A stretch of 64,000 nucleotides of DNA from Marsupella aquatica (Eukaryota > Plantae > Marchantiophyta), in assembly GCA_973895155.1 (NCBI GenBank), contig OZ316893.1:2562430-2626429 (forward strand), read 5' to 3'. Shown here in pieces: positions 1 to 64,000 of this stretch. The translations under genes were made by a program, and so were the position numbers. Position 1 is the first letter of the stretch. Every line of letters starts with the position of its first letter. The notes beneath the pieces are model-generated. The model had not been told where the DNA came from. It worked only from the letters and a program-made list of their open reading frames with translations, and did no database searches.

Positions 1-2529
1 TGAAACATTTTGAGAGAGTAAAGACGTAGATTAGCTCGCAATCATTACCTTGCTATTGAAGTGTAGGATCCTGAATATATAGAACAGGGTATCTGATTGT
101 GCTTTCTCAAAGTGTCATTAAATGTGTAAAGTGTTTCTGCCAACATCAACAGTATTCAGTTGCCTGGGCTTTTATACTGATCGGATATATATCATCAAGA
201 TTCCTCCATGTCGGAGAGAAACGCCTGTTTATACGACTCACGTATAATATTCAACTCTTAACGCCCAAAAGAGGTTGGACTCATCTCTTTTTCAGCCTGG
301 GACACTTTCTCGTCTCCCCATACTTCTTCCCCGACTTCTTCAAGTCCTGCTCAGTTCGTGAATGATCTTTCTTGCCGCCTGCACTTATCTGCATTTGCCT
401 TGCTTTCAGACAAGTTACACTTTTATTAAAGGTCATCTCTCTTTATTGTATTGCTTTTCCATTTAAGACAGCATTGTCCCCACTACTGCTTGTCTCCCGG
501 CTGAGCTTCTTTATTGCCTGTTATAATTTATATATATTTTTTGCTCACCTGCATGAACTTGTTGTTCTGGATTTATCGTCGAGCCTTCTGCCTAATAGGC
601 TAGCTAGCTACACGGTCTGCCATATTTCTTGTCCACAAGTTCAGCTTTGAATAAATGGCGTCAGAGCATCTCTACTGTAGTGATCTTCTCTTTTTCATAG
701 GGAATCAAAAAATTCTCTATCTTCATTGGCTTTTTGAATGGCTGGCGATGAAACTTCATTATTGACAAGTTCTCTTTCTCTCTACTTTCCCGTTTTCTTT
801 ATATAGCGGGCTCATTGTTTGACGTAAAGTTGTTGGCATTTTCAGCTTGAGTTAATACTGAACCTTGCTCCTATGGATGTCATGTCCTACAACAGGTTAT
901 ATTGATGGTGACATTGGTCAAGAGCTGGACTCACGCCTTTTAAGATAAATAGGATTGAAGAACGTCAAGGCAATGAGGTAGTGCTTAAACTCTTTTAGCT
1001 AAGTGCTCTCACATATAGATTGCTTTATCTAAGCCTGGAAGAATACTGTAGATCTGAGCTGTGAGAAGACTCTACTATAGAGATTTGATTCAAACACGTT
1101 TGTGATTATTCAGTTCAAGAACAGTTGTGGAAGTTAATAATTACTGACTAAAACCTTTCCCAGTTATATCTCAAGTTATATGAATGTGAAGTTTTGACAA
1201 TTGCTAGGTCCCTTGTTTGCTTGACTATTTGTGTCCGCTAAGCTGACTTCAGGTTATGTTTAATATGGAGTCAAATAAGTTGCGGATATGGTACCTGGCA
1301 AGCCTTGTTACATTCTGACTGGAATCATTCTATATTTTTTTAGCAAAGCCAACGGAGGATCCCTTTGAGATCAAGAAGGTGCATAAGATGCTGGGAACTT
1401 TACCTGTTGGAAAGGTTGATACCCTCAGTGGAGGAAAAGTTGAATTGCATCCTCGATAAACATAAGGTGACTGCCCTCAGTATTGTTTTCAAAGAAATAG
1501 ATTGATAGACTTGAAGTTCAGTCACTGTTATAAAAATACCAGACAATGTACTTTAATTATTTAGTATGGTATAATTAAGGAACTCTAGGATTTGGTTGAT
1601 GAAATGGATCAGTTCTTAAAGATTGAAGGTTAGAGGACATTGAAAGTTTAGGGCCAGCTATAAGTGTCAGACTTAGGAGTCTTCTTGGTCGAGGTCAAGC
1701 TCTTCTCAACAATTAATCTGCTTGTATTTGGTGAATCTCTATATATATATATCGATATAAGGGACAACTACTGCCTCTGACTTCTCCTCCTGTCTAATTT
1801 ACACAGCCATAGTGATGTACTCTATATCATGCATTTGGAATTTGAGAAAAGTTCTGAGCTCTTCTTGTTTTCCTTTTGCAGAATGATGACATTGTATTAT
1901 ATGCAAGCTCAATTTGAGTCTGATGAGAGTTTGGGATGACTGGAAGTCTGCAATGTACGTACAATTTACCAAGAACTGGATCCTTTTGGGCAGGTAGTGT
2001 TCATGATTAATTGCAAATGAAACAACAGGACCTCGAGCTTACCTTTTGAACATTGCAAGGTTGCAATTGCCATTATGAGTTTGCAAGCCTAATGAATGAC
2101 GGGTGCATTTCTAGCGAGTGAGCCAATTGGAATTGGAGAATTTCAACTCCTCTGTAAGTCTCTGATCGCACTCCCTTGTGTGGTATGTACGTCTTGGAAT
2201 ACCTAGATTACATGGTTTATGGGACTACAAATTCACAACCAGCTACGTAGTCTCAATGTGATGCATTTTTTGCTCTGATGCATATGACCTGTATTTTCCA
2301 TTTGCTGATACAGGAGCGGGAAACTACAAGCTACCTGACATGAAAGGGACAACCACACTGTGGAATTCCAGATTGCTTAAGAAGCAATAGTTGTAGATTT
2401 GAGGGATGCAGCTCCTGTACAAAGTATAATCATAACTTTTTTGATTCATTTGTTGATCACAAGCTTGATTGCTGGAGAATAGGATTAGATGCTCAACAGT
2501 ATTCCAGTGTAGATCATTGATGAAATATT

Positions 2530-3291
2530 GTATGACACTCAAAATGACATTATAAATAATGTGCATTATGATATCCAAAATGAGTCCATCATGTATGACA
2601 TTCCAAATGAATTTATAAATGACGTGTGTTGTGACATCATTTTAATGACGCCTTCTCAAGTCATTTCCGTCATTGGAAAATGACATCTTTTATGACTGTC
2701 CAAAATGACTAAATGAAATACGTCATTTTTTACAGATGAAAATGACTAATGAAATTCGTCATTTTGGACAGATCCAAAATGACAACTAAGTATATCCATG
2801 TGTATCACACAATGATCCACATGGTGGCTAATGATTTGTGAGAGCTTTCGTCATATTAGACATGTCTGAAATGACAAGAATTTATTGCCCCATGTTGATT
2901 ATGAAAGATGCCACATGTCTATGGTTCATTTGTTCAAAATATGGGTCATTCTGGACATGTCTAAAATGACATTATTTGTTTAGTGGTTGGACACGTGGCT
3001 TTTTTTAATTGGTGACGGTGACCGTCAATGGTGAACGGCACAAGACCGTTGATGACACTTTTTTACATCATTTTGGACTGTTGGTCATTTTGGACCTTTG
3101 GTCATTTCTAGTAATTTTGGACAATAACCAATGACCATGGGATTTTTGCGTCATTTATCCGATAGGACCATGACGCATTTGTCCAATGCAACGTGTCTGG
3201 AAAGACACAAACAAATGCGTCATTGGTTTGATGAAAAGACCATGTCAATAGTCATTGTTACAGTCATAAATAACCCTGTTTTCTACTAGTG
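2530..3291. mobile_element. Right end of a CACTA (En/Spm) transposon whose left part probably extends towards or beyond the window start
   Basis: Ends in TTTTCTACTAGTG at 3291 (reverse complement CACTAGTAGAAAA). Preceded by ~750 bp densely packed with ATGAC/GTCAT motifs in both orientations, as expected for CACTA subterminal repeats. No partner TIR found in the window. Confidence 0.7.
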
Positions 3292-5713
3292 CTGGGACCT
3301 CCTGGTATAGTCAGAGCCATGTGTTGGGCATGAGTTGACTGATTCCACTGGATATTGTATGCACTTAAAAAAAATGTTGCACTAGCTTTGTCTAGCTTCC
3401 TCCCCCTTGCTTGTGAGATATATATTTGGGCAACTCTATCATCAATTTGATGTGCTTATTCAACAGGCTCCTGATGATGTTCATGGACTGATGGGTCCCA
3501 CCGGCCCCTGCTATATGTTTTGACTACACACTTTTTCAACCCATTTATGGGACAAGCATGTATAGTGTGCTCAAGCTCGAGCAATCTATCATTGATCTCA
3601 CACACTGGGCGCTATTATGCCTTAGCTGAGGCTTGCCCCCCTAGAGTACATTCATGTCCCATTTGTAGATTTAGTTACAACACTAGATGTGAACAGCTTT
3701 GATGAAAGCTTTTGCCACATTTTCTTTAGCTGTGGACTTTTAGTCCACCCCGCTAGGGAGTGATTCACAAATAATCCCATTTCTCTCTCTTCCAAGTTGG
3801 TTTTCCAAGTTGCATTTGCCTCTTAAGTTTTTATTCATGTTTGGTGGTTGTCCTCTTTGGACCTCTTTTGCGTTCCCTTCATTGTGCTTGGTAAGTGTTG
3901 AAGTGTTGGACTTTGCAAAAAAGTGATTTTTAAGTATATAGGATTGTGTGGTGGAGATGTCCACAAAGTCCCAACTTTTTCACCTAGGTAGCTTGAATTT
4001 CTTACGTGTACTTTTCCTTTTCTGTTTGTGAGTGCAGCCAAGCAATTTGTTATGGCAAGGTGATTCAATCTTGTAGAATGCTTCCTTTTGGCCTTCATTG
4101 GAAACTTTACTTCTCCTTAATATCTCCCATAGTATTTTCTTTGCATTGGCCAACATATTCTTTATTTGCATGGAGTTCTTTTTTTGCTCCAATGGATGTT
4201 TTTTGCCTTCCTTAAGGAAATAATTCTCTTTAATTGCAATCCATAGGCCCCATACATCTTTCCTCCCTTTGGGCCCTCACTCCTAGTATATTATACATAC
4301 ATGCTTGTGAGCCTCCCTTCAATCCCCTAGTACCCCTACCTTATTTTTTTTACTCACATTGAGATTAAATAACTTTGTTTTTTTTTGTAAATACCATATT
4401 TTTGCTATTTTTCATGTGTCTTGAGTATGTTATAAAAAATGGTTTTGGGCATCTATATAGCTCGCAGCCAAATCAAATCTCAGGCTAGGAAGTAGGAGTT
4501 ACGCATGCCAATAGGTCGAGCCAAAAAATATTTACCCTTCATAGATTACAAATTTTAGTGCATTCAAAAGGATTAAAGGATGGAGAGAACATAATGTAAG
4601 TGGTGATAACAGGGGTGTATCTTTATTTATGTTCTACTAATGAAGAAATTTGCCTATTTGGCTCATACAAACCCAATCATCTATATATAAAGGCTATTAA
4701 AAGTTTATTGTATGAATCAAGATAAAAAAAACCTAGAGAAATTCTGGACTTAAAGAGTCTAGAGGCCCCTATGACTTCTGCCATCAAAAGTACATCCTCA
4801 CTTAGGGTCTCACTTAAGAGTACTGGCCATTGTGCTTGAATTGCCAAAAAATATGATTGTAAAAATGTGATGGGAAAGCTAGAGGCACGCCCTCCGGCAG
4901 ATCATATGATTTCCAAACTCAGACCACACTCTATATTCCCTCCACACCAAGAACCACAACATCCAGCTAGGGCTCTTAAACCACAATCACCAGAAACTCT
5001 CTTTAATTTTCTCTCACTCTTGAATTAACCACCATGATCCCTGCCAGAGGTGTTAGACGTCCAGTACCAGGTCCGCTCCTGGTCCCACTCTGGCTCACTC
5101 TAGAGAGCTTCTTCATCATTGTTGTCCCCACCATATTCCCCAATAAACCTGACCCAAAAATGGACCAACACCATGAATCAGTTGCACACCTTGAATTTGT
5201 GTAAGTGACCCCCCAAGCTAAGACCTTTTGGCTTAGGATACGCATTTGGGCATTCCCTTGGGCATTGTATACATTTTTATATATGCAATCATATAAGGAC
5301 AAAACACATGTATGGACACAAGTACCAATTAAGAATGGACACGTGTACCACTAATGTAATGCCGCGTGTTGTTACCTATTGATCCCCCCTTCCATAGAAA
5401 TAAAAATGAGAACATTTAAAAGGGTCTTGCAAAATTAGAAGGAGGTTCAAGAGTATATGTGGAGGTTACTTACTTGTAAAATAATTATAAAAATGACAGC
5501 GGAAGGGATAAATCGACATCCCACATTGACATTACCTTGCATCCAATTGAAGTGGTTGTTTGCTTTACTCAAGAGGGCCAATGGGATTGAGGACTAGTAG
5601 TGGGTTGGATAGAAGGACTGTGTGGAAAGGGAAATAACAAGGGCTTGCAACCTATATAGTCCGTCCAACTTTTTGCTTGCCCCATGAGCCCATCTGCCTT
5701 CCCTTGTGCCTCA

Positions 5714-6059
5714 TGTTGAGCAAAGACGACATTCACAACGACAAGCCCATAACCATCAAATGAATAAGTAGTCAACATAGAGAGATACATGGCTCACCTC
5801 AGCTGAGGTTACGTCCATGGGAACACACAAGAGCTTTATAACTCTCTAGGCTTGTCTTTGCAATACAAGCTCTCCCTATCTCTTAACTGGCTCTGTAGCA
5901 ATGAGCCAGAGTTCCTCCTATCCAAGCAAACATTTGCTTAGGGATATAGTGTGCAACATGATGTCTGACTAACTTAACCAAGTTTGCAACTAAGGTTAGC
6001 CTTAATTACAATAAGTTACAGCTATAACTGTAGACCTAAGACTAAATGTCTAACTTACA
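5714..6059 (-). mobile_element. Solo LTR related to the copia element at 57215-63727
   Basis: Starts TGTTGAGCA and ends CA; flanked by a CCTCA 5-bp TSD (5709-5713 and 6060-6064). Shares blocks with the copia LTR (GACGAC..CAACG.CAAGCCCAT, TGAGG.TACGTCCA.GGGAACACACAAGAG, GATATAGTGTGCAAC, TAGAC.TAAGA.TAAAT). Confidence 0.85.
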
Positions 6060-6436
6060 CCTCACCCTTGCCCACTGCCTCCATCTTGTGGGCAAGGGGA
6101 GGAGAGAAGCTAGAGGGAGCTCAGGGAGACCAGGGAAAATGTTGCACGACCCGTAGCTGTTGTCGCCAGTCTTGCATACCCTCACACCTCCGTGCGACCT
6201 TGCCTTCCCAAACAACATCACTTTTGCAAGAATAAGGTTTAGGTTTAGGGTTTACACTTTTGCAAGCATCACATGACTGCAATGGCAACCCAATTGAAAC
6301 AACAATTGAGTTTCACAAACACCACACAACTGGAGTGATAACCCGACCATAAGCACAACATAGTTGCAATGATTGTGCCATGCATGTCAAAAGTGCAGCT
6401 TGCCTCTACATCACTTATTTTCCTCAATGACTTCCT

Positions 6437-6741
6437 CTCCTGGGGTCCTCACTTCTTTTCTTCCGACCCATCTCGTGCAAAGAAGTTATGGGTTTTTTTA
6501 ATTTAATTGCGCGAAAGACTCAAAAAAGATTTGTTTAAGAAATATAGTGGTGTTTTAATCCAATTCTGAAAATTATAAGAACTATAGTGGGTTTTTAATA
6601 CCAAATGTGGGCATATTCCTAGAATATTCTATAAAGTTTTAGGGGTTTAAAAATACTAAAAATCTACTTTATTTTCTTAAGTTTTAGGGTGTTTGTTACT
6701 TTAGGGTGATATGGGACCTCGCTTGGAGTGAGGCCCCCGAG
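6437..6741. mobile_element. MITE-like element, degenerate copy of the family at 29198-29473 in opposite orientation
   Basis: Imperfect terminal inverted repeats (CTCCTGGGGTCCTCACT ... AGTGAGGCCCCCGAG) and an AT-rich interior resembling the reverse complement of 29198-29473. Confidence 0.5.
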
Positions 6742-7568
6742 GTTCCTCCATGACATCTTTTGTGAAAAGACATTAATTTTACATTAGTTTTGTGATGCAA
6801 CAACATCTTTTGCAAACTACATCTTAATTTGTGCAACAACATCCTTTACACATTGACATGTTTTGCAACAACATCTTGTATGCGATAAAATGGTCTGCAA
6901 TGGTCTGCAAAACTCAAGCTCAACCTCTAGTTTTGCAAGGCATTATATTCCACAATGCCTTTGTAAACATTACTTTACCACACAGGGAAAGATTTGACAA
7001 TACAAAGCTCTCTGCTCAGCATTGAGTTTGAGCATTTGTGTTGAGGATGGGGTGTGGATTGTTAGGAAGGCTCGTGAGACTTTGAGTGTCACAACCATAT
7101 CAGGTGCCCCTCACAGATATCAGTGTCTATATGACTGATTACAAATAGGATTGGAAGTGTCTCAACGAGGTTGCCGAGTGTAGATTGAGGCAGGGAACGG
7201 AGCATTCATTCACTGGCAGGAAAAGGGACATGACGGCTGGGACCATTCACAGGTACAGAGGGGCTGTGGATTTGGTGGGTGTTCATTGGGACCGCAAGGG
7301 CAGTGGGTAAAGTGCTCACTGTCAAGAAAACGGTGGGATAAACTACAGCAGAACCACAGCAGAACAATGTTCAGATGATAATGCCCAACCCGCAGCCAAA
7401 CAGATCTTTCTGAAAATCTGTCGTCTATGTCTCGGGGCATGAAAGTCAAGTTCTTGATTGCTTAGCAAGCATAGACACACAGAAAGAAAAAGCCCCGAGA
7501 AACTCAAGACAGAGTGTTGTGGAGAGAGAAAATTCCTAATTTCCGAGGAGGATCATGAAGCTTAATCA

Positions 7569-10094
7569 ATGAAGATGCAGAAGCGGAGCAATCCTACTCA
7601 GCAGCAACTGGGCGCTAAGCGTCTTCGGCAGCAACAGCTGCAGCGCGGAGGATTATCCCCGGACAACAGTAGTGGTGTTAAAACGCAACAGCGTTTCTGG
7701 CCGTGCCCGATTTGCAATCGCTCCTTTGCCCTCTTTCGTCTAGAAGAGCACGTCAATCAGTGTCTTGACACCTCTCCCTGTCCACAAATCTCTCCTTCTT
7801 CTCCTCTCACCACTACACGAGATGGCTCGTATGAGCCTATTGATGTTGAATTGTATCCACCTTGCTTGGAAGGGAGTGTTGATGGGAGAAGAGTTTCCTG
7901 TTCTGTCAGCTCGGTGAAGACATCTTCTTTGCCAAAATCGAGGGGTTTATCCGTGGAGGGTAATCTGAAGCAACAGCCATCCACTGAAAATGAAAATTTG
8001 GAGGATGGAGGACGAGGATGGGTATTTCCTGTGGAGGAGGAGGACAGGATGAAAGCTCAACTAAGATGCAAGTTAGAGTACTCAGGTAGCAATGCTCACA
8101 GGGATTGCGACAGTACAGGCCCCTCGGCAGAGAGTCCTGGGACAGAGGAGGATGGTGGTAATCTTGACGAGGACGGGATGACTGAAGATGGAAGGGACGG
8201 GATGGTTGAAGATGGAAAGGACGGAAACGGCTTAGCAATGGACAGGCCTCCACCTGGTTTTAGATTGTTTCAACGACAGGTGCAAAGTCAAGCTCGGTTG
8301 TCGATGTTCCGCAACTTTTCTTCATCTGCTTTGCAAAGGAAACCTTCTGTCACTCTTCTCCAGCCCGGGTACGGTGATGCTACTGTTTCACCAAATTAGA
8401 TGGCTAATCTTGTACGAATTGAAAGCTCGAACCAAATGTCGTCGTCTACCCTACGTTTATTATAATTATGTTTGATTTGATTCCGAATTTCACATACTTG
8501 CTCTGCTGATTATTGGAGGAAAATTTGCTGTTCATTGTATGCAGCATGGTCCTGTTCCGGAGTTGGCTTGATTTGGACACGCAACAGAAATTCGTACAAG
8601 GCAGCCAGAGTGTCTCACACTTATTTCGCCGACCTACCACATCTGGTGGGGGCAAGTACCATATTTATTCCGTATGACTGTCTCTCCCTTACTGGAGCTT
8701 TTTGCAATTGTTTTGATGCTGCCTGTCTAAAGTTTTGTTCCGCTTAAGGTTGTGCTCCTTCTGCACTTTCAAGATCTGACTTGGCTGACCATCACTTAAG
8801 AGCCCAAATTGCCTCTTAATTCCTATGTGATTGTTGCGCCTCGTTTAATCCGAAGAAAGAGCACCTACGGCTTGACGTGAGAATTTGCCTGTTGTCACTC
8901 ATTCTTCATCTATTTCATTTTACAGATGTGCTGGGGTTCCAAGTGGGATGCAAAGGCTCATCGATATGTTGCTACAGGTCCAGAGCATCGTATTCCGCCC
9001 TGGATGTTTGAGTTGTCTCAGAAACTTGCTCAAGATGCACACCAATACACTTCGGTGTATCCAGTGGACTCCACTTATGCACCTGATGTTGGGTTGGTGA
9101 ACTTCTATCCGGTATGAGGAGTGTCTTCCCCATGTATTTGAACTCTGACACTTCCCGACTATGAGGGAAAACTAGCGTATAATGGCTATGCATACTTGGC
9201 TTCAGGTAAAAGCAGACGAGCTGGGAGTGATAGGACTTGGTGGTCACCAAGATCTTGATGATAGTGGCTTAATGCCTGTGGTGAGAATTTCAACCGAGTA
9301 CTCAGCAGTGCGCAAAAAGCTTCCATACATAGTTGTATGCTAATTCTTCGTTTTTGTACACTAAAGTGTTGAAAGTGAAAAGAAGTTAACTAGGCATAGA
9401 ATCTTACCGTCGAACATGTTGAAGAAATATTGATTGTCATAATTGATATCATAGTCAGATTTCGAATTATGAATTATGAAATTATGATTGTCAAAAGTAA
9501 CTGTCTTAGATTTCTGGTGGTTGTGGAAGCAGGTCAGTGTTAGTATAGGGGACAGCATGACTTTCTTTTATCGCCGATTTCCACCGTTCAGTCGACGCAA
9601 GTCAGGAGTCTCGATTTCTGTTGATGAAGAAGCTGTTAAATTTTGCGAAGACGGTGATGCTGCGCATAACAGGTGAGAATCTCTCTTCTGGATGTTGATA
9701 ATAGGAACCTTGAGTTTCCAATCAAACTACCTCCTTTCACTCCTTCTAGCATACTGAGCTTCTAGCCTGTTTCCTTCCAAGAGGCAATGTTAACAGAGAC
9801 TACCTGTTCAAGATTTGGTTCACTAAAGTGACCCATTCGCTAACTGCATGACAGTGAAAAATCTGTTTGTAACCCATTGGAATGTTTTTTCAATCAAGTT
9901 CCTCGGTGTCATGTGATGGCAGGGAGTACCAAATATTGCTCGAGAGTGGGGATGTGTTAGTGTTTGGGGGCAAATCCCGGCATGTCTACCATGGCACACG
10001 AAATGTACAACCAGGGACTCGGCCACCTGGCTTACACATGGTGCCCGGCCGGCTCAACTTTACATTTCGACAGACAATTGCTAAAATTATCTGA
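7569..10094 (+). CDS. AlkB-family 2OG-Fe(II) dioxygenase (ALKBH1-like) with N-terminal UBZ-type zinc finger; about 6 exons
   Basis: Approximate exons 7569-8368, 8545-8670, 8926-9111, 9206-9280, 9532-9672, 9899-10094 with GT-AG ends. Spliced product has LQPGMVLFR, MCWG..WD, PDVGLVNFY, LGGHQD (HxD), PVVSVSIGDS, LESGDVLVFGGKSRHVYHG (distal His) and RLNFTFR (RxxxxxR). N-terminal CPIC..LEEHVNQCL. Confidence 0.9.
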
Positions 10095-11368
10095 GCTTCA
10101 GTGCTGGGTAGTCAATCTTTTCTGTTTACATTCTAAACTTACCAAATAGGGTTGACAGAGTGAAAGGTTTGGAGCCTTCTCAAACCTCAATCCTCATTGC
10201 TCATTCAGTGGGCTAGAAACCTCTGGACTTACTTGGCAAGGAGCAGCTCACTGTCCCGTTGCAGCACAGATAAACTGGGGCATGAATTCACGTGGGGCCG
10301 GTCCCCATACTCCACTGTATTTCGAATCAGAATGCAATTCGATACTTGATACAGAGTACTCACCAATGCAATTATCATGTGCAAACGCTTTTCTTGCCAG
10401 GAGAACTGGTTGAGTTCAAATTAGCATTTTGAAACGGAAAACTTTCCATTGAATTGAAGCAATATCAGTGTGGCCGTCAGAGGGGGAAGTTGAGCACTCG
10501 GGAGGTTTTGGTAGGCAATTTATAGTTCAAAGGGTTTCAAGGTCTTATCAATGACAAGATCAAAAATTTCTCGCGTGACCCATTAGGGCGTGTCAAAGTT
10601 CTCTCTTAACAGTTTGGTTTTGGCTTAATTTTATTGACGTATTACCCTTATTGGGTACATCTTTTGGTAACCCATAACAATTGTGTCCTGATTGTAAGTG
10701 TGTTTTATGTCCTGATCCGTAACTCAAGTACAATTGTGCTTTGACATGCCCTATTGCCTTAGGGAACATGCCTACAAAGATCAATTCTTAGACCCACTGG
10801 TTCTTAGGCCAAGGAAGCCCTTGATCACCACCTGAATTTAATTACTGTGTGAGATCATTAATGTAATTGTGCCATCACTCCTTTGTGTCCCAACTTCCAA
10901 ATCTGAATCCCCCATGGACCACAAAGTTGGTCTTCCAAACCCCCATGGACCTAATTTTCTAAAATTTGAGTGTAATTGGAATAACTTTTGTTGCTATAAT
11001 CAAATATTTGTTAGTTTAAGGGATATGCTAGAGGAGTAGGTAAGCTACACTTCCATTAAAGTTACAATGAAATTTTGGCCATATTGGTTGACCTCTTCAT
11101 CATCACATGCAGAGGGGTAAATTACATTAGATTAATTTTCATTATATTAGTATGGAATATTTGGGCTTGTGGTTTTAATGCGTACTGGCTCTCTAGTTGC
11201 CCAAATATTTCATACGCCCAAATACTATAAGCAATGTGGGCCCAACTTTAATCAAAATGTGGTCCATTGGAGCACTTTGTCCAACATGGTGGTCCATCCT
11301 GGCTTTAATTTCTCCAACTTCCCCGACTCCCCTTGGTAATTTGGATTGTTTTAAAACCAAGTATTACT

Positions 11369-11630
11369 TAATATGTTTATTAGGTTTTACAAAATATTAC
11401 TAATAAAGCGCATTGCAACCATGTATTACTTAGTCTGTATGAGATTTTACACAAATATTACTGATAAAGCCCATTGTAAGGTTGCTTTCAATCTAGACCA
11501 GAACTCTAAATAAGGACATAACTAACTAATCACATAGTTCTTTCTTAGTATGTTTATTAGGTTTTACAAAAACATTACTAGTAAAGGGCATTGCAAAGTT
11601 GCTTTCACTCTAGACCATAAATCTAAATAA
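11369..11630. repeat. Degenerate direct repeats (three related units of TATGTTTATTAGGTTTTACAAAA.ATTACTA..AAAG.GCATTGCAA)
   Basis: Similar blocks near 11373, 11438 and 11549. Confidence 0.6.
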
Positions 11631-14006
11631 GGGCAAAATTGACTGTGACTCTCAACAAGGACAAAACTGACCATGACTCTAAATACGGACAAAATTGACC
11701 ATGAGGGTGGACAAAAAGCAGGGATGGAGGCAAGAGATGAACAGTAAATAACATATAACTCATTTTGGGGGTTTTTTCGTTGTTGGTGTTTTCATCTCTA
11801 GTTATGTTCAAGAACGGGCAACCAGGCCAGAACTGTCCAATTCCTTTTCAAGTCTTGAAAGACTGTAATGCGCTTTTCACCATCATTTATTAAAGACCCT
11901 AGATCATCACTATCCTACAATTCCTCCCTTGAAAAGACAGAAATGCAATGGTAGTTTACTTGGGTTTCTTTTCCCACAATGCAGACATGCACTAGTGTTC
12001 TCTTTGGGTTTGAGTCATAAGCTTGGATGGGATCCATCCCAACCTTTTGACTTGGATGGGATCCCAAAATGCTCTTTGTCTCTAGTCAAGTTTATATTCT
12101 ACATCCATATCATCCTAGTTAAATGCATGTATGTAAGGATCTCATGCAAGCTCAGAAATCCTTTGGCAGCCAAATATTTAAAATGGAGATATCCAAGCTT
12201 TAGGAATTTCGCTTGTCAAAGTTTAATAGTAACTGCAGGGGTCATCATCTTCATTTACTGTTGACTATTTTGCCGTGTCCCCAAGCAAAAATACAGTTGT
12301 TTGTCTTTAAGTGCACATTTCTGGGAAGAAGCATCCAGCACACTTGATGTCATTTTGCATTAATTCATAAGTGCAAAAATGTGAAATTATGTCAATAAGA
12401 ATGTATGATCTCTCTGTGGGCCCCTCTGTCATCGTTGAACATTTTCTTGACTTACACCCTAAATCATTTCCACCTGATAAGTCCAATTTCCTCTCTATGA
12501 AAAATCATATGCACTAATTTTACATTCTGCATTTACTAATAAGCACTTACAGAGTGTATGCACTAATGCATTTCCACTTTAGTGTTTTTTAGCCGTTTTG
12601 CACACCAAAAGTGCAAATTGGTTTTAAAAAAGGGAGGAACGGAATGCCTTAAAATTAGCCAGGGTTGCACTTTTATTGTGCACTTATAGAGATATGACTG
12701 TACTACAACACTCTTCTTAGAACACTACAGTAGGCATGTAACTATGTTGAGTAGTGTGTGACCCACCCCTTGGTCATAGGCTTGATCTGGACTGTTCTCA
12801 AAAAATGCAGAACACAGAAACCACTACTGAAGAAACTTATGAAGGTGAATGCTTTACTCATGATTGTAATAATAGCTCACACTCCAAACATAGGCTATTG
12901 TCTCTCTACCTTCTGTCCACACTCCAGACGACAGTAGACTTCTCTGGACGTGCAGTCCTCACTCCACACGCAAAATCATGGCAAAAGTGCTGTACTACTG
13001 TATAGTAATTGTGTGAAACAAATGTGCTCTTTCCCAAGTCTGACTGACCTTTTGCTTGCTGAACTTTCTTACAAGACAGTTTCAGTGCCATCGAATCGCA
13101 AGCAGTCCCAGCAGCAGCTTCGGAATATTCTTACATAGCCTCCAGTTCCAATGGAGGGCTGCAGAGAGGAAGGAGCTCCGTGCTTCCCAATTCCTTTTGC
13201 TGTTCGAGGACAATGTGACCAGAAGTCGTAATGCTCTGCAATGAATTATCGTACTGCGCACAGGAATAGAGGTGATTGATTCAACGAGTGTGTGTGTGTG
13301 GGCAGAATCGAAGTTAACGGATCGCTGGTAACGAAAGTATGCCTCACAAGAGTTGTGGGCTTGGGGCAAACGTTGAGAGGAACGTCGAGAGAAATCCTTG
13401 TTTCGCTGGGCCCATTTAGCCGGCAGCATCGTGTCGGTGATGTGAATCATGTTGGCGAGGCTCGATTGGCGTTTTGTGGGTCAGATCCTTGGGACATGAG
13501 ACGAGATCGGAGTCTTCCTGCTTCTGCTGCTGCAGCTGCCGAACTTCTGATCGACCGGCTGATGTGCCACACCAGCAGAGTCTCTCCGAAATCGGCCAGT
13601 GTCCAGTTGTGGAGTTCCTGCTGGGATCTGCGGTCCTATCTGAGGTTTTGGGCGTCATCTTCCCTGTGGGTTTAGCAGGGGATGACCAGGGAGGCGGAGA
13701 GAGACAGAGGAAGTCAATTGAGGCCCAGAATTGGGTGATATTGTGCTTGACGGATCTGTGGTGGTGTTGGAGGGTTCGAAGGAGCATCTCCTAGGTGAGA
13801 TCGCCCGGAGAGGGACAGAGGGAGAAGGAGAGAGACAGGGAGAACAGAATTGAGGCCCGATATTGGGTAATTTTGGTGGTATTGATATCCTCGTCGGATC
13901 TGTGGTTGGCTAAGGGTTTGGTGCAGTATCTCCCAAGGGTTTACGTGGTTTAGAGGGAAGAGGAGAGCGAAAGAGCAAGGAGGTGAATAGGAGTGTTGGG
14001 GAAAGT

Positions 14007-17000
14007 ATGGGGTGTACATGGTCAGGGCTGCACGCGTTGTACGACGTAGTGAGCATCGGTGGAGAAGTATGGGTCAATGAGCGCAGATTCAAAGTGGTGA
14101 GACAGTTGGGAGAGGGAGGGTTCGCGTTCGTGTTCCTGGTGAGAGAGCTCAGCGGGGAGCATGCACATCGAGGTCCTAAGATTCCAATTCATGTCGCTGG
14201 TATGTGCTGTCCTTATTACTTGAAAGTACTCTAGTCCCAATTTTGTAGACGCGCGATGTTCTTCCAATCTCTCGGCTTGCAATTTTCGTGATCTCTAGCG
14301 GACAGATCACTTCTCTGGGGCTGTTTGGGGTTTTCTCTGTAACTTCCCTTCTATTTGGCTAACTCAATCAGAGGAAAGAAGAGAATGAACGATCGAAGGA
14401 ACAAACGAATGAATTAGATCGGACCAAGAGTGTGCAAAGAGTGTGTTGCATAGCTAATCACAACAGGAAGGATCTGATCGGAAGGAAAACAAATCGGACT
14501 CCCTCATCTCCACCGTCTTTATTTGGGGCATGTGGATGCACGTCGTTTCTTTTCGAGATCAACACAAGGTTGCGGATTTTTTTGGACTTCGGAGTGTGTA
14601 AGAAGCGACGAATCCAATTTTTAGATAGACGACGGTACAGGATTATTGGGTTTTTTATGAGGTTGGGCGAGAGGTTCTGTTCTGAGAGAATTCCTCACAT
14701 TTAACATTGTGGAACTCTTTGCCTTCGACTACGGTCTTATATTCTTGCATTATAATAGCTCTTCGGAATGGGTCGAACTACGGATACAGCCTTTTCGTAT
14801 AAGTGCATCGAAGCAAGACAAGGGCCGTGTAAGTGCTCGAAGCAAGACAAGGGCACATTGTGTGAGGTGTAAGATGTAATGGACAGACTAGGTTATTGAA
14901 CCAACAACCTTCCAGAACATTCAATTTAAGCCATTGAACGGAGATTACTTACAGGCACGATAGACTTTGACAGGTTCTAATTGAGACGTAAAGGTCACGA
15001 GGGGCTTGTGTCCGTCCCCTTAGTGTGCTCTTCTGAGGTTCTTTTCAACTTGGTGGGTGCAGCGGATGGCTTGTATGCCCTGAAGAAGGTTCTCGTGCAG
15101 ACAGATGAGCAATTGGAGCTGGTGAAACAGGAAATATCCATTTCATCCTCCTTTAATCACCCGAATTTGATCCCTCTTTTAGAGCACTCGATCATCGCTG
15201 TGAAGGTAATCTTCGTGTTTCCATTATGGAATATGTGCCAGTATCTTTGTACTTCATCTACGGCATAACTTCCTCAGTCATAGAAGGCGTCAATGATCGT
15301 TGATATTTGTTCCTCTCTTTGAACACTACTATTTGCCTTACACGGGTGATCATGCCATATTTGTGAGTGTTCCTAGGGTACTGGCTATACTGCTTACCAA
15401 GCAGCCTTATGAAAGTTTGTCTCTCTCTGATCCCCTTTGAATCTTGTGCACGGTGGGTGTATGTGGGTGAAGGGTTCTCAGGAGGGCTTATGGAATCAAG
15501 AAGCTTACTTGTTATTCCCAGTCCACTTGGATGGAACACTGCTGGATAATCTCAACAGCATGCAAGCCGAGAAGCAATATTTTCCCACCATCACAGTTCT
15601 TCATATCTTTAGACAGGTATTTTTCACAACCAGCTCCTTCTATGTCCTTGAAGATTTCTAAGTAGGAACTTCTTCAGGCTACGTGTACATCGGAGCTTTC
15701 ACGCACGAAAGGAACAGTTTGTATTATCTCACAATATTTTAGTGAGCTGTGGGATCTCTTCAGTAGCTTTTTGTAACATAAAGCGACATATGACACGGCT
15801 CAGTATGCCCTTCTGATGTCCATGAAATGGCCAGATCGCTGCAGGGCTGAAGCACATGCACTCAGCTGACACTCCCTATGCTCACAATGATGTGAAACCT
15901 GGAAATGTGCTATTGACAAAGAGGAAAGATCGTCCTCCTGAAGCTGTAATCATGGATTTCGGCAGCGCTACCCCTTCCCGCCGCCCAATAAAGTCGCGCT
16001 CCGAAGCCCTTGCTTTGCAGGTGAGAAACCAGTTGAGATTGTTTTTTAACTTTAGAACGCACCAAACTTTAACGGAAAAACAGACAGCGAGGTTCTTGGG
16101 TCCGCACAAAGGGCAAGGAACAGAAAGTAGAAGGTGCTTAAGTAAGCCCGAAGACTAACAACACCTGAGGCTCGAGAGACTGCGAATTCAGATTAGGAAT
16201 TCAAGTTCTACCTCTTGATTTATGGTTCCTATAAATATTCGCTGAGCATCTTGGTCCTCAAAGGCAAAGAAGTCTTGCACAGAGACTGGGATGGTACTAA
16301 GATTGGGGAGAAGGTGCCCCTTGTACACTTTGATGAGTGTGTACGTGTACAGGGAATAGTTCCCATCATCTGTATCAAATCTATGGAGCGAGAAAGCGAG
16401 ACATCAACTGAAGAACATTCGGTCTTATAATGTCACCTTGTTTTGTCAAGTGAAGGACTCATACAAGATCAGTAGCACTCTCGTGTGTTATTGCACCTTT
16501 TAAGAGTGGAAATGTGCATTGTCATTCTCTTCCTGACTTTACCTGTGTTTTACACAGGAATGGGCTGCACAACACTGCTCAGCCCCGTATCGGGCTCCAG
16601 AGCTTTGGGATTGCCCAAGCCAGATAGTCATTGATGAGCGGACTGACGTTTGGTCTCTTGGATGCACTCTGTTCGCAACCATGTATGAATTTTCGAATTC
16701 CACTGTCCCGCAATGTTAATATGTATCAACTTGGATTGATTTGCAATTATACTTCTTTAAAAATATTCTGGGTGGCAATCTTGCTGAAGTCGTCCATTAT
16801 TGACTCGCAACTACTTATCTCTGACTGTAGATGTAAACTCCAAAAATTTATACTAAAGCGAAATTGTTGTGTGAACCACTCTGTAATGTTCCAGGTATAG
16901 GGTGTCCCCATTTGAGTACTCACTGGGAGACTCAGGAGGGAGCTTGCAGTTGGCAGCTATGAGTGGCCAAATCAAGTGGCCGGTGGGGCCAAATCCCCCA

Positions 17001-17150
17001 TATCCAGACTCCTTGAAGCAGTTCGTAACATGGATGTTGCAACCACAACCGACCTTGAGGCCCACGATTGACGATGTCTGTCTTCACATAGACAAACTGT
17101 TAGCCAAGTTTCCTGGAAATGAGGGCCTCTGGTCCCTGCAAAATCCTTGA
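14007..17150 (+). CDS. Ser/Thr protein kinase of the STK16 (MPSK1)/NAK family; about 6 exons
   Basis: MGC N-terminus (myristoylation/palmitoylation type), LGEGGFAFV Gly-loop, YALKKV, HPNL, HNDVKPGN catalytic loop, DFGSA, CSAPYRAPEL, DERTDVWSLGC, SPFE. Approximate exons 14007-14199, 15063-15205, 15473-15616, 15835-16020, 16558-16682, 16896-17150. Confidence 0.93.
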
Positions 17151-18260
17151 GTACTGTGCATTCTTTTCCTTTCTACTGAGTGTTACTGCTGGAGAAGCGA
17201 TGATCAGTATGGATGGCTTTCCATTTGGATGATGTTGTCCATGTCATTGATATTCCAGCCAGCCGGCAACCCAATTATTCTTTTGGCAGTGCCTTCACTT
17301 TGGTGACAGCCTCGCCCAAACGGTCATCCAGGAGTGGAAGATTTAGGTTTCAAATTGACCCCACCTTCAATCGGGTGACCTCCGCTACTTTTAGTTATCA
17401 CCAAAGTACTTATCAGAAAAATTACAAAGCATGTTGCAGAGATTGTGTTCATTGTACTGCATCTGCTCTAGGCTCACAGAATTACCCAAAAGCCCAGCTG
17501 CTCTAGGCGCACACATGTATTGAAAAGCGCTTGATAGACTCGATAAAACAAGGTTTGGGTGGGCAAACAGAGGAGAGACTTGTCTCTTCGATGTTGAGGA
17601 CACATGTCTGATCACCAAGGATCCTGTTCCGTTTGGTGTACTGGAGAGAGCACCGTATCAAGTTTGTATTGTATTGATTGTCTCGATATTGAACAGCCTA
17701 GGCTTGCCTGGTTGCTTTTCACATGAGAAATCGTTATCTGCCTTCTGCTGTCTTCGACTATTTGGACAGCATTCTCTGCTGGTGATGCTAATTCCTCAAT
17801 GTTGAGCAAGTTGTAAGCAGCCGTTGAGGTCCTATTAAACATGCCATTCAGAGTGTGTTATTACTCGTGGCTTCTGGAAAAGTATGCCTGTTTAGGTTGT
17901 TCATGCCTCTACACATTTGTGCACCTAAAAACACTGCTGTTCTCTGTTATTGAAAGCCTGGCCAGATATCAGTACAAAATGGACAATACATATACTAAGG
18001 GTGGAAAAGAAAAATGTGCTGTCCCTTCTAAGGTTGGTGCAACAGCTGGTCCCCCGCATCACTCGAGAAAATGGGGATTGGATTTTAGGTTACTTCTAAA
18101 TCTCTTATTTTTTACTCAGCAACAAACCCATTAAGAAGTCAAGTCCAGTGTCCATCGCAATTAATGCTAGTCACACACTAATTGTATAGACCTTGGAATA
18201 TTTAACTTCCAGAGAGGTGCCAATAACCAATCTAATGCTACTCTGACTCTGAAAGTGATT

Positions 18261-18498
18261 GGATTTGATATGCTCCCGTGTGGTATCTTGTTACCTGAAA
18301 TTGGTAATTTTTCATAACTTTCATTGGGAATGCCTGTGAGTAGTGTGACTAAACATACCTACTTAATTGATTCAAACGTGCTCCTCTGGGATTTGATATG
18401 CTCCCGTGTGTGGTATCTTGTTGCCTGAAATTGGTAATTTTTCATAACTTTCATTCGGAATGCCTGTGAATAGTGTGACTAAACATACATACTTAATT
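18261..18498. repeat. Tandem duplication of a ~105-bp unit (period ~128 bp); a further ~40-bp duplication follows at 18542-18620
   Basis: GATTTGATATGCTCCCGTGTG...AAACATAC.TACTTAATT occurs at ~18262 and ~18390. Confidence 0.8.
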
Positions 18499-19885
18499 AG
18501 AGTGATTCCAGATTAAAAATCAGGTTCACATATATTAGTGTGTCACTCTAATATTGGTGTTACACTAGTTGTTCACTTGTGAGTCACTCTAATATTGGTG
18601 TCACACTAATTGTTCACTTGCACTAATTGTGATGGATAATGTTTTCCTCTACAGATCCAATAACCAAAAAAGCCCTTTACTGCAAACCTGATATCAAAAT
18701 AGCCATTTTCTGAAAACCTGATAGCATTCTAGAGAGTGGGTTGGACCTTACTTTTTCCATTTTATTTACTGGGTTTGGTCAATACCCCTTCAAAGTAAGG
18801 AAACCCCATTAGGCTACAGTCTCCCCCCAAAACACAATGCCATGGCCTTGTATTCAATAGTGGGCCATGGGGAGCACTATTCAAATTGTATCCCTGGGCA
18901 TTGTATTCGAGTTTTGACTATGGGTTTTTATTTTTTGTATTTGCAGGGCATTGTGTTTGAAAATGAAAGTTATGTTTGAATATTGACGGTCTGTTTGAAT
19001 ATTGGCATTGACATATGATTCTTAAATTTTGTACTATTTGTGCTCAATGTAGAAAAATTTAGAGTCAAATCTCAAACAGAGTGTCCAATTGGAACACAAC
19101 GTCAATATTCAAACACAACACCTAGGCCCCTCTGTTAAAATGAAGTTGTGTTTGAAGAAAAAATACTTTTTCTTATGGAGACCTAAGAAAACCCATTTTT
19201 GAACACAACAAACGCCTGGGCGCTGTGCTAAGGGGAAGAAGGTAGTGTTGAAAATAGGGTACCCCTGGATCTTGGGGTGAGGGTGGGTGGGGTTGTTTTG
19301 GAGGGTCCCATGGGCTCTCCCTCTCCCTCTCCCAATGAAGACGAAGATGAGTTGATTCTCATTTCTGAGACGACATTGGTGGAGCTGCCAACTGAGAGAC
19401 AATGCCAAAGGATTGGAATCCACAATATTACAGTCCTGTGACTCGAAAACCAACTCGTATCATCATTCCTCTTCTTTGACGGATGCCAACAATGGAGTTC
19501 TCGACGAGCCGCCCGGTGACAATCCGTGCTCCGAATCCGCCCACACTCCTCTCCTGTTTTGTGTAGCCGTTCTGCGCCACAGTCGCGAGTTTTGAAGGTT
19601 GTAGGTTTTTTTTCAAAGATGTGTAGCGATGGCGGACGGCATTTCGAAACTGGACGAATTGCCGCTGATCCTGTTGGAGATGGAGCTGAACTTGGACCGG
19701 GAGCGGGAGGTGGAGGAGCAATTGCAGCTCGAATGATGAGTTGAGCTGAGCTGAGTGAGCTGAGATTGCACTCGCTGTTGGAGTTGTGTGGTGGACATGT
19801 GCGCTCTGTGCGGACAATTGTGAAGCGGCAGGGCGGGCTGAAAGGAAGTGGAAAGGTGTAGGGGGGCTTCTTCTGCAAGTCAGGG

Positions 19886-22800
19886 ATGAGGATGGATGCA
19901 GTAATGGAAGGTGCTCGCTTAGGATTTGGTGTGGCACCGAATCGTGGTATGGTTCCTGCACAATTTTCTCGGGCCTCTGCTGCTGGGAGCGCTATCTCGT
20001 CGTCTGTGTACTCTCCTTCCGCTGAGGATGCTTATAGGTTAGATATCCGGTCTTCGCTTTCTGCAAACGGAAGTAGAGTAGGTAATCTTTGTGAAGGTTC
20101 GAGCTCCTTCCGGCTCTGTGGTTCGTCCGGAGCACCCTGCCGCAGCTTGTTTAGGGGAACAAGAACTTCAGGACGCAAGGAGCTGGCCGGACTAGCTCTT
20201 CTTCTCTCAGGAAATGTGCCTCGGAGTTACCAGTCCAGCAGAGGGAGCAGCGGAGTGGGAGGTAGGACCTGTAGTGCTTTGGCATCCGCCGCATTTCCTT
20301 CTATCACCAAGACGGAGCGGACTCTGGCCCTGCCACTTGATTACTATCAGGTTCGGAGTGTGCTTTCCTCCCTCCCATTTTTCTCCGCTTCTCGTTTTTC
20401 GTTCAGGGGTCTCATCTGTGTTGTCATCTGTGTACATCGTGATGGTGGAGGCATCGCCATGTCAAGAAGCAAGTTAATGCATTTTAGCTGTTTTTTTCTG
20501 CTTGCTGGTCAAAGATCTGCAATCTGAAGTCAGAATTATTGGAAAACTTTCCCAGAGTTGTTGTAGCCTAGATGTCTGATTTATGTAGGGACTGAGGTCA
20601 GAGGTGGCTTTGACAGCAAATTTTGGATATCTGACTTGTTCTGTAGAGGAGGGGTGATTCCCGTTTGTGTCCCACCTTGTGCTGATAGCTCTAGAGCAAG
20701 AGCAACTTGAGTGCATTACCCATTTCAAAAGACCAGTGTATTTTCCTTACAAAAAATTGAAGTGCACCAATCACAGCAATCGGAAAAATGGGCAAAAACC
20801 GAAGAGGTGCTACCATAAGAGGCTTAACCTTAAAGAAGATGTAAGTTCAAGAGAGAATGCACCTTGTGGTCTTTTGGAATTCGAAATTAATATTCCTACT
20901 CCCACTAAATTACAAGTACACGAATCGAGACAACGTGGTGAGAGGTCCAATACCCCATGGGTGCTGCAACAGGTCGCTTAGATCAGGATTTTTTTTTCTT
21001 TCTTTTCACTCTGTTCAAGTCCCTTATCTTCAAATTCTTTCCTATTCAGCAGATCTTGGCATCAAAGCATGACGGCATTGTGTCGTTTGGGGTGGTTGGT
21101 CGCAGATATTAGGAGCCGAAACTCACTTTTTGGCAGACGCTATTGTACGAGCTTACGAGGCTCGACTCGCCCATCCACCGAAAGAGGACTTCAGCCAGGA
21201 AGCGCTTCTTGCCCGTGTAGAGATTTTGCGTGGAGCTCGGGACACTTTGGCAGATCCTGAGTGGCGTGGAGACTACAATCAGGGCCTTGTCGAGGATGAA
21301 GCCGGGACGTTGGTGGTTGACGTTCCTTGGAGTAAGGTATGCTTCTTCTTGGCTCTTGTGAGCGATTTCCTGCTACCTTACTACTGGAATCTATGATGAG
21401 CTGCGCTTTGAGCGGGAATGGTTGAAAATTTGATTGTCTTACTAGTCAACAATCGGTTTGAAATAAATCTTCTTTTTCCTCACATGCAACAATGCTGTCG
21501 GAGAGAAATTCTCTCTAGCCCTCAATGTTTGACTTCTCTCTGTACCATTCTTGGAGGGGATCTCAGCTGCGCTTGGACCTTACGCCCTCTCTCGTAGACC
21601 TCTATGATGGCGTAATATGAAAGCATCGTTTACAGGTTATTGAGGCTTAAGACCCAAAATAATACATCGTTTTCTCTCTGCAGGTTGCCGGAGCTCTCTG
21701 TCTCCTTCAAGAGGTTGGGGAAATGGAGGTGGTTCTGGAGGCTGGTCAAGGATTACTAGAAGAGCGTCTACCAAAGGCAATGCGAAGAGATGTTGTTCTG
21801 TCCATGGCGTTAGCTTATGTTGAGCTATCCAGAGAAGCTATGGCAGAAGCTGTGCCTGCCGTCGTTCGTAGTTGTGATCTCTTGGAAACTGCACTGAAGC
21901 TTATTCAGGTTCGTCAGTCCTCTCTGTTCTCTTTGTCCCTGTCTAAACTTCAGAAACGTATGTTTTCTCCGTTCCTCCCAGGGGAATTCAAACTCTGTAT
22001 TCATTAATTTTTCGGTGGTTACTGTCTCATGTGCTTCTGGTTGAGCGATATTCTCCGTCCGATTAGTGTTTTCCATCGTTTCTCATTAGTAGTAATGCTC
22101 TGGTCTTCCTGTCGCCCTGCAATCTGGGTTAGGTGGTGAAGATGTATCACCTTGTGTATAGTGACGGATAGTATGAAGACCCTTATTTACTCCACGATGC
22201 TCTTAACTACCCCCAATACATCGATACAAATTCCTGTTCCATCATTGGTATCTCAGGATCACGGGCGCCATCCAACTTTGACTTAATGCTGTACGTGCTT
22301 TGCAGGAAGAAGGCGGTCGAAGTTTGGCTGCAGAACTACAAGAACAGATCGAGGAGACTTTGGAAGAACTAACCCCACGATGTGTGTTGGAGTTGCTTGC
22401 TTCCCCTTTGGGCAAAGAACATGAAACGCAACGAGAAGAGGGTCTTCAAGGCCTTAAAAGCATTCTCTGGGCTGTCGGCGAAGGAGGTGCAGCTGCGCCC
22501 ATAATGGGCTTCACAAGAGAGCAGTTTATAAAAGATGCATTTTCATTCTTGACTGCTTCAGAGCAGGTAGTAAGCTACTCCCCATTGAATTTTGCCGAAT
22601 ACTGATAGTAGGCTCGGAATTTTATAATTCCACTTAAATATTTAAAACTGATGACCGGCGTGTACAATTTTCTTAATGCCAACATTTTATCGGGTCTTTA
22701 ATTGTGCATGCTGATTATAAATGTAATGACCACAGTGCTGGTACTGGAAATATCGCAGGTGGCTTTGTGGAATGCAACACCGGACAACGTTCCAGCCGAG

Positions 22801-24609
22801 AGTTTCGAGGTTTACGCAGTTGCTCTAGCCCATGTGGCAGAAGGATATACAAATAAAAAGCCAATTCTAATAGTCAAGGCTGATGAGCTATTGTGGCAGC
22901 TTCAAACATCGTTGGACTCGGCGAGCGAAGTAGGTGTGCCTTTAGATTATAGCCTTGAGAGAGCCATGTGCTGGCTTCTCATGGGGGAGGTTGACCAGTC
23001 CATGGCTTGTTTGGGACTGGTAGAAGGCTCCGAGGAATTTAGGGATCCAGCTGTGATTGAGTTTGTTTATTCTCACTCGGAGGGGAGTGAAGACGGTGAT
23101 CTACTCCCTGGTCTTTGCAAACTTTTGGAGAATTGGCTCGCGGAGGTGGTGTTCCCCACTTTCCGTAATACTGAAACTCTTCAGGTCAGGCTGGGTGACT
23201 ACTACGATGACCCTGAGGTAATTACCATCCTGGAGCAGTGGGAGACAACGAAAGGTGGATCTTCATCAGCTCTGTCAAGGATCGGTGCTGCGTTGGTTAG
23301 TGTGAAGGCTAGTGCTGTGCAAACATTCCAGAAAGTATTTCCGCTCGGAAATAGAGCAGGCTCTAACCAAATTGCCAGGCAGGACATCGACCATTCCTTA
23401 GATTCCTTGGACGGGGAGCATGAATCTTACGGATTTGACAGCAATTCAGTTGGTGGTGTTTCCACTGCAGGGACGGCAGCCGCTTCTGGGTTTGTCCCAT
23501 CTGCTTCCTTGCTTTCAACAAGACTCGGGTACAGCTGGGGGGATATGGATGTAGCTGGAGCATCAGGTGTCTCAAGTGGGAAGAATAATGGAGCTGTTCT
23601 ACCTGCTAAGAGAGGGGGTCTAACCCCAGTTCAAATAGCCTGCTCTGGTATAGTTTTCGGTGCTTTGGTGATGGCTGGGTTGCGATTTCTGCCTTTGCAA
23701 AGTGGCGCATCGAGGCTCAGCGGGAGAACTTCAGCTGTGGCTACAACTGCTTCCTCATCAGGTCCAATTGCAGGCAAACTACCCCTACTCTGACGATGCG
23801 CACTTAAACCTGAAAAGTACCTGACACTGCAGTACAGTCCCAGTCCTTGCTAATCACTAATTCGTGACCTGCAGCTGACTTAGTTTATTGGTCCTTCAAT
23901 TATTTTTGCCTTCGTTTGTGTCATGAGTGTCAAGGTTTCAGTGTAGGTGTGAAAGGTTGGTCTTGAACTATTGATTCACCAGAAGGCAAGTTGGAAATAG
24001 TGACATTGACTGGTACGTCCAGGGGCGGTGCAAGAGCGACAGGCTGCGGAAATGACCAAGATGGATGCTAGAGTAGCGGAGCTCATGGTCCGTAAGTGGC
24101 AAACTGCTAAAGCCCGGGCCCTTGGTGCCACCCATTCAGTCTCGCATCTGCCCGAGGTAATGTAGAACTACAACCATCCCTTTCATGGTGGTACGTTGTG
24201 CATGCTTCTCTCACTCCCGCTCTCACCAAAAAATTGTTGAAGTTGATATGAAGGAGTTCTCTGTTGGTTCAGGCCTTTCCATTCTTTAAGTAGTCACTAA
24301 TAGGTCTCAGATGGGCAGGTTCTGGAGGGCAAGATGCTAGAGAGCTGGACCGATCGTGTGAATAAAGTGGCCAGAAATGGTTGGTATTGGGAATATAGGC
24401 TTGTTGGGCTGAACATTGATAGTGTTACAGTTAGTGATGATGGAAGAAAGGCAATAGTGGAAGCAACATTGCAAGAGGCGGCTCGACTGTTTGATAGTAA
24501 GAACCCAGAACATAAAGATTCCTATCGGAGCACATACACTACCAGATATGAACTCCAGTACGGAGCAAATGGCTGGAGAATCACGGGAGGTGTGGTACTC
24601 CGGTCATAA
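19886..24609 (+). CDS. ARC6: Plastid division protein ARC6 (Ftn2 homologue); about 7 exons
   Basis: Ser-rich transit-like N-terminus; LPLDYYQ|ILGA J-like domain; RDVVLSMALAYV; LPGLCKLLENWL..VFP.FR; LGDYYDDP; a transmembrane segment; C-terminal WQ.AKARALG, GWYWEY.L..L.IDSV, EATLQEAARL, YTTRYEL, WRI..G (IMS/DUF4101-type domain). Confidence 0.93.
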
Positions 24610-25130
24610 CGAAGAAAGTGGTTACTTCGTCACTTTCCAGCATTGTAAGCTTTGTTCCTTCTAATGCAGTTCTTCCCTATACTGTACTGCACATATTTGA
24701 CAGGGCTACTCTTCCCCATTGCTGGGCTTCCATACATTGTCACCTCCTTAGGTGCCGAACCTTCAATGCATTTTGTACTTCAAGGATTGAGTCGACAATG
24801 GGTACAGGCCAGCATCGACTACTTCCAAGACTTTACCAAGAACGTATAAGAACTGGACAGGGAACATCTTTGACTTCCATCTCAAAACTGATGGAGCTTC
24901 AGCAAAATGCCTGTTCCATTCGAGAACTTCATCCACTGCGTCAAATCACACCTGCCACTATAAAAGCCTCATTCCATGTCTCATTACTCACCATAAAAGG
25001 TGGAAACCTAGCACCTTTTGTGGAGTATTTGTCAAAAAAAGTTTTGTAATCAGCATCTTTTGTGGAGCTCACAGTTAGCATTTTTGTGGAGCTCAAAATC
25101 CATTTCTGAACTTGTACTCTTTAGAATGAG

Positions 25131-25223
25131 AGCTATGGGTTACCCATAGCCCTTTATAAGGGCAGGTGTGATTTAAGCTATGGGTTACCCGTAGCCCTTT
25201 ATAAGGGCAGGTGTGATTTAAGC
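25131..25223. repeat. 45-bp tandem duplication built of two adjacent palindromes
   Basis: GCTATGGGT-T-ACCCATAGC and GCCCTT-TAT-AAGGGC, repeated at 25131 and 25176. Confidence 0.8.
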
Positions 25224-25574
25224 AATCGTCAATCTGAGTATCCCTAATGGCTGAGGATCGTCGTACTGTGTCAAGCAAATTTTCAATCTGAGCGTGCTTT
25301 GCATTAAGTACCCCGACCTTGTCATGAAAGGGCAGTGACCTTGGCCGAACCTTTGCACCGGACATACTACTGGGTGGCAAAATTCGTAAATTTCACCACC
25401 AGATCCAAACTAGAAGCCTAGCCCCGAATCCAAGTTTGGGCATATCGCAAAATTTTTATTTTGCACAATAGCCCTGAACACTCCCCTACTGTTTCACATG
25501 ACTAAATGAAAGAAACCCATATGCTAATCTAGCACTGTGAGGAGAAGGTTACATAGAAATCGAAAGGATTGTAT

Positions 25575-25733
25575 TTAGGACATCTCTTGAACTTGGCGCC
25601 AAGTAGGACTCACTGAAGACAGGGCATCCGCATCTCTCAAAGGCAGCTTTGTGGCAATCTGGTTCACAGCTATGCCATTAGGAATCCCTGGCAAAAGTTC
25701 CGCCAACAAGGCAGCCTTATCTTGAGACGCCAT
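25575..25733 (-). pseudogene. Truncated F-box gene fragment
   Basis: MASQ..LLPGIPNGIAVNQIATKLP...LSSVSPTWR matches the F-box pattern (LPxLP..IA..I..KLP......L..VS..WR), then stops with no substrate-binding domain. Confidence 0.55.
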
Positions 25734-26934
25734 TGCAATTATGTGATTCCTGCGGAGAGACTCATCGCAACACACAACGAAGTATTAATCACGTACAAGT
25801 ATACATTTACAAATCTCCTTACAAAATAAATTCAACTGGAAAGCAAAAAACGGTTAAAAACAACAGGAAAGCAACAAGAACCTTACAAGATGAACGGAGA
25901 AAGCTCGACTTAAAATCCCAAAGAGACGAAGATGGCGGTCCTCAACTGGACTAGAATTGAGTTGTAAGCGAGCACAAAACTAGAACCGAATGATGGAGTG
26001 AGCTTACGAATGTCGTAAGAGCTGTAGGCAAGAGAAGTGAAGTGGCCTGGACAACAGGATAATCTTCTCAATTAGACAGAATCAACAGCAAGGATCTGCG
26101 CGGAGCCTGATGAAGGAGAACTGGTCACAAGCTCCTTACATACTTTGCTGATTTACTGATTCCTTACCAAACTATTTGAGACGACACCAGCATCAGCAAC
26201 CTTCGTCTGGGGACCACTTGGGGAGTGACTGCCTAGTGACCATTTCAAATTCTGAGTTTTGAAGTGTGAAATATTAATAAGCTATTTACCAAAACAATTT
26301 GAGACGACACCAGCATCAGCAACCTTCGTCTGGGGACGCTGTTTTTACCTTCTCAGAAGCAGTCTATACTACATAGACAACAAATTAACGTGAAGCTTTA
26401 ATTATGTGACAACATGACTACTGTCCGGCCTCTGCAAAAACCTTTAACCCGGGATTTAATCTAGAGCTAAGCAAATTAGCTAGGAAGATTGCAGGTTGAT
26501 CTCGATCTACGGTGATGAGCAGGAGCTACGGGTCTGTCTAGCTACGATCAGTCCCACTTCCTTTCATAGGCCAGTCGCGATTAATTTCTCTTCTGCTAGT
26601 CCAGCTGTCTATGATCGATCGATCAGGAGCACTTCCCTTCATTAGTCAGTTACTATGATTGTGCTTTATTAGTGACTTCGAACTTTACCTGCAGATAGAG
26701 CAATACCCATCGATCTGTATGCAGTCAGTCCAACTCATATATTTGTTATCAGAAACTCGTGTTTAGTCATTTGAACTCTGAAATCTGCCAAATAAAGAGC
26801 TGCTAACTCGATCTGCGTCTGCAATCAGGAACCCTTGGTGCATTGGTGGTAGGATCCAAGTAGGAGCTCTGGTCTTGTCTGTCGTCAGTAAACCTGTACT
26901 GTTGTCACTTGATACAATGTTTTTTGTATTTCAG

Positions 26935-27259
26935 GACCTCGTGCTCACCGGCCTGTTCTCTTTTATTTTGTCGCATCCAGCGATTTTTGAAGATTCAATC
27001 GAATGCACGAGTGGGTATCCCGGCTGCTGTTTATTTCGCGGCTGTACTGGAGTATTTAACAGCCGAGGTTTTGGAAGCTGCTGGAAATGCTTGCAGAGCG
27101 CTTAAAAAGAAGCGCATAACCCCTCGGCATTTGCTACTTGCTTTAAAGGGAGATGAGGACTTGGATAATCTGATCAAGGCCACTATTGCCCAAGGGGGAG
27201 TTGCACCCTATATTCAGAAGTCACTCCTCAAAACCCGAAGCGGAAGAAAGACTGTTTGA
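26935..27259 (+). CDS. Divergent histone H2A, H2A.Z-like terminal exon; possibly a pseudogene; upstream exon not identified
   Basis: [24 protein letters not shown]...[32 protein letters not shown] is the H2A.Z-type core. A splice acceptor TTTCAG ends at 26934. Confidence 0.75.
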
Positions 27260-29197
27260 TCGATGTCTTGTGGCAGTCAAAGTTAGAACGATCTTGGCTA
27301 AGTCTTTCGAAGAGTTTTGCGCGCAAGAAGGTGTTTGAGGGATCGGAATAGTGTCATCTCCGGGCCATGATGCGGGCCATGATGTCACAAACTTTCATCT
27401 CTACATACAATATACTGCATGCTTTCTATTATTTCAGACACCTACCGAGATTGGGCATAATTTGGGCATATTGCTGGTCCCGTGACCCTATCGATCGGTA
27501 CCTGTTGATATTCTGACATGCATGATCGAACACTTTCTTGAATGAGTTTTTCTTCTAATTGTTCACCTGTTGCTCGGTCAAATGAATTGCAGTCCTCAGT
27601 GTCTATGGATTTCCTGCTCATACGTACGTTGTTCTCCTTTGAATGACTCTTTTTGGCATTTAAATTCGAGTTTTTGTGGCTGTAAAGTTCTGGACCGTCA
27701 GCATGGAAGACACTATTGACTTTTTGGTAAATAAATTCCTACATCGACTCTTCAGTACATTGTAATGCTTGTCAAGCTCGTCTCTATGGTATTGTGTAGG
27801 GTATTCTAGCTAGCCTATATTGGACCTGCCAAAGCAAGATCAAGAGCCAGGGATATACCGTCATCTGCACATGGCCACATGTGCTATGGGGTATCTCCCA
27901 CACACTTTGCCTTATCATGCAATCCAAAAAAAAGAATAATAATTAACAATAACCATGCATTGTACTCTCTGTGTCCCTAGGTCACCCAGGCCAGTATTTG
28001 TCCCAATGGGCAGGAGGACGGATGAATGAAATGAACCACGTCTCCTATAGGACCTTGACCAGCCAGGGAATTTTCTGTGCATCAAAACTCAATCTAGTCT
28101 GAGGTCTATGACGTGCTGAATGTCTACTAAGCGGATTTAAGCTTGTCTCTTCTTTGCGTTAGATATGTACCGCTAGTCATGTACGTGGTCTGCTGGTGCA
28201 ATAAACTACTTAATTTGTATTGTTTTTCTGCTATGACTAGCTTGGGCCTAATCAGTGCGTTTGGCTGGCCTTCTATTTGTCGGAAGAAAGAATTTGACAA
28301 ATCTAAGCAGGGATAAATGCTCACATTAACCTAATTTGAGCCGACCGTAAATGCATATGTTACTCGCAGCTGTACACACAATCACGAAAGTTGAAAGCCT
28401 CCTAAATCTGTGAACCAGGCTCCTATTGATGGACGTGGACCTGGACCTATCTCAATTCCCGTCTCAAATGTGTAAATGAATGCTAGCAGTGGACTGAGTG
28501 ATATTCTTCATGTAAGCTTGGTGCCTTGTTTGCATCATGCATTCAGAAGTTTCTCCTTTAGACTGTCTTCATTTACGTACTGTTAGTAAACCCATTCCAA
28601 AATCGACCAACTAAGTTTGGTAGTCCTGATGATCGATGACCTCGTTTGGCAGATTCGACGTGAGTTGATCATTGTTGAACTTTGAGGGCAAAGCAAAAAA
28701 AACTCCTTCCATTACAGCCTTGTGAGATATATGTTTTGGCAAGTGTGTTGGTTTCAAACCGGGCTGGCTGACCAGTACAATTCTTCCCTGGGCATAGACG
28801 AGCATTTTGGGTCAGGATACAGCATTATCACCGTTTTTTTTATTCCTACCTAGCTAGTCAGAGGAGGTTGAAGAGATGATAGTATTTAGTGGTGTGGAAA
28901 CTTTTGGAGAACTCCCTGAGAGGCGGCGTTCTCCTCTAACATTCCAAAGCTTTCCTCTAGATACTGTCTTCTCCAAAAAGAACAATTAAACTCCCCTTAG
29001 TTACTGTAGTTTCACACTTGTCACATACCATGCCACTACAGAAGTATTCACTCCATGAGGCTCTAGCCTATATTTTGGATATGATAAGTAGAGTTGGAAT
29101 GCAGAAAATAACTATGCCCAGAATGCATAGCCTGCATAAATAGGGTAATAAAACCAGTGGCAAATTAATCCTTAGATTGGAAGTGAAATAAGACTGG

Positions 29198-29473
29198 CTC
29201 GGGGGTCTCACTATGTGGACGATTTTAGGCCCCTGACCCCCTAAAATGTAAGAAAAAATTGTTTTTCTCAACCCCTATGAAGTTGAAATATTCTTAGAAT
29301 ATTCCAAAATTTTGGTTATAAGGACCCTAATGTTCTTATAAGTCTCAAAATTGGATTTAAAAGACCCTATTGTTCTCCTCAAAAAATTCTTAAGTTTTCC
29401 CTTTGAACAAATAAAATGACCCTAGACTTCGTCGCACGTGATGTGACATTTTTGTGGAAGTGAAACCCCCGAG
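29198..29473. mobile_element. MITE-like element with 15-bp TIRs
   Basis: CTCGGGGGTCTCACT ... AGTGAAACCCCCGAG (14/15 inverted match); non-coding AT-rich interior; related copy at 6437-6741; no clear TSD. Confidence 0.6.
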
Positions 29474-29919
29474 AATATTCGAACCCACTGATTGACCTTG
29501 CTAGCTAACATTCAGATTTTAAACACATCCATGCTCACAAGCTAGCCTGGTGGGCACCCTGGGCCCTCACTAAGCGAAATGTAATGAGACATACCTGTGA
29601 CCGAAGGCCCCCAAGTACCCCTTGTTATATTTTGGAAGAACATTAAAATGTATCTTGTTCGTTCTAAAAAGAATTTTCAGTCCTATATAAAATTTACCTA
29701 TGTTATTATAATCAGATAGATTTGAGTATTTAAAACACCCTTCATTTGTTATAAAAAAAACTTTTGGGAACAGATTCAATCATGAATGCACATTTTATTT
29801 AATGTACCATTAAGTGGCAAGTACACTAAACAAAGACATTGCCATATAATATTTGGCAATGTGTGAAAGCCATTGGGGCTTTAGCACACAAACATCTAAT
29901 CACTAGTACATTATGAGGC

Positions 29920-30440
29920 CAATTTCCGATATGGACACCTTCGGATCCCTTTGTAAAATTTTTCCAAGAAAAACATCTCATCCGACTCTAAACGTATCGC
30001 AAATTCCGACTCTCAACCCATCGGATAACGACAATCGGAAGATAATCGGACTTTGCGATACAAAACTTAACGCACTTTGCGTACCCAAAAATAACGGAAA
30101 ATCAGCCGTCCGATGTTCTGCAAATCGGAAATGGAAGAGGGGAGCCGATACACTTCCGATCCACTTTCGATACGTAAAGAATCGGACTGTGGGTAACTTT
30201 GAATATCGCATATTGCGTATCAAAAGGTTACGCAAAGACCGTAAATAAAAGTATCGAACATACCGTTGTTATAAAGATCGAAAATACCGTTACTAGAAGT
30301 ATCGGAAAGACCGTAACCAAGGGTATCGGAAAGATCGATTCTCTGGGGATGGCAAATTCCGAGTTTGGGAGAATCGGACATTCAGATATTTTTAAGATCG
30401 GAGGAGTATCGGATAATTGAAGGGGTAAAATTTCCGATTA
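29920..30440. repeat. Left subterminal repeat region of the CACTA element (ATCGGA/TCCGAT/ATCGCA)
   Basis: Dense TCCGAT/ATCGGA-like hexamers in both orientations. Confidence 0.85.
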
Positions 30441-30671
30441 TTAATTTTGGGGGTGTGGGGGTTACAATGTTGGGATGCATGGAAGTGAGCATGGGTAGCA
30501 AGAATGGTAGTGAGACTCAAAAGGGGGAAACCCCTGCCATTATATATACAAAAGAGGATGGCCTCCTCTAGCATGGAAAGTACAACCTTTACATGTACAG
30601 GTGTATAATCCATCTCAACCTGCATGGTATCGTGGCCTACCTACAAATGGTCCTATGCTAAGCTACCTGGC

Positions 30672-33603
30672 CTATCCATATGTTGGTGCATGTCGTCCCT
30701 TCCTCTTCTTGGCACGAGGGCGATAACTCTCTGGTCGGGTAGTGGCATCTGGCACTAACCCTAGGAACCTATCAATGACAGCATGAGATGCAGTTGCAGC
30801 TGTGGTGCTTGGAGCTATCGCGGTACCAACGTCACCAACATCACCTTCTAAGTCATGAGAAGGCACTGTAACACCCCCAGCATCGGAGCAAGTATGAAAT
30901 GATGCACTTCCACTACCCCCTTGGGCTGCAGAGTGGTGAGACCCTGCACCTCCACTAGCCCCTGACTGGTGAGATGGAGTCCCATCACCAATGCCACCAA
31001 CTGCAGTCCCACTCACCCTGTTGGCCCTTGAATGACCACGAGCAGTGCTCCCACCCCCAGTAGCCCCTCCACCACTAGCCCCTGAATGGCGAGAACCATT
31101 CCCGCCAACAACCCCTGAATGGCGGCGAGAACCACCATGGGGCCCACTACCAACCCCCCCACCAGACCCAGGCCTGTGAGAACCACTATGGGCCCCAGTT
31201 CTACCCCGCCCACCAGCACCTACAGATCGATCAAAACCGCCCCGGCGCCCACTACCACTTGTCCCAACACCACCTCCAGCAGCTGTAGCACCCCCACTAC
31301 CTCCTGCTGCTCTACGGCCACCTACATCACCATCAGTCCTCCGTCTAGAATGACTACCTCGAGTCCCTCGGGATGTGCCGCCAATCAAGCGAACAGGGGT
31401 GGGTGCCACACTCCCCTCCTCAGCCTCAGACTCTGAATCTGAGGCCCCCGAACCCTCCTCGGCTGAGTCCAAACCCTCCGACTCCTCATTTGACTCCTAC
31501 ATACATGTAAGCAACCATGAACCCAAGTGTTAGTGTTGAAAATGACCTACAAGGGAGTGATTATAACCATGTTGCATCAAAGGTTAGAAATATGGTTTTC
31601 AATTGTGCATATACTTACCGACCCCAACTCGTCCTGCATGTGAAGTTTCAGAGCCCGCGTTCCAAATTTCTTAGCCAACTCTCTCTCAGGTGGCAAGATT
31701 GGGCGTCCATGCTCTCGCTCCTGCACCATACTCAAGATAATAATTAACCCCCCTCCCCGGCAAATGAGAATAAAATTGAAACCCCCCATTACTTGAAATA
31801 CATTATTTTAAAAGTTAATCCCTACCAAATCCCCCACATTACTTAATGAATAATAATCCCTACCTAGCCCCACACATTACTTAGAAAAATTCCCTAACAC
31901 CCCCACATCCCTTTCAACTCATGGGTATCACTACCCACTCTACCTATATAAAATACTCCCTTATTATCGTGGCCTAACTATCGCAAAAAGCAACGACAAC
32001 CTAAGCCCGACACTCCTTAAAAAAAACAAACCCCCCGGCGTGGCCTAAAACAGTCAAATATTCAAAATTTTGAATTTTTCCAATGCTTCCCTAATCGGAC
32101 CCCTCCACCCTAAACCCCAAAACCTAAGGTCCGATGCAGGGTCCGATTCTCAGGTAATCGGACCATAATCGGAAGCCTTGCGTCCAAAACCCATAAGAGA
32201 GAGTCCCACTCCATTTCCGACTCTTCAGCAATCGGAATAGAATCGGAAACAGAAAAAAATAAGGACACATCAAAACTTGCGATACAGGCTCGATAACAAA
32301 CGCACAGGGATAAGAGGGGAGGTCTGGGAGGACTTATGCAGGCATAGCCAAGGTTGTGCCTGAGGTGATCAGGGAGAGGGAGGACCCAATTTCAAGGTGA
32401 AAATTCAGCAAGGAGGCGAGCAAGGAGGAGGGGAGCAGAGGACTTACAAACTCTGCTTTGAGACGATGCGCTCCACCCTGCCCCATTCGGTGAGTAACTG
32501 CAGGTCTCTTCTCCACCCTCTCAATTGCATTTTGAATGTAAAGTGGAGGGTCTCCAAGCAGTGCTAATTTGGCCTCCCATTCCATTAAGTTTTGCTGCAG
32601 GAGGGGGATGTCAACAGTCTGTCCTGAAAGGACCCTCTTCTCTGCCTCATCGAGCTCAGCCTGCCAGTGACGTCTCGCTTGCCAAGCACGAACCTGTAGC
32701 TCAGCATCAATCCAAGCAGACCAGGCATCAGCTGGTATCTCATCCGGGGGATCTCTCTGCCTGATCACCTCTACCTCCTCCTTACAATCTGCCAGGTACT
32801 TCCTCATCTTTTCTCTCACATTATTACGTCTATCTGCAAGTGAACGTGAGATCTTCTTATTCAGCCATCGATCATCCAGGAAGCAGCCATTACAGAATCG
32901 CTCCTTCACTTGCTCCCTTGCTTGAAATTTCTCCTCTTCTTTCTTCTTCCCCCAGTAATCTAAGGGGCTGAAATTTGCCCTCAACACCTGCCCTAGCTGA
33001 CTTCTGAACAAATTGTAGCTCTTTGTCATCGGAGCTCCTCCCTTATTAATGAACAATTTTGGCCGTTTGGCCCTTAGTTTCCTCTGCTCGTAGCCTCTCT
33101 TCCTCAATCCTTGCCCTCTCTGCAGCTCGAGCCTCCTTTCTAAGCCTCTTCTCTCTTTCTTGTGGTGAGAGGGCCTCCACTGGCCTGCCTTTCCTCTCCT
33201 CCTTCCTCTTTCTTTTTTTCTCCTTTCCTTTCTCTAGCCTCTCCATGAAAGCCTTCTCTGCTTCACTTATGGCAGATTTCCTGGATTCGTCAATCAGGCC
33301 CTGGGTCAATTGAGCTGCTATGGCCGCAGCTTCAGCAGACAGGCCTGCTTGCCTCTTGAAAATCTCTGCCATAATGTCCGAGATCTGTTGTGACGGCCCT
33401 GCTCCATCTCCACCCACCCTGGCTGCTCCGTCTCCTCCCCCCCCAGCCGTGCCATTCCCCTCCATAGCCTCGACCTCCAATGCGTGCTCCTCCACTTTGT
33501 GTTCACTCAGCAGCTCCTCCCAAGTTGCATCCGAAACCAAGCCCGATACAAAGATATTCGTACTTTAGTCGGGAAAAGTACCAAACCCTATTGTGCCCTC
33601 CAT
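30672..33603 (-). pseudogene. CACTA second gene, TnpA/Transposase_24-like; 3 exons; disrupted
   Basis: Exons ~33603-32449, ~31721-31619 and 31497-30672 with GT-AG ends. Contains a basic NLS-like run, W..W and HRMGQGG (H..G..G as in the Ptta/En-Spm family), EREHGRP and a Gly/Ser-rich tail. Early in-frame TAA near 33565 and a frameshift near 33046-33107. Family assignment is motif-level only. Confidence 0.6.
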
Positions 33604-34515
33604 CCGACTTTTTAAGAATCGGAACATCCGATACTTGAACTATCGAAAACGGGATCGAAAATAGCGATGCTTAAAGTATCGGACCCCTCTTCCAATATGA
33701 TCAGACTTAGCTTGTCCATTATTTTTTATGCCTTTAAGGATGGATTTATAATAAGTTAGTCAATGGGGGGGGGGTTGGGGATGTGGTAAGGAAATGTAAG
33801 TTTAGTTGATGTGAAAACTTGCATTGTAATTGTAGGCCTGGTTGAGTAGCCGGATTTTGTTTGGGCGGTGGGGTTCTTGAATAAAAGCCGGTTATAGGTG
33901 CGGTAACGTCCCCCTTACAACAACATACTTTTGGGGTTGAACGGTATGATCATTGACCCACTCACATTAAAAGTTTTGACAAATTTGTCCACCTTGTATG
34001 TGGATTTAATTTTGGGGGCCAAACAAAGTTAACCTCATGTGCGTGTATTGTGCAGTATTTTTTTGCGGAGGGTTGGGTCGTTCTCTTTGTTTGTATTTTT
34101 GTAGGTCCATTTTTGCAATGCATTATGCATCGCGATAGGCCGTGCATCCGAAAGGTATGATATACTCCCTTTATCATTTGGAGGTGAGCACAGTATATAT
34201 TTGGCTAAAGTTTTTTCATTGATGGCCACAATATATAGTGGATATGATTCTATGGGGACATATGTATAGATAAATTCTGATGGTATTCCTTTAATTGTGC
34301 AGGCATTTCGGATATTGTCTTAGCATATATTCTAAGGCCAAGATCCTAGTAGGCATTGTTCAGTGCGGATATCATTTAGGTAAGATGCACAGTCATTATT
34401 TTTAATTATTCGCTTAGTGTAAACTAGGTTCCAATCTTGACATATTGTATTTAGGGTACTTAATATGAGTGGGAAAGATTTTTGACATGTGATTAATTTT
34501 CACATTGATGGGCAG

Positions 34516-34757
34516 ATGTCAAATTCTGGGAGTTCCGAGTCAGATTCTGACTCGGACTCGTCATCTTCTGAGGGGGACATTCCTCCCCCCCCCCCCCCCC
34601 TCGGAGGCCGCATCATCCTCCTCCTCCTCTAGGCCCCATTCCATGTTGGTGTGTGCGATGTAAGGGAATGGTGGTTCGTCAAGCTTGGGAGTGTATTGAG
34701 CATATTGAGAATTATGGGCAACACCAACCTGATTTACCAGGACATTCAGCTCACCAG
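34516..34757 (+). CDS. 5' exon of the CACTA transposase gene encoding a transposase-associated Zn-finger (IPCWCVRC..HIENYG)
   Basis: ATG at 34516 directly after a CAG; Ser/Asp-rich start; a 16-C run at 34585-34600 shifts the frame; CxCxxC...H motif; phase-0 donor CAG|GTATGC at 34758. Confidence 0.65.
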
Positions 34758-34875
34758 GTATGCACCCCATACTCTCATCCCACACATTTCAATGAAGGAA
34801 ACATAATTTGCCACTTACAATCATGGCCACTATCATCATATATTTATTAATTTTGGATTTTTTTTGAATGAATAG

Positions 34876-35835
34876 GTGCCCCGTAGGCCCCCTCCTCCAT
34901 TGATCTCTAAAGAGCTATGGCTAGACACATTCTTGGCTAGTGCAAGACGGATGCTTGCATCAACATCTACACCCCCTCCTCCTGCCCCGTGCCCCAATGG
35001 TGAGGGCGGGAGTGTACCTGTAGCAAGGGTGGAGGACATTGAGCAAGGTGACCTGGAGGTACCTCCATCTAGGGTTTTACGCACCGGCCCACGCTCCCAT
35101 AGGCATAGGAGACATTATGAACCATTGGGCACTCGTGAGTCTCAAGACCCAAACTTGGTAGGTCCGCCTATGATGAAGCCAGGTGAGGGTTATGTGGTAG
35201 TGGAGGGTAGGTTGGGATTGTCATATCTCACTGGAAAGGCGTTGCCTCTTGTGAAGGACTTCTTGTCTGAGATATTCAAAATCCCTCAAGGCATACCCAC
35301 TAATGCCCCTATAGAGATATGGGGCCGTCATTGGATAGTGCAGTCATCTTCCCTTGGTGCTGATGTAGGATTTGGGTTATTTGCTTTGGAGGACATTGTG
35401 GTCCATCCAAAGCCATGGCGAAGAGGTTATGATGGGGAACACTTATTTCCTTATATTGGCCCTATATACACTGCCAAGAATTGGAACATTATTTTACGGC
35501 AACAACCATCATGGGGAGTGTATGCATTGCAAATGGAATCCGATCCGGATGAGGTCCTCAAGAGGCCTTGGCATTGTAGGATGATTGATGGTGATCCTGT
35601 GCGATGTGATAACATCGTTGGGTATATCAATAGTACCAAAGGGAGAGGACGAGGACTTCAACCAAATGTAGAGTGGGTTCAGATTCTTGGGGCACTGCCA
35701 CCACCTTACTATGTGAAGCATATGGATGACCATGTTATGACTGTAGCCATTAGGACTATTAGGGCTGGTGAGGAACTCTTTTGTGACTATGATTGGAACG
35801 CGCCTAAGATGGCCATACGGTGTCGTCCTTCATAG
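34876..35835 (+). CDS. SET-domain (lysine methyltransferase-like) exon inside the CACTA element
   Basis: Uninterrupted 319-codon frame with SSSLG.D.GFGLFALEDI (GxG), YIG, YALQ, IDG, GYINS...PN and AIRTIRAGEELFCDY (GEEL..DY). Phase-0 acceptor AATAG|GTG at 34875/34876. Confidence 0.8.
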   Translation: MPRRPPPPLISKELWLDTFLASARRMLASTSTPPPPAPCPNGEGGSVPVARVEDIEQGDLEVPPSRVLRTGPRSHRHRRHYEPLGTRESQDPNLVGPPMMKPGEGYVVVEGRLGLSYLTGKALPLVKDFLSEIFKIPQGIPTNAPIEIWGRHWIVQSSSLGADVGFGLFALEDIVVHPKPWRRGYDGEHLFPYIGPIYTAKNWNIILRQQPSWGVYALQMESDPDEVLKRPWHCRMIDGDPVRCDNIVGYINSTKGRGRGLQPNVEWVQILGALPPPYYVKHMDDHVMTVAIRTIRAGEELFCDYDWNAPKMAIRCRPS

Positions 35836-36022
35836 CACATACAAACATGTGTATATGTTCACTTTTATAAAAATATTACTTGAGTCATTCTCTAATTGGT
35901 TTCAAGAGCTATGGAGTCTTTTGACTCATTCATATATGGATGTCTCAATTGTTGGTTGAGAGACCTGGACTTATATCATTCTCATTGTTTTCTTTTGTGT
36001 ATGATAGAATGCATTTGTTCAG

Positions 36023-39000
36023 CCAGATATTGAGGTATTATCACGAGCTGTGCGACAACATCTCCTTCAGGCCATGGATGGTAGGCAAGGGGGTCAACCT
36101 TTTGAGGATATGGACATTCCACATGAACTACCTAATGCTACCCAAGAAAGAGTGGATGAGGACCGGGCTATGGATGAGTTGATGCACCAATTCATGGATG
36201 CAGATGAGGGTGATCCCCGGGGTGATCATGACCCAGGTGACTGGGAGGACATTGACTTACCTCCTCCTCATAGGCATACTCCTTCACGGAATCGACACTT
36301 GCACCAGTGGGAGGAGGCTCAAGAGCATGCACAGACTCGTCTTTTTGAGGGGTCTAGATTATCTCGTCTTTCAGCAATCATGTTATTACTGAACTTGCAG
36401 CAAAGACATGGAGCAAGCAACTTGCTTCTTGATGATATTTTCAGGACATTGCATGATCGTATGTTACCAGAGGGGAATAACTTGCCAGCATCATGGAAAG
36501 AGGCAAAGAAAGTGTTGAAGTCCGTAGGCCTCAAGTATGAGGTCATACATGCTTGTGTGAATGATTGTGTTTTGTTCAGGAAGGAGCACTCAAATGCTCT
36601 TACATGCATGTCCTGTGTGCAACGCGCCAAGATATCGTGAGGATATGTTGACAGGAAGAGTACCTCAAAAGGTTATGAGGTACTTTCCCCTTATTCCTCG
36701 TTTGTGTCACCAGTTTCGATGTGCAGAGTTGGCTAAGTATATGGTATGGCATTCCCAACACCGTTCAGACACTACTCAGGATCCAACCATGCGCATGATG
36801 GTTGACTCTCCTGCAAACAGATTTGTGGAAGAGCGTTGGGGTGAGTTCAAGACTGACCCTCGTCATGTTCGCCTTGGTTTGGCATCAGACGGCATTAGCC
36901 CATTTGCACTGGCCGGCAAGGCCAAACCATACTCTGTATGGCCAGTAGTCCTCACTAACTACAACATCCCACCATGGATGGCCATGAAGAAGGGTCATTT
37001 GCTCCTATCTATGATTATTCCTGGCCCTAAGCAAGTGAAGAAGATTGATGTATACTTGCAACCGTTGATTGAGGAGCTACAGAAACTTTGGGGGGGAGTG
37101 GATTGCTATGATGGTCGAGTGCATACAGGGGGCTTACCCCGTGAGTTTCAGCTCAAAGCCATTCTTATGTGGACCATGCATGATCTTCCAGGTACCCAAC
37201 TCTTTATAAATTAAGTATGGCTTGTGCAGCTACCCATATATATATATATCGTTCTGTTTATTTTTTTTCCCTTTGGTTTGGTTTCAAAACTTAATGGGTT
37301 TTAATTTGTGACCATTGTTTGTGAAGGGTTTGGATATATTTCTGGCTTGCAAACTTTTGGATATCGTGCTTGCCCAACTTGTGGACCAGACTTGGAGGGA
37401 GTGGCACACCCAAAGTCTACCACCCTGCGGAAGATAGTTTACATTGGTCACACAAAGTATCTTCCTGAGGGGCATGACTGGAGGTATGATCCATTTTTGT
37501 ATGACACGGATGAGGGCCAGCCAGACACAAGACCTCAACCTTTACCGAAGGACCCAATATATTGGAAGGAGGTATGGGAGAGGGTGACTGATCCAGATGA
37601 CCCATTACCCTTGGCTAGATGTGGCATGACCCGTTTGTCTGCATTGGCACAACTTCCATATTGGGAACACATGCCGATAAATCATCTATTGGACCCTATG
37701 CATATTGAGGGGAATGTTGGGAGGTCATTGATCCGCCATCTATATGGAGAGAAAAACAACAATTGGAGGGAGAGTTGTGAGGAGATGGGGATGCATGGCC
37801 TTCATGGTTTTTGGCCATCTATGGACCCTGACCCTCCCCTTACTATCCATCCCCCATGGGTTTTCACAAGGAGTGAGCGAATAGAGTTTCGCAAGCGGAT
37901 AGGGTCAATGCGGTTTCCTACAGGGTATGGTGCCAATCTTCGCAAGGCATTTGGTGGAGATGACTCTCCAAAATGGCCAGCTTTCTTGAAGACCCACGAT
38001 TATCATCGTCTATTGCAGCACGTTATTCCAGTTGCTATTATTGGATTGGGCAGCGAGGATCTTCGGGATGCACTTTGGTCATTGGGTAGATTGTTGAGAT
38101 GGGTTTGTCAAAAGGAGGTCAACGAGGGAGAGATTGCTGCCATGGAGGTATTTGGAGTGGAGGTTGTGTGCAAGTTGGAGCGAGCACTCCCTCCTTCCTT
38201 CTTTGATGGTCAAGTTCATTTTCTTGTACATCTAGTGCGTGAAGTAGCCATTGCAGGCCCAGTACATTGTCGTTGGATGTATTGGGTAGAGCAATTCATG
38301 GGAGTCATGAAATCATATGTATCAAACCGTGCTAGGGTGGAAGGTAGCATTGCCGAACGTCACCTTGGAGCAGAGAGTATGTTCTATTGTACGAACATTG
38401 TGGCTACACTTGATCCAAATGCTCCAAGGGGTTGGATAGATGAGTCAGCACGAGAGGCAGATTATGAAGAGGATAGACTCACTGGAGCAAAGGGAGAACG
38501 ACTACTAGGCTCTGCTGAACGTCTGCAACTCACCACATTCATGTTGTATAACTCACCAGAGATTGCAGGGGAGTGGATTGCATTTTAGGAGGAGGAGAAG
38601 AGTAATAGTCGTCGGCCACGCCTCTTCCCCAAGTTTCTCCCATATATGAAGGAGAAGTTGACAGAGATTGATGCCTTGTTGGGTCAGGGTGAGAGTGTTT
38701 TGCACTTTCCGAAGGTCACCAATGACATTCGCACCCTTGTTCATGGTCCATTACTCATGGTCACCACTCGAACAGCCATGTGGTCAAAGGGGAGGCATTT
38801 TTGAATCCAACATCTTGATATGAAGAGAGCAGCAACACAAGATTGTGGGGTGATGGGGTGGTTCACCCAAGAGTCACAAAGTAGCACTTCTGACCGGAAT
38901 CCAATACGTTCAACTGTGGCCCACTATGGGAAGATAGAGGAGATTCTTATCGTAAATTATCATGCCCATACAACCTTGGAGGAGGTGGTGTTCAAGTGCA

Positions 39001-39281
39001 AATAGTTTCGGATGAATCTTGTTGGCCATAATCGGACCTGTGAAGAAGATGCATGTGGGTTCACACGATTGAAGACCAGTGCAACTAGTGTCATTAGTTC
39101 CAATTGGAGGACCTCAGATCCATTTGCATTTTCCCATCATTTGGAGCAATCTTTCTATCTTCCTTATCCGAATGACCCAGAGTGGTCCATTGTTATGCCT
39201 TACATCCCTCGCTCACGATCCATTGTTCAAGACAAGCCAAGTGTAGTTGTAGTAGAGGATTTGGACCCCTCATTACAATAG
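36023..39281 (+). pseudogene. CACTA TnpD-type transposase (Transposase_21, DUF4218, DUF4216-like), inactivated
   Basis: IHACVNDC.LF, CPVC..PRY, RYFPLIPRL, LGLASDG..PF, YSVWPV, YNIPPW, IPGP, DVYLQPLIEEL..LW, HDLPG, ACPTC, DPMHIE.NV, LKTHD.H, FFD...H..VHL, GPV..RWMY..E..M, VEGSI. Intron 37192-37326. Lesions: CATG duplication frameshift near 36605 and stops at 38586, 38802 and 39003. Confidence 0.93.
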
Positions 39282-39469
39282 ATGCGACCTAGGTAAAACC
39301 CCTATATGTTTTATCTTCATGGATATCATATACATTTTGTCATGTCATTTCACACATGCCCAAAGATTCATTGGTTGGATATGATTTTGGATACAACTGT
39401 ATATAGTCCCTTGACACAATCCAAATTGCAATCCCTAAGTAATATATGCATTTGAGTCACGTCCATTTA

Positions 39470-39945
39470 TTCCCGATACCATTTCCCATGCTTAAAACAA
39501 TGGAAGCCCATCCTTGTTCAAATCTTGACCTCGAACTACATATATCCGATATAAACCCTTTCGGACTCCATTTCCGATTCTTGTAGCATCGGACTTATTT
39601 GTGATACACACTACTTCGGAAAACATTTCCGATACCCAACCTATCGGAAGCACTAAGCAATACATTTTCGATCGCAATATTTCCGTAATTTACTCAATCG
39701 GACATCAAATGCGATACTTCAGGGATCAGAAATTTAGTAACAATTTTTAGAAGAGGGGTCCGATAGTCAAGACATCGGATATGTTCCGATATTAGGAGTA
39801 TCGCAAATTATGTCCGATGTTTTAGAAATCGGATACTGTGTTTCCGAAGCTGTGGGGATCGCAAGTTCCGATATTTTTGTGAACGAAAGTTTGCGTAACT
39901 CTGGCTATTGGACGCCTGTCTCATGTTTCAGCAGGAGCATCGGAA
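39470..39945. repeat. Right subterminal repeat region of the CACTA element
   Basis: Dense TCCGAT/ATCGGA/ATCGCA motifs. Confidence 0.85.
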
Positions 39946-41699
39946 AATGAGCAAAAATGTACTAGTGAATTTAAACTACATACGGGACTACATATATCAA
40001 AGTTCTCCAGAAGATTCCAACGAAATCTCACTACAAGACATGCATTAGAGGTGACATTGCACTTAACAAGCCAAATAAGTCATCCACTACTCCTCTCTGT
40101 AAAATGCCAGACATCTTACTGGGCCATAGATTCTTAATGTTGCTCCATACATATGGGATGGGAGCATCCACTTCTGAAAACTGAGAGCAAATATTACAAA
40201 TACTGGAATCACCACACTCAACACAAACCCATTGGGCTTCACTATTGTCCTTCTTGAAATTAGAACCCCCTAATCCACTGGTGTGATGACACGTGGTCCA
40301 ATGAATAAGTGACGGGTGTCATTAGGTCTTACCATGGCCCTTCAGTTCATTAACTTTGGGACACATTTTAAAAAAACCCTTCACCTCTTCTAATCGGTTG
40401 CAAATGTAAACAAGGACCTTGTTGCTTAGAACGGTGTTATATTATTATTCACGGATTTGATATTTAATACCCATCGGACGTTTGCACGTATGTTTCGTTA
40501 TTTTGTAAGCTGAGGGCCCAGGGGGTGGGCAGGTGTACCTAACAATTAATGTTCAACAGTTGTGTACTAGAAAAATGGCATGTGGGGATGTGGGTTACTC
40601 TAGACTTTGTGAAGGAATAGAGAGTGAGAAAGAGACTCTTTGTAAAGGAATAGGCATTCATTTGAGTTTCCCAAAACCTAAACCGTTTACTGAGTGACTA
40701 AAAAAATTCATCAAAACTCTACCAGGCAATTTAATTATGATCTATTTTCTTCTCAATATGGGAATATAACCCTTATTTAGATAAAAGTGGAATTTTCAAT
40801 TCCAGAAATGCTTAAATGAAGTTTTACAAAGATATTACTGATTTATTTAATTCATTTAAATAAATAAATTTAAACCACCACGGGCCATATATAAGGGGGA
40901 AGTGTCCTGGAAGACTTCCATTTTCCCCCATTGTATTAACTCTTTTCCTCTAGTTTGAAAGTATGGTATGCTCCAGGACATCAACAAAAACCTGATGGAT
41001 CCAAGTTCAGTCACATGTGATAGGAACAATTTAAACAAAGTAAACCAAATTGAGTGTTTAACTTGAATCTACTCCTTTCATAAATGTTAGACTCTTTGCA
41101 TGGCCTCTGCAAAGCCTCGGGTCTTGGTAGAAAACATACTAGATTACTTAGAGTAAAAGAATTAGTTAGTCAGGAACATCTTAGGTGGGTCACACGCTTG
41201 GACACTTTTCTTTTGGATTGTGTCTTTCCTTGCTTGCATGGACCACATCTTTTTGTGTCCTTGCTCATTGGGGCTCTCTCTCCGTCTCATAGGTTTGCAT
41301 TTTGCTGCCTCTGTCTTTGTTGCCCTGTTGGGCCCCCCTTCCCATGGGTTTTTGCGGGTTTTATTCCCCCCCCCCCCTCCCCAAACAAAAAAAGAAGTAA
41401 ACCAAATTAAGTGTCAAAACATACAATAAACCATGGTTCGTATTCTAATTTGTTGGTGAAATGCATATTCAATGCAATACACTGATAGTGAGTAAACAAA
41501 AAGTTTTCATTTAAATTGGTATCTACTGAATTTGAGAATTAATATTGGCTATAATACTCAATAAGTCCCAAGGGCCTAAAAGAAACTTAAGCCAAATTTT
41601 TTGCATTTAACACTAGTAGATCTCTACAAAATGACAAGTTTTATACTATGTGTATCTATTTTCGCATCAGACACTATGAATATAAAGACTGAATTTACA

Positions 41700-44600
41700 A
41701 GTATTATCGGGTGCTGCCAAAACTGAGTTCAAGAATAGAATTTTTGCTCTACAAGTAGACATTTTGGCATTCGACATTATGAAGTAAAATGAACATTACA
41801 AGTAATCATTCATGAATATATAATGCAGTAATCAATCATTTCAATTTTTCACGTAAATAATGTAACTTTTATTATCCAAAAAGAATACATTTGAATATAT
41901 TCTAAACACTACACCACACAAGCTGTGGTTTCTTTTACTACATTTCTATTGATAGTGTCTCATACTTCAGACCAAGTAGGATAGTGATATTTAATAAACT
42001 TATGCGCTGTCTGACCAGAATCTTCTAGATTACGTAAATATGGAATAAGTGTGCCTCTAAGAAAATTGTCTTTACAATTACCATAATACGGCTTGGGATA
42101 CAGCCTTGAATACATTGGATTTACACTATCAAATGATGGATAACACTCTAAAAATATAACATTTTGTCTTTGATATTGTGGATAAATATCATTGATCTGT
42201 TTCATGTCCATCAAAGTTGATGTAAGATACTTAAGACCAGAAAAACTCAAAGCTTTATCTGTGAGTATTGGATCCATTTGATCAGCCAGTTCGCATGTGT
42301 CAGTGAGTGCCCAAAGAACCACATCAAAAGTTGAAGTGCAAAATTCAAGAAATTCTTGTACATATGGTCTCGGAAAGATCATTTTGTTATAAACTCGGAA
42401 AGATGATGTCTTCTTCAAATGACGAGAGACCCCAGTTGTGTAAATGAGGAACTTGTTGATACTTATGACAAGTAATTTCCTGAATAATTTTTCAACTCTC
42501 ACCTGTACACAACACACACAGATGAGATTTAGAATAGTACCCAAAAATGTGTCATAAATTAACTATGCACCATGGTTCATTCTACAAATAAGTGTGATAA
42601 GTAGTCCAAAATGTACCCTGATTATTAAACACATGGAATCTCCTTGAATGATTTCTATCTCCATGATCACGAATATACTGAGTATTGATCCATATTTGGA
42701 AGTGTTCCCTCCAATCTTGTTGCAATGACTTTTGCAACCATAATGGGTAAGTTTCCTTGATACTATACACTATTCACATCCATAATGACCAATTTGCTGG
42801 TTTGGGCTCAGATTGCACCTAAACAATCAAACAATTTATAGCACTATGAAAAACATTATACATTTTAAGTATAGTCAAAATAAAATCATTACTTCTTGTT
42901 GCGCAAAATCTGCTGAGGTGTCTTCTTCACCTTTGGCAGCATAGTAACTTTTTCTATCACCGAGGGTCTCTTTGAATCCCGTCGAGTGGCACGACCTGGA
43001 ATGACCTTGGAACCAGTCTTAGGAAGCTCCATTCTTGTTGCCGGAGTCGTTTGTGAACAATCTCCATGAGAAGTTGAAACTAATGGGATCCCCAAAAAAG
43101 GAGGTGGTAATTCATTCAATCCATCAGCGTAGGCTGCAGCAGATGCTTCCTCTTCCCAAGGCGCAATTTTTCCCACCTCCGGTATGTCTTGATCTTCAAG
43201 GTTAGTGGCTTGTTGGATCCAAGGATGTTCTTCACTATCTACCAACAAATCACTCTCATTTGTTTTAGGGTCCATCGATGTGTGAGACACCTTTGGTTTT
43301 TCGGCCAAAATCATAACAGGATCCACTTGTGCATTGATTTCAACATTTCTTGTCTCTAGAGGATCCATTTGCTCCCTTGCTAGGTTGCTGTCAACATTTC
43401 TTGGCTTTGTCAATGTGAAAGGCTCATCCAAAATATTAGCCTCAACCACTAGAGGATCCATCTGCTCCCTTGCTAGGTTATTGTTAGCATTTATTGGCTC
43501 TGTTGATGTGGGACGCACATCCAAAATGTTAGTCTCAACCACTAGAGGATCCATCTGCTCCCTTGCTAGGTTGTTGTTAGCATTTCTTGACTCTGTCGAT
43601 GTGGGAGGCACGTCCAAAATGTTAGTTTCAACCATTGAAGGATCCATTTTCTTCTCCACTGGATCACCATCAACATTTACTTGCTCTGTCGATATGGGAG
43701 ACGTGCCCAAAATGTTAGTTTCAACCAGTAAAGGATCCATCTGCTCCACCATTGGATTCACGACCAAAGCATTGTCTCTTATTGTTTCCTCATTTGGAAT
43801 GAAAGAATCATCTCTCTTCACACCCAAATCTTGGATGATTGCTTGTTCATAATCACTTTGATAAACTGCACATGTATCTAGTGTAGCATCATTAAGATTA
43901 GACACGGGTGTATCTATAGAGTTAGTGATAGGGTTGGAGATTAGTTGATACTCCTTCATCCAAGTCCATTTGTTAATAGTGCTTTTAGGTTCACTTTGAA
44001 TGGCAAAAACATCAATAGGAGGATCTCCAACCATTTCACATACTTTTGTTGCATAATAGACATTATCTTGTAAATTAGTGATTTGTTCAGGGGTTTCCAA
44101 ACCGGAGCGATGAGTCAAAGCTTCATGCCAATATGCTCTTGCTTTCCACCCATGAAATTGAGCTTCGCTTCGAAAGAACTCATCCCAATCTATTGTAGAA
44201 ATGTGATCTGGGCAACTGGTTTCCTAATCAGGAATATAATTTTCCCACACAAATTTGCGGACAATCATTCTTCGCTCATTTTTACTTTTGGTTTCATCAA
44301 ATGCCACTTCATTTTTGTTTCTTTGATTTGATTCTTGCACCCCAGCACGACTACAATTTGATTGGATATTTTTAACATTCTTTGCATTTAGATTTGAGGT
44401 AGGGCATCTTCCTTTGGTCATTGAAACTCCTTGTTCCTCGACATTGAGCTCTGGTTCGGTTTGGAAAGCCCTGAACGAGTCAAGAATTTCCATTGAATCA
44501 TTTGGTGATTCCACGTGATCCAACTTTAGTGGCTGCCAAGCATTCGGGGAATCAATGTTATCCTCTTCGTCCTCATCCTTGTTCTCGTCCTCAATAGAAT

Positions 44601-47600
44601 TGGTTTTATCTCCTACAACCAAAACAACAAACAATAGATAAATATGGTGAACCAATAAACTTCTAATTATTTTTATTTATTAAATATCGCTATTAGTTTG
44701 CTTTGCCTAATTTCAATGACTACATGATGTATTAGACAAGTGTTTTCTATATTATGTTAGGTACTAATCTAATTTTTCACAAAATTCCAGAGTAAGTTAA
44801 TCTATTTATAGAATTTAAGCGATTCATTTGACAAGTTAAAACTATGATTGGGTTGTTCAGTTCGTATTAGTATTTGCTTCAACTCTAGTTGGAATTATTA
44901 TCCATTTGAAATGTTTGGACTATACCAAATAATAGGTTCTATATTGTCTTGATAAATTTATCTAACTTCACACATCCAACTTGTTCCAACCATGGTTCAT
45001 TCTAATATTTTCATCAATCAATCATTCTATATCAAATCATGTACATCATTCTCTTGAGAACATCGATTTATAATTCATGATTCATATCTGGCATATGACA
45101 AGTTTGGCTACTTAATTCATCATTAGCTATTGAATATGGTAGTTTATAACAAATGGTAGTCATATTAACCTCCAAGTGGATCAGTAGGAACATTGGTTGG
45201 CATTTCGTAGACTTTGTCATCTGATTCAGGAATGTTGCCCAATCCATATTCCTTGATCACACGAGCAATACTACTTTCACCAAGGTGTAAGGTATCTTTG
45301 CAAAGCTCAATAATGTCCTCTCTCATATTCTTCTTGGCCAAATTATACTTCATCAATCTGGCAATATTTTTCTCTAAAATACTTCAAAGTTCACATGATG
45401 CTTCTTCAGGCTGATCATGATTAAACTTGTTTGTGGAAGAAAAGAACTGCGTAAGTCCTTCGTGATTAGACTCGTCACAATATGAACGTACCCAAGCTCC
45501 CAAGTTCTGCAAAACCATGAGACTGAGTTTTAATACTTGGGATTTCAATATAGTTGAATAATTAAATGAACTTTCAACTGTAAGGTTTGGGGTTTAAAAA
45601 CTCATACCAAAAGGGAGTGGATCAGATGTCGGCCATCTCCAAAACAGACAGAAAACTTGTCAAATGAGACAAGTTGAGAAGTCAAGTTATCATAGAAACT
45701 CTTGCTTTTCTCCCCAAGCTGAGTCTGCTCTGCAACATCTTCTGTTGTCTCTTCATAATTCTTCAAACATCCTGCTTTCTTAAAGCTTAACAAAATTTTT
45801 CCAGAAATCTCATCTGCCTCACATTCTTCAGTGAATGACACTTTGAAGAATGCATAAGTTACAAAAAGACAATTGACATCATAAATTGTCGATGTAGAAG
45901 ATGACGGTCGAGATTGTGTCCAGTATTGTGTTGTGAATGCAACATAATGTGTGTGTGCTGAAATGGCACTCATCACAAAGAAAGAGTCGATCGCAGATGA
46001 TATCACTACCACGACATGAGATGGTTTGGACCCAATCATAGAAGCTGCATCAAAGAATGCTTCATATGTCTTCCGTGTCATGGGACTTATTCCAGGTATC
46101 ATGGTAGCATCCAAGAATATGAATGTTGCCATTTCTTTCAATTCCAAGATGATTGGACGAAAAAATGCAGGAGTTCCAAATCCCTCATTTGAACAAAACC
46201 TAAGTTTTGAGTCAAGTTTCACAACCACCGGATTACCTTTTCCATCCACTGAAGCCCTGATTGACCATATCAAACTCTTAAAAACTCCAGGCAAAAGATT
46301 TTGCAACTCGTCATTTCCAGTGTTCTTCGTTAATGATTTTGGGATTACTGCAGGTCCAAGCGTAGTTCGAAGTTTTTCAACTTTATCTGGAGTAAGCTTA
46401 AAAAAAGCTCGCATTGCATTCACCTTCTCGATTCTCTGCTCCATGGGCAACGCTCGTAGTTTCCCCTTAGGCATATTATCTTTTGCAAGATATTTCAAAA
46501 GCAGTATCTCAAACTCCTTATCCTGCTTCTTTTGAACGCAATACTCATCAAGAGCAATGAAATCTTCTTCGATAGGAACTGCATCTATCTTCTTTGCAAT
46601 TCCGCTACTTCGTTGCTTCATTAGTGAGATCTTCTTATTGGTAAGAAGATACCTTGCAATCTTCATCAACACTGCATCTTCAACACCAAGAAAATCCCGA
46701 AATGTTCTTCGTGCCACCTCCCAAGCTCCTCGAGCAGAATCTTTCTTAATAACATCTCTCTGTAAGAACCCATTGAAAGCAACCAATTTTCCTTCTCTTG
46801 ACATCTCGTAAACTTTCATCCACAAGTTGAAGGTGGAATCTGTCATATTTAAGATGAAAGGTCCAAGTTCACCCAAATTAAATTTTCCATTCTCCTCTTT
46901 AGCCCAAGGGATGACGATCATTGCTGCTTTTGAGAAGTGCTGTTCACACACAACTAAAATCATTAGGTGGATACGAACCATGGTTCACACTGTTATACTT
47001 TTCACATTCTATTGCATTCAGATGCACTAGCAGAAGTTAAACAAGAATAAAAATAAACTTATGAAATATATGACTCTTACCTTCCATTTTGAATCTTTGG
47101 TGCTGTTTGTCTCTGAAGGAGGACATCCATAACTTTTCCAAATATCTCTGACCTATCTTGCAATCAAGAAAAATTGGGATTCATCCATCGCTGTGTGATG
47201 GACATGATTCAATGTCTTTGATAATCCCATCATTACCAGGTTCCCAGCCAAATCATATGGTGCCCAAAACATCACGGCATCAATTGTAAGGCATTTTTGA
47301 TGAATAGCAGCATCCACTGATTCATCATTCAAAAGTAATCGGTAAGCTATTACTGTGTGCTGGCCTCCAATTATCCAAAAATGATAATTGTCAATTTGAT
47401 CAAGGATCGGTGGGTGTGACAATGGAGTCCCACAATAGCCAACTTCAGTGCTCCTGCTCTCATCCCAAAGCACTGGGATGAGGAAACAAACCCGCTTCTC
47501 AAAATTTACCAACGACTGAAATTTCATCGAGTTGGCAAGGTCCCTTGAGTAATCAGGGTCATGTCCTCTACATTTTACAACATTGGGTGCAATGTGGCAT

Positions 47601-48358
47601 TTCAAATTTTCAACATTGAAAACTCTACTATCAAAGATGTTTGCTTTTTTATAAACACCATTGAAACTCTTGCAAAGATCTCCAATGTTTTCTCTAGTGA
47701 TCACTTTTGGAAGTTCTCCTGTTTCAAACTTGGATTGCTTCTCAAGTTCCTCCTTCTTTCCAACACGAAATGTTTCCGGGAAGGTGCATTTTGCCCATGC
47801 CAAGATGGATAACATGTACCTCTCGATGCTTGGGCCATTTATGAGTGTAGAAACCTTTGGGAATGTGGGATCCAAAATGGTTGAGAATGCCTCCGGAGAT
47901 AATCTACAATTTGCCTCAATGTATGTTTGGTCAAACATCCCAAATACCTCTCTGGAGAAACAATAGCAAATCCTATTGTTTTGTGATTCATCGACGGTAT
48001 CCTCCTCGACCAGAAGGACCAAAGCCTCTTGACAGTCTTTCAGGTTGACATTTTTCTCATAAACACAACTGAGAATTCGAGAGTCTGACAATACCAAAGT
48101 CCCCTCTTCAGAAGCGACGCACATCCGAAGAACATTCTTATCAAGCACCACTCCCCAGTGCTTCATATCTTTCTGTTCAACTCGGACAACAGTATCGGTG
48201 ATGGTGGATTTCAATGTCATCTTCCTCCCACGAAAATTAGTGATGGAATTCACTCCTGTGACACCCTTTCTAACTTTGGCTTTCCTTTTTTTTGGGCTTC
48301 CATCAGTTTTTTCCAAAGACTTCCGCTTCTTCTTGCTAGTTTCTCCTTCGGATGCCAT
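41700..48358 (-). pseudogene. Large multi-exon gene (~1,800 aa if repaired): ParB-like domain, degenerate DNA-methyltransferase-like fold, 33-aa repeats and FCP1-like HAD domain; probably TE-associated
   Basis: Approximate exons 48358-47081, 46940-45606, 45506-45170, 44612-42892, ~42819-42615 (frame uncertain), 42502-41966, with GT-AG ends. Single in-frame stops at 47153, ~45385 and 44224 with the frame open beyond each. Motifs FWIIGGQHT; FIFLDA; EKS..FY..L.....D....FGDG...L.NLG; KLLVISIN...RPYVQEFLEFC..TFDVVLW. Confidence 0.65.
43335..43750 (-). repeat. Coding tandem repeat, 99-bp / 33-aa unit (..EQMDPLVVETNILD..PTSTE..N.N.NLAR), about 4.5 copies
   Basis: Visible in the 42889-44118 ORF and as recurring GGATCCAT ... 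CCAAAATGTTAG at 99-bp spacing. Confidence 0.9.
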
Positions 48359-48549
48359 GACTATGTGCGTTCTCGCTCTGCTTCACAACAAAAACAAATT
48401 TGATCATAAGAATACTGTCGGCAAGATGTAACAAGGATATTCTTTAAAGAACATGTTGAATGTTCAAAGAAACCAGATATTTTGAAATGTTTGACTTAAT
48501 TTTCTCCCAGGGACAGCATAGAGTAGTTTGGATTCTGGCAAAATGTAGA

Positions 48550-49560
48550 TCATCAAACCATGGTTCATGCTGCAAGCTCTAAATCTAGATGAAATCAAAG
48601 ATGACTAGGGATAGTGCAAACAAAGGTTCATGGAATAATATTTAGCTTTGAATCTAAATGAATTGAATCAAAGACTACTGGGACAGTGCAAACCAAGGTT
48701 CGTGCAAGATGGCTAGCTGTGACTGGTATTTATTCTTTTTACTGCAAACCATGGTTTGCTCTGCAAATGGTTACAGGGAATGAACTTCAGGACAAATCAA
48801 TGGGGACACTGCAAACCAAGATTCGTGCAATGAGGGCTTGTGATACTTATTCTCAGTAGTGCAAACCATGGTTTGCACTGCAAATGATATGACTTTCACC
48901 TTAAATGAATGGCAACACTAACAATCAAAATGAACATGAAGTAATAAGGCTCGGATATCAATAGGTCCCTTTGTGCAACAAGGTCTAGAAAAATTGACTA
49001 GGAAGATAAACTTCAGAGCAAACCATGGTTCATGCCCTTGAAAGCAAAATTGAGCTTCATTAAGATTAGAAATTGGACTGGGTGGACATGCATGATGTGC
49101 AAATCCTTGTTTGTGCTGCAAGTACAAATGTAAATCCATTTGCTAGAAAATTGTTGGCTGGAAGGACAGCCAAGTCCAGATGTGAGTTGTGATAGTGGGA
49201 GTCACATATTACCCCTTCACAGCACGAACCATGGTTTGTGCCACAATAGGTACAAGGCACCAGGTTTGGAAAATGTAATGCCTCAAAGGAAGGTGAGTTG
49301 AGGTCAGAGTGGTGGAATTAGACTTAACATAAAGATGTGCAAACCATGGTTTGTGCTATATGAAATCATGGAAATCTATTTCAGAGACAGGGCCGACTGG
49401 GAGGATAATCGAGGTCACTTGCTTCGCAGCACAAGCCATGGTTCATGCAGCAATTGATAAATGTATTGCCTCAAAGGAAGGCTAGCTCAGTTGACCACAG
49501 AGAGGCCAAGGGGACACGATGTGAGAGACAGTTGAATTGCACATCATGGTTTGAGCTGGT
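48550..49560. repeat. Cluster of about 12 palindromic GCAAACCATGGTT(T/C) motifs
   Basis: Copies near 48555, 48615, 48687, 48743, 48810, 48858 (perfect 22-bp palindrome AGTGCAAACCATGGTTTGCACT), 49018, 49098, 49222, 49338, 49429 and 49538. Confidence 0.85.
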
Positions 49561-52500
49561 AGGGATAAAATGCAATCCATTTCATAAAGTGGGATTGCTG
49601 GAATGATAGCTGACTTAGGAGTGGAGTGATTTTATTGGGACTCCACAACATGGAACGGATTCAGGAAATGCACTGGCCGTAACGACTTAGCTGCTGGCCT
49701 CAGGGATGATTTCTTTGATAAGGTGTACAGTCCGTAACAGCTTACTTGAAGGATTCATGGATTGAGTTAGGATTGTGGGAAGAAGGGGATATTACAATCC
49801 TCCATAAACTTTTAGTTGTGACCTCCAAGTTTAGACTTTGGTTATTGTTAATGAACATAAAATGACCTTTAGGAATAGTCAAGCACAATAGGACAAATCT
49901 TGCTATGGCAATCTTCAGCACACTCTGGACTACAGAGATTGAGGGCAGGTTACCTATGATCAAGTGCACTTCAAGTTAGCTCAGCAACCCTGCTCAGACC
50001 AGCTCAAGCCTCAACAACTCCGCGCTGATGGGGATTAGAAAAAGGGATATATGCCACGTTTAGGCCAGTTATTGAGATGAGAAGGGGTAGCTCGATCCAC
50101 CTTCCTAGACTGCCAAACACATCCAAGATCACACTTCATCATGTGCTCACAAAGCCAATATCAAAGGGTATATATTCAAACAGATATGCCATAACAAGAA
50201 GTTTCCAATTAACAAAGGCTCCAAAACAACGATAGAGACTTAAGGATGTCCAACAGTATAATCATGTAGCAGCACTTACCACTGAGAATAGTCCTGGCCT
50301 TCACACAGCATGTGAGAATAGTCCTGGCCTTCCACGCCTTTACGCAGCATACTGCACCACACAAAGGAACAAAACCAAAAGTTGAGCATTAAAACTCTTA
50401 CCAATCACAAAGAGTTACAAGAACACGACTCAATACTGAGAGGCATGATCAACAAATGAGTCAATCCACCCAAATAGCAAGGGCGGAGGTGACAAAGGAA
50501 CACTAATTTAAAGAACAACCACTTCTGAAGGGAAAAAAAGACAATCTGATCAAAAGCATGTGAGATTTGTAGAACCAAATGAAAACATACAACCAAAATT
50601 TAGTCTTCCTACCGCGTGCTTGGAAACTCTATTGTTGAGTGTTGCTCTAAGCTACTATCTTCCACATGGCTGCCAACAGTAAGCAACAACAGTTTGCTGC
50701 ATTAATTGTTTGAATGGGTCTGTTTGCACAGCCAAGCATACACTCCGACAAGCATATTATCGACATGTAGCATCGTAATGAAACTAAGGCACTTGATTCT
50801 TGTACACTGAACTGAGTAGACAGCCGGGTAGACTGCGGACTGTGAGAGTGTGAATGTTAAATTAGACCAAGACGTGCAAGTTGGACAAATGAGTTCATGT
50901 TGTGACACAGGTAGTCGTCCCCCCGACCTCTCTACTCTACTCTACTCTACTCTACTCAATCACATATATGCCAATATATACATTATCGACCCTTACTGAC
51001 TGAGATCAATTCCTAGATCTTAGAAGGCCCAGAATCTGGCCCAAAATATTTGATCTAGTCATTTTTAATTTACCTCAAACTAAGCCCTCGATATATCAGA
51101 CTAAATATTCAGCTTCTTGCCATGATCGATTGATTAGTTATGAATTAGCAGCAAATTTTTAGATTAATTTCTTAAACTCTACGTACGTCCATATACTAGT
51201 CTGAGTTGTCTTTGCACAGAAACCAAGCCTTGTGCTAAGAATGCTTGCAATTGATACTCGATCCATACACAGTCCCAACAAAGATACCTCTCCTTGAGTG
51301 ACTCGATCTACGGACTCTTTAGCATTATTGACAGGGCTGACTTCTGGCACTTAGAGGCTAATTATATGCAGTTGCCCAATAATAGTTTAGTGCATACCCA
51401 AATCTGACCTGTGCTTTTACTGTCAACGGCTACGCCTGTTGCTCACTCTATTGTGTTGAAGTCAAAGTTGTCTTGGACCTACATGTCCAGGCAACAAACT
51501 TTAGTATCACAAGGCCACCACTAAAGAAGATAAACAGGGAATATAATTTTCAACAAGCTAAAACAATGAACTGAAACTTTGGCAAACCCACCACAGTATT
51601 TAATTGCATGCAGCAGAAAACGATGAGATGCACATAAAAAACTTTACAAATTATATTCATGTACGTCTACAAGACAATTTATCAATGCCATTGCTCTTGG
51701 TTAGAACACATGTCGGAAGCAAAGTGATGAATCAATATGTAGAGTACATTATAGTTTCATAATTTGTGTTGTCTGACGTAAAACTAGGAGAGCAATATTC
51801 CTCTTCCAATCAAAGTGGTAAGAATATTAAAATAGACAGGGAAGTACCTTCCTAACAATCACATAACCTTGGTAATGAAAACCAGATCTACCTTCTGTTG
51901 TTGGTGAAGTACGTTGTTGGTGAAGTAGTAGTTTAACTCTGAATAGCATCCCTGGGAGGATCTCAGCACTAAATTACATATTTGACATGCAACGCTCCTG
52001 TCCAATGGAAGTACAAATGACATCAGAAGAATAAAGAAGATGTGTCCATCTACACACAAGACAAATGTACTACTATTTTAATTTTATGTTGTGTAGCTAT
52101 CCTTCTGATTACAGAATTGTTTTAAAATTTGGCATTTGTTAGATAATCTCACGCATGGATCTAGATTCTAGTTTTTGTCAGGCTGACATCGACATTGAGA
52201 ATTAAATTCTAATCTATTGCAAGCTTTGTCAAACTTTCTAAGTTTGAATAACACTGTATGGTCAATTTGTCTTATCCTTGTTCCAATCAGATTGCTAAGA
52301 ACGTTAAAAATAGATAGGGAACTACTGTACCTGGCTTCCAACGATCACATAACCTTCAGAATAAAACCTAGATCTATACCTGTTGGGAGAAACTAGCTCT
52401 CTGGGAGAGGCGCAACAATAAAATACATCGCCAACATGCAGCGCTCCTGTCCAACGGAAGCAGGCATAGTGTTAGGAGAATAGAAAAAATGTAGCTGTCA

Positions 52501-52917
52501 TGCAGAGCTCCAATGAAAGCACGTAAATGTTACGGAGTAGGAAGATCTGGAAACCAAATGTGTCATTCTTTATACCGTTGGAAAGAAGAAGTCAAGCCGC
52601 ATCCAACAAACCTAGACACTCAGGTTTTGAGAGAAAGAGGAAGACGCAGTATGAATCGTAAGTAGGCAAAAAAATGCAAAAATAACATAGCTAGACACAG
52701 AAAAATGCATAAATGTTGACTGGGTCAATGTGACACGATTTTCAATAATACTGGATGAAAACAGGCGATTAAGGCATCGTTGGAAAGGATTTTCAAATGC
52801 TTTTGAAACAAGCCCATGAGCAAGACTTCTTGTTGAGTAAACACTGAGATCGGAAGACAAGTCAGAGAAGGAGATTGAAGGAACATCAATCCTCCATTAC
52901 AACCGGGAGCCAGGAAG

Positions 52918-53050
52918 AAACGAATAAAGAACAGCGCAGGTGATGGGAACTGCTAGCAAACCCCTGCGGCAAGGCTCTGCTTGGAAGAAACGAATGAAAA
53001 ACAGTGCAGGTGATGGGAACTGCTAGCAAACCCCTGCAGCAAGGCTCTCC
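52918..53050. repeat. Tandem duplication of ~70 bp
   Basis: AACAG.GCAGGTGATGGGAACTGCTAGCAAACCCCTGC.GCAAGGCTCT occurs twice. Confidence 0.8.
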
Positions 53051-53336
53051 TTCACTTTGGTCGATATCAAAATTATACACATAGATGCAAAGTGACGACA
53101 TACATTCCACATACAGGCTAGCTCACCTATTCTCCATCACTTTCACATCAAGTCACCTCAGCGCAGCACTCACTCGGCGATTACTCACAGTCCTAGCACT
53201 CACTCAGCAACGACTCACAGTCCTGTATTCCAGCTCCATCTTGCCAAAACTTAGCTCAACTCCAGCTCACGGTTGAGTCCAAATCATTCTTCAGCTCCAA
53301 CTCACAGTTCAGGGTCTCAGCACTTGCACCAAAGCA

Positions 53337-53538
53337 CAACTTGATGTAGCTCTCGCTCCAAACTTTCCCGCAACTCACAAGATTGACCTTCAGATTTTGA
53401 GCTCCCACTATACTTGCTACTTGACCTAGCAAACTAACTTGATGTAGCTCACGCTCCAAACTTTCCCGCAACTCACCTTACTCATAAGATCGAATTCCAG
53501 ATTTTGAACTCCCACTATACTTGCTACTTGACCTAGCA
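53337..53538. repeat. Tandem duplication of ~100 bp
   Basis: AACTTGATGTAGCTC.CGCTCCAAACTTTCCCGCAACTCAC...CCCACTATACTTGCTACTTGACCTAGCA occurs twice. Confidence 0.8.
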
Positions 53539-56067
53539 CGCCCTACCTTGCAGGCACTCACACAGCAGTGCGCACAAGAAATCCACTCAATGTGAACTTT
53601 TCACCCAAAACATGAGCGGGAGACATGCACTGAAAAATGGGACATTAATTCAAGTTAGAGGAAATGGAGGGAACCCTTGCCATCAAATTTGGCTTGGCCA
53701 TAAGGAAAAGCGGAGGATGGCTGGCCATAGCTTTTGCACAAACTTGATTATTCAAAAGGTTTATTTTTTATTTTTCAGTAACCTCTTCATTCACTTATGA
53801 TCAAGACATATATCCAATTGTTATGGCAAAAAGTGATAAATTATGACTTCGGTAGTTCATAACTTGTTCTGCCCATAAACTGTCCACCCGCCTGTCCATA
53901 ACTTGTGATGTCTGTATGTAAGCAACTTTGAGACACATTATTTGAAACTTTGAGATGCCTTATTGGTTTACATGGTTCAAGGCCATATTGGTTAGTGTCA
54001 CTACTGAAAAATATGACATTGTAAAGTGTGGCATTGGTTAGTGCCAACCTCCCTCAAAGTCTTGAGTTGGCACAAGTTGTTCAGATGGTCGGCACTAGAC
54101 ATTGATCGAAGATAATGGAGCCAACTGTTACGTGGAAGTTCCCATTGATATAACCGTGCATCCTCTTACACAAAACAGTAGTCCAACTTACTGATCCCCA
54201 ACATTTGGTCATAAACAATGGGTCACATTTGGGGAAAGGGTATATTAATTATATTTGGCGCAAATTAATGTACACCATGAGATTAAATAACTTAAGCCAT
54301 GGCACAATTGAGTTCTTTAGGTATAGAACTAAATTGTAATGTCCTTATGCTACTTATCATCAAATCCTTTTGACTTACTTACCACAGTCACATGAATGAC
54401 TCTCCAATGAGTCAGGAGTAACATATCTTTTCATTACCTGAAAAACTCTTAGTTAACCGTGAACATAGTGGTTCAATGGGCAAAGGCAAGGGAGGGCCAA
54501 GAGGGGGTACCTCACTACATACAATAGTGTCATGTGCCAAAGAAAGCAAAAAATAAATAGAGTTAGAGTGAAAAGACGCAAACATGACGTTTTTACTTGA
54601 AAAGTAGAAAAATGTGATTTTATAAAAGAATGAACAGTAAGCAGATAAGAGGGCAATGACTAAACTATTTTTTAAGTTGAAAAGGAGGAAAGAATCTTTA
54701 AAAAGTGAATAGTAAAGGAATGAAAGCGCAATGACTGCATTACATGACAAAAGAGAAAAGAATAATAAAAGAACTTAGTTAAATTCTTGACTTAGCACAT
54801 ATGATAAAAGAGAAGACTCCGACACTGTCTCCCTCCTAGAACAAGTAAAAACAAATATTGTGTTTGCTGCATGCGGACAAACATACCCTATCTGAATCAA
54901 GAAAGAATAAAGATTATGTTTCATTTGCAAAGAGGTATGCTATCAAAATTTAGTATTCAATTTGTCATTATAAATACAATTGACTCCAAAGTACAAGAAG
55001 TATTAGGGGTGCAGAGTCGGGCTGGCAGTCGGGTGGAGACTAATACCTTCCAAACTTGGGCCTTTCCAGGTTTTGGTGATTGCTAACCCACAAGACATAA
55101 ATAAAACCCTCATAGAAACTGTCACAACAAGGTCACTTCTCAGGTCGCTTACGGAATGATGGGAATACATAACGCAGACTCTCAAGAGTTTGGCAATTGT
55201 TTCTGCTTGCCATAGAGTTGTTTAGTTCGAGGATACTTCTTTCATTTCATAAAACTTAACCCAACTCAGATTGTTCATTGAGCTAACTTTGGGGAATGAG
55301 TATAACTTGCCCACTTGAAGGGTGTTTTTAATCCCATTCCGACTAATTTTTATAATTAAATTACAACAAACCAACCTCCAAATTTATACAAGTTTGGGTT
55401 TATAAGTCAGAAAGATATTTCCAAAGTGGTGGCATATTAATCAGACTGAAGGGGTCTTATAATGTATGTGCCATGCGTCATTGTATAAGTGGTCCATGTG
55501 GCAAGGTCTCTTTGCAATATGTGGCAAATCCTTATATTTCCATTTTAATGGGTGCGCCTATCCTAAGGTAAAAGCAGGGGTAAAAGGGTTTTGGGGGTTT
55601 AGTGAGGGGGTAAGTTTGGGAAAGGCTTTGGTATGACAGATTCAGAGTTTTGTGGGGAGTGCACAGATCAAAGTCTTGAAAGGTCCAGATCTTTTGTCTT
55701 AGAGCCTATACCAGTTTTGGGGACCAGTTTGGCCAAACTGGTCATTCAAACATAATTATATAAATTGTATGTGTGACTGTATGCATCCTTTTGTTTGGAA
55801 TACTTGTGTATCTGGTATGCTAGCCCTATGTTGGGTTTTCCTAATTATAATTCCTGAATGGGTTTTCAAATATAGATTTCACCAGTTTTATAAGGCACCT
55901 AAGGGTGTAAAACGTTATCAGAAATTAATTTTTTACATATAACAACGATATACTTAATATACATAGAGTGAGGGCCCGGGCACAGGTCCCCCACCCCTAG
56001 ACTGCCCCTAATCCCCATGACTAATCATTTACTTTAGGCAATCATTTCAATTTTTATTATGTGTGAC

Positions 56068-56106
56068 TTTAGGGTTTAGGGTTTAGGGTTTAGGGTTTAG
56101 GGTTTA
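56068..56106 (+). repeat. Interstitial plant telomeric repeat (TTTAGGG)5
   Basis: Five perfect TTTAGGG units followed by TTTA. Confidence 0.9.
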
Positions 56107-57214
56107 CATGATCAAATTGCATAATGATTTGTGGACAAATAGAAAAATGACACTCCCCTTCTTTGACTACGACCCTTGGTTTCTTAAAAATAATATCAAG
56201 ATTTTGGAAATTATATAATTTTGAGCAAAAGAAGAGGCCCTCTTGAAGGATATTTCTTGTCTCCCAATAGCTTTTGGTCACACAAAGATTCATTGAGCTA
56301 ACTATCCCTAAGGAGATATTTATAACCTCATGGATGTGCTTCCTACCAAAATACCCTTATTTTCACAACTACCCAGGGTTTTCCTCAAACTTTTCAAGTG
56401 TTAATCTATTATTGAGAACGTACAATGCATTTGAGCTCCGTCCTGGTAATGCTCCTGGAGACCCTGAGCACTATGATTTCATCTCACAATGCCAAATTCA
56501 AACACAACAACAATTTGCAAACACAACACCACATACTTACAAAAAGCCAAAACAGAGAGTCAAAACCTATATAGTAGAGTAACAAAGTAAAGACTTAATC
56601 ACTATGTGGAACTTGTGGGGAAACTTGGAGATAATAGTTATGTCTCTACCTAACAGATTGATCGTCCAGTGAGATCTTTTCATGTTGGTCCAGGAGTCTA
56701 ATTCTGGATTTTGAAGTGTTGTGGTTAGAAATTTGTTCTCTAAGCCGTAGTATGCTTGTCACATTATAAGAAAGCTAGGTTCTTTTTAAGGTTTATCAAA
56801 ATGCAGTAGTTCATCTGACAACTTAATGTATCTTGGTTCTGTAGGGGTGGTAGATGGTTCCTATGCGATGGTCTTCAAACATATTGTTTATGGTCAGCTG
56901 AAGAACCAAGGTATAACCATTTGATTCAACACAACTTGGAGTTCTCAATTTCTAGTACAGATTAACTAGACATATCAGGATTCAACCCCGGATTCAACTA
57001 AGTATCTTCAGTTGTGATTATTCTACTAGGGAGTTTGAGGTAAGGATCTCAATGGCTGGAAAGTTTCCCATCCTAACTTGCTCTGGGACTTGCTCTTGTA
57101 CTCCATTTTTTTGCCGTTAGGCATGGCATTGCTCTTACATAATTATCCTTTTGATGGCTTTGATTAAAGCTGCTATTGCATACCCTTTTGACTGTGTTGC
57201 TTAAACCTGCTTCG

Positions 57215-57635
57215 TGTTGAGCATAGACGACGATCGCAACGGCAAGCCCATGAACCATCCAACGCACAATAGTCGACACAAGAGATACGTGGTTCACCTC
57301 CTTGAGGCTACGTCCACGGGAACACACAAGAGAGCTTTACTGAACTCTAAGCCCGTCGGCTATACCGAGTCTCCACAGTGTAAGCTCTCCCTATCTCTCA
57401 AGTGGCTCCATAACAATGAGCCTTGGTTCTACCTCTCCAAGCACACATGCCTCTTATGATATAGTGTGCAACTTAGTTGTACCTAACCACATAGTTGTAC
57501 CTAATCACGTAGTTGTACCTAACCACATAGTTGTACCTAATCACGTAGTTGTACCTAACCACGTAGTTGTACCAACCCACGTTGTTGTACCAACCACGTC
57601 ATACCTAACCTAGACGTAAGAGTAAATACCCAACA
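57215..57635 (-). repeat. 3' LTR of the copia element
   Basis: Near-identical to 63289-63727; I see 2 substitutions and one fewer 18-bp repeat unit. Confidence 0.95.
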
Positions 57636-57826
57636 ATCTTCCCCTTGACTCTGGTCTAGGGGAGAGTAATACTGCCAATGTATATGATCCCTCAGCGGGA
57701 AGTTCTGGACAGAAACCAAACCGGTTTCCCTCTCTAACTAGAGCAAACCAGAACTAAGCCGTAGCCTAATACATAGGAATGAGGAAGAGCATATATCAGT
57801 AATTACAATGAATGTTTAAGAAAACT

Positions 57827-60800
57827 CTACTTGTGATGCAATTGCAAAACCTGCAATACGTCACGGTGTCTAGAGAAACTCTCCAAAGGAATCACTTTGG
57901 TAAATGCGTCAGCCGGGTTGAGTTTACCATCAATCTTGACTAGCTCAAACAAATTATCAGACACAGCCTGCCTGATAAAATGGTACCTGACGTCAATGTG
58001 CTTCACTCTGCTGTCCATCACCTGGTTCACAGCAAGGTGGAGCGCACTTTGACTATCACAATGGAGCTTCACATTCCCCTGTGGCAATCCCATTTCAGTG
58101 ATAAGTCTATCCAACCAAATCGCTTCCTTTGCTGCTTCCGCAGCTGCAACATACTCCGCTTCTGTAGTAGACTGAGCAATACACTTCTGCAAAGTAGACC
58201 TCCAACTTATGCATCCACCGCCAAGTGTGAACACGTATCCTGTTGTTGATCTCCTTCGGTCCAAATCTTGTCCATAGTCAGAATCTACATAGCCAATCAA
58301 TGATCTAGCATTCTTTGCATTCGCATCAAATAAAAGACCATGATCCACGGTACCCTTCAAGTACCTGATAATCCACTTCACTGCTTCCCAGTGTACCTTC
58401 CCTGGATTCGACATGTACCTGCTCACCTTGCCCATAGCCATGGCAAGATCAGGTCTAGTGCAAGTCATCAAATACATGAGACTCCCCACTGCCTTGTCAT
58501 ATGGAACCTTTGACATCAACCCCTTCTCTGTGTCATCCGTAGGACAGAACGCTGATGATAACTTGAAGTGTGGAGCCAACGGGGTACTTACTGGCTTGCT
58601 ATTCTCCATGTTGAACCTTGCAATTACCTTCCTCGCATAACTGCTCTGCGTCAACCATAGCTTGCCAACCTCCAAGTCCCTAGTGATCTCCATACCCAAA
58701 ATCCTCTTAGCTGGCCCTAAGTCCTTCATCTTAAACTCTGCACTAAGCAGTGCCTTGAGCTTAACAATCTCAGACCTATCCTTGGCTGCAATTAGCATGT
58801 CATCCACATAAAGTACTAAAACAATGAACCCAAAGACAACATTCTTCACCGGTTTCAAATACACACAAGGGTCAAATACACTTCTGTGAAAACCTTGTGA
58901 CCGAATCCAATCGTCAAACCGCTTGTTCCACTGTCTTGGTGACTGCTTCAACCCATACAAGGATTTCAGCAATCTGCAAACCAATTCCTCCTGTCCTCTC
59001 TTCACAAAACCTAGCGGTTGTCTCATGAAGATCACCTCTTCCAATGTGCCATAGAGGAAAGCTGTGACAACATCCATCTGATCTAGGAGCAGACCAAACA
59101 TTACAACAAGTACACACAATAGTCGTATTGTAGAGTACTTAGCAACTGGTGAGAAGACCTCATTGTAATCCACACCTTTCTCTTGTGTGAATCCCTTTGC
59201 TACCAATCTAGCCTTGTAGACCTTCGATCCACCTCCTATGGAATTATCCTTCAGCTTGTAAATCCACTTGCTGTCCACCACTTGCTGACCCTTAGGCAGC
59301 TGAACAAGCTCCCAAGTTTTGTTGTCCTTTAGTGACTGCATCTCCGTTTGCATTGCTGCAGTCCACTTCTGCTTCTCCTTTGAAGCACTTGCCTCATGAA
59401 ATGAAGAAGGTTCTCCTTCTTCCAAAATTAACGCATCACCCTCATCATCAGCTGTAAAATCATCCTCTTGCAGTTGAGATGAATCAACCCACTGTCCATA
59501 CCTTGATGGAGCGCGTACAGTGCGACCAGATGTTCTTCTAGCTGATGACTCCGGTTGATCTGCGTGTGCTGGTACAATTTGAAGCTCAACAACATCCACT
59601 TGCTGCTCACCAGCATCAACAAACTCCTCTGGTTCCTCTGGCACAGGAACCAGCTCCATAATTGGAGCAACTCCTTCTCTCTGGTCATGCACCTCATAAC
59701 CAATCTCCCCCTCAACGAGATCCGGGATAGGAGATTTTCCTTTGTCAGTACGGGAGACCTGAGTATTCTCCCCCTCCTTCAATAATCTGGATTCATTGAA
59801 GGAAACATCCCTACTGACAACGAGCTTACAGGCAATAGGATCCCATAGCCTATAGGCTTTCACACCACTCTGGTACCCAAGAAAAACACATTTCCTGGAG
59901 GTAGGATCCAACTTGGTCCTATTCTGCTTTGGTGTGAGAGCATATGCATCACTTCCAAAAATTACCAAGCCATGATAGTCTGCTTGCCGCTTATAGCGCA
60001 TCTCAAACGGCGTTTTGAAATTGATAGCACTAGAAGGAGAAAGATTTACCAAATAAGTTGCGGTATTGACAGCTTCTGCCCAAAATTCTTGTGGTAAACC
60101 TGATTGGCTCAACATACTCCGTGACCGCTCCAACAGTGTCCGATTGAGCCTCTCAGCGACACCATTCTGCTGCGGAGTATAAACTGTGGTGAGATGGCGA
60201 GTTATCCCCTGTTCTGAACAGTACTCTTCAAATTCCATTGAAGTGTACTCCCCGCCGTTGTCTGACCTCAAACTCTTCACCCTTGTATCTAAACACTTGA
60301 TCGTGTTTCCAGTCTGATTCTTCACTTGGGCCTTCCACTTCTTAAAAATGGACAAGACATCAGACTTATGCGTCATGAAATAAATCCACACAAATCTTGA
60401 GTAATCATCAATAAATGATACATAGTACAACTTTCCAGATTGTGAGGGAGTCGGGGATGGACCCCACACGTCACTATGTATGTACTCAAGAACCGCTTTG
60501 GAACGATGAGTTCCAACACCAAAAGCACGACGATGTTGCTTTCCAAAAATGCAATGCTCACAGAACTCTAATTTACAAGATTGAAAATTAGAAATGAGTC
60601 CATTCTTCTGTAAGATAGCCAAACCCTTCTCACTCATGTGGCCTAGCCGTGAATGCCACAGTTGAGTCATCTCCTCGTGAGACTTGGTTACATTGGCCTC
60701 TCCACATACAGTATTGTCCTGTAACACATACAAATTCTTTTGTCTACTCCCCTTCAAAATCACTATCTCTCCCGACCTGACTTGAAGTTCACCATCAATA

Positions 60801-61099
60801 ACGCTCCATTGATGACCATTTGAATCCAACACACCGAGTGAAATCAGATTCTTACGCATGCCAGGTACATACCTGACTCCGGACACTGTGCGCACAGCGC
60901 CATCAAACATTTGAATCTTCACAGACCCAATTCCCTCAATTTGACAAGAGTGATCATTTCCCATCAGAACTGAACCGTTTGAAATAGAGTAAGAACTTAA
61001 AAACTCACGAATGTAACAAATATGAAAAGAGCAAGCACAATCAAGAATCCACACATCATCTGCTCTCCTAGATGACGTGCACAGGGCATACCCCCGGCT
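57827..61099 (-). CDS. pol: Copia pol (protease, integrase, reverse transcriptase, RNase H)
   Basis: WILDCACSFH (protease); LWHSRLGH..C..C; HSDVWGP, LRSDNGGEY, QNGVAER (integrase); YKARLVAKG, LYGLKQSPRQW, YVDD (RT); YVDSD, TEAEY, CDSQSA, ADAFTK (RNase H). The frame is uninterrupted. Confidence 0.95.
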   Translation of the reverse strand, partial: SRGYALCTSSRRADDVWILDCACSFHICYIREFLSSYSISNGSVLMGNDHSCQIEGIGSVKIQMFDGAVRTVSGVRYVPGMRKNLISLGVLDSNGHQWSVIDGELQVRSGEIVILKGSRQKNLYVLQDNTVCGEANVTKSHEEMTQLWHSRLGHMSEKGLAILQKNGLISNFQSCKLEFCEHCIFGKQHRRAFGVGTHRSKAVLEYIHSDVWGPSPTPSQSGKLYYVSFIDDYSRFVWIYFMTHKSDVLSIFKKWKAQVKNQTGNTIKCLDTRVKSLRSDNGGEYTSMEFEEYCSEQGITRHLTTVYTPQQNGVAERLNRTLLERSRSMLSQSGLPQEFWAEAVNTATYLVNLSPSSAINFKTPFEMRYKRQADYHGLVIFGSDAYALTPKQNRTKLDPTSRKCVFLGYQSGVKAYRLWDPIACKLVVSRDVSFNESRLLKEGENTQVSRTDKGKSPIPDLVEGEIGYEVHDQREGVAPIMELVPVPEEPEEFVDAGEQQVDVVELQIVPAHADQPESSARRTSGRTVRAPSRYGQWVDSSQLQEDDFTADDEGDALILEEGEPSSFHEASASKEKQKWTAAMQTEMQSLKDNKTWELVQLPKGQQVVDSKWIYKLKDNSIGGGSKVYKARLVAKGFTQEKGVDYNEVFSPVAKYSTIRLLCVLVVMFGLLLDQMDVVTAFLYGTLEEVIFMRQPLGFVKRGQEELVCRLLKSLYGLKQSPRQWNKRFDDWIRSQGFHRSVFDPCVYLKPVKNVVFGFIVLVLYVDDMLIAAKDRSEIVKLKALLSAEFKMKDLGPAKRILGMEITRDLEVGKLWLTQSSYARKVIARFNMENSKPVSTPLAPHFKLSSAFCPTDDTEKGLMSKVPYDKAVGSLMYLMTCTRPDLAMAMGKVSRYMSNPGKVHWEAVKWIIRYLKGTVDHGLLFDANAKNARSLIGYVDSDYGQDLDRRRSTTGYVFTLGGGCISWRSTLQKCIAQSTTEAEYVAAAEAAKEAIWLDRLITEMGLPQGNVKLHCDSQSALHLAVNQVMDSRVKHIDVRYHFIRQAVSDNLFELVKIDGKLNPADAFTKVIPLESFSRHRDVLQVLQLHHK

Positions 61100-62134
61100 T
61101 CATAAAACATACTCATCATTGAGTAAATCAGCTTCTCCATCAGCCCTAGCCACATTTGCCGATGAAGTTTCCGCTGCCTTTCCCTTACAGTCTCGCTTGA
61201 AGTGTCCAACTTGGTTGCACTTCCAACATGTCATCTGCCTCCTCTGAGGGGATTTACCCTTGGACTTAGATCTGGATTTAGATCTAAACTGGGTTCTACG
61301 GTCCCCAGTTGGTCGCTGCATACTCCTCCCACGGTTAACATTGAGGGCAGCACCAGATGATGAAGGCTGTGACGTGATGTGCATCTTCTGCTGAAGATCA
61401 TCACTAAGCAGAGAACTTACCACGTCATTGTATGAAATGGTATCCCTATCACGATGCAACAACACTCGTGATAGGGACTGGTAAGATGGAGGCAATGAAC
61501 TAAGAAGCTGTAGAGCCTTCGTCTCATCATTCAAAGTCTCCCCAAGGTTTTCCAAGTCAACGACCATGTCGTTGAAAGCATCCACATGGTCTTGCAACTT
61601 CGTACCAGATTCCTTCATCCTGAAACTCATCAGTTTGTAGGAAGTGTAGAGCCGGTTCGACAACTCCTTGCGGTGATACTTGCTCTGCAATTCCGCAAAT
61701 AAGGACATGCAATCCTTATGTGCACCCAACTGCTTGATGATGGGAGGCATGAGATAGAGTGTAACACACCACACTCCCTGCTCCTGCATGCGGTCCCATT
61801 GTTTCTCATCAACATCATCTTCACGAGGGCTCAGCAGTTGGCCCATCCCTGACGCATAAAGCACTCCCTTCACCTGCTTCTCCCATAGCAAGTAGTCAGA
61901 GCGCCCATCATACTTTGTCACTTCATACTTGGGTCCCCCAAGCTTGAAAGTCCCCATCTTCTTCTTTACTGTGAGCTCCGGTAGTAGTACTGCTTCCTCC
62001 ACCACACGCCGCACCGGTGATGGTATCGGTGTCACGTGCTCTTCCTCCTGCTCCTCTCTCTGCCCCTGAAACCTCCGCGGTGACCCTCGTGCTTCAAGTT
62101 CCACGTCTTCGAAAAACTCCTCCGAATCACTCAT
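61100..62134 (-). CDS. gag: Copia gag
   Basis: KYDG..Y.LW; LLSSLPPSY (UBN2-type gag); CWKCNQVGHFKRDC zinc knuckle; ends in TGA in frame with pol. Confidence 0.93.
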   Translation of the reverse strand: MSDSEEFFEDVELEARGSPRRFQGQREEQEEEHVTPIPSPVRRVVEEAVLLPELTVKKKMGTFKLGGPKYEVTKYDGRSDYLLWEKQVKGVLYASGMGQLLSPREDDVDEKQWDRMQEQGVWCVTLYLMPPIIKQLGAHKDCMSLFAELQSKYHRKELSNRLYTSYKLMSFRMKESGTKLQDHVDAFNDMVVDLENLGETLNDETKALQLLSSLPPSYQSLSRVLLHRDRDTISYNDVVSSLLSDDLQQKMHITSQPSSSGAALNVNRGRSMQRPTGDRRTQFRSKSRSKSKGKSPQRRQMTCWKCNQVGHFKRDCKGKAAETSSANVARADGEADLLNDEYVL

Positions 62135-63288
62135 ATGAGAAAGTCACAAAAAATGTTGTTTTTCACAACTTCTCAAAAAACTCGAAACTCAACACCGCCG
62201 CGTAGCCCACAAAGCTAGGAGTCCAATACTGAAAACCGAAATCAAAATCGAAATTTGACGGAAAAGTTATTCAAATTTTGGTCGAGGTGGGTAAAACCTT
62301 GGGAAACTCCCCCGTTTTGACCACCTCAGGGAATAACCAAAATACCAAGTACAACCCGTTGTCGGAATTGCGATGTGATTGGTGCGCTGCATTGCCAACT
62401 TCAATGGCTACGACCTCGCCGAAAAACAACCAAAAAAGTTACCGTTCGGCGGATGAAATCTTTGTCGGACGGTCAAAAAATAGCTCTCTGGTTTTTTGGA
62501 ATATTCTATGACCCTTGTACAGGCCCTGTGGGAATTTTGAAAGAACAATCGAGGGGCTGACATGTGTCCTCGAACCCCCAAAACCCCCTACCACCCTTCG
62601 TCGTCGAAATCTGGTCGCGCGCGCAGAAAATACACACGGCAGAATGTACCCCTCGACACCAAACGCAAGATATCTCACTCGGGTTTTGACTAAATCAAGA
62701 TCCGATTTCAGATTTGGAAACTAGACTCCGAGGTGATGAAGATCGATATAAGAAGCACCCAAAACGAGGAAAGAACAAGGGAGAAAAAAATTGGTAAAGA
62801 TGACAGATTTCTCTCAATTGCCATAGCCAATTTCGAATCAGTTTTTCAAAGAGAAAAAAATGGTACCTTGTCAACAACGAATGTTGATCAATTGCACTTG
62901 GTGCCGTCACCAAGTCCAACAAGGTAATTGATTTTGCTTAGCCTTCCTCTTTGCATCAAAGAGCCAATCCCGGACTCAAAAACAATCGTCTTGCCTCAAT
63001 CTCTCCGTTGAGTCAAAACACTTGATGCTTCTCCCTCTGAGTCGATTGCCAACTTTCTTCACAAAATCCAGAACGACGAAAACTTAGATCTCTCTGCACC
63101 ACGAGCTCCGTTCAACGATTTCTTCACACCGTTAGAAAGCTCTTGCCCTGATCTATCCGTTGAGCCTATAAACTCCAAGTTCCATGCGATGGAACTCTGG
63201 AAAATCCACCAACACTCAACGCTGGAAAAACCGTCATGAAATCCCGTCACGAACACACGTCACCTCCCAAGCATGCTCTGATACCAAT

Positions 63289-63727
63289 TGTTGAGCATAG
63301 ACGACGATCGCAACGGCAAGCCCATGAACCATCCAACGCACAATAGTCGACACAAGAGATACGTGGTTCACCTCCTTGAGGCTACGTCCACGGGAACACA
63401 CAAGAGAGCTTTACTGAACTCTAAGCCCGTCGGCTATACCGAGTCTCCACAGTGTAAGCTCTCCCTATCTCTCAAGTGGCTCCATAACAATGAGCCTTGG
63501 TCCTACCTCTCCAAGCACACATGCCTCTTATGATATAGTGTGCAACTTAGTTGTACCTAACCACATAGTTGTACCTAACCACATAGTTGTACCTAATCAC
63601 GTAGTTGTACCTAACCACATAGTTGTACCTAATCACGTAGTTGTACCTAACCACGTAGTTGTACCAACCCACGTTGTTGTACCAACCACGTCATACCTAA
63701 CCTAGACATAAGAGTAAATACCCAACA
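63289..63727 (-). repeat. 5' LTR of the copia element
   Basis: Adjacent to the PBS; TG...CA; followed by the CTTCG TSD. Confidence 0.95.
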
Positions 63728-64000
63728 CTTCGCCGAAAGCTGCTGTTGCATAATTACCATTTTTATACAGTACTTGTTTTGAAAAAGACTTCAATTGTTT
63801 TCTACCAGCTTCACGGTATGCAACAGCAGCTTTAATCAAAGCCATCAAAAGGGTTTAGAGTGTAGACTAGTGCTATCTCCTTGCTTTCCACATTCACAAA
63901 TTATTAGAGTATCTACTTACAATAATGGACACTTACAATAATGGACCCTTAATCTACTTTTACATGGTCCCCCAGGTCCATGAACACACCCTAATTTATT

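Follow-up and report, generated by a model that had tools for sequence, protein, structure and literature searches.

One CACTA gene can yield two proteins by alternative splicing, as described for maize En/Spm and for Arabidopsis EN/SPM3 and 7 (PMC13547354). SET genes are also found on transposons: red-algal Plavaka, of the EnSpm/CACTA superfamily, has long retained an accessory gene, PAG2, with a SET domain (PF00856) (10.1101/2025.02.11.637652), and the HarbingerS and MuDR elements of Phytophthora, as well as Helitrons, carry SET genes for which counter-silencing has been proposed (PMC12730594, Bostrychia preprint). In the accessible parts of this literature, transposon-borne SET genes are listed for oomycetes and red algae, with no test reported. 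The last two sources also name the VANDAL VANC proteins, which are encoded by the transposon and have an anti-silencing action on the chromatin of their own element. SET-carrying transposons are thus already known (HarbingerS, MuDR, Helitron, Plavaka); our literature search returned no description of a SET exon nested in a CACTA transposase gene, the layout that we report here.

We analyzed a stretch of 64,000 nucleotides of the liverwort Marsupella aquatica (contig OZ316893.1), hereafter the window. A first-pass annotation had called a CACTA transposon, and the element is indeed delimited at 29901-39967 (10,067 bp) by CACTA ends at 29901 and 39967 and by an AAT duplication; the locus under study is its right half (Table 1). 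Besides these ends and the 3-bp duplication, it has the subterminal direct and inverted repeats and the TnpD domains of CACTA/EnSpm elements (Pfam Transposase_21, E 4e-41, and DUF4218, 1e-28; DUF4216, at 0.0026 on a fragment, is under its cut-off). The counts of TCCGA/TCGGA words in the table are to be compared with 0.93 per kb outside the element, and the cluster between the two divergent genes likely marks a promoter region. The window's own copy is probably dead, and its TnpD is broken by a frameshift near 36603 and by stops at 38586, 38802, and 39003.

Table 1. Features of the CACTA element, in window positions.
Feature	Position	Strand	Basis or remark
Left target-site duplication AAT	29898..29900	.	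AAT on both sides
Left terminal inverted repeat, begins CACTA	29901..29914	+	13/14 bases equal to the right one
Left subterminal repeats, TCCGA-N11-TCGGA type	29915..30450	.	18 TCCGA/TCGGA words
Second gene, several exons	30672..33564	-	Head-to-head with TnpD; frameshift near 33050
Internal subterminal-motif cluster, 8 words	32050..32300	.	Within minus-strand gene
Subterminal-motif cluster, 5 words	33500..33750	.	Between two divergent genes
Predicted shared first coding exon	34516..34757	+	Ser/acidic stretch, Pro run, CxCxxC...H...G zinc-finger motif
Predicted phase-0 GT-AG intron, 118 nt	34758..34875	+	Same junction in gene model P0001
SET exon, 319 codons, uninterrupted	34876-35835	+	Pfam SET and predicted fold
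Arg-rich patch	about 35071-35130	+	In SET exon, before folded domain
Folded domain	35182-35811	+	Within SET exon
Pfam SET match	35371-35790	+	Within folded domain
TnpD exon with Transposase_21	36008..37191	+	Acceptor 36008 or 36023; frameshift near 36603
Predicted phase-1 intron in TnpD	37192..37326	+	Read from sequence
Last TnpD exon: Transposase_21 end, DUF4218, weak DUF4216	37327..39281	+	Pfam
Right subterminal repeats	39450..39953	.	16 TCCGA/TCGGA words in 39450-39967
Right terminal inverted repeat	39954..39967	-	13/14 bases equal to the left one
Right target-site duplication AAT	39968..39970	.	AAT on both sides

The SET-like frame that had been noticed between the zinc-finger and TnpD exons is open throughout, and encodes in order a conserved helix-like N-terminal stretch, a variable linker, the Arg-rich patch (found in 23/31 family members versus 0/18 control windows), and the folded domain. 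Both checks proposed for it gave a SET: PF00856 matched at 30.7 bits against a cut-off of 22.4, and AlphaFold predicted a SET fold with pLDDT 91.7 and pTM 0.87 from 69 sequences, compared to pLDDT 43 in an earlier prediction from 14. Foldseek against the PDB returned SET proteins in every listed row (best E 3e-7), and VIA-align superposed the model on Set1 with Z 11.9 (rmsd 2.6, 124 aligned), Set1, EZH2, SET7/9, SET8, and LegAS4 being within 1 Z unit of each other. Searching solved structures with the single sequence yielded just two matches by chance, and a family profile was needed instead. In the ESM Atlas, SETs of giant viruses and haptophytes form the nearest clusters (score 0.96).

Canonical SET domains are recognized by a GxG motif, a terminal ELxxxY tyrosine, and an NH(S/x) motif. 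As previously read, this SET is minimal and lacks Cys clusters on either side, and the GxG and the terminal Tyr are kept (GxG, YINS, and EELFCDY are present). The INS described in place of INHS is also there, but the HMM alignment puts Ser at the His position, the His being replaced rather than deleted. Across the family alignment, the second Gly of GxG (62/63), Tyr198 (66/66), Asn252 (62/69), and the terminal Tyr (56/60) are conserved, while the canonical NH His is replaced in 69/69 rows, by Ser in 66. Such a family-wide loss, together with large insertions relative to solved SETs (Foldseek TM-score about 0.46), would suit a catalytically dead domain serving as histone binder, scaffold, or decoy. 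We consider this quite improbable, as GxG, Asn, Glu, and the terminal Tyr persist in members down to about 25% identity, and LegAS4, the best match both by sequence profile and by Foldseek, is described as an active H3K14 enzyme (10.64898/2026.05.29.728679) despite lacking the same His; the loss therefore does not exclude membership in the wider SET family. The product of the SET exon is likely a catalytically active lysine methyltransferase.

We asked whether the SET exon could be a passively captured host fragment (Pack-CACTA transduplication) that stays open in the window by chance. The openness of this one copy says little, considering that five majority differences from same-family contigs are amino acid changes in its SET frame and that the SET stretch is broken in 14/20 family-B copies. 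On the contrary, the search for a near-identical host exon revealed no host-type SET donor among the family matches, about 89 representatives (50%-identity clusters) at E<=0.001 among 1.84 billion, nor any close host-type SET among the 54 members scanned for domains. These 54 gave SET in 33 and Transposase_21 in 2, and pre-SET, AWS, post-SET, or other chromatin domains in none. Pattern matches in viral contigs (0/17) and prokaryotic genomes (0/88) were not confirmed as SET relatives in a scan that detects close relatives only.

The exon also keeps its position, between zinc exon and TnpD, in the window, in L001, in family B, and in the Riccia models, in lineages 35-67% identical; Calypogeia gene models also follow the order zinc exon, SET, TnpD. 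Among 24 metagenome loci, the zinc exon is upstream in 10/10 with at least 600 nt upstream and TnpD is downstream in 12/13 with at least 600 nt downstream, counts that reflect about two loci lineages since 22 of the 24 are one family at 92-100% identity. L016 has no TnpD within 10 kb downstream, L005 and L014 are identical across the SET region, and L005 and L007 have a common CACTA end with different flanks. Identity to the window drops in parallel for SET and TnpD over five pairings (67/82, 60/84, 41/61, 39/59, and 38/49), three of them inferred rather than seen on one contig. In a midpoint-rooted tree of the family alone (57/69 rows, 12 dropped for less than 75% coverage), members linked to zinc exon or TnpD are distributed over several of the main clade's branches.

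The proposed test of dN/dS below 1 gave 0.29 (0.17-0.47) for SET in L001 versus the family consensus, 0.18 (0.10-0.31) for the SET core, and 0.26 (0.08-0.71) for the zinc exon. At its N-terminal end, the SET exon gave 0.68 (0.37-1.46), indistinguishable from neutral, and the changes common to L002 and L003 gave 0.97 on 9 changes only; the window versus family B comparison was left out, dS being saturated. Copies compared to their own consensus gave 0.81 for SET and 0.78 for TnpD. SET is under purifying selection between lineages, and dead copies decay like TnpD. With its own family, its fixed position, and dN/dS of 0.18-0.29 between lineages, the SET exon has been held for long and, in agreement with the first-pass annotation, is not a passive host fragment; passive capture is largely refuted and, in our view, very improbable.

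Both predicted products would begin with the zinc-finger exon. Its annotated phase-0 GT at 34758 stands in the Cys/His frame, but the ATG at 34516 lies in another frame, the window copy being shifted within the poly-C run near 34582-34598. The acceptors AG/34876 and TTCAG/36023 are both phase 0, as had been read; a second phase-0 TnpD acceptor, TAG/36008, has a better pyrimidine tract than 36023 and resembles the TAG/AAT acceptor of a related metagenome family. The additional GT that had been pointed out at 35059 is phase 0 but unremarkable, being 1 of 23 such sites in the SET frame, where every Val codon supplies one; in P0012, the closest relative, this position is not a Val. A zinc-SET-TnpD fusion, the type of which SETMAR is an example, is unsupported here, the last phase-0 GT of the SET frame (35743) preceding the terminal motif.

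PF13963 (Transpos_assoc) is the domain that usually starts TnpD, according to the available text of PMC8978399. It matched zinc exons weakly in 2/13 queries, from different lineages (E 0.011 and 0.031); these matches, both from relatives, do not reach the gathering cut-off, and none was obtained with the exon of the window itself. The zinc exon thus weakly resembles the usual N-terminal domain of TnpD, and therefore both downstream exons likely share it. A GT donor, an intron of 111-118 nt (111 nt in L001, 117 nt in L005), and an in-frame AG are present in three lineages. The Calypogeia fissa gene model P0001 carries the window's zinc-to-SET junction, in Riccia sorocarpa models the zinc finger is fused with SET (P0038, P0048) or SET sequence continues into TnpD (P0053, P0068, P0098), and Logan protein P0035, a single entry of 423 aa, has both a zinc finger and a SET; gene models are predictions, some seemingly artefactual, as P0053, P0067, P0095, and P0103 end SET before the last Tyr. 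Same-family contigs compared over 34631-39990 of the window are of DNA type and read straight across the first intron; of their 23 joints, the 15 listed include no predicted junction, as expected of DNA. Longer TnpD proteins were also sought, and the 3 matches do not start with a zinc finger. The position of the first Met in the TnpD exon is not conserved.

Alternatively, SET could be a separate gene with its own start, nested in the first intron of TnpD, the zinc exon being spliced to TnpD only. L001 and family B have in-frame ATGs close to where the SET frame begins, which would agree with this. However, the 25 codons upstream of the frame's first Met are 13-18/25 identical in five relatives, more conserved than the following 40, and therefore translation likely begins upstream. 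This coding-type conservation, the intron kept in three lineages, the junction of P0001, and the single entry P0035 make a nested gene improbable. The shared-first-exon model is supported by its fit to the sequence in several lineages, and splicing of the zinc exon both to SET and to TnpD seems likely.

The minus-strand gene is found at the same place in 6/7 related loci with at least 2 kb upstream (~27-46% identity) and is missing from metagenome locus L017. Its protein matched no family in Pfam and the ESM Atlas, including Transposase_24, and we take it to be TnpA-like by motif and position alone. The analogy drawn earlier with maize TnpA and TnpD does not fully hold, since here the TnpA-like partner has a gene of its own, head-to-head on the opposite strand.

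We propose that this CACTA lineage retains a SET exon that follows the predicted first exon of the transposase gene and precedes its predicted second one. Splicing of the zinc-finger exon onto SET would give a predicted lysine methyltransferase, while splicing past SET onto the TnpD exons would give the transposase. The SET protein may mark histones at the element's own copies, to which the shared zinc finger or the Arg-rich patch could bring it, and these copies would stay expressed. As a whole, we hold this reading tentatively, as quite possible but short of probable; histones as putative substrate and the anti-silencing effect are its least supported parts. It is possible, but doubtful, that this is an old bryophyte CACTA lineage of both major liverwort classes and likely mosses, in which the transposase gene acts as a two-way switch, one zinc exon heading either the transposase or a virus- or bacterium-like histone methyltransferase. 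The latter would be recruited to the repeats of its own element and would rewrite the chromatin there.

The same spliced, active enzyme could also restrain or tune the element, by methylating TnpD or the TnpA-like protein or by writing a repressive, reversible mark (e.g., H3K27 methylation), either at the element itself or at genes of the host. A small or aliphatic residue two positions before the last Tyr permits multiple methylation under the Phe/Tyr-switch rule, and the family has C (19), A (14), V (10), I (6), or T (5) there. Moreover, EZH2 is one of the tied best fold matches, SET7/9, SET8, and viral enzymes are likewise minimal SETs that lack pre- and post-SET parts, the nearest ESM Atlas clusters are of viral and haptophyte type, and two competing acceptors would by themselves limit transposase. 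DNA transposons of green plants are reported as preferred H3K27me3 targets (PMC11982613). Considering that other transposon-borne chromatin enzymes are interpreted as counter-silencing factors (in the accessible text of PMC12730594), we regard restraint as rather unlikely.

If the reading of an old bryophyte lineage with such a two-way switch is true, this would be the first demonstrated case in land plants of a transposon encoding a histone writer of its own, and it might contribute to the histone marks seen on bryophyte DNA transposons. A small single-domain SET with a confident predicted fold and under purifying selection makes transposon-written histone marks directly testable, and the shared first exon would couple enzyme and transposase levels via one splice choice. 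Through such elements, "SET domain genes" of transposon origin also enter the annotations of liverworts (Riccia, Calypogeia), which could inflate host SET counts.

Compared with the enzymes LegAS4/RomA, SET8, SET7/9, Set1, and giant-virus SETs, the window SET has the same predicted fold (Z 11-12), needs no pre-SET cluster, and, like LegAS4, is without the NH histidine. It differs by an identity of only 15-29%, an additional conserved N-terminal part of ~55 residues, longer internal loops, and absence of an ankyrin or MORN partner domain. The element is similar to En/Spm in its CACTA ends, 3-bp duplication, and subterminal repeats, whereas two-product splicing is only predicted here and the alternative product would be a SET protein instead of TnpA. 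The split-gene families described in the available text of PMC13547354 are head-to-tail, while the window's pair is head-to-head. From the accessible descriptions, the SETs of HarbingerS, MuDR, and Helitrons belong to other superfamilies and hosts and are accessory genes rather than an exon sharing the transposase first exon. VANC proteins, from Mutator elements, contain no SET enzyme and have experimental support; they are the model for the role proposed for the window SET. Plavaka PAG2 is similar in that an EnSpm-superfamily DNA transposon keeps a SET gene over long evolutionary time. As described, PAG2 is an accessory gene of its own in elements of 17-19 kb and also encodes an N6-adenine methylase domain, which is absent from the window SET frame and its 54 scanned relatives. 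Here, SET is the only domain of its frame and lies within the TnpD gene of a land-plant element of 10 kb.

The frame at 34876-35835 (319 codons), between the zinc-finger exon (zinc exon, 34516-34757) and the exons of the CACTA transposase TnpD, is a SET domain, as the first-pass annotation had proposed. It exceeds the Pfam cut-off for PF00856 (SET), AlphaFold2 with 69 aligned relatives gave a pLDDT of 91.7 and a pTM of 0.87 (pLDDT 43 with 14 sequences), and Foldseek against the PDB returned SET proteins only among the matches listed, with LegAS4 and SET8 on top. Viral structure matches of the model were mostly giant-virus SETs. Using VIA-align, Set1, EZH2, SET7/9, SET8 and LegAS4 tied (Z 11.0-11.9), and the substrate cannot be read from sequence or fold comparisons. 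The GxG and the terminal Tyr pointed out in the window are kept across the family alignment, together with PYxGxxY, NxAGYINS, one invariant Asn and GxEL..Y, and this Tyr lies at most 25 residues from the protein end in 53 of the 56 members possessing it. LegAS4 is also the top solved relative of the family profile (E 3e-4); its YINF stands opposite the YINS of the family, the His being replaced in both, and the accessible text of one study describes it as an active H3K14 enzyme (10.64898/2026.05.29.728679). That the SET protein is a catalytically dead binder is improbable. Moreover, 23 of 31 members carry an Arg-rich patch ahead of the domain (0/18 control windows); this patch may act as a nuclear signal or serve to anchor the protein on nucleosomes.

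The element around this frame (table) has termini matching at 13 of 14 bases, with a CACTA start and AAT on either side, and clusters of TCCGA-N11-TCGGA-type motifs at each end, of 18 and 16 words, versus 0.93 words/kb outside. Such clusters were also seen internally, with 8 words at 32050-32300, within the minus-strand gene, and 5 words at 33500-33750, between the divergent genes; these palindromic clusters are possible autoregulatory binding sites. TnpD, on the plus strand, matched Transposase_21, DUF4218 and, weakly, DUF4216. The nearest named relatives belong to the liverwort Calypogeia fissa, at 68% in SET and 61% in the TnpD exon, which makes a liverwort host probable. The minus-strand gene found no family match in Pfam or Atlas, and its position and a motif would make it TnpA-like. 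As TnpA-like domains are restricted to flowering plants according to the available part of PMC13547354, a bryophyte equivalent or replacement of TnpA at this gene is of interest.

Features of the CACTA element and its surroundings in the window
Feature	Position	Strand	Remarks
CACTA element	29901-39967		SET/TnpD form its right part; ends and flanking AAT
Second multi-exon gene	30672-33564	minus	head-to-head with TnpD; conserved
Histone H2A frame	26864-27259	+	some 2.6 kb to the left of the CACTA element
ARC6-type plastid division gene exon	22702-23793	+	E 5e-62
Run of long frames, no clear family	41960-48382	minus	444-, 460- and 409-codon frames among them; may be a further mobile element of unassigned class
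NIF-phosphatase-like frame	41960-42562	minus	
93-nt tandem repeat	43356-43727		
Copia retrotransposon	57827-62143	minus	long gag and pol frames, one stop codon between
277-codon frame	7566-8399	+	weak C2HC zinc-finger match

The annotation had also claimed that one locus could give a zinc-finger product with either SET or TnpD. The phase-0 donor after the zinc finger and the phase-0 acceptors for SET and TnpD are indeed present in the window and recur in family B, a group of metagenome loci; in the window, in family B and in the related locus L001, the donor GT is followed by an intron of 111-118 nt and an in-frame AG ahead of SET. The TnpD acceptor at 36023 is phase 0, but 36008 agrees with relatives no worse, and the further GT at 35059 loses its significance, as it is one of 23 such phase-0 sites and is not conserved in the related protein P0012. 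The 25 codons preceding the first Met of the SET frame are 13-18/25 identical in five relatives, above the next 40 codons, which fits translation from the upstream exon; a nested SET gene with an independent start is quite unlikely. The Calypogeia gene model P0001 has the zinc-to-SET junction as in the window. A single Logan protein entry, P0035, holds zinc finger and SET together; as other Logan entries begin at an exon edge, suggesting unspliced ORF calls, P0035 probably represents a single open frame of its contig. Among the 15 contig joints listed, of 23, none fell at a predicted splice junction, and the contigs run through the intron, as expected of DNA-type contigs. An ancestral intron of TnpD seems to house the SET exon, because the TnpD exon opens with conserved residues before any conserved Met and because, in two separate lineages, the zinc exon gives a weak match to PF13963 (Transpos_assoc; 2/13 queries), described in the accessible part of PMC8978399 as the domain starting CACTA transposases.

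Among 1.84 billion representatives searched, 89 were relatives, with named members in Calypogeia fissa and Riccia sorocarpa. Scanning 54 of them gave SET in 33, Transposase_21 in 2 and host-type chromatin domains in none. Of 24 metagenome loci, 22 constitute family B (92-100% identity), L001 is its sister (80-83%) and L022 is distant. Results showed the zinc exon upstream of SET in 10/10 loci having at least 600 nt upstream, TnpD downstream in 12/13 having at least 600 nt downstream, and the opposite-strand gene in 6/7 having at least 2 kb, counts that come mostly from the single family B. This family has its own CACTA end, its flanks differ between L005 and L007, and its SET is only about 41% identical to that of the window. 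In Riccia, models from three SET lineages combine zinc-finger, SET and TnpD sequence, again in this order, and identity to the window drops in parallel for SET and TnpD over five pairings (three of those inferred).

Family-B copies also bear later insertions, of about 210 nt (L015) and 4 nt (L024) at the SET exon start; L018 and L016 share one of about 900 nt, located at the intron of TnpD. A deep SET branch comprises P0078/P0131, P0091/P0134 (two distant Calypogeia proteins in two copies each) and L022:367-696; since neither zinc exon nor TnpD link was seen in these members, this branch may be carried by a different element or have been domesticated.

The annotation had argued against a passively captured host fragment, and a family of this size with a recurring exon position bears this out. 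Between L001 and family B, dN/dS was 0.29 (0.17-0.47) for the SET domain and 0.18 (0.10-0.31) for its core, with 0.26 for the zinc exon. Copies compared with their own consensus gave 0.81 for SET and 0.78 for TnpD, and the SET stretch is broken in 14/20 family-B copies. A low ratio between lineages together with decay of the copies is the pattern of a gene under selection during element mobility but not after. It favours a role for SET in the transposon and speaks against both host domestication and passive capture, the latter being very improbable.

The window copy itself is probably dead. A poly-C run shifts the frame between the ATG at 34516 and the zinc finger, and the reading frame of TnpD is interrupted by three stops and, near 36603, by a frameshift. 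Same-family contigs from four public runs span 34631-39990 (30/30 bins in each run); the 36603 shift is absent in 3/4 runs, and among the rows listed sense codons stand at two of the three stops (38588 and 39004) in 4/4 runs. Majority reads differ from the window SET frame by five amino acids and one silent change. A more diverged contig set from these runs also spans the SET exon, with at least 7 silent and at least 5 amino-acid differences among 40 rows listed (536 further). The window copy thus belongs, as an ageing member, to a family with open frames at these positions, and its open SET frame is by itself no evidence of selection.

Most likely, one promoter, adjoining a subterminal-motif cluster, would yield either zinc-SET or zinc-TnpD, zinc-SET being a putative SAM-dependent lysine methyltransferase working for the element. 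We tentatively favour that the enzyme marks histones, keeping the element active. The main rival, that it acts on transposon proteins or writes a repressive mark, is rather unlikely; in favour of a repressive mark, the available text of PMC11982613 describes a preference of H3K27me3 for DNA transposons in green plants.

In conclusion, the SET exon is a real, conserved feature of this CACTA element, with splicing and activity predicted. A literature search, with most subscription journals and Repbase outside its reach, found no SET exon described for any CACTA element of land plants, and the accessible portions of PMC8616336, PMC4158355 and 10.64898/2026.08.24.746577 hold nothing on SET cargo. 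SET genes in transposons are already known: the available parts of the sources report them in Phytophthora HarbingerS and MuDR transposons (PMC12730594) and as PAG2 in red-algal Plavaka of the EnSpm superfamily (10.1101/2025.02.11.637652), and SET-carrying Helitrons are known as well. For maize and Arabidopsis, the accessible text of PMC13547354 likewise describes CACTA genes that are spliced into two products.
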